A DNA stretch of 34,177 nt from Octopus bimaculoides (GCF_001194135.2 NC_068988.1:42104364-42138540), one strand, 5' to 3'. Shown: positions 1 to 34,177, counted from the first letter of the stretch. The notes: generated by a model not told the origin, from the sequence alone. Translations and numbers: made by a program.

Positions 1-282
1 AAATATATATATATACATATATATATATATAATGTATAAATGTGCTCATATATACATATATTCACGCACACATATATTACTATCTTTCTGTCTACACACG
101 CACACACTCGCACACACTCGCACACACGCAAACACACACACACACAACCTCTTCAAGCTTGAGCAAACAAAAATAATATGAAAGACCTACTGGCAAACAC
201 AAAATATACATTCCCCTTCCTAACACTTCATACTCAGGCTACTAGCTAAGTCACTCCGTCACCCTCTTTCCTATATTCTTAG

Positions 283-318
283 ACATAGCAGAACATGGTA
301 ATAGCGAAAAGTCAACAG
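283..318 (+). other. Candidate 36-nt micro-exon (possibly the 5'-most exon of the same gene or of another gene)
   Basis: Pyrimidine tract ccctctttcctatattcttag| ends at 282; donor CAG|GTATGT at 318/319. ATG at 295 gives MVIAKSQQ, ending in phase 0, which is in frame with exon 13574 (KVMERF...). Such a frame match has a 1-in-3 chance. Confidence 0.2.
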
Positions 319-403
319 GTATGTTTATAAAAGAGATTAAGACAAGGCGAGATAATAGACACGGCTGGCGTCTGCTGTGGATCTAATATATGTCTGAGAG
401 AGG

Positions 404-438
<35 letters not shown>

Positions 439-1756
439 TCTGCGCGCGTGTGTATTCATGTGTTTGCGTGTGGGTGTAGACACGCACAGTTAGTTTACGT
501 GTATGTTGTGTATGTTTGTGTATATGAAAGCATATTTATACATCTTTATGTATACACATATGAATTTATACAATATACTCATAAATACACATACAATATG
601 CGTGTGTACATACACACATACACACACACATACTGACACCATATATATGCATGTATANNNNNNNNNNNNNNNNNNNNNNNNNNNNNNNNNNNNNNNNNNN
701 NNNNNNNNNNNNNNNNNNNNNNNNNNNNNNNNNNNNNNNNNNNNNNNNNNNNNNNNNNNNNNNNNNNNNNNNNNNNNNNNNNNNNNNNNNNNNNNNNNNN
801 NNNNNNNNNNNNNNNNNNNNNNNNNNNNNNNNNNNNNNNNNNNNNNNNNNNNNNNNNNNNNNNNNNNNNNNNNNNNNNNNNNNNNNNNNNNNNNNNNNNN
901 NNNNNNNNNNNNNNNNNNNNNNNNNNNNNNNNNNNNNNNNNNNNNNNNNNNNNNNNNNNNNNNNNNNNNNNNNNNNNNNNNNNNNNNNNNNNNNNNNNNN
1001 NNNNNNNNNNNNNNNNNNNNNNNNNNNNNNNNNNNNNNNNNNNNNNNNNNNNNNNNNNNNNNNNNNNNNNNNNNNNNNNNNNNNNNNNNNNNNNNNNNNN
1101 NNNNNNNNNNNNNNNNNNNNNNNNNNNNNNNNNNNNNNNNNNNNNNNNNNNNNNNNNNNNNNNNNNNNNNNNNNNNNNNNNNNNNNNNNNNNNNNNNNNN
1201 NNNNNNNNNNNNNNNNNNNNNNNNNNNNNNNNNNNNNNNNNNNNNNNNNNNNNNNNNNNNNNNNNNNNNNNNNNNNNNNNNNNNNNNNNNNNNNNNNNNN
1301 NNNNNNNNNNNNNNNNNNNNNNNNNNNNNNNNNNNNNNNNNNNNNNNNNNNNNNNNNNNNNNNNNNNNNNNNNNNAGAAAAGGGAAAAAAATATAGAACA
1401 AAACCATGGTAAATTAATCAAATTCTACCACCTCCTAGATTTCGATTATCTCCCCTATACCGGAAGAAATCCCTAATTACCTCCCCCTATCTAGAACTCT
1501 TCTTTTCAGACTGGAGCGAACACGTTACAATGAAGTAGAGAAATTTGAAAAGAAAACACGAAACCGGTTATTTCTCAAAATACAATGTTTATATACCAAA
1601 AAGATTTTATAACATTTTTCTGACATAATTTAAATATATACTTTAACCATGTAACACAAGCCTTCTGTAGTTTTTTCACTCTTATTATCTTTTATATCTA
1701 TATATATAATACAAAGAAGGAAAGGAAAAGGTCAATAAATACTTGCCATTACATTT

Positions 1757-2837
1757 TTAATCAACCAAATATGAACCATTTTGTTTCCACAATGCGTCTC
1801 TATCTTTCCTTTAACTTGAAAATAACCTCTTCCCAGATTTGAGGTGGTTTCATGGCAAAGAATTCATCAAGGTATCTTTTTACGTCATCCAAGGAATTGA
1901 AATTTTTACCATTAAGACTATTCTGCAGAGACTTGAATAAGTGGAAATCCGAAGGAGCAATATCTGATGAATATAGAGAGTGAGGTAACACATCCTAGCC
2001 GAGCTGCAGCAATTTTTGTCTGGTTCCAAAAGAAATGTGCGGTCTTGCATTATCATGTTGGAAAACAACACCCTTCCTGTTGGCCAATTCTGGACGTTTC
2101 TCTTGAATTGCTGCTTTTAACTCGTCCAGTTGTGTGCAGTATTTCTCAGAATTAATTGTCTGGTTACTTGGGAGAAGCTCATAGTACAGAATTCCATTCC
2201 AATCCCACCAGACACAAAGCAAGACTTTTTTTAGGGTGAAGACCCGCTTCTGGGGTGTCTAAGGGTGGCTCATGTCGCTTACTCCAGGATCACTTCCTCT
2301 TAACATTTCGGTAGATAATCCATTTCTCATCACCTGTCACAATTTGCTTTAAAGAAGGCGCGTTTTCATTCCGTTTATAAAACGAATCACACATGGAAAT
2401 GCGATCCAAAAGGTTCTTCTCACTCAACTCATGTGCTACCCAAACATTGTAGCGATTTGTGTACCCAAGCTTTACCAGGTGGTCATGAACGACCGATTTT
2501 GAAAGGTTGAGGCTTTCTGCCAATTCTCAGGTTGTGCAATGTAGGTTATTCTCAATCAATGACTTGATTTGGTCATCATCTGTAGTGGATGGTCTGCCTG
2601 ATCGCTCTTTATCAATAAGGCTACAATCTCCAGCTCGGAACTTTGCGAACCACTTCCGTACAGTTCTTTCGGATAAAGAAACATCACCGTAAACTGCACA
2701 TATTTCTTTGGTTGCTTGTGAGGCATTTTTCCCTTTACGGAAAAAGAAAAGCATCAAGTGCCGAAAATGAACTTTCTTATCTTCCATTTTAAAGGGTTAC
2801 AGAATTAACGCAGGTTTTAGGAACATAAACCTTCTTC
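1757..2837 (-). mobile_element. Mariner (Tc1/mariner, D,D34D-type) transposon remnant with frameshifted transposase; 5' end lost in the gap
   Basis: Consecutive broken ORFs 2527-2787 (HTH: SLSERTVRKWFAKFRAGD...RSGRP), 2290-2523 (IVTGDEKWIIY), 1995-2222 (MLCVWWDWNG, FQHDNARPH) and 1800-1991 (YSSDIAPSDFHLFKSLQN). Confidence 0.95.
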
Positions 2838-3608
2838 NNNNNNNNNNNNNNNNNNNNNNNNNNNNNNNNNNNNNNNNNNNNNNNNNNNNNNNNNNNNNNN
2901 NNNNNNNNNNNNNNNNNNNNNNNNNNNNNNNNNNNNNNNNNNNNNNNNNNNNNNNNNNNNNNNNNNNNNNNNNNNNNNNNNNNNNNNNNNNNNNNNNNNN
3001 NNNNNNNNNNNNNNNNNNNNNNNNNNNNNNNNNNNNNNNNNNNNNNNNNNNNNNNNNNNNNNNNNNNNNNNNNNNNNNNNNNNNNNNNNNNNNNNNNNNN
3101 NNNNNNNNNNNNNNNNNNNNNNNNNNNNNNNNNNNNNNNNNNNNNNNNNNNNNNNNNNNNNNNNNNNNNNNNNNNNNNNNNNNNNNNNNNNNNNNNNNNN
3201 NNNNNNNNNNNNNNNNNNNNNNNNNNNNNNNNNNNNNNNNNNNNNNNNNNNNNNNNNNNNNNNNNNNNNNNNNNNNNNNNNNNNNNNNNNNNNNNNNNNN
3301 NNNNNNNNNNNNNNNNNNNNNNNNNNNNNNNNNNNNNNNNNNNNNNNNNNNNNNNNNNNNNNNNNNNNNNNNNNNNNNNNNNNNNNNNNNNNNNNNNNNN
3401 NNNNNNNNNNNNNNNNNNNNNNNNNNNNNNNNNNNNNNNNNNNNNNNNNNNNNNNNNNNNNNNNNNNNNNNNNNNNNNNNNNNNNNNNNNNNNNNNNNNN
3501 NNNNNNNNNNNNNNNNNNNNNNNNNNNNNNNNNNNNNNNNNNNNNNNNNNNNNNNNNNNNNNNNNNNNNNNNNNNNNNNNNNNNNNNNNNNNNNNNNNNN
3601 NNNNNNNN

Positions 3609-4458
3609 AAATTCTCGTCAAATGACACGGGAACTGGCAGAGAAAATGGAATGCTCCCACACTGCTATAGATAAGCATCTTCACTCGATGGGAAAGGTTC
3701 AGAAGTATGGAGCATGGGTTCCGCATGCTTTAAGTGACAACAACAAAAATCAACGAGCCATAATCTCCGCTGGTTTGTTTGCTCGTCACCGCTCAACTCA
3801 AGGACACAAGCAACGATTTCTTTACTGAATCGTTACTGGTGACGAAAGTGGTGTCTGCACATCAATATGAAGCAGCGTAAGGAATGGCTTAGCCCCGGTA
3901 AACTACTGCGCTCGAAACAAGATCTTCATCCGCGTAAAACGATGTTGTGCGTACGGTGGGACTGGGAAGGGTTTATCCATTACGAAGTGTTTGAGCAGAA
4001 CCAAACGGTCAACGCGGAACTCTATGTTCAACAGATGGAACGAATCAACACGGCTATTCAAGAGAAAAGACTTAATCGGCAGCATGGAGTTCTGCTGCAC
4101 GACAATGCCCGCCCTCATATCGCCAATATGACCAAGGAAGTCATTCAAACGCATGACTGGGAAGTGCTGCCACACCCACCGTACTCTCCTGATTTGGCAC
4201 CAACGGATTTCCACCTCTTTCGATCTCTTTCAAACGCTATGCGCGGAGTTTCGTTCAATTCTGATTCAGAATTGAGAGCTTGGTTGGATTTTTCGAGTTG
4301 AAATCGGGTGAGGTATTGAAAATCTTGTTGAACGTTGAGAAGAAGTTGTAAACAACAAGGGTGATTACATTATTGATTAATTAGTCATTATTTTTTATTA
4401 AACCTTTAAAAAAATTTAAATTTAAAAAAACGGTGGGAACTTAGTTGCCAACCCTATA
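3609..4458 (+). mobile_element. Second, distinct mariner remnant with intact 3' terminal inverted repeat
   Basis: Fragments WVPHALSDNNK, IVTGDES, MLCVRWDWEG, LLHDNARPH and HPPYSPDLAPTDFHLFRSL. Mariner-type terminus ACGGTGGGAACTTAGTTGCCAACCCTATA at 4430-4458 runs into (TA)n. The 5' part is in the gap 2838-3608. Confidence 0.95.
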
Positions 4459-5157
4459 TATATATATATATATATATATGAACGGGGAATCTTAGAGGCA
4501 AATTGCCTATAAAAAGTCGCGTGTAGATATTGAATTAAAAACTCTTAGAACAAATATATATCGTTTTTACTCTTCTATTTGTGAATGATATTCTTTGTCC
4601 AAGCGACTCGTTATGTTCTTGAGTACTGAGCCCATCCTGAATGTTTTGCTGGATCAAGGTTAGAAAGGCCTCGATTGTTTCTATACCTGCTCTCGCTTAC
4701 ATATGAATCAGACACTGAAACGCGGCTAGGCTCGACCGAATCAATTCTTTCTTCTCAAATTCTCTTACGTATGTTTGCGGTCTTATTTCGTCGCACCGTA
4801 AGATACAAATGATATTTTGTCAAACGGTCACAACAAACACAACCACATACGCACATACACACATGCCTACCTATATGCATGCATACATAGATACATGCAT
4901 ACAAACTGACATACATACATACACACATACAACTCACTGCTGAGCAATTTCTTTCAAGCACTTTCACTCAGAAAGCATTGTTTGGCTCAAACCTGCAGTG
5001 ATGTCACATGCACAATATGCCACGCAGTTGGACTGATCCATGAACTGCATGATTGGGAGCCAAACTTCGTAACAACGCAGTCATACTTTCAACTATATGT
5101 ATTTGTGCGTATTTGTGTGTATGTGAGTGTGTATGTGCAAGCACATGTTCACGGACA

Positions 5158-5232
<75 letters not shown>

Positions 5233-5239
5233 GAATTGG

Positions 5240-6612
5240 TGAATGTCTTCCAGGTATGTAGGTCAATGAAGCAGCGAAGGGGAATTTCCTGGAGCTAGTC
5301 TTGAAAACAGAATTTGGAGACTCTGCGTGGTCTGGGGCCTGAGGCCAGGTCAGCAAAGAGGAGGGACGCGTTTAAGGCATATTTATGCTGGGTATCGACC
5401 AGCGAAGGTGGTGTCGTGCTATGGTAGCTTAAAATTTGGGCAGTTTGGTCTGGAGCAAAATCTTTTCATATTATAATTCTCCCATCGAATCCTCATAACT
5501 GCGCGAAGTTTGTGCTGTTGGAAACGTTCGATTTTCTTTAAGTCTCGTCGGTACACTACGTCTCACTGTAGAGGAGTGTGGAAAGGACGACGACTCAGAA
5601 TACCCTGATTTTCGTTTAGATGGTGAGATCGCGATTTAAGAAGATTTGTTTTGAGTCTTCCAAAACCAGTACGAACTGCGCTGATCTTAATTTCGATGTC
5701 TTTCTAAATAGAGCAATCCCTGAATATGTAGCTTCCGAGGTATGGGGAAACCTCCACTGTTTCCCGGACAGTACCACGTGGCCTTATGTCACTGGTGTCA
5801 GGAGGAGATTGGCCGGGGACTCCCTGTGCAAGGATCTTTGTCTTCATTACATTTGGGATCAGACCAAAGCATGTATGCAAATTTTCGAAGAGGTTCATAA
5901 CCTCCTGAAGACCGGAAACCGAGTTCGCGGGGGTGGCATTGTCATTAGCGTACTTAGGCTCAGGCACTTTGGCCAAGATGGTAAGTCAATGGACTCTGTA
6001 ACGAACGGTGTCGCCTATCCATTCTGTAACTGATGTCTATATCAGGAGCCAGATCAGATAGAGGGAAAATAGAGGGGAAGCGAGGATGCATCCTTGTTTC
6101 AGGCCAGACTTAATTGGGAAGGAACTCGACAACCCGGCCAGACATCCGTCGTGTAGAGCTTGTATGATGTTCCAAAAGCGATCGGGACAACCAAAACGCT
6201 TCAGGGCGGCCCGCATTACAGCTCTCGTACGCTATCGAAAGCTTTCTTTAAATCCCAGAATACAAAAAGTAATTTCTTTTTCTGCTCTCAGGCCTTTTCT
6301 TGGAGAAGGTAGACGCAAAAGACCATATGGATGGTACCATGGGTGGGACGGAAACCGCACTGCAACTCTGAGAGAACTTCTCAACGACGACCACTAATCT
6401 ATTTAGCGAGATCTCGGCGAAGATCTTCCCGGAGATACAAGGAAGGAAGTTACCGTGATAGTTTCCACCAAGTGCCCTGTCTCCCCTCTTGAAGACTAAT
6501 GATGGCTGCGTCTTCAAGGTCCACAAGAATAGCTTTTGCCTCCCATAGACGTTGGATAAACATATACAGCCTGGTCTTCCCAGTTTGACCACCGTGAGAG
6601 AGGAGCTCCGGA
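5240..6612 (-). mobile_element. RTE-clade LINE reverse transcriptase remnant (degenerate)
   Basis: Minus-strand fragments PELLSHGG..TRLYMFIQRLWE, FKRGDR..GNYHG..ISGKIFAEISLNRL, YANDNA (YADD motif) ..GLIPNVMKTKIL, PYLGSYI, and downstream LLFADLASG-like C-terminal residues, in the order expected for RTE ORF2. Confidence 0.88.
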
Positions 6613-7802
6613 GATATGGTATGTCTGTATGTATTTATATGTGTAATTTTGCATTGATATGTATTTATGTGTGAGTAATCTCCTATATACGCATATATGT
6701 TTGTGTGCATGTATAAACATATATATAAATAGGTATGTCGATGAATGGATGTACATATATGTGTGTGTACGTGTGTGCGCGTGTGTATGTGTGTGTGTGT
6801 GTGTTTGTATACATACATAAGGGGAGAAAAGTGGTTATGTGTGTCTGTGTGCTTTTGGTGTGGCAATATGTAGTACGTATATGTGTTTAAGCTATGTTTG
6901 TGTATTACACATAGCACAAACAGCTTTCATTCAGTCTATATTTTATGTCAACAGTTACTGTTTTAAAGAAATCTAAAACAAACACTGAATGGGTGAAACG
7001 TGACATTTCTCTAGCTGTTGATTATCTCTGATAATCTAATAGGATCAAACAAGAATGTCTCGATAACGCAGACTTGCCCATCCAATCCCCCATACTGTGC
7101 ATTGTTTTTCTCTTCTTTTGTCTGTCAATATTTTTGTGTTTCTTTCTCTTTGACTCCCCCCTCTCTCTCTCTCTCTCTCTCTTCTACCTCTAGGTTTCAC
7201 TGCACACACACACATACACATATATATATATATGTGTGTATACACACACATTTATATATGCATATATGTGTGTGCATGTATGTATATGTTTGTATGTGTA
7301 TGCATGAATGTATCTTTCACTATTTATGTATATTTATGTGTGTGTGCATGTAATTCTGTACTTATGAATGTATGTATGAGCTTCTGTATGTACATGTGTG
7401 AGCGTGTGTGTGTGTGCGCGCGCGTATGTGTGTATAGTGGGATTGATGTAGTTATATATTTGCAGGTTACTTCTCTTATAGAATGAGACCATTTTTTGCT
7501 CAACTTATAGTAAAATTTGGAAAGGAAACAAATGCAACTTTAATCTATTTTACTTACATTTAATTTAATTTAACCTGCCTACGTACGTTTCAATGTTTTA
7601 TCTTCATCAGTATAGATCTAAGTTTTAGAGGTAAATTTGCAGAGGAATTATTGCATTATACTCACACACATACATACATATATACATACATACGTACGTA
7701 CGTACATATATACGTACACACACATACATACATGCATACATACAAATATACATGAGATACATGCATATATGCAAGCTCAAACTTACACACATAATCACAT
7801 AC

Positions 7803-7916
<114 letters not shown>

Positions 7917-8249
7917 AAATATGTATGTATATACAGAAATTGTGTTTAGTTCAAAAATGCCATTTATAGAAGAGTGCATAGAGTGCAAAAGTGGGTACGA
8001 TTTGCAAAGAATATTATAACATATTTTGTTTTTATTCCTCGTTGCTCAGTGCAGAGATGGGTGGAGCAATAAGTTATGATATTAGATTCCTAGGTTCTCG
8101 TCCGCCTTTTTTTTTTATTGGTAGAGAGAGCTGATTTTAGTGAACAATAACATTGCTGTAGGTGGTTTTCTTCCAGTTCTTGGAAGTGGTAATCCACTTG
8201 GAAAAAGATCCAATGATGCTCGTCAGACATTCGGTGCTATTACCATGCA

Positions 8250-8620
8250 AAATTACTATAAACTTAACACCAATTTCAAAAAGATGACCTACTATAGAAA
8301 CATGTTGCTTTTCTACAAATCAGTTTACCTTTGGCAGGACAGGCAATAGACTAAAATTGTTCACTCATATTAATGACAGATGCAGCGAGTGACGGTATCA
8401 TGTCATTAATAACGTTTAGTTGTAAAGTGTGTTGAATGATAATGGCTACCCAACAAATTTTACCAGCTACGAGCTGAGTCACAAACCCGAAGAACAGAAC
8501 AACTCTTCCAACACCTGTTTTCTTGGTTTGCTTCGCTTCATGGAGAGGAGCTAAATATACAGCTAGCTCATGAAGCAGCACGCTTACAAAATTACACATG
8601 GACCAGACGTTAGATTAACC
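8250..8620 (+). mobile_element. Highly decayed Penelope-like element (PLE) RT C-terminal/thumb remnant
   Basis: One frame reads THINDRCSE*RYHVINNV*L*SVLNDNGYPTNF, matching the PLE pattern HRAxxICS...ILxxNGYPxxFI in motif order and spacing. It is preceded by a YYRN..LWQD-like segment. Several stops; weak match. Confidence 0.45.
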
Positions 8621-8719
8621 AATTCTCCTCTATTTTTCTCTTTGGTCTTATCGTCTGTATGTATATTTATCAATCTAAGTACCTACCTACTTATCTATCT
8701 ATCTACATATATACATATA

Positions 8720-8761
<42 letters not shown>

Positions 8762-9084
8762 CATATTACATATATATTATATATTATATATGTATATGAT
8801 TGCATATATGTGCATGAGTGAGCGTGTGTGCACGCGCGCATGTATGTATGCATGTATGTGTCTATGTACGTTCAGAGTGTTCGAGCTAAATTTGATAGTT
8901 TGAATAGAAGGAAAAGAAAATACAATATCCCATCCAAAAATAATAGTATCGTTAAAAAATCAAAAAGTATCAACTAGATTATGACTAGGAGATAAAAGTA
9001 TACTCAGAGTAGCTGCCCTCAGCTTCCACCACAGCCTTTCGGCGGCTCCGGTATTTTGCGATCGCGTCCTCACTGCTGATTTTA

Positions 9085-9497
9085 AACGTAAAAACTGTTA
9101 AACAAGGCCCGAAATTTTGAGGAAGGGGCCAGTCGATTAAACCGACCCCAGTACGCAACTGGTACATAATTTATCCACCTCGAAAGGTAAAGTCGACCTC
9201 GGCGGAATTTGAACTCAGAAAAACGAAATACCGCCAAGAGTTTCGCCCGGCGTGCTAACGTTTCTTATTTCTTTATTGCCCACAAGGGGCTAAACATAGA
9301 GAGGACAAACAAGGACAGACAAAGGGATATTAAGTCGATTACAAGGACCCAATGCGTAGCTGATACTTAATTTATCGACCCCGAAAGGATGAAAGGCAGA
9401 GTCGACCTCGGCGGAATTTGAACTCAGAACGTAGCGATGGGCGGAATACCGCTAAGCATTTCGCCCGGCGTGCTAACGTTTCTGCCAACTCGCTCCC
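9085..9497 (-). mobile_element. Two adjacent copies of a tRNA-derived SINE (family A)
   Basis: The minus strand carries an A-box-like TGGCAGAAACGTTAG and a B-box-like GAGTTCAAATTCC, followed by GCCGAGGTCGAC...CCTTTC...GGTCGAT. One copy is 9265-9497; the other, 9085-9264, lacks the extreme head. Confidence 0.85.
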
Positions 9498-9873
9498 TTA
9501 AAAATTGTATTAAGTAATACACATTAATGGATTGTGCTTAAATTTTATAAATCCTTTTTTATAAATATAAATCATGCATATTTTTTCTGGTAAACTGAAT
9601 ATTTGCAGATTTGCTTAAAGAATATGCCAGAGATCAAAGTCATTAATTTTACAGATTTACAGTTAAAATTATCATCNNNNNNNNNNNNNNNNNNNNNNNN
9701 NNNNNNNNNNNNNNNNNNNNNNNNNNNNNNNNNNNNNNNNNNNNNNNNNNNNNNNNNNNNNNNNNNNNNNNNNNNNNNNNNNNNNNNNNNNNNNNNNNNN
9801 NNNNNNNNNNNNNNNNNNNNNNNNNNNNNNNNNNNNNNNNNNNNNNNNNNNNNNNNNNNNNNNNNNNNNNNNN

Positions 9874-9923
<50 letters not shown>

Positions 9924-10249
9924 CGTGTGTGTGCGTGCATGCGTGCGTTTACATATTTAATCATTCATAAACTCATGGTAACACGAAATATTTGTGAGGC
10001 ACAGTATGTGTGATGTAAAAACAATCTGTACCTGCAAAGATGTCCAGACTGAATAGATATAATTTTAACGTTAAACTGTATTGTTATATTACATGCATAA
10101 ATGGATTGAGCGAGTATAATCAATGACGACCCAAATAGTGCAGGACTTGTAGACAAAAGCAAATGGAAATGTTTTCATAAATGAAATAATGCAATAAAAA
10201 TAAACAGGAACAAATACGCAAGCTTTTCATCACTTAATGAATATATTTC

Positions 10250-10850
10250 GATTAATTCATAACTTTCTGTTTTCTAGCCTTCAAAGCTACGGACTTGTAA
10301 ATCACCTCATCGAAATCAATAGCTTCCACTAACTCTCTTTTAATTGATAATATCGCAATGCTGGAAAGTGTTGATTGTCCCATGGTAGATCGCAAATAGG
10401 TCTTTGTAAGTTTCAGCTTTGAAAAGCTCCTTTCACATGAAGCTAACAGATGCACAGATAGAAATAATTTTAGGCTTAGTGAAAGAGCTGGAAGAGCTTT
10501 TATGAAGTCCTATTCAGCCATGAATGCGAAATTGCTTAATGTTACTTAATATTTGGCCTCTCCCAGATCAGTCTCTACTACTTTCAAGTGCCTTCTCAGC
10601 CTTAGTGTCGCTAATAAAATTATCGCTCATAGATAGCTTATCATAGAAAGTGGTGAATTTTGGAAAGAGCACTTTTAAATATTCTTCAGTTTCGGACATG
10701 AATGCGACTCTTTGAGTAAACTCAAACATGATTGTTGCTTCCTTGATGGCATAGCTTGACACAACTCACTTAGATAATTGCATACGGTTGACAACCAAAA
10801 TAATAACTGAAGCAGACTCGTATTAATAAGTAATTAGTCTTGCTATCAAA
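10250..10850 (-). mobile_element. hAT-superfamily transposase C-terminal remnant
   Basis: ORF 10252-10455, ASCERSFSKLKLTKTYLRSTMGQSTLSSIAILSIKRELVEAIDFDEVI...KARK, is the hAT C-terminal dimerisation domain pattern. ORF 10568-10762 lies upstream on the same strand. Confidence 0.88.
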
Positions 10851-12004
10851 TTAGGCATGTATTTGTACACAGTCTGTCAATCTTCTACCTCTATGCTAAA
10901 GAGTTATATCAACGCACAGGCTTGTTTATATTGCAATGAGTAGTTTTCCGTTACGCTCTATAACTTGGGATATAAAAGAATAAGAGGTTCCTGATGATGA
11001 TTTAGTACCAGCAAAAGTAACTGGTTCGCTCCAAATCTTGACCTGTCAAAAATGTTCTCATGGAGCCTAATTTTACAGCGAGACTAAATGCATTCTGTTA
11101 CGACTACATATATTTAAGTTTCCATATACCTTACTTGTTTGCTAATATACCAGCTAAATAACTGAATCACATCAATTCAAATTATCATAAGCATTCTAAC
11201 CGTGAATATCCAGGGTTTTTTTCCTTTCTGGTGGGAACCCTGGAAAATATTATCCATCATGTCATTTCTATGATAGTAAGATGTAATTTGAGAGATATTT
11301 GGCTATTATTTTTAGCAAAAAAAAAAGACCACGTATAGGTTCCACCGATGGCTCGATGACTCGTGGAATATTGGTAATCTAGTAATTAATGATTTGTGGA
11401 TTGATTGACTAGCATATTGAATACTATAACGGACTGACTTCATTTATCCTCAATCCACCTTTTGTGGTATTGGGGCAGCAATCTCCAATGCATTATTTGA
11501 TGTCCTGACCCTTTCGGCCTTTGATAACCCGCATGTGTATTGAATTACAGCTATGGCGACAGAAGATTAACAAAAGGTTATTTATTTTAGACGACGTAAA
11601 GTGGGCATGAAAAAGAAACGGAAGCTGCTACCCTTCCTTCACCTTATCATTTGTGTTAATGGGCGCCATATTTACCGTATTACTGAGAGAAGGGCAAGTA
11701 TTGCTTTTATTTAATCAAGTGGTCACGTGATCCATCTATACAGTTGACATATCATTATATCTTCATCGTCATCATAGCCATCATTATCACTGTCATCATC
11801 GTCATCATCGTCATCATCGTCCTCCTTATTAGATGAGATATAAAGCTAATATACTCGTGTCTCTGGACATCACTCATGCTTCTACTTTTATACTACCACC
11901 TCCTCTATCTCTATCACTACCTCTATTTCTCTTCCCACCTCCGAAAGGTATCTCTGTTCCTACACATCCAACTGCTCTCACTCTCTCATTCTCTCTTTAC
12001 ATGT

Positions 12005-12047
12005 TTCTCTTTCTCTCTCACACATTTTCTCTCTCTCTCTCCCTCTC

Positions 12048-12134
<87 letters not shown>

Positions 12135-12290
12135 ATCTATCTAATTATCTATCCCTTTATCTGTCTATTTATCTGCTTATTTATCTATCTTATTTGCTAT
12201 CTCTCTCTGTTTCTCATTCTCTATCTCTCTCTCTCTCTCTATCTATCTCTCTCTCTCTATCTATCTATCTCTCTCTCTTTCTCTCTTGTT
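12005..12290 (+). repeat. (TC)n/(TCTA)n microsatellite complex
   Basis: Directly visible; source of the SLSLSL ORFs. Other large (CA)n/(TG)n/(TA)n/(GATA)n tracts lie at about 5160-5230, 7808-7914, 20495-21300, 21480-21765, 25507-25621, 28040-28121 and 29650-29830. Confidence 0.98.
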
Positions 12291-13573
12291 TCTCAATGTG
12301 TTTTGTACATGTGTCCACACATACACACGCAAAGGCACACGTATATATATATATATATATATGNNNNNNNNNNNNNNNNNNNNNNNNNNNNNNNNNNNNN
12401 NNNNNNNNNNNNNNNNNNNNNNNNNNNNNNNNNNNNNNNNNNNNNNNNNNNNNNNNNNNNNNNNNNNNNNNNNNNNNNNNNNNNNNNNNNNNNNNNNNNN
12501 NNNNNNNNNNNNNNNNNNNNNNNNNNNNNNNNNNNNNNNNNNNNNNNNNNNNNNNNNNNNNNNNNNNNNNNNNNNNNNNNNNNNNNNNNNNNNNNNNNNN
12601 NNNNNNNNNNNNNNNNNNNNNNNNNNNNNNNNNNNNNNNNNNNNNNNNNNNNNNNNNNNNNNNNNNNNNNNNNNNNNNNNNNNNNNNNNNNNNNNNNNNN
12701 NNNNNNNNNNNNNNNNNNNNNNNNNNNNNNNNNNNNNNNNNNNNNNNNNNNNNNNNNNNNNNNNNNNNNNNNNNNNNNNNNNNNNNNNNNNNNNNNNNNN
12801 NNNNNNNNNNNNNNNNNNNNNNNNNNNNNNNNNNNNNNNNNNNNNNNNNNNNNNNNNNNNNNNNNNNNNNNNNNNNNNNNNNNNNNNNNNNNNNNNNNNN
12901 NNNNNNNNNNNNNNNNNNNNNNNNNNNNNNNNNNNNNNNNNNNNNNNNNNNNNNNNNNNNNNNNNNNNNNNNNNNNNNNNNNNNNNNTATATATATATAT
13001 ATCAGGGGATTTTAACCGACAGAGCCACCAGTCATTTTAATCTGTAATGTTAAATAGCCAATACACTTCTGATGCTCATTCATAATTCTCAGACTATCAC
13101 CACTAGATTCTCTTGAATACTAGTCTAGGGTTTCATAGACTAGGGTTTCACAGTGTTCATCACATCCCTATAATTAATCTATTATCCCAATAAGTAATCT
13201 ATTCCACTGCGTATACATTAACAATCTTCTATAACTGGCACAATTCTCTTAGTTCTTCGTAATTTTCAGGTTAGTACTAGTTATCACATAATTCTCACCC
13301 GGCCACAATTTCTCTTAGTCAAATCTATAGCATAACAGAGCAAGCATATAGTTTTCAAATGTGTCCATAATTTTCACGCCGCTGTATATTTCTTGAACTT
13401 TAGGCTATAACATAATACAAATAACATATAAATCTTGTTTTTTTCTCCAAATTACCGGATTAATTCGTGTCAACAATGTTGACATGAAGTATAATCTTTA
13501 ACTTCATAAATAGTCTATATATATATATACTTTTTTTTTATGTCTATGGAAGACAATTGCAGTAATTTTACAG

Positions 13574-13602
13574 AAAGTAATGGAAAGGTTTACGATGTAC
13601 AG
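13574..13602 (+). CDS. Candidate upstream exon of the EGF-CFC-like gene (ATG at 13580)
   Basis: Acceptor ttttacag| at 13573 and strong donor CAG|GTAAGA at 13602/13603. ATG GAA AGG TTT ACG ATG TAC AG ends in phase 2, matching the phase-2 start of exon 25912, giving MERFTMYR-YMLFVWTLLFGKSIIVANG. The linkage across 12 kb is inferred from phase alone. Confidence 0.35.
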
Positions 13603-13779
13603 GTAAGAATATTTCCTCTATTACAAACATATTCTTTTACATTTTACTTTGCTATCTATTGACGCCTCTCGATTGTTTACATTCTAGCAAAAAAANNNNN
13701 NNNNNCGGTGGAGGGACAAACACAACCCCATACATACATATACATACATACGCATATATAGATATAAATATGTATCTTT

Positions 13780-14115
13780 TATCCTTTACTTCTTTCAGTC
13801 GTCAGTCTGCGGTCATGCTTGGAGAATTTTTAGTCGAATGTATCGACCCCGCTACTTGTTTTCTTAAGCGTGGAACTTATTCTATCGGTCTATTCACCCG
13901 AACCTCTAAGTTAAGGGGACGTAAACACGCCAGCACGGGTTGTCAAGAGGTGTGGGGGAAGACAAACACAGATACAAACACACACATATAGATACATATA
14001 TAGGACGGGCTTCTTTCATTTTCCATCCACCAAATCCACTCACAAGGCTATAGTAGAAGGTGTCATATATATATGTACGATCGGTTTCTTTCAGTTTCCG
14101 TCTACCCACTCCACT
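13780..14115. mobile_element. SINE family B (CORE-type composite) fragments
   Basis: CAGTC..CTGCGG.CATG.T.GAG..TCGACCCC...GAACC..TAAGT..GGGACGTAAACAC is shared with 23375-23580. TTCTTTCAGTTTCCGTCTACC..ATCCACTCACAAGG is shared with 20335-20380. Confidence 0.75.
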
Positions 14116-14662
14116 CACATGAGTCATTAACTTGCTTTTTACGACTTGCTCTGCGAATCCATCAACATGAAATAATTACTGTCTCTTTATTTAGGCTGAA
14201 AGTCAATAATTTTGAGACGACGGACATTATTCACACAATCAGCCTCAGTATATGACTGGTACTTTGTTTTATCGACTCCGATTTATCGACTCCGAATGGA
14301 GAGATTTGCTCACAAAATGTAAACCCTCGGAACAAATACCACAATGAGTATATGTCCGACATGGCACCATAAGTTTTCAGGAATCGTTAATATTTGAATT
14401 CATGCCAAAATTTGAATCCATGCTCACCTTCATTTAAAATGTTTTACGGAGATTTTACCTGTTTGCCCAATTAACTCAAATAATTTGGGGGAAAATCATG
14501 ATCAGCTATGGGTCGATATTTTAGCCTATGTCTTTGATGGCATCTCTTACTTTTCATCGCCCCTAACCTGAAGCACTAATATATGGCTTAGCTTGAAACA
14601 CTTAAGTAAATAATAATAATAAAAAACTAAAAAAAATAATCAGTTAAAAATGTCGCTCATAG

Positions 14663-15977
14663 TCATTGAAAATAAAGTAAAATACTTTCATGCAAGTGAG
14701 AGAGGGTATTAAAGGAAACCCGGGGTATAGAAAACAAGAAAACAGACCAGAACATCTTTACAGTTTCGAAAAAGAAACAGCTACTGTACACACAAAATAC
14801 GGCTGTTGCTTGAATGAGTAGATCACTCATTAAAGATCCTTGAAGGTGAGTGAGATACTCCATTAATAACTCAGTGGTACGTTCACTTCCTCGCTGAAAC
14901 AAACATATAGTTGTTGCTTTACATGAAGCAGTTGCAGTCATCAGTTACATTGACATAGAAGAAACCATTGTAAATAATGCCATAGACAAAACTAGTATAG
15001 TAGTAGCAGGTCCTGGAGGCTTTCCAGTACTTTTCCTTTAAAAATGTGAAAAAGTCCCTAGCTAAATCCTTCAGTTACTTTTCTTAGTATCTTAGTTATT
15101 TTTCCCAAGTTTTCTACTGTCAATAAGAAAGGAAGTAGAGCTGATGTAAAATAGTAATGGCCTATATCTCTGACTTCATACACCAGGAAGAAATTTATAA
15201 CGTTCCTAAGTAAAAATAACCAGCTATGTGAAACCCAACATGGTTTCCACTCAAAAAGAAGCTACTCCACACAAGTATTGCAATATTATAACTGGATGCT
15301 CAAGTAGCTACTCAGCCAATAGAATATGCTGATGCTTCAACCATCATGTTATTGTGAAAAATATTGCGTTTCCTTTTTTCACCAGTCAGAGCGAACATAC
15401 ATAGCCATCTCTGGTAAAAACTTCTCTAGTATAAATATATCGCACAGATGGCTGGGCAAATGTCCCATACATCCAACATTTCATAGATTCAGTGTTCGTT
15501 TTGTTAGGGACTATGCTGGGTATTCCTTCAATCAGTAATTTATTGTGTGATGTGCTGTATCGTTCTGAAAATGTATTTCATCTGCTATCAATTCCGTTTG
15601 TGTAATACTCTTGTATTGAGAAAGCCAAAATTGATTAAGTTTACCTATGATCAAACAAATTTCCAATGTAGCCATAACCATAGACTATTTAGATAATGTG
15701 TATCTAAGGTATATGTCCGTTTTAAATATAATAAGAGGCTGTTTGAGAGAGATTTGGCTTATGTAGAAACAGTTAAAGTAGTCGCATCTGGTAAACAATA
15801 TTTACCTCGTTTCACTACTTGTTTCTGGTTGTTTCCATCCGAATAGCATTTGAGATCAATAAGGCTATTGAAGTGGCTTAAGCTATTTTGGTGTCTACAT
15901 CTTTTTAACGCATATATCTTTAAGACTGACTGGCGAAGATGGTTTTCGAACATTGTTGTAATATTAACCATATTCAT
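14663..15977 (-). pseudogene. Probable decayed single-exon rhodopsin-class GPCR (FMRFamide/myosuppressin/sex-peptide-receptor-like)
   Basis: Across frameshifts, in the correct order: IVYGYGYIGNLF (TM1 GN), LCDIFILEKFLPEMAMYV..ALTGEK (TM3/ERY-like), IAILVWSSFFLS (TM4 W), YYFTSALLPFLLTVENLGKITKILRK (TM5), TTILVLSMALFTM (TM6), SDLLIQATAVFCVYSSCFFFETVKMF (TM7/helix 8). Many stops; manual alignment only. Confidence 0.45.
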
Positions 15978-18131
15978 TGAATATATTTCTGAAGTGCTTA
16001 AATATGATTTGACATTGCTATTTCAGATCGCATTTCTGGCTGCAACAACAAATATAGCACAAATACATGTCGTCACTAGCATTCTTGGCTAAGTTTATCA
16101 GGGCGTTCGTGAAATCGTTCAATATATAATAATGTTTCTACAACTGAATCTAGAAAGCACTTACAATAACTACTTGTGTATTTAGAAATAACATGTTAGT
16201 TTCATGTTCCTGAACGTTTTGCACAATTACTATAAGGAGGAGGGAGCTGAGTGTGGTGGATGGTACTAAGGAAGAGAGAAAGAGGCGCAGGGTGGGGGAA
16301 AAGAGGAGGAAGAAAATTACAAAAATGGTTATTAAATGATGGTAAAAAAATCACTCCAAAAATGGCCGTCTTTCATTTGAGGAAATTATTTTCTATATTG
16401 GCTGACAAAATCAGTTTATGAAAAAGAAAAACATCGAGCATTTAAATCTTCCAGGCATAAAGTATCTAGAATATAATATGAGAAAGACTGATAGCTAAAT
16501 AGTGGCAACTTGGTACTGTGAAATAAAACAGATATCATCTATAGCATATATCAATTCTTCAGGGGCAGCATTAAGTAGAATGCATTCAGAACATTATAAA
16601 AGGTGTTATTGATCAATTTCCATAAATATTCACACACAAAGACATACATCTGTATATGTATAAGTATAACTACAGACACATATATACACATACATATATA
16701 TATACACATCGATATATACTTATATGCATAAATGTATATATTTGTATATATATATATATNNNNNNNNNNNNNNNNNNNNNNNNNNNNNNNNNNNNNNNNN
16801 NNNNNNNNNNNNNNNNNNNNNNNNNNNNNNNNNNNNNNNNNNNNNNNNNNNNNNNNNNNNNNNNNNNNNNNNNNNNNNNNNNNNNNNNNNNNNNNNNNNN
16901 NNNNNNNNNNNNNNNNNNNNNNNNNNNNNNNNNNNNNNNNNNNNNNNNNNNNNNNNNNNNNNNNNNNNNNNNNNNNNNNNNNNNNNNNNNNNNNNNNNNN
17001 NNNNNNNNNNNNNNNNNNNNNNNNNNNNNNNNNNNNNNNNNNNNNNNNNNNNNNNNNNNNNNNNNNNNNNNNNNNNNNNNNNNNNNNNNNNNNNNNNNNN
17101 NNNNNNNNNNNNNNNNNNNNNNNNNNNNNNNNNNNNNNNNNNNNNNNNNNNNNNNNNNNNNNNNNNNNNNNNNNNNNNNNNNNNNNNNNNNNNNNNNNNN
17201 NNNNNNNNNNNNNNNNNNNNNNNNNNNNNNNNNNNNNNNNNNNNNNNNNNNNNNNNNNNNNNNNNNNNNNNNNNNNNNNNNNNNNNNNNNNNNNNNNNNN
17301 NNNNNNNNNNNNNNNNNNNNTATATATGTACGTATATGATTTGCGTGTATGTGCGTACTAGTCCAATAATTTCTATTCAGCTAGTTGTCTATCAATATAT
17401 CTGGCATGTATCATCCGTCTACCTACCTCCCTCTACCAGCGCCTATCATTCCACCATATATGGATACTCTAAAGTATATCTATATACAAATATATCCAGA
17501 AAAGCATATATTTCTATATTAGTGAATATTTTCGTGTATACGTGTGTCAGTATATGTGTTGCATGCCTGTGTGTCTGTGTTTGTGTGTGCCAGCGTCTAT
17601 ATATTTGGGTTACATTTTATCCTTATATTCGTTATCTAGCAAACTAGCTGGTCGGCTATCAGTCGATTTGAATATATATCTATGCATCTATATGTCAGTT
17701 TCTGAATGTTACTCTACTCATTCAAAAATCGCATGCACTCTTTCTGCCCCTCACTCTCCTTCCTTAAAAAAATATATATGGGGATTCATACATATACGTG
17801 TGAATATATAATATGTCAGTGTGTGAGAGAGACAGAGAGAGCAACAAAGAGATAGAGTGAGATAGAAATTTGTTTGCTTGTTGTATAAAAATAAACTCGA
17901 ATATAACTAAATGCCAGTTTACAATGAAGTGGAATATTTTAAATAAATTGTTATTTGTGCTGACAAAAGAAAACTTGATTATTGACAAGGAGAACAATAT
18001 TTACTAATTGCTCTTAACTTTACTCAATTAGGGGCAACCAATAAAGATTCAGAAGTGGAAATCATCTTCATTGCACATGAAAATATAATCAATTGTGATC
18101 TGGCCATATGGGTAAAAATACTTCAGTTAGA

Positions 18132-19172
18132 CTAATCAGTCTAAATGAATATTGGCATGGTAAACAAATACACAATGATACACCATGTGCGAAACTAAAG
18201 CGACTTCTTTAAGTAGAATATATCAGTACGGAGGGACAAAAATTAAACCGAGTGATTTGTTGTTTTATGTTATACAAATTAAAGTATAAATTCCTTTATT
18301 TCTTAAGAAATATAAATTTGCAACTGAAAAGTTTGAACGGAAAATTTTAAAAACATCGAAACTAGCCTCATAACCATCAACTTGATAGATGTCACCTTGA
18401 ATCTAAATAATTCTCAAGCGCTCTTTAACTAGAGTCCAATATAACACCACGTAAACAAACATTCTATCCACCCTAGGGATATTAACAATAATTTTGTCAA
18501 GAATATTTTCTGGTATTATCCAAACTATCTACAAAACAATGAATCTGTATTAATTCGTTTAATTACCATAGCGACGCTCTCTTTCTCATTGTAGTAGATT
18601 CCAATATAACATGCAATATGTAAAAGATATATAAGTTAAACTGAAACTAAACAAAAAGAAATATACAGTCTGACTTAATCCGGTATGCAATTTAACTGTT
18701 GTTATACAAGCTGCAAAAATTTTTTATTCTATTAAAGGAACATTTTCTATCACAATATAAATATAAACAATTTAGCAAAAATTACATCAGTATCTCAGAT
18801 TGCATTAGCCCTAATTTTGGAGTAATTCTTAAACTTAATTCGCCTAATTTTATCATTTTAATTGCATTAACACAAATAATTATCTATTAAACCGCACCCC
18901 TTACATTCATAGGTAGGTCACAGTTTTTATCAAAAACTGATGCGAAAGGCTGCATGTGACTTATTTACCGAAGTATGCACTAATTTACACCACGTACTAA
19001 CGCACATACTCACACATATAAATGCATACGCGTGCACTCACACATACACATCGGCAAGTGATGTAAGACGAATTGATTATGACGCTAATCAGTCTAAATG
19101 AATATTGGCGCTGTAAACAAATATACATTGATATATCATGCGCGAAACTAAAGCGACTCCTTTAAGTAGAAT
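18132..19172 (+). repeat. 88-bp direct repeat pair (18132-18219 and 19085-19172) bracketing the PLE remnant
   Basis: Ungapped manual alignment gives 79/88 identities, with an offset of 953 bp. Confidence 0.95.
18320..18890 (+). mobile_element. Penelope-like element RT C-terminal remnant
   Basis: Fragments INLIDVTLNLNNS, HVNKHSIHP, LSKLS, KRNI..(*=W)LNP and KFFILLKEHF...FSKNYISISDCISPNFGVILK follow the PLE pattern NFLDVTLNL..YxxxxSNHP..RLSxLS..RNIIWFNPP..FLxLxxxHF..KVSYSCxPN. Confidence 0.75.
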
Positions 19173-19402
19173 TCGGCTCTGCAGCAAAACAAACATGCTT
19201 GTGATGAGACGAGACAGTGTATATATACGCGCCCTCCACTTTTACGAACTATATATGCAGAGTTCCCTGTCATTCTAATATCGATTAGATACTACATATA
19301 TTATCAATACTGACGATTTCAAAGTACCAGCTAATCTGTTCGTTCCAGATATAGATCGAAGGGACATTGCTATGATGTCTCTGATCACTGGAGTTTGCTA
19401 GA

Positions 19403-19775
19403 CATTCCATTCACATTCCTCACTTTCCATTCACATTCATAACATTCCATTGACATTCCATTGACATTCCATTCACATTCCATTCACATTCCATTGACGT
19501 TCCATTCACATTCTTCACATTCCATTGACATTCCTCATATTCCAATCACATTCCATCACATTCCATTGACATTCCATTCACATTTTTCACATTCCACTCA
19601 CATTCCATTCAAATCCTCATATTCCAATCACTTTCCATTCACATTCCTCAAATTCCATTCACATTCCATTCACATTCCTCATATTCCAGTCACATTCCAT
19701 TCACATTCCATCCACATTCTATTCACATTCCATTCACAATTCTCACATTCCATACTCATTCCATTCCCATTCCTC
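19403..19775 (+). repeat. (CATTC)-based satellite/minisatellite, main unit CACATTCCATT/GACATTCCATT
   Basis: Directly visible degenerate tandem array. Confidence 0.95.
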
Positions 19776-19779
19776 CAAT

Positions 19780-20002
19780 CCTGGAAAGTCCGAGTAAGGG
19801 GTGAATTACTACCTGGAAAGTTTCCAGGAGGGGTGAATTACTTCCTGGAAAGTTCCTAGGATGGGGAGGAGGGAGGTTAATTACTTTCCGAAAAGTTCTG
19901 AGGAGAAGGGTAAATTACTACCTGGAAAGTTCCGAGGAATGGGTGAATTACTTCCAGGAAAGTCCCGAGGAGGGGGTGAATTACTTCCAGGAAAGTTCCG
20001 GG
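19780..20002 (+). repeat. ~33-bp minisatellite, about 7 copies, consensus CCWGGAAAGTTCCGAGGAGGGGGTGAATTACTW
   Basis: Unit starts at 19780, 19812, 19844, 19888, 19921, 19954 and 19987. Confidence 0.95.
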
Positions 20003-20030
20003 ATTAGAGCACGAACGGGGAATAAGTAAA

Positions 20031-20155
20031 GGAAGGAATCTTCAACATTCCAGAGAGGGGGATTTGAGAGATGAAGCGAGGAAGGAATCTTCAACATTCC
20101 AGAGAAAGGGATTTGAGAGATGAAGGTGAGGAAGGGAGGAAGTAATCTTCAACAT
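20031..20155 (+). repeat. ~50-bp tandem repeat, two full copies plus a partial third
   Basis: GGAAGGAATCTTCAACATTCCAGAGA.GGGATTTGAGAGATGAAG at 20031 and 20080; partial AATCTTCAACAT near 20144. Confidence 0.92.
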
Positions 20156-20274
20156 AGATTCCTAGGTACAATTGAGTGGGCAAACAAGAATATGAGACAC
20201 TGCCTAGTGCTTTTTTTTATTTTGATAACCCTGGTAAATAAACGAACAGCAGTTGTGAAGCAGTGATGAGGGAG

Positions 20275-20492
20275 AAACACAGAGACAAAGACATACACAT
20301 ACACTTACATATATACATACATATATATACGATTTATTTTTTTCAGTTTCTTTCTACAAAATCCACTCACAAGGTTTTGGTTGGTCTGAGGCTATAGCAG
20401 AAGACACATGCCAATTCACTACATAGTAGTGCTGAACCCAGGACCATGTGTTTTGGAACCAAATTTCTTACCACACAGCCACACCTGCACCT
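20275..20492 (-). mobile_element. SINE family B copy with a MIR/CORE-like segment
   Basis: AAATCCACTCACAAGG..GAGGCTATAG.AGAAGACAC..GCC...GCTGAACCCAGGACCATGTG...TTCTTACCACACAGCCAC; the minus strand gives a tRNA-like head with a B-box-like GGTTCA. Confidence 0.75.
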
Positions 20493-20493
20493 A

Positions 20494-20554
<61 letters not shown>

Positions 20555-20885
20555 NNNNNNNNNNNNNNNNNNNNNNNNNNNNNNNNNNNNNNNNNNNNNN
20601 NNNNNNNNNNNNNNNNNNNNNNNNGCACACGTATGTGTGTGTATGGGTGTATATATATATGCATGTATATATGTGTATATATATGTGTACATATTACATC
20701 TATATCCATATATATTCATCTATACATATACATCTATACATTTACAGCTATACATATACATCTATATATATACATATACATCTATATATATACATGTATA
20801 TATACACACATCTATATATATATACATGTATGTATATACACATCTATATATATATATATATACATTTGTGCATATGTATACACAC

Positions 20886-20961
<76 letters not shown>

Positions 20962-21053
20962 NNNNNNNNNNATGCTTGTATATACGTGAGATAATAGTTT
21001 CACTCTAATAGCTTCAGTATTAAAGTGAAACTACATATATATATATATATACA

Positions 21054-21088
<35 letters not shown>

Positions 21089-21482
21089 ATATATATATAT
21101 TATATTATATTACATTATATACATACATTATGCACATATATTATACAGATTATACATACATTATACATATATACATATATTGTACATATATAATATACAT
21201 ATGTATGTATGTATGCATGTATGTATGTATGTATGTATATATGTATGTGTGTGTGTATGTATGTATGTAGGTATGTATGTATGTATGTATGTATATAAAG
21301 CTGTGTATGAGTGCATATATGTGTATGAATATTGAAAAAACAAAATGAAAAATAGAAATGTAAATACTGTCATATTTTTTTCTATGATAAAGTTTTCAAA
21401 GAATTTTCTTCTCTGTTTTTCCGTTACAAATTTACTCGTGTGAAACCTCTTAACCTTGTATTTGTACATGTGTGTGAGTGAG

Positions 21483-21544
<62 letters not shown>

Positions 21545-21706
21545 NNNNNNNNNNNNNNNNNNNNNNNNNNNNNNNNNNNNNNNNNNNNNNNNNNNNNNNN
21601 NNNNNNNNNNNNNNNNNNNNNNNNNNNNNNNNNNNNNNNNNNNNNNNNNNNNNNNNNNNNNNNNNNNNNNNNNNNNNNNNNNNNNNNNNNNNNNNNNNNN
21701 NNNNNN

Positions 21707-21766
<60 letters not shown>

Positions 21767-22400
21767 CGTGTATGTGTGAGTGTGTGTATGTAATCGTCTA
21801 TCTAACCATCAATCGATTCAATCTATCTATCTGTTTCTTCGTATTCCACCCTTCTATAAGAATTAAAGTGAAAGGTGGAAAAATCTCTGATCCTTTCTCA
21901 AAGAAAAGCCTTTTATCAAGAAGCTTTCAGATCAAAATTTTCTCTGCACTGTTTCACAGACGCAATGCTGGAAAGTTCCGTTATTATCTATCAGCGTAAC
22001 CACACATTCGCATTTTTTGCTAACGTCAGAACTGACGTCAGAGCGGCTAGATCTGACAGTAGCGCCGTCTTAATTATTTTCATTCTGATGTTTTAAAGAA
22101 CCAGAACATCGTTGAGAATAATGCAGAGGATGTAATAGGGGAAACTAAATAGAAACTTATTTGTCCAAATAAATAATTTAGACAAATAAGTATAATTCGA
22201 TTAGTGGATTAAGTGTTGAGTAGAGCACCGACACAGTTTAGGCTACGTGTTGGCATCCGCAGTTGTGATACACTTTCTTTGGATCTACTTCAGGAACTCT
22301 GCAGTGGCAGTTAGGGTAATAGCATTAATTAATAGTAGGAGATGGATTTTAACAACAAGCCAGCCGACACTAAAAGTCTCTAGTGAAACTTCTTTATCAA

Positions 22401-22448
22401 TGTACCTGAAGAGACCCCCGACTGATGGGTCGAAACATATGTTCTACC
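22401..22448 (+). ncRNA. Minimal type I hammerhead-ribozyme-like core (probably degenerate; PLE-type)
   Basis: CTGAAGA (22406-22412), stem II GACCC/GGGTC (22413-22417/22427-22431), GAAA (22432-22435), then C-ATAT-G-TT with a palindromic loop. Stem I is only GTA/TAC with a C-C mismatch at the first position. Confidence 0.55.
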
Positions 22449-22508
22449 AAATAAAAGTCATATATAAAATCCATCTCCTATTATTAATACTATATATGTA
22501 CATATATA

Positions 22509-23361
22509 CAGTGGTACCTTGACTTACGATCTGCACCATACTGATCTGCACTATACTAAATCAGAAGGAGTCGATAAAGGTTATAACGCCAGCCAAGGGC
22601 ATTAAAATAATTTCTAAACAGCGAACATCTATCCATGAAAATATGAAGAAGCTGCTGATGGTGTGGTTGATGCTGTGACGGAGGATATAATCTGCGAGAA
22701 TGCATGAGCTATTTACGCTGATTTGCTGCAGCAAACCCCAGACTTGTACGGGCGAGGCATCGGGCGAGCCGTTTAAAGCTCGTCGGGACTGGTTCTAGAA
22801 TTTTAAAAAGAGGACAGGCATTCACCCCCTTGTCAGGCACGGTGAGGCAGTGAGAACGGATATGAAGGTAGCTGTGGATTACCTCAAAACTTTTACCGGA
22901 ATTATAGCAGCCGAAAGATACGTCCTCCAGAAAATCTTCAACTGTGACGAGACAGGACATTTTTGGAAGATGCCAAGGAGAACTTATATAACGGCAGAGG
23001 AGAAGATCCCNNNNNNNNNNNNNNNNNNNNNNNNNNNNNNNNNNNNNNNNNNNNNNNNNNNNNNNNNNNNNNNNNNNNNNNNNNNNNNNNNNNNNNNNNN
23101 NNNNNNNNNNNNNNNNNNNNNNNNNNNNNNNNNNNNNNNNNNNNNNNNNNNNNNNNNNNNNNNNNNNNNNNNNNNNNNNNNNNNNNNNNNNNNNNNNNNN
23201 NNNNNNNNNNNNNNNNNNNNNNNNNNNNNNNNNNGGAAGGGGCAGAACGGATTAATGGCATTTCAGTTCATTTCAATGGGGAAATTTGATTTGATATACG
23301 AGTAATTTGAGTTACGAGCTCCATCACGGAATGAATTAAACTCGTAAGTCAAGATACCACT
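22509..23361 (+). mobile_element. Tigger/pogo-type DNA transposon, internally deleted, both TIRs present
   Basis: Left TIR TA|CAGTGGTACCTTGACTTACGA (22509-22529); right TIR TCGTAAGTCAAGATACCACT (23342-23361). Transposase fragment VRHGEA..QKIFNCDETGHFWKMPRRTYITAEEK is the DDE_1 first-Asp motif. Contains a gap. Confidence 0.93.
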
Positions 23362-23374
23362 CCTTTACTCTTTT

Positions 23375-23580
23375 ACTCTTATACTTGTTTCAGTCATTTG
23401 ACTGCGGCCATGGTGGAGCACCACCTTTAGTCGAGCAAATCGACCCCAGGACTTATTCTTTGTAAGCCTAGTACTTATTCCATCGGTGTCTTTTGCCGAA
23501 CCGTTAAGTGACGGGGACATAAACACACCAGCATCGGTTGTCAAGCAATGCTAGTGGGGACAAACACAGACACACAAACA
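23375..23580. mobile_element. SINE family B fragment
   Basis: Clearly homologous to 13780-13975 (CAGTC..CTGCGGCCATG..TCGACCCC..GAACCG.TAAGT.ACGGGGAC.TAAACACACCAGC..GGTTGTCAAG). Confidence 0.8.
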
Positions 23581-23582
23581 TA

Positions 23583-23965
23583 AAAACCTTGTCGCGTCGA
23601 GGTTTAAACTCTTCTTGTGCTGGTTGTGACCAGTCGCTGATATTGTGACGTATGCTTTCATTCTCCTGTCCACATTTTCTGCACAATGGCGACTTTGATG
23701 TGTGTCTGATAAGGTACTTGACAGAATTTGTTCTTAGTGCCTGCTCATGGGCAATAAAGATCATCCCTTCAGTCTTTTCTTTTAGATACTCATTCCGCAT
23801 CCATCTCCATCATTCAGGTGCAGCCAGATTTCTAATGAAAACACTGCGCAATGGCTTCTCTTTTCCTAAAGCCACCTTCTCCTCACGCATCCTTTTCTTA
23901 AAATCAACCAAATATTCTGTATCTTCTTGTACCTCCTCATTCAGCGTTGCCTTCAGCATTCACTC
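23583..23965 (-). mobile_element. R4/Dong-like RLE non-LTR retrotransposon fragment (zinc-knuckle region)
   Basis: KEKPLRSVF...WRWMRNEYLKEKTEGMIFIAHEQALRTN...SPLCRKCGQENESIRH...AQEEFKPRRDKV: the CCHC zinc-knuckle/RHD region that precedes the restriction-like endonuclease. Confidence 0.85.
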
Positions 23966-24559
23966 GTGACATGACTGTAAATACTTACAAGATGAAATGC
24001 ACCCAGATCTTACACGTTCACCAATTAACCCTCTTCGACCTTCATTACGGGGATGGTACAATCTGGCTACATTACCGCGTGAATGGAAGCACTTATTCTT
24101 GTTCTTCGATTTTGACTTGTTTAAGTCCATTTGACAGTACCCACACCATACCTTATAACTCCCACTGCCTAGACATTAATGGCGTCAATTAAGTTATCTC
24201 AATTTAGCTTATATTAACAAAGTTTCTTCCCGCTCCAAATGTACTCTTCTCTTATCGTCTTCTTTTTTTTTTTTTTTNNNNNNNNNNTTTTTTTTTTTTG
24301 TATCCAAGTGTAGTTCTGGCTGGTGTATTCACAGATATTTATATCCACCGCGGTCCACTTTCTTCTTAGATGCTCCGTCAGGGAGTTCAATACGTGTGTT
24401 ATCTATTTTCTCACCCCTTCCCATCCCCAGAATAGCAGATTCGTCAAAATGTCTATTGCTGTTGTTGTTGTTATTTTTTCCATTTTACTTCTCAAAGTTC
24501 TCGATTTTACTTGTTTCGGTTAATTTTGTAAGAGCGAATAGCAACCTGTTGTCAAACGT

Positions 24560-24790
24560 CATACAGGGTCTCGACAGATTCAAGCACGCAGATTCGTTAA
24601 CAAACCCGGCAAAATACTTAGCGATATTTCGTCCGTCTTTACACTCTGGGTTCAAATTCCACCGAGATCGACTTTGCCTTTCATCTTTTACGGGTCGATG
24701 AAATAAGTATCAGTTGAACACTGGGGTCGATGTAATCGACATATCTCCTCTTCCCAAACTGCTGGCACTGTGCCAAAAATTGAAATCATT
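24560..24790 (+). mobile_element. SINE family A copy ending in an (ATT)n tail
   Basis: GCAGATTCGTTAA..CCGG..AAATACTTAGCG.TATTTCGTC..GGGTTCAAATTCC.CCGAG.TCGACTTTGCCTTTCATC..GGGTCGAT...CACTGGGGTCGATGTAATCGAC. Confidence 0.85.
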
Positions 24791-24809
24791 ATTATTATCA
24801 TTATCATTG

Positions 24810-25180
24810 TTCAGTAGTTTTATTTTTATAACGTGCTTTCACTTCACTACCGAGCGCAGCTCTGTGCGCCTTGGGTATGTGCTGTGGTTTGCTGTGGTGC
24901 TCTTATGTTTACTGTATTAAAAGTGTTTTGCGTAGAATGTGTGCAGTACCCAGTAGTGCAATTTTCTGTATGTTATATATATTTGTAAGTCCTGGTGTTT
25001 TTGTTATGTATTTGTCTGAATATTTTTTTATTATACCTAAGGCACCTACTATGATAGGAATTGTTTCTGTTTTTAGATTCCACATTCGAGTTATCTCTAT
25101 TTCCAGGTCTTTGTATTTTGAAAGTTTTTCCATTTCTTTTAGAGAAACGTTGTCATCTGCTGGTATTGATACATCAATTA
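24810..25180 (-). mobile_element. 3' end of an R4/Dong-like RLE LINE (endonuclease C-terminus plus 3' UTR)
   Basis: EKLSKYKDLEIEITRMWNLKTETIPIIVGALG...IQKIALLGTAHILRKTL*. The 3' UTR ends in ...CTACTGAA and runs into (AAT/GAT)n. The 5' side enters a gap, beyond which (TAT)n resumes. Confidence 0.9.
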
Positions 25181-25506
25181 NNNNNNNNNNNNNNNNNNNN
25201 NNNNNNNNNNNNNNNNNNNNNNNNNNNNNNNNNNNNNNNNNNNNNNNNNNNNNNNNNNNNNNNNNNNNNNNNNNNNNNNNNNNNNNNNNNNNNNNNNNNN
25301 NNNNNNNNNNNNNNNNNNNNNNNNNNNNNNNNNNNNNNNNNNNNNNNNNNNNNNNNNNNNNNNNNNNNNNNNNNNNNNNNNNNNNNNNNNNNNNNNNNNN
25401 NNNNNNNNNNNNNNNNNNNNNNNNNNNNNNNNNNNNNNNNNNNNNNNNNNNNNNNNNNNNNNNNNNNNNNNNNNNNNNNNNNNNNNNNNNNNNNNNNNNN
25501 NNNNNN

Positions 25507-25548
<42 letters not shown>

Positions 25549-25562
25549 CATTATTATTATTA

Positions 25563-25621
<59 letters not shown>

Positions 25622-25624
25622 GCT

Positions 25625-25860
25625 AGGGTGGTGTGGATTGGCAAGAGCGTTAGAGCATTGGACAAAAATGCTAAGCAGTGTTTCTTCTGGCTTTTCAATT
25701 CTGAGTTCAAATCCTTCTGGAGTCAAATTTCGCCTTTCATCCCTCAACGGTCGATAAAACAAAGTTCTGCAGAGTTGCTGGTATCGACTAGCCAGCATCA
25801 CCCACCCTACACTCCCACCACAACTCATAAAATTGTTAGTCTTGTGTCTAAATTAGAAAC
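25625..25860 (+). mobile_element. Diverged SINE family A copy
   Basis: TGGCAAGAGCGTTAGAGCA..GACAAAAATGCT..TTCTGAGTTCAAATCC..GCCTTTCATCC..GGTCGATAAAA. Confidence 0.75.
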
Positions 25861-25911
25861 AAGTTGTAGTAGATGAAACATTTTACTTGTTTTAATATAA
25901 CTTTATTTTAG

Positions 25912-25967
25912 ATACATGCTGTTTGTTTGGACGTTATTGTTCGGAAAATCCATTATCGTTGCTAACG
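25912..25967 (+). CDS. Coding exon encoding the signal-peptide core of the same EGF-CFC-like gene
   Basis: Acceptor actttattttag| at 25911 and donor ACG|GTGAGT at 25967/25968. Read phase 2 to phase 1 it gives YMLFVWTLLFGKSIIVAN(G), a hydrophobic core with a plausible A-N-G cleavage site, and joins 27061 in frame. ATG at 25916. The phase-0 reading hits a stop, and the phase-1 reading would put exon 27061 into a stop-containing frame. Confidence 0.72.
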
Positions 25968-26390
25968 GTGAGTACCCTTGTTTGGTTAACACCTTATATT
26001 TTATGATTTTGTTTTGTTGAAAATCCGTTTTGTCTTTTCAGATTACATGTTAAGTATTTTTGGTTTAATTCAATGATAATCTATATTGGCTAATTGCAAA
26101 ATTGCAGCTCCTTTGTTTAACCAGTTCAGTTATAGAAAAAAAACCAATTTGTTGAAGTTCTCTCGTTCTCTTTTCTTCATGTGTGTGTGTGTGTGTGTGT
26201 ATGTGTGCATGTATAAAAATATATGTATGCATGGATGGATGTGGATGCATGTATGTATGTATGCATGTATGTATGTATGCATACAGATATGTAATGATAT
26301 CCATGTGTGTGTGTGTGTGCGTACATTATACGCACACACACACACATATGCGTCTTTGTCTTTTTCTCTTTCTCAATATGTTACATACAT

Positions 26391-26431
<41 letters not shown>

Positions 26432-27060
26432 NNNNNNNNNNNNNNNNNNNNNNNNNNNNNNNNNNNNNNNNNNNNNNNNNNNNNNNNNNNNNNNNNNNNN
26501 NNNNNNNNNNNNNNNNNNNNNNNNNNNNNNNNNNNNNNNNNNNNNNNNNNNNNNNNNNNNNNNNNNNNNNNNNNNNNNNNNNNNNNNNNNNNNNNNNNNN
26601 NNNNNNNNNNNNNNNNNNNNNNNNNNNNNNNNNNNNNNNNNNNNNNNNNNNNNNNNNNNNNNNNNNNNNNNNNNNNNNNNNNNNNNNNNNNNNNNNNNNN
26701 NNNNNNNNNNNNNNNNNNNNNNNNNNNNNNNNNNNNNNNNNNNNNNNNNNNNNNNNNNNNNNNNNNNNNNNNNNNNNNNNNNNNNNNNNNNNNNNNNNNN
26801 NNNNNNNNNNNNNNNNNNNNNNNNNNNNNNNNNNNNNNNNNNNNNNNNNNNNNNNNNNNNNNNNNNNNNNNNNNNNNNNNNNNNNNNNNNNNNNNNNNNN
26901 NNNNNNNNNNNNNNNNNNNNNNNNNNNNNNNNNNNNNNNNNNNNNNNNNNNNNNNNNNNNNNNNNNNNNNNNNNNNNNNNNNNNNNNNNNNNNNNNNNNN
27001 NNNNNNNNNNNNNNNNNNNNNATATATAGCAGTGTATTTAATCAAACCATCTACTTTCAG

Positions 27061-27139
27061 GTGAAAATGATTTGAAAATTAAACAATGTTGTCAAAATGG
27101 AGGAACGTGCATTCTTGGAAGTTTTTGTGTCTGTCTTCA
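27061..27139 (+). CDS. Internal coding exon of an EGF-CFC (Cripto/Cryptic/one-eyed pinhead)-like secreted protein; first part of the EGF-like motif
   Basis: Acceptor ctactttcag|G at 27060/27061 and donor CA|GTAAGT at 27139/27140. The 79-nt exon (phase 1 to phase 2) reads (G)ENDLKIKQCCQNGGTCILGSFCVCL(H/Q). CCQNGGTCILGSFCVC matches 13/16 residues of human Cripto CCLNGGTCMLGSFCAC (recalled from memory), including the adjacent CC typical of EGF-CFC proteins. Orthology cannot be assigned, so no symbol is given. Confidence 0.85.
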
Positions 27140-27199
27140 GTAAGTTATCATCGACTTTCCGTAAAAAAAGAAAATTATTTCTTTATGTTTTTTTTTATT

Positions 27200-28035
27200 T
27201 ATTTAGCCTTTTATCCGAGGCCAACTTTGCTTTTCATTTTGGTGGGATTTAAGAACCAGTTGAACATTGGAATTGATGTCATCAACTAATAACCGAACTA
27301 AAATTACTGGCCTTGCGCCAAAACTTGAGACTATTTTTATATTTTTTTTGTTTTTGTTTGTTTCGGTTTTTTTGGTTTTTTGGGGGGGCTTTTTTGCGGT
27401 AGTTTTCTTTTATTACGTATATCTACTACCTTCCCGAAAGCAGTTCTGTGTGTCTTGAGTACTTACACTGTTTTGTCTTGGTTTTGAGGTTTCTATTGCA
27501 GTACACGTATCCTATATAATATGCATTTGGGGCTCAGTCGTGCTTTTTTTTTTTCTGTATGTTGTGTGTTTGTAAGTACCGGATTTTTGTTATGCATTTG
27601 TCTACATACTCTTTCTCATCCTCAAAGCAGCTCTTATAAAGATTGTTTCCAGTACTCAAATCTGAGTTATCTCTATTTTTATATCTTTGTATTTGTACAA
27701 TTTCTCTATCACTTTTATAAATACAAAGTGTTGTTGAAAAGTTCCTGGCTTTAAGGGTTTTTTATCGATCCCGAGAAGATGAAAAGCGAAGCTGACCTTG
27801 GCGGAATTTGAATCCAGATCATGAAGAGCCTAAAGAAATGTCTCAAAGCACTTTGTCCGATTCGCTGATGATTTTATCAGTTTGCCTCCTTTTTACAAAT
27901 TAATAATAATTATTATTATTATTATTTATTTCGGGGTCGCCAAAGTAAGTGCCAGAGAAACACTGGGGTCGATGTAATCGACTAGTCACTGCCACCAAAA
28001 GAAATATCAGACTTTGTGCCTTTAATAGAAAGGGT
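27200..28035. mobile_element. Cluster of SINE family A fragments (27200-27325 +, 27755-27895 -, 27925-28035 +) with a mariner-TIR-like stub at ~27720-27757
   Basis: Shared SINE motifs (CCGAGG.CAACTTTGC.TTTCAT; GGCGGAATTTGAA; CACTGGGGTCGATGTAATCGACT). GAAAAGTTCCTGGCTTTAAGGGT recurs at ~28697. Confidence 0.7.
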
Positions 28036-28049
28036 TATTGTTGTTGTTG

Positions 28050-28121
<72 letters not shown>

Positions 28122-28126
<5 letters not shown>

Positions 28127-28334
28127 TAGTTTTATTTTTATAACGTGCTTTCACTTCACTACCGAGTGCAGCTTTGTGTGCCTTGGGTATGTGCTGTGGT
28201 TTGCTGTGATGCTCTTACGGTTACTTTATTGAAAGTGTTTCGCGTAGGATGTGTACAGTGCCCAGTAGTGCAATTTTCTGTATGTTAAATATACTTGTAA
28301 GTTCTGGTGTTTTTGTTATGTATTTGTCTGAATA

Positions 28335-28338
<4 letters not shown>
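28122..28338 (-). mobile_element. 5'-truncated R4/Dong-like LINE copy flanked on both sides by (TTA)n
   Basis: Closely similar to 24810-25030 (TTCAGTAGTTTTATTTTTATAACGTGCTTTCACTTCACTACCGAG...TATTTGTCTGAATATTTT); pure (TTA)n on both sides. Confidence 0.9.
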
Positions 28339-28394
<56 letters not shown>

Positions 28395-28401
<7 letters not shown>

Positions 28402-28565
28402 GTTTAGAAATTTTGTGGTGTGGGAATAGTCAAATATATCGACCCCAGTAATTGAGTACTACTTTGTTTTATCACTTTGGGAAGATGAAAGGTAAACTTG
28501 ACTTCGGTGAGATTTGAACTCGGAACGTAAACAGCCGAAATAAATCCTGTAAGGCATTTTATCCA
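28395..28565 (-). mobile_element. SINE family A copy
   Basis: ATCGACCCCAGT...GATGAAAGG.AAA.TTGAC.TCGG..AGATTTGAACTC.GAACGTAA...GAAATA..AAGGCATTTT. Confidence 0.75.
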
Positions 28566-28683
28566 ATAATAATTTCAAACAAAGACACAGCATTATATGT
28601 CTGTAGAGTTAGGGAAAGTCGTTTAAATCGAATGTCTTATTTTATTAGGAGTTGAACTCAAAGCATAAACGGCCATAAGTACA

Positions 28684-28720
28684 TACGAGGGGTGCTGAAA
28701 AGTTCTTGGCTTTAAGGGTC
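28684..28720 (+). mobile_element. Mariner-like terminal inverted repeat stub (TA-CGAGGGGTGCTGAAAAGTTC)
   Basis: Starts with TA and resembles mariner/MITE termini; a similar stub lies at ~27720-27757. No partner TIR was found in inverted orientation. Confidence 0.45.
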
Positions 28721-28938
28721 GGCCTGGTTCGAGACCCAACCTTTTGAGCTCTTTTACTAAGTGTGTAATAAGTTCAATATGCATGTGAATCTGAGAGGAG
28801 AACAGATTGAGGGGATTTGTTGAGGAGAATATGTTGAGGGGAATCTGAAAGGGGAATAAAGTCGTAATTAACTGATCTTGCTGTATTTTCTTTTGCCCAA
28901 AGCCAGAAACTTATCAGTACCCGTTCGTATAGAAAATT

Positions 28939-29005
<67 letters not shown>
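28939..29005 (+). repeat. (TAG)n microsatellite
   Basis: Perfect tandem TAG run. Confidence 0.98.
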
Positions 29006-29006
<1 letters not shown>

Positions 29007-29669
29007 ACAACAGGCGTCTTTCGACTGAAAACGATTCAAATTGAGCTGACGTGCATGAAGTGAAACCCTAAAGGCGGGAACATGGGAGATGGACACAAGA
29101 AATGTTGACGGTCGGCAATCAGGCAAAGAAAGAAAGATCATGGTTGGCCAGACACCGGTCACGATGAAGGAGGAGAGATGGGTAGGAGACAGCGAGATTG
29201 AAGGATTAGAAAAAAAAATCAGTGACAAAGAGAAAGGTACAGGGGAGATAATCGAGTGGAAAATAGAGGGAGTTAAAGAAAGAGAGGGCCAAGAAATGTG
29301 GGAAAGGGGAGCGAGAAAAAGGAAGGAAAATGAGAGGGGGAATAAAAGATAAAGTGAGAGTCGTACAAAATTTAGATACACACCTTCTATAATGTGAACA
29401 CAGGGGTGTACGTACGCCGCTATATATATATATAAAGATAAAAATAGGTAAAAAACGCAATAGAGGGCATTAAGATGGTTCGATCGGTTACCCTCAGAAA
29501 AGTCTATATTTGAGTATATCATTCTACAGTTTTTTTTTTTCCTTCTTAAGCTCGACACGTCAAAGACGCTTCCACTTTCTCAATCTCTACGGCTTCTTTT
29601 CAGTTTGCATTCTGTACTGTTGTTTTCGCCGATAATGTTGAGCATAGATAGCTAAAGAGAAAGATAGAC

Positions 29670-29718
<49 letters not shown>

Positions 29719-29720
29719 CA

Positions 29721-29756
<36 letters not shown>

Positions 29757-30479
29757 TATATATACATACATACATATACATATCTACATACATATACATA
29801 TATATATATATACACGTACACAATATATATATATAAACATACATACACACAAAGGAATNNNNNNNNNNNNNNNNNNNNNNNNNNNNNNNNNNNNNNNNNN
29901 NNNNNNNNNNNNNNNNNNNNNNNNNNNNNNNNNNNNNNNNNNNNNNNNNNNNNNNNNNNNNNNNNNNNNNNNNNNNNNNNNNNNNNNNNNNNNNNNNNNN
30001 NNNNNNNNNNNNNNNNNNNNNNNNNNNNNNNNNNNNNNNNNNNNNNNNNNNNNNNNNNNNNNNNNNNNNNNNNNNNNNNNNNNNNNNNNNNNNNNNNNNN
30101 NNNNNNNNNNNNNNNNNNNNNNNNNNNNNNNNNNNNNNNNNNNNNNNNNNNNNNNNNNNNNNNNNNNNNNNNNNNNNNNNNNNNNNNNNNNNNNNNNNNN
30201 NNNNNNNNNNNNNNNNNNNNNNNNNNNNNNNNNNNNNNNNNNNNNNNNNNNNNNNNNNNNNNNNNNNNNNNNNNNNNNNNNNNNNNNNNNNNNNNNNNNN
30301 NNNNNNNNNNNNNNNNNNNNNNNNNNNNNNNNNNNNNNNNNNNNNNNNNNNNNNNNNNNNNNNNNNNNNNNNNNNNNNNNNNNNNNNNNNNNNNNNNNNN
30401 NNNNNNNNNNNNNNNNNNNNNNNNNNNTCTTTTTACTTCTCTCATTAATTGCTTTCTCATTATAAATCTCGATTGAAAC

Positions 30480-31005
30480 ATGACATCACAAACCTTACCA
30501 GCCCCACCAGCAACACTAACGCAGCTAACGTTACTATCAGCCGAACCTAACGCCAGCATCACTATTAACGCTGCCACAGTCGTCAGCATCGCTATCAGCA
30601 CCACTACCAACACCACCAACAAAATTACCAGCCCCAGCACCATCAACAGTACTACTACCCACACCGCCACCGATGCCAGCTTCCCTAAAAACACCACTAA
30701 CACCAGCACCGCAAACATCAACACAAACACCACCAAGACCACCACTAATACCACCAACAACAACCACAAACACTGCCACTATTTAAACCAATACTACTAC
30801 CAACACCAGCACAACTTCCAACATCACCACCAACAGCAGCAACAACATTACCACTAACAACACCAACAGCACCACTACCACCAATCCTACCACCAACACC
30901 AACACCAACACCAACAACACCAACAACACTACCATCATCACCACTACCAACACCACCACCAACAACACCACCACCAACACCACCTTTGCCACCAGCATCA
31001 CCATG
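30480..31005 (+). repeat. Degenerate (CAC/CAA/ACT) trinucleotide low-complexity tract
   Basis: Visible ACC/AAC repetition; it explains the Thr/Asn-rich + ORF and the Val/Leu-rich - ORFs. Confidence 0.85.
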
Positions 31006-31469
31006 ATGGAATTAGGATTGAAATTTTCCTTAAATTTTAAGGCTACCGTCTTAAATCTTAAAAAATATGGAAGGATATTTTACATGTAGTTTGAATACTC
31101 CTAAAAGCGCGAAATTGTCACGACTGGAACTCTTTTAATCATAGATATGCTCGATCAAGGCTGCCCTGGGCTGAACAAAACCCTCTGCAACCAACAATAC
31201 TACCACAACCTCATCAACAGCAACACTAAAACCAGAGGGGAACGTCTACGAGCTTACTTGATGTAGTAGAAATAGCAGCTAAATTCCATTCAAATTACTT
31301 AAAATAGGCAGGACATACAGACCAATATAATCTTTGTAATGCAAGTACATGGAATGGTTATATGTTTTTAATCATATCTGTTCTACTAGGGCTGGCTGGT
31401 TGAGAGTTAAACAACAGCAAGAACAGTAGCGCTATTATAACATTTATTTCTAATATAGGCACAAACCTA

Positions 31470-32290
31470 GAATTTTTTTATTGTTATTTGAGGGGAGGGG
31501 GAAAGTCGATTACATCGAACCAGTACTTGACTGATTCTTATTTTATCGATCCCAAAAGAATGAAAGGCTAAGTCAACCTCAATAGCAGTCGATCTCAGAA
31601 CGTAAAGAGCCAGGGAAAATGCCGCTAAGCATTACGTCCGACTCGCTAACGATTCTGCCGGCGCACCGCAAGCCGCGTTTGTCGCTAATAGCTACACAGC
31701 CCGCCAGCTTTTTGTTGAATTAATGTTAAGGTGTTATGATGTTCACATTTACTTAAAAGAACCTTTAAAAGCTCCCCAAATAAAAAAAAAAGTACTGATT
31801 AATGTACCTTAGGTTGAATCTCACTTTCTCTGTCAACTATATCTAGTAGATACAGTTCAGCTAGTATTATTTAGTAGTAACAATAATATTTATTTGATCA
31901 AATCATATCTAATTATTTTATCTAATTATTTTACTTATCTTAATTTTACTATTATTATTGTTGTTGTTATTGCTGCTGCTGCTGTTATTGTTTTCGAATG
32001 CCGCCGAGGTCGACTTGGCCTTTCATCTTTTCAGGGTCGATAAATTAAGTACCAGTTACGCACTGAAGTCGATGTTATCGACTATCCCCTTTCCCCACAT
32101 TTCAGGCCCTGAAAGGATTATTATTATCATTATTGCCGTTGTTGTTTTCGAATGCTGCTGAGGTCGACTTTGCCTTTCATCCTTTTGGAGTCGATTAAAT
32201 AAGTCCCAGCTGAACACTGGGGTCGATGTAATCAACTTAACATCTCCCCTGAAATTGCTGGCCTTGTGCCAATATTTGAAGCCAACATCA
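31470..32290. mobile_element. SINE family A copies (31470-31670 -, 31985-32110 +, 32140-32290 +)
   Basis: GCCGAGGTCGACTT.GCCTTTCATC.TTT..GGGTCGAT.AAAT.AAGT.CCAG and its reverse complement. Confidence 0.8.
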
Positions 32291-33329
32291 TTGTTATGGA
32301 TGTTGCTGTTGTTATTTTGTAGTTAGGGTTAGTGTCATTATTATTTTATAATTTTAAATACTGTAATTGATTGTTTAATTATTATTTCTTTATTAGTTTT
32401 AATTACTTTTACAATTATTTTTTATTATCTTTTAATTTGCTTTTCTTTTAATTATATTTTACCTTATTTTTTAATCTTTTTTACCTTAATTAATCCTAAC
32501 CATATTATAAGTATTTTAGTTTTTAAGATTTATTCTTTTAAGGAAAATCTTTCTTTTGAAATAGAATATCTTTAGTAAATAATAAATCCATTATTTTCCT
32601 TTAGAATTGTAATTAATTTTTCCTTTCTTCTTCCACTCATTGTTTATATTTAGATTTAATACTGATCAAATGACATTTCCATCGTAAACTAAATAATTAT
32701 CTGCTGAATAGCTTGGTCTTACGTACCTCTGTCTATTTGAAATAGTCAGTAATAGTTTAAATCGGGTTGGAAATTTTGCTTTAAACATTCTTCATGCTAA
32801 CGAGTAGAATTTAGGAAACTAAGTATCATATTATAATACATTTCTAGTATGATCTAATAAATACTATTCCTAAGTAGGTCTGCTGAAATACCTCCTTTAC
32901 TGCTTACACTGGTCAAACATTGTTAATTTTACCAATATCCATCTTCCTTAAAATGTTCACTATTCTTAGCAGTGTTAAATTTATCTCAGTAGAATCATAT
33001 ATAAGTCAACTAATATGTGAAATCAATTGATATGTATGGTTACTACATCGCAGAATTTTGAACTGTTAACCTATCTGAAACGCTTTTAAGCAAATTCAAG
33101 AATGTATAATTGGCCATTCTTTATGGACTTTTCTATACTTTGTGACCTTATACTATATTTATTTGGTGTTTGAACTTCGGATTTGCAAAGTGGACAGACA
33201 GCAAAAAGTAATTTTACAGCTGACCTGGATTACAATGGCTTTCACTGGAGAACTTAGTTACCCAAATAAACCCTACGGAGTGCTTATAAAGAATTCTCCT
33301 GGATTTTCAATACCTCACTTTCCATTGTT

Positions 33330-33360
<31 letters not shown>

Positions 33361-34134
33361 CATATATGCGTGCATATAAATGTATGTATAAATATGTGTG
33401 TGCATAAACATATTATATAGACATATACAATATGTATATGTATATTTATATACACACACGCGCATACACGCTAATATATATTGTTTAATGCATATACACT
33501 CATATTACTCTTTGTGTGTTCGCGCGCGCATGCGTGTGTGTGTGTGTGTGTATGTGTGTGTGTGTGTGTGTGTGTGCGCGTGTGTGTGTACAGTGAAGGA
33601 GATGTAAAGTTGTGAAACAATCTATCCATCTTCTCGTTATCATTGATTAACTAAAGGTCTCTCTCGTCTACTACTTTGTAATTTGTTGCAATTGTCATGC
33701 TGAATCAATTCTTCGTAATTTGTTCAAACAAATTGCATACATTTGGAGACGAGACGTATAGAGTAGAGATAGAGATAGAGGTGGAGATGAAGATATATTG
33801 AGAGAGGTAAAAATGAAACATGGAAAGTATTAGAAAGAAAGATACAAGTCTGATAGAGCACCAGTGTGGTGGTCTGGTGTGGAATGTTGCAGTGTAGTTC
33901 ATTGTAATAAAGTCTGCAGAAGAGGAAGCAGTCATAAAAACGTGCACATAATAAGAGATTGAGAGTTAAACAAAGACAATAAGGAGGGGAGAGGGGGGGT
34001 AAAAGTACGTTCGAGAGTAAAAGAGAAATAGGGTGGTGTTGTATTTATTTAATTTTAAAATTACTTCGTCATTACATTCTATAGTGAAACAAAATTTGCA
34101 TATATATATATATTACACATACAAAGATACATGC

Positions 34135-34177
<43 letters not shown>

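What the first reader, a model, noticed from the sequence alone, without database searches (positions are those of the whole stretch)
25912..27139. Hidden EGF-CFC (Cripto-like) gene: signal peptide followed almost immediately by the EGF motif
Seen: two small exons with strong splice sites and compatible phases join to give YMLFVWTLLFGKSIIVANG-ENDLKIKQCCQNGGTCILGSFCVCL. Both are invisible to the ORF track. Known: EGF-CFC proteins (Cripto, Cryptic, oep) are Nodal co-receptors with a truncated EGF domain starting CC; Nodal signalling controls chirality in snails. Inference: only about 8 residues separate the predicted cleavage site from the first Cys, shorter than the N-terminal region of vertebrate Cripto. 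This could be a compact cephalopod EGF-CFC, a member of a lineage-specific paralogue set, or a small secreted Cys-rich peptide lacking CFC/GPI parts. The Thr in the GGTC site that is O-fucosylated in Cripto is retained.
Basis: partly seen in the sequence, partly recalled or inferred. Interest (0 to 1): 0.75.

Follow-up and report, generated by a model that had tools for sequence, protein, structure and literature searches.

The report
Octopus Cripto-like (EGF-CFC) gene, 5' exons
The two small exons are real and form the front part of the octopus version of Cripto/Cryptic, the co-receptor that vertebrates need for Nodal signalling; public annotation already contains the gene but has not named it, and it keeps a threonine that published work treats as a deuterostome invention.

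Summary
Exon 25912-25967 and exon 27061-27139 have consensus splice sites and compatible phases. Together with a third small exon at 13580-13602 they encode exactly the first 53 residues of Octopus bimaculoides XP_014773847.1, "uncharacterized protein LOC106871742" (167 aa).

That protein continues, in exons 17.6 kb beyond the window end, with the sixth EGF cysteine and a CFC domain. The CFC domain scores 30.8 bits against Pfam PF09443 (cut-off 23.2) and matches mouse Cripto CFC, PDB 2J5H (E 1.3e-6). The protein ends in a hydrophobic C-terminal tail.

The assembly gap lies inside intron 1. Gapless O. sinensis and O. vulgaris assemblies hold 412 and 346 nt of microsatellite there and no exon.

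Intron positions and phases match oyster and zebra-mussel EGF-CFC genes, and partly match mouse Tdgf1.

So this is a genuine cephalopod EGF-CFC orthologue: already predicted by RefSeq, unnamed, and not found in the searchable literature. EGF-CFC in spiralians has been published since 2020-2022.

The notable point is the retained Thr in CQNGGTC. Among the spiralians I sampled it is shared only with the bivalve Dreissena.

A Nodal co-receptor function is inferred, not shown.

The parts
13580..13602 (+). Coding part of the first coding exon: ATG GAA AGG TTT ACG ATG TAC AG|gtaaga. It encodes MERFTMY plus two nucleotides of Arg8 and carries the annotated start codon.
   Evidence: tblastn of the Octopus protein against the window; sequence; the same exon and donor occur in O. 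sinensis and O. vulgaris; the spliced CDS translates exactly to XP_014773847.1.
13603..25911 (+). Intron 0, 12,309 nt as assembled, phase 2. It contains eight assembly gaps, microsatellites and transposon debris.
   Evidence: Exon mapping. The orthologous introns are 18,985 nt in O. sinensis and 19,535 nt in O. vulgaris.
25912..25967 (+). Exon 1 of the finding (second coding exon, 56 nt): last nucleotide of Arg8, then YMLFVWTLLFGKSIIVAN, then the first nucleotide of Gly27. It holds the hydrophobic core and the predicted cleavage region of the signal peptide.
   Evidence: Hydropathy (9-residue Kyte-Doolittle means up to 2.39) and Ala/Gly at -3/-1.
25968..27060 (+). Intron 1, phase 1, 1,093 nt as assembled. 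It includes the assembly gap at 26432-27021 (590 N, an estimated length).
   Evidence: Gapless orthologous introns are 932 nt (O. sinensis) and 864 nt (O. vulgaris). The gap equivalent is low-complexity sequence without an exon.
27061..27139 (+). Exon 2 of the finding (third coding exon, 79 nt): G27 ENDLKIKQ CCQNGGTCILGSFCVCL plus CA of Gln53. This is the first five cysteines of the Cripto-type EGF module, including the C-x4-T-C O-fucosylation consensus and the G-T...F Nodal-binding residues.
   Evidence: The exon ends in phase 2, two codons after Cys5, exactly as in the oyster and Dreissena genes.
27140..34177 (+). First 7 kb of intron 2, which is 24,668 nt in the assembly. No further coding exon of this gene lies in the window. 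Exon 3 (EGF Cys6 plus the whole CFC domain, 149 nt) would sit at window-equivalent 51808-51956. The last exon lies 1.7 kb further on.
   Evidence: No CFC signal in any frame of the window. Exons 3 and 4 were located in L003.

Best explanation
The two exons are coding exons 2 and 3 of 5 of the single-copy Octopus bimaculoides EGF-CFC gene. This is LOC106871742 (XP_014773847.1, 167 aa), the orthologue of vertebrate Cripto/Cryptic/Oep and of the spiralian EGF-CFC genes described in 2020-2022.

Shown here: the gene encodes a secretory-type N-terminus, an 8-residue spacer, a truncated EGF module (CC-x5-C-x5-C-x-C-x8-C), a CFC domain, a poorly conserved stalk with one N-glycosylation sequon, and a hydrophobic C-terminal tail.

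Inferred mechanism, by homology: the protein is cleaved after Gly27, GPI-anchored at the cell surface and O-fucosylated on Thr42. It then acts as a bridge co-receptor. Its EGF face (G41, T42, F48) would bind a Nodal-class TGF-beta ligand held by a type II activin receptor. [quoted passage not shown]

The gene identity is near certain. The Nodal-coupled function is a prediction. It rests mainly on Octopus keeping the Thr whose introduction into the snail protein was sufficient to make it work in zebrafish.
For: Identity.
- The spliced exons translate to residues 1-53 of XP_014773847.1. All five exons reproduce the 167-aa protein in three Octopus genomes.
- The window's gaps coincide, at an offset of 10,579, with those of O. 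bimaculoides CM046608.1.

Family.
- Pfam CFC PF09443 scores 30.8 bits against a cut-off of 23.2.
- Mouse Cripto CFC (2J5H) matches at E 1.3e-6.
- The protein was recovered at 86 bits by an exhaustive EGF-CFC profile search. Named relatives in that search are 'teratocarcinoma-derived growth factor' (Magallana) and 'cryptic protein-like' (Mytilus, Ruditapes).
- All 13 invariant and 8 near-invariant family columns are kept.

Gene structure.
- The phase-2 intron two codons after EGF Cys5 is shared with oyster and Dreissena.
- The phase-1 intron in the codon after the last CFC Cys is shared with both of these and with mouse Tdgf1.
- A phase-1 intron lies just before the EGF module in Octopus, oyster and mouse.

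Constraint. Between O. bimaculoides and O. sinensis/vulgaris, residues 36-102 show 0 non-synonymous and 3 synonymous differences. The flanking parts of the protein show 5-6 non-synonymous against 1-2 synonymous each.

Mechanism in vertebrates. The EGF domain binds Nodal and the CFC domain binds ALK4 (PMC11751877 abstract). G87/T88/F94 and H120/W123 are the critical residues. Crepidula EGF-CFC rescues zebrafish oep only after L56T (PMC9907556).
Against: - I could obtain no transcript evidence. The collection holds these exact proteins only on genome records, with no RNA-derived contigs, so expression and the 25967/27061 junction rest on gene models and on conservation.
- The signal peptide and the GPI signal were judged only by hydropathy and the -3/-1 rule.
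- Whether Octopus has a Nodal ligand was not established, and no paper I could search addresses it.
- In the only spiralian tested, Crepidula, EGF-CFC is not needed for left-right asymmetry and appears uncoupled from Nodal (PMC9907556).
- Cephalopods have lost spiral cleavage (PMC5104510) and, from general knowledge rather than any test here, lack a coiled body. A chirality role is therefore not expected a priori.
- The AlphaFold model is of middling confidence (mean pLDDT 68.9). Its PDB matches are generic EGF modules only.
Confidence: 0.85

Rival explanations
1. The gene is a genuine EGF-CFC orthologue but works independently of Nodal, as proposed for the snail Crepidula. It might, for example, have an ancestral role at gastrulation or the blastopore, or modulate other TGF-beta ligands or other pathways. 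The threonine would then be incidental.
For: The published model holds that the Nodal/EGF-CFC connection arose within deuterostomes and that EGF-CFC is dispensable for left-right asymmetry in Crepidula (PMC9907556). The residue at this position varies freely among molluscs: I, V, R, L and T. That variation suggests weak constraint outside deuterostomes.
Against: All five residues that matter for Nodal and ALK4 binding are present together in Octopus. A Thr alone made the snail protein functional in fish. The EGF-CFC domain shows no amino-acid change between Octopus species.
Confidence: 0.4
2. The locus makes only a small secreted 53-residue Cys-rich peptide. Exon 2 would read through its donor into the TAA at 27140-27142, leaving no CFC or GPI part.
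For: Read-through gives CAG TAA immediately. The original O. bimaculoides gene set contains exactly this 53-aa product, UniRef A0A0L8HAY5, 'EB domain-containing protein'.
Against: - The peptide would have five cysteines, an odd number, and an incomplete EGF module.
- The donor TCA|gtaagt is conserved in three species.
- Exon 3 starts in the matching phase, supplies the sixth Cys and a full CFC domain, and shows 0 non-synonymous changes.
- The same intron position and phase occur in oyster and Dreissena genes.
Confidence: 0.04
3. The gene is an unexpressed relic or pseudogene, predicted only by homology-driven annotation.
For: No transcript-derived contig carrying the protein was found in the collection. 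Introns are very long, and the locus is full of repeats and gaps.
Against: The 504-nt ORF is intact, and all eight splice sites are conserved in three species that differ by about 11.5% in the flanking intron DNA. In the domain, substitutions are synonymous only.
Confidence: 0.05
4. The motif belongs to an ordinary multi-EGF protein such as Notch, Delta or the fibropellins, and the resemblance to Cripto is superficial.
For: The exon-2 peptide alone gives only weak generic EGF matches: Pfam hEGF at 18.8 bits and Notch1 EGF12 variants at 14-15 bits. Several multi-EGF proteins scored high in the profile search through summed repeats.
Against: Generic EGF matches need gaps and lack the adjacent CC. 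The gene contains a single EGF module followed by a CFC domain. No other EGF-like exon lies in the window.
Confidence: 0.01

Closest known systems
Vertebrate EGF-CFC proteins: Cripto/TDGF1, Cryptic/CFC1, zebrafish Oep, Xenopus FRL1/XCR
   Same: - The architecture matches: signal peptide, truncated EGF (CC, short B-loop), CFC and a hydrophobic C-terminus.
- All 12 domain cysteines are kept.
- The G-T-F and H/W functional residues and the C-x4-T-C fucosylation consensus are kept.
- The EGF core is 14/16 identical to rodent Cripto and 22/27 to a marsupial Cryptic.
- The phase-1 introns before the EGF module and directly after the last CFC Cys are shared.
   Different: - The N-terminal region is much shorter: 8 residues after the predicted cleavage site, against about 40-50 in mammals.
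- The last CFC loop has 7 residues rather than 8.
- Octopus has an intron inside the EGF module and none between EGF and CFC. Mouse has the opposite arrangement.
- Function is untested.
Spiralian EGF-CFC genes (Crepidula fornicata Cfo-EGF_CFC, PMC9907556; database models in Magallana, Mytilus, Haliotis, Lottia, Patella, Pomacea, Nucella, Dreissena, Capitella, Lingula)
   Same: - Orthologous domain, 44-59% identical.
- The same 7-residue last loop.
- The same exon structure, including the phase-2 intron two codons after Cys5 in oyster and Dreissena.
- A short N-terminus in some of these species.
   Different: Octopus has Thr at the position equivalent to human T88. The published spiralian set has L/R (gastropods), M/I (annelids) and V (brachiopods). 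In my sample only the bivalve Dreissena shares the Thr. No cephalopod member appears in the papers I could search.
Canonical EGF modules that are O-fucosylated by POFUT1 (Notch1 EGF12, factor VII EGF1) and the short-loop EGF modules of WIF-1
   Same: The CQNGGTC motif between Cys2 and Cys3, and the local fold. The model superposes on Notch1 EGF12 at 1.5 Å over 31 columns.
   Different: These modules have a C1-C2 loop, and most have a longer C3-C4 loop. They occur in tandem arrays and are never followed by a CFC domain.

Membership tests
EGF-CFC (Cripto/FRL-1/Cryptic) | Variant EGF-like module: first two cysteines adjacent, spacing CC-x5-C-x5-C-x-C-x8-C | tested here: met
   CCQNGGTCILGSFCVC is encoded in the window. 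The sixth Cys (HFHGRYC) lies in exon 3 outside the window. The spacing is identical to that of 29 relatives.
EGF-CFC (Cripto/FRL-1/Cryptic) | CFC domain (Pfam PF09443) directly after the EGF module | tested here: met
   Residues 69-100 score 30.8 bits against a curated cut-off of 23.2. Mouse Cripto CFC NMR structure 2J5H matches at E 1.3e-6. The domain lies outside the window; no CFC exon was found in the window itself.
EGF-CFC (Cripto/FRL-1/Cryptic) | N-terminal signal peptide | tested here: met
   Heuristic only. The n-region MERFTMYRY has net charge +1, the hydrophobic core runs over residues 10-25, and A-N-G precedes Glu28. AlphaFold models a helix at 3-22. No trained predictor was available.
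EGF-CFC (Cripto/FRL-1/Cryptic) | C-terminal hydrophobic GPI-attachment signal | tested here: inconclusive
   A hydrophobic tail at 146-164, preceded by small residues (NTSS), aligns with the tails of other members. No GPI predictor or experiment was available.
EGF-CFC (Cripto/FRL-1/Cryptic) | Residues needed for Nodal binding (human G87, T88, F94) and ALK4 binding (H120, W123) | tested here: met
   G41, T42, F48, H74 and W77 sit in the aligned columns. The role of these residues is taken from PMC9907556.
EGF-CFC (Cripto/FRL-1/Cryptic) | Family-typical exon structure | tested here: met
   Both domain-internal and domain-flanking introns are identical in position and phase to Magallana and Dreissena. 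Two of the three correspond to mouse Tdgf1: the post-CFC intron exactly, and the pre-EGF intron in phase only, two codons apart.
EGF-CFC (Cripto/FRL-1/Cryptic) | Co-receptor activity for Nodal-class ligands (binding, Smad2/3 activation, rescue of oep) | not testable with these tools
   This needs expression and embryo assays. The presence of an Octopus Nodal was also not established.
EGF-CFC (Cripto/FRL-1/Cryptic) | Expression as a spliced mRNA | not testable with these tools
   No RNA-seq mapping was available. No transcript contig carrying the protein is in the collection. The only support is RefSeq models in three species.
Multi-EGF extracellular proteins (Notch/Delta/fibropellin type) | Tandem canonical EGF modules with a C1-C2 loop | tested here: not met
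   There is a single EGF module, an adjacent CC, and no further EGF signal in the window or in the protein.

The most novel reading that the evidence does not exclude
Octopus, and independently or ancestrally the bivalve Dreissena, carries a naturally 'Nodal-competent' EGF-CFC with the critical threonine. If so, either the Thr and the Nodal/EGF-CFC coupling predate the protostome-deuterostome split and were lost repeatedly in spiralians, or cephalopods re-evolved the coupling convergently. Either outcome would overturn the published view that the Thr, and with it the coupling, arose within deuterostomes.
Probability: 0.25. Interest if true: 0.65.

Novelty: new member of a known kind. Interest (0 to 1): 0.35.

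Why it matters
EGF-CFC proteins are the gatekeepers of Nodal signalling in vertebrates. The current evolutionary account (Truchado-Garcia et al. 2022, PMC9907556) holds that spiralian EGF-CFC cannot couple to Nodal because it lacks one threonine, and that this threonine appeared during deuterostome evolution.

The octopus gene, conserved in three species, has that threonine inside a perfect O-fucosylation consensus. It also has every other residue known to matter. The zebra mussel has the threonine too.

This provides a natural test case. Wild-type Octopus EGF-CFC should rescue zebrafish oep if the single-residue model is right. The phylogenetic distribution of the residue needs re-examination with cephalopods and bivalves included.

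On the practical side, three RefSeq 'uncharacterized protein' entries and a truncated 53-aa model can now be named. The flagged assembly gap is harmless to the gene model.

Tried and rejected
1. Word-index homology search with the 44-aa peptide found nothing. This was a tool limitation, not an absence. Rodent Cripto shares seven 5-mers with the query, and the identical 53-aa Octopus fragment is in the collection as a cluster member.

2. Search for the rest of the gene inside the window. Regex scans, a six-frame hmmsearch with a mammalian EGF-CFC profile, and tblastn with the Octopus protein found no EGF Cys6 or CFC exon. A Cys-containing segment at 33834-33959 was inspected and dismissed as chance. 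The exons lie beyond the window.

3. The exon-2 peptide alone gave only weak generic EGF hits against PDB and Pfam. That could not settle family membership.

4. A single-peptide exhaustive search was considered and rejected. Cripto-type hits would score only about 30 bits (E about 0.04 at library size) and would be swamped by multi-EGF proteins. A profile search was used instead. Multi-EGF proteins did appear near the top of it.

5. The chromosome-level O. bimaculoides assembly could not test gap continuity because it carries the same gaps. Sister-species assemblies were used instead.

6. AlphaFold2 followed by Foldseek against PDB gave a medium-confidence model and only generic EGF matches, none at E<=0.001. 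This adds nothing beyond the sequence evidence.

7. Rfam found no RNA family in the window.

8. Literature searches for cephalopod EGF-CFC or cephalopod Nodal found nothing.

9. I first took the ATG at 25916 to be the start codon. The orthologous models show an upstream coding exon instead.

Full report
**Observation.** Exon 25912-25967 is bounded by ttttag| and |gtgagt. Exon 27061-27139 is bounded by tttcag| and |gtaagt. One nucleotide is carried across the first junction and two (CA) out of the second. The join reads YMLFVWTLLFGKSIIVANG-ENDLKIKQCCQNGGTCILGSFCVCL(Q). Reading through the second donor gives CAG TAA, so the exon must be spliced or the product ends there. A profile built from 86 mammalian Cripto EGF-CFC domains matched only this exon in all six frames of the window (22.4 bits, E 5e-8). 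The core CCQNGGTCILGSFCVC is 14/16 identical, without gaps, to rodent Cripto CCLNGGTCILGSFCAC. Generic EGF modules match only with gaps and at 14-19 bits.

**The gap.** The 590-N gap at 26432-27021 lies in the intron between the two exons, with (TA)n on both sides. The chromosome-level O. bimaculoides assembly carries the same gaps and gives no independent test. The gapless O. sinensis and O. vulgaris assemblies do. The left flank (25600-26431) and the right flank (27023-27600) align at about 88.5% identity, collinearly and in the same orientation. They are separated by 412 nt and 346 nt respectively. That interval is (TA)n, (CT)n and (TG)n-like sequence with no exon. Because the gap is intronic, its length does not affect the reading frame.

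**What it is.** A word-index search with the 44-aa peptide found nothing, but that index is not exhaustive. I built a profile from the window peptide plus eight diverse mammalian EGF-CFC domains. An exhaustive search with it over 1.84 billion representative proteins gave 464 hits at E<=0.001. One of them, P0200, has TQCCQNGGTCILGSFCVCL, 18/19 identical to the window. Its cluster holds four entries:
- Octopus vulgaris CAI9727186.1;
- O. sinensis XP_036361489.1;
- O. bimaculoides XP_014773847.1, 'uncharacterized protein LOC106871742', 167 aa;
- a 53-aa UniRef entry, A0A0L8HAY5, 'EB domain-containing protein'.

The first 53 residues of the O. bimaculoides protein are identical to the window's exons. 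The 53-aa entry is exactly those exons plus the read-through stop. The extra N-terminal residues MERFTMY(R) are encoded at window 13580-13602, followed by AG|gtaaga. This confirms that the acceptor at 25911|25912 is used and that the annotated start codon lies 12.3 kb upstream. The window's gaps coincide with those of CM046608.1 at a constant offset of 10,579, so the window is O. bimaculoides.

**Whole gene.** In all three species, five coding exons of 23, 56, 79, 149 and 197 nt splice with GT-AG sites into a 504-nt ORF that translates exactly to the database proteins. In O. bimaculoides the introns are 12,309, 1,093, 24,668 and 1,705 nt. Exon 3 (Q53-HFHGRYCE... through the last CFC Cys) would lie at window-equivalent 51808-51956, 17.6 kb past the window end. 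That explains why no CFC exon was found in the window.

**Family membership.**
- The full protein hits Pfam CFC (PF09443) at 30.8 bits against a cut-off of 23.2.
- Its best PDB match is the mouse Cripto CFC domain, 2J5H, at E 1.3e-6.
- Its best non-Octopus database matches are coelacanth, elephant-shark and marsupial EGF-CFC/Cryptic proteins, at E 1e-14 to 1e-12 against 5.8 billion sequences.
- In a 30-sequence alignment spanning molluscs, annelids, a brachiopod, amphioxus and vertebrates, it keeps all 13 invariant and 8 near-invariant columns. These include all 12 domain cysteines, G41/T42/F48 (human G87/T88/F94) and H74/W77 (human H120/W123).
- The N-terminus has a charged n-region, a hydrophobic core and A-x-G before Glu28. 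The C-terminus is a hydrophobic tail preceded by NTSS. CQNGGTC fits the C-x4-[ST]-C O-fucosylation consensus. These last points are heuristic.

**Gene structure as independent evidence.**
- The intron that ends the window's exon 2 lies in phase 2, two codons after EGF Cys5 (C-L-[CA|A]). The oyster gene has it at the same place and phase (C-P-[GA|G]), and so does the Dreissena gene (C-P-[AA|A]).
- The intron after the CFC domain lies in phase 1, in the codon following the last Cys, in Octopus, oyster, Dreissena and mouse Tdgf1.
- The intron before the EGF module is phase 1 in Octopus, oyster and mouse. It lies 6-8 residues before the CC.
- Mouse differs in having an EGF|CFC intron and no intra-EGF intron.

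**Constraint.** Between O. bimaculoides and the O. sinensis/vulgaris pair, the EGF-CFC domain (residues 36-102) has 3 synonymous and 0 non-synonymous differences. The signal peptide plus spacer has 1 synonymous and 5 non-synonymous, and the C-terminal part has 2 and 4-6. The counts are small, but together with the intact splice sites they argue against a pseudogene.

**How it probably works.** In vertebrates, Nodal bound to its type II receptor uses the Cripto EGF domain as a docking site, while the CFC domain recruits ALK4 (PMC11751877). G87, T88, F94, H120 and W123 are the critical residues (PMC9907556). Octopus has all five. The most likely mechanism is therefore the same bridge co-receptor function at the cell surface. 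This step is inferred. I could not establish that Octopus has a Nodal ligand, and the only spiralian tested so far (Crepidula) seems not to use EGF-CFC for Nodal-dependent asymmetry.

**Comparison with what is known.**
- EGF-CFC was long considered deuterostome-specific. Heger et al. 2020 placed three lophotrochozoan sequences in the orthogroup (PMC7535936).
- Truchado-Garcia et al. 2022 described orthologues in gastropods, annelids and brachiopods. None of the papers I could search mentions a cephalopod member.
- In my sample, Octopus (three species) and the bivalve Dreissena polymorpha have Thr. Mytilus has I. Magallana and Haliotis have V. Argopecten, Lottia and Patella have R. Solemya, Pomacea, Nucella and Capitella have L. 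Lingula has I.

**Verdict.** The gene is not hidden from annotation: RefSeq predicts it in three species, and an older truncated model exists. It is unnamed, however, and to my knowledge undescribed as a cephalopod EGF-CFC. It is a new member of a known family. The one feature of real interest is the retained threonine, which makes a published evolutionary model directly testable.

**Extra checks that added little.** An AlphaFold2 model had mean pLDDT 68.9, with about 65-86 over most of the EGF-CFC region. It gave only generic EGF matches in the PDB. Rfam found nothing in the window.

Noticed in passing
window 1995-2787 (-) and 3867-4301 (+): Remnants of Mos1/mariner-type transposases lie upstream of the gene. 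They comprise an HTH_48 domain (83 bits) with a partial DDE domain (72 bits) on the minus strand, and a Transposase_1/DDE_3 C-terminal fragment on the plus strand.
   Followed up: partly
window 24785-25034 and 28097-28346; also 25068-25148 / 27644-27724: Copies of a dispersed repeat of about 250 nt (92% identical) sit on either side of exons 1-2. A second, weaker repeat pair lies nearby. These are probably interspersed element fragments.
   Followed up: no
window 30570-31011: An ACC/CAC-rich imperfect tandem tract with extreme GC skew (-0.73 for 30001-31000) lies in intron 2, just after the gap at 29859-30427.
   Followed up: no
whole window (14 N runs); L003: The chromosome-level O. bimaculoides assembly GCA_001194135.2 keeps the same gaps, at a constant offset of 10,579, wherever it overlaps the window. 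It cannot be used to check any gap in this window. Most gaps abut microsatellites.
   Followed up: yes
L007 (Dreissena polymorpha CM035926.1) and cluster of P0219: The zebra mussel has two EGF-CFC paralogues on different chromosomes. Both are short, and the representative carries Thr at the Cripto T88 position (CCLNGGTC). This is a second molluscan lineage with the 'deuterostome' residue.
   Followed up: partly
database clusters of P0231, P0249, P0227: There are lineage-specific expansions of EGF-CFC in molluscs. At least six near-identical genes sit on one Patella caerulea contig (KAK6165656-63). Ruditapes philippinarum and Mya arenaria also have several copies. Octopus showed a single cluster.
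   Followed up: no
UniRef A0A0L8HAY5 (P0263) versus window 13580-27142: The original O. bimaculoides gene model for this locus is a 53-aa truncation that ends at the read-through TAA after exon 2. It is named 'EB domain-containing protein'. This mis-annotation hides the family.
   Followed up: yes
tool behaviour: The word-index homology search returned no candidate for the 44-aa query. Yet proteins sharing 7 or more 5-mers, and one containing the whole query, are in the collection. Negative results of that tool for short queries are not informative.
   Followed up: yes
hits P0121, P0122, P0123 (1165-2072 aa, 11-33 matched stretches): A few very long multi-EGF proteins outrank true EGF-CFC members in the profile search through summed weak repeats. 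Ranking by whole-sequence score alone would mislead here.
   Followed up: partly
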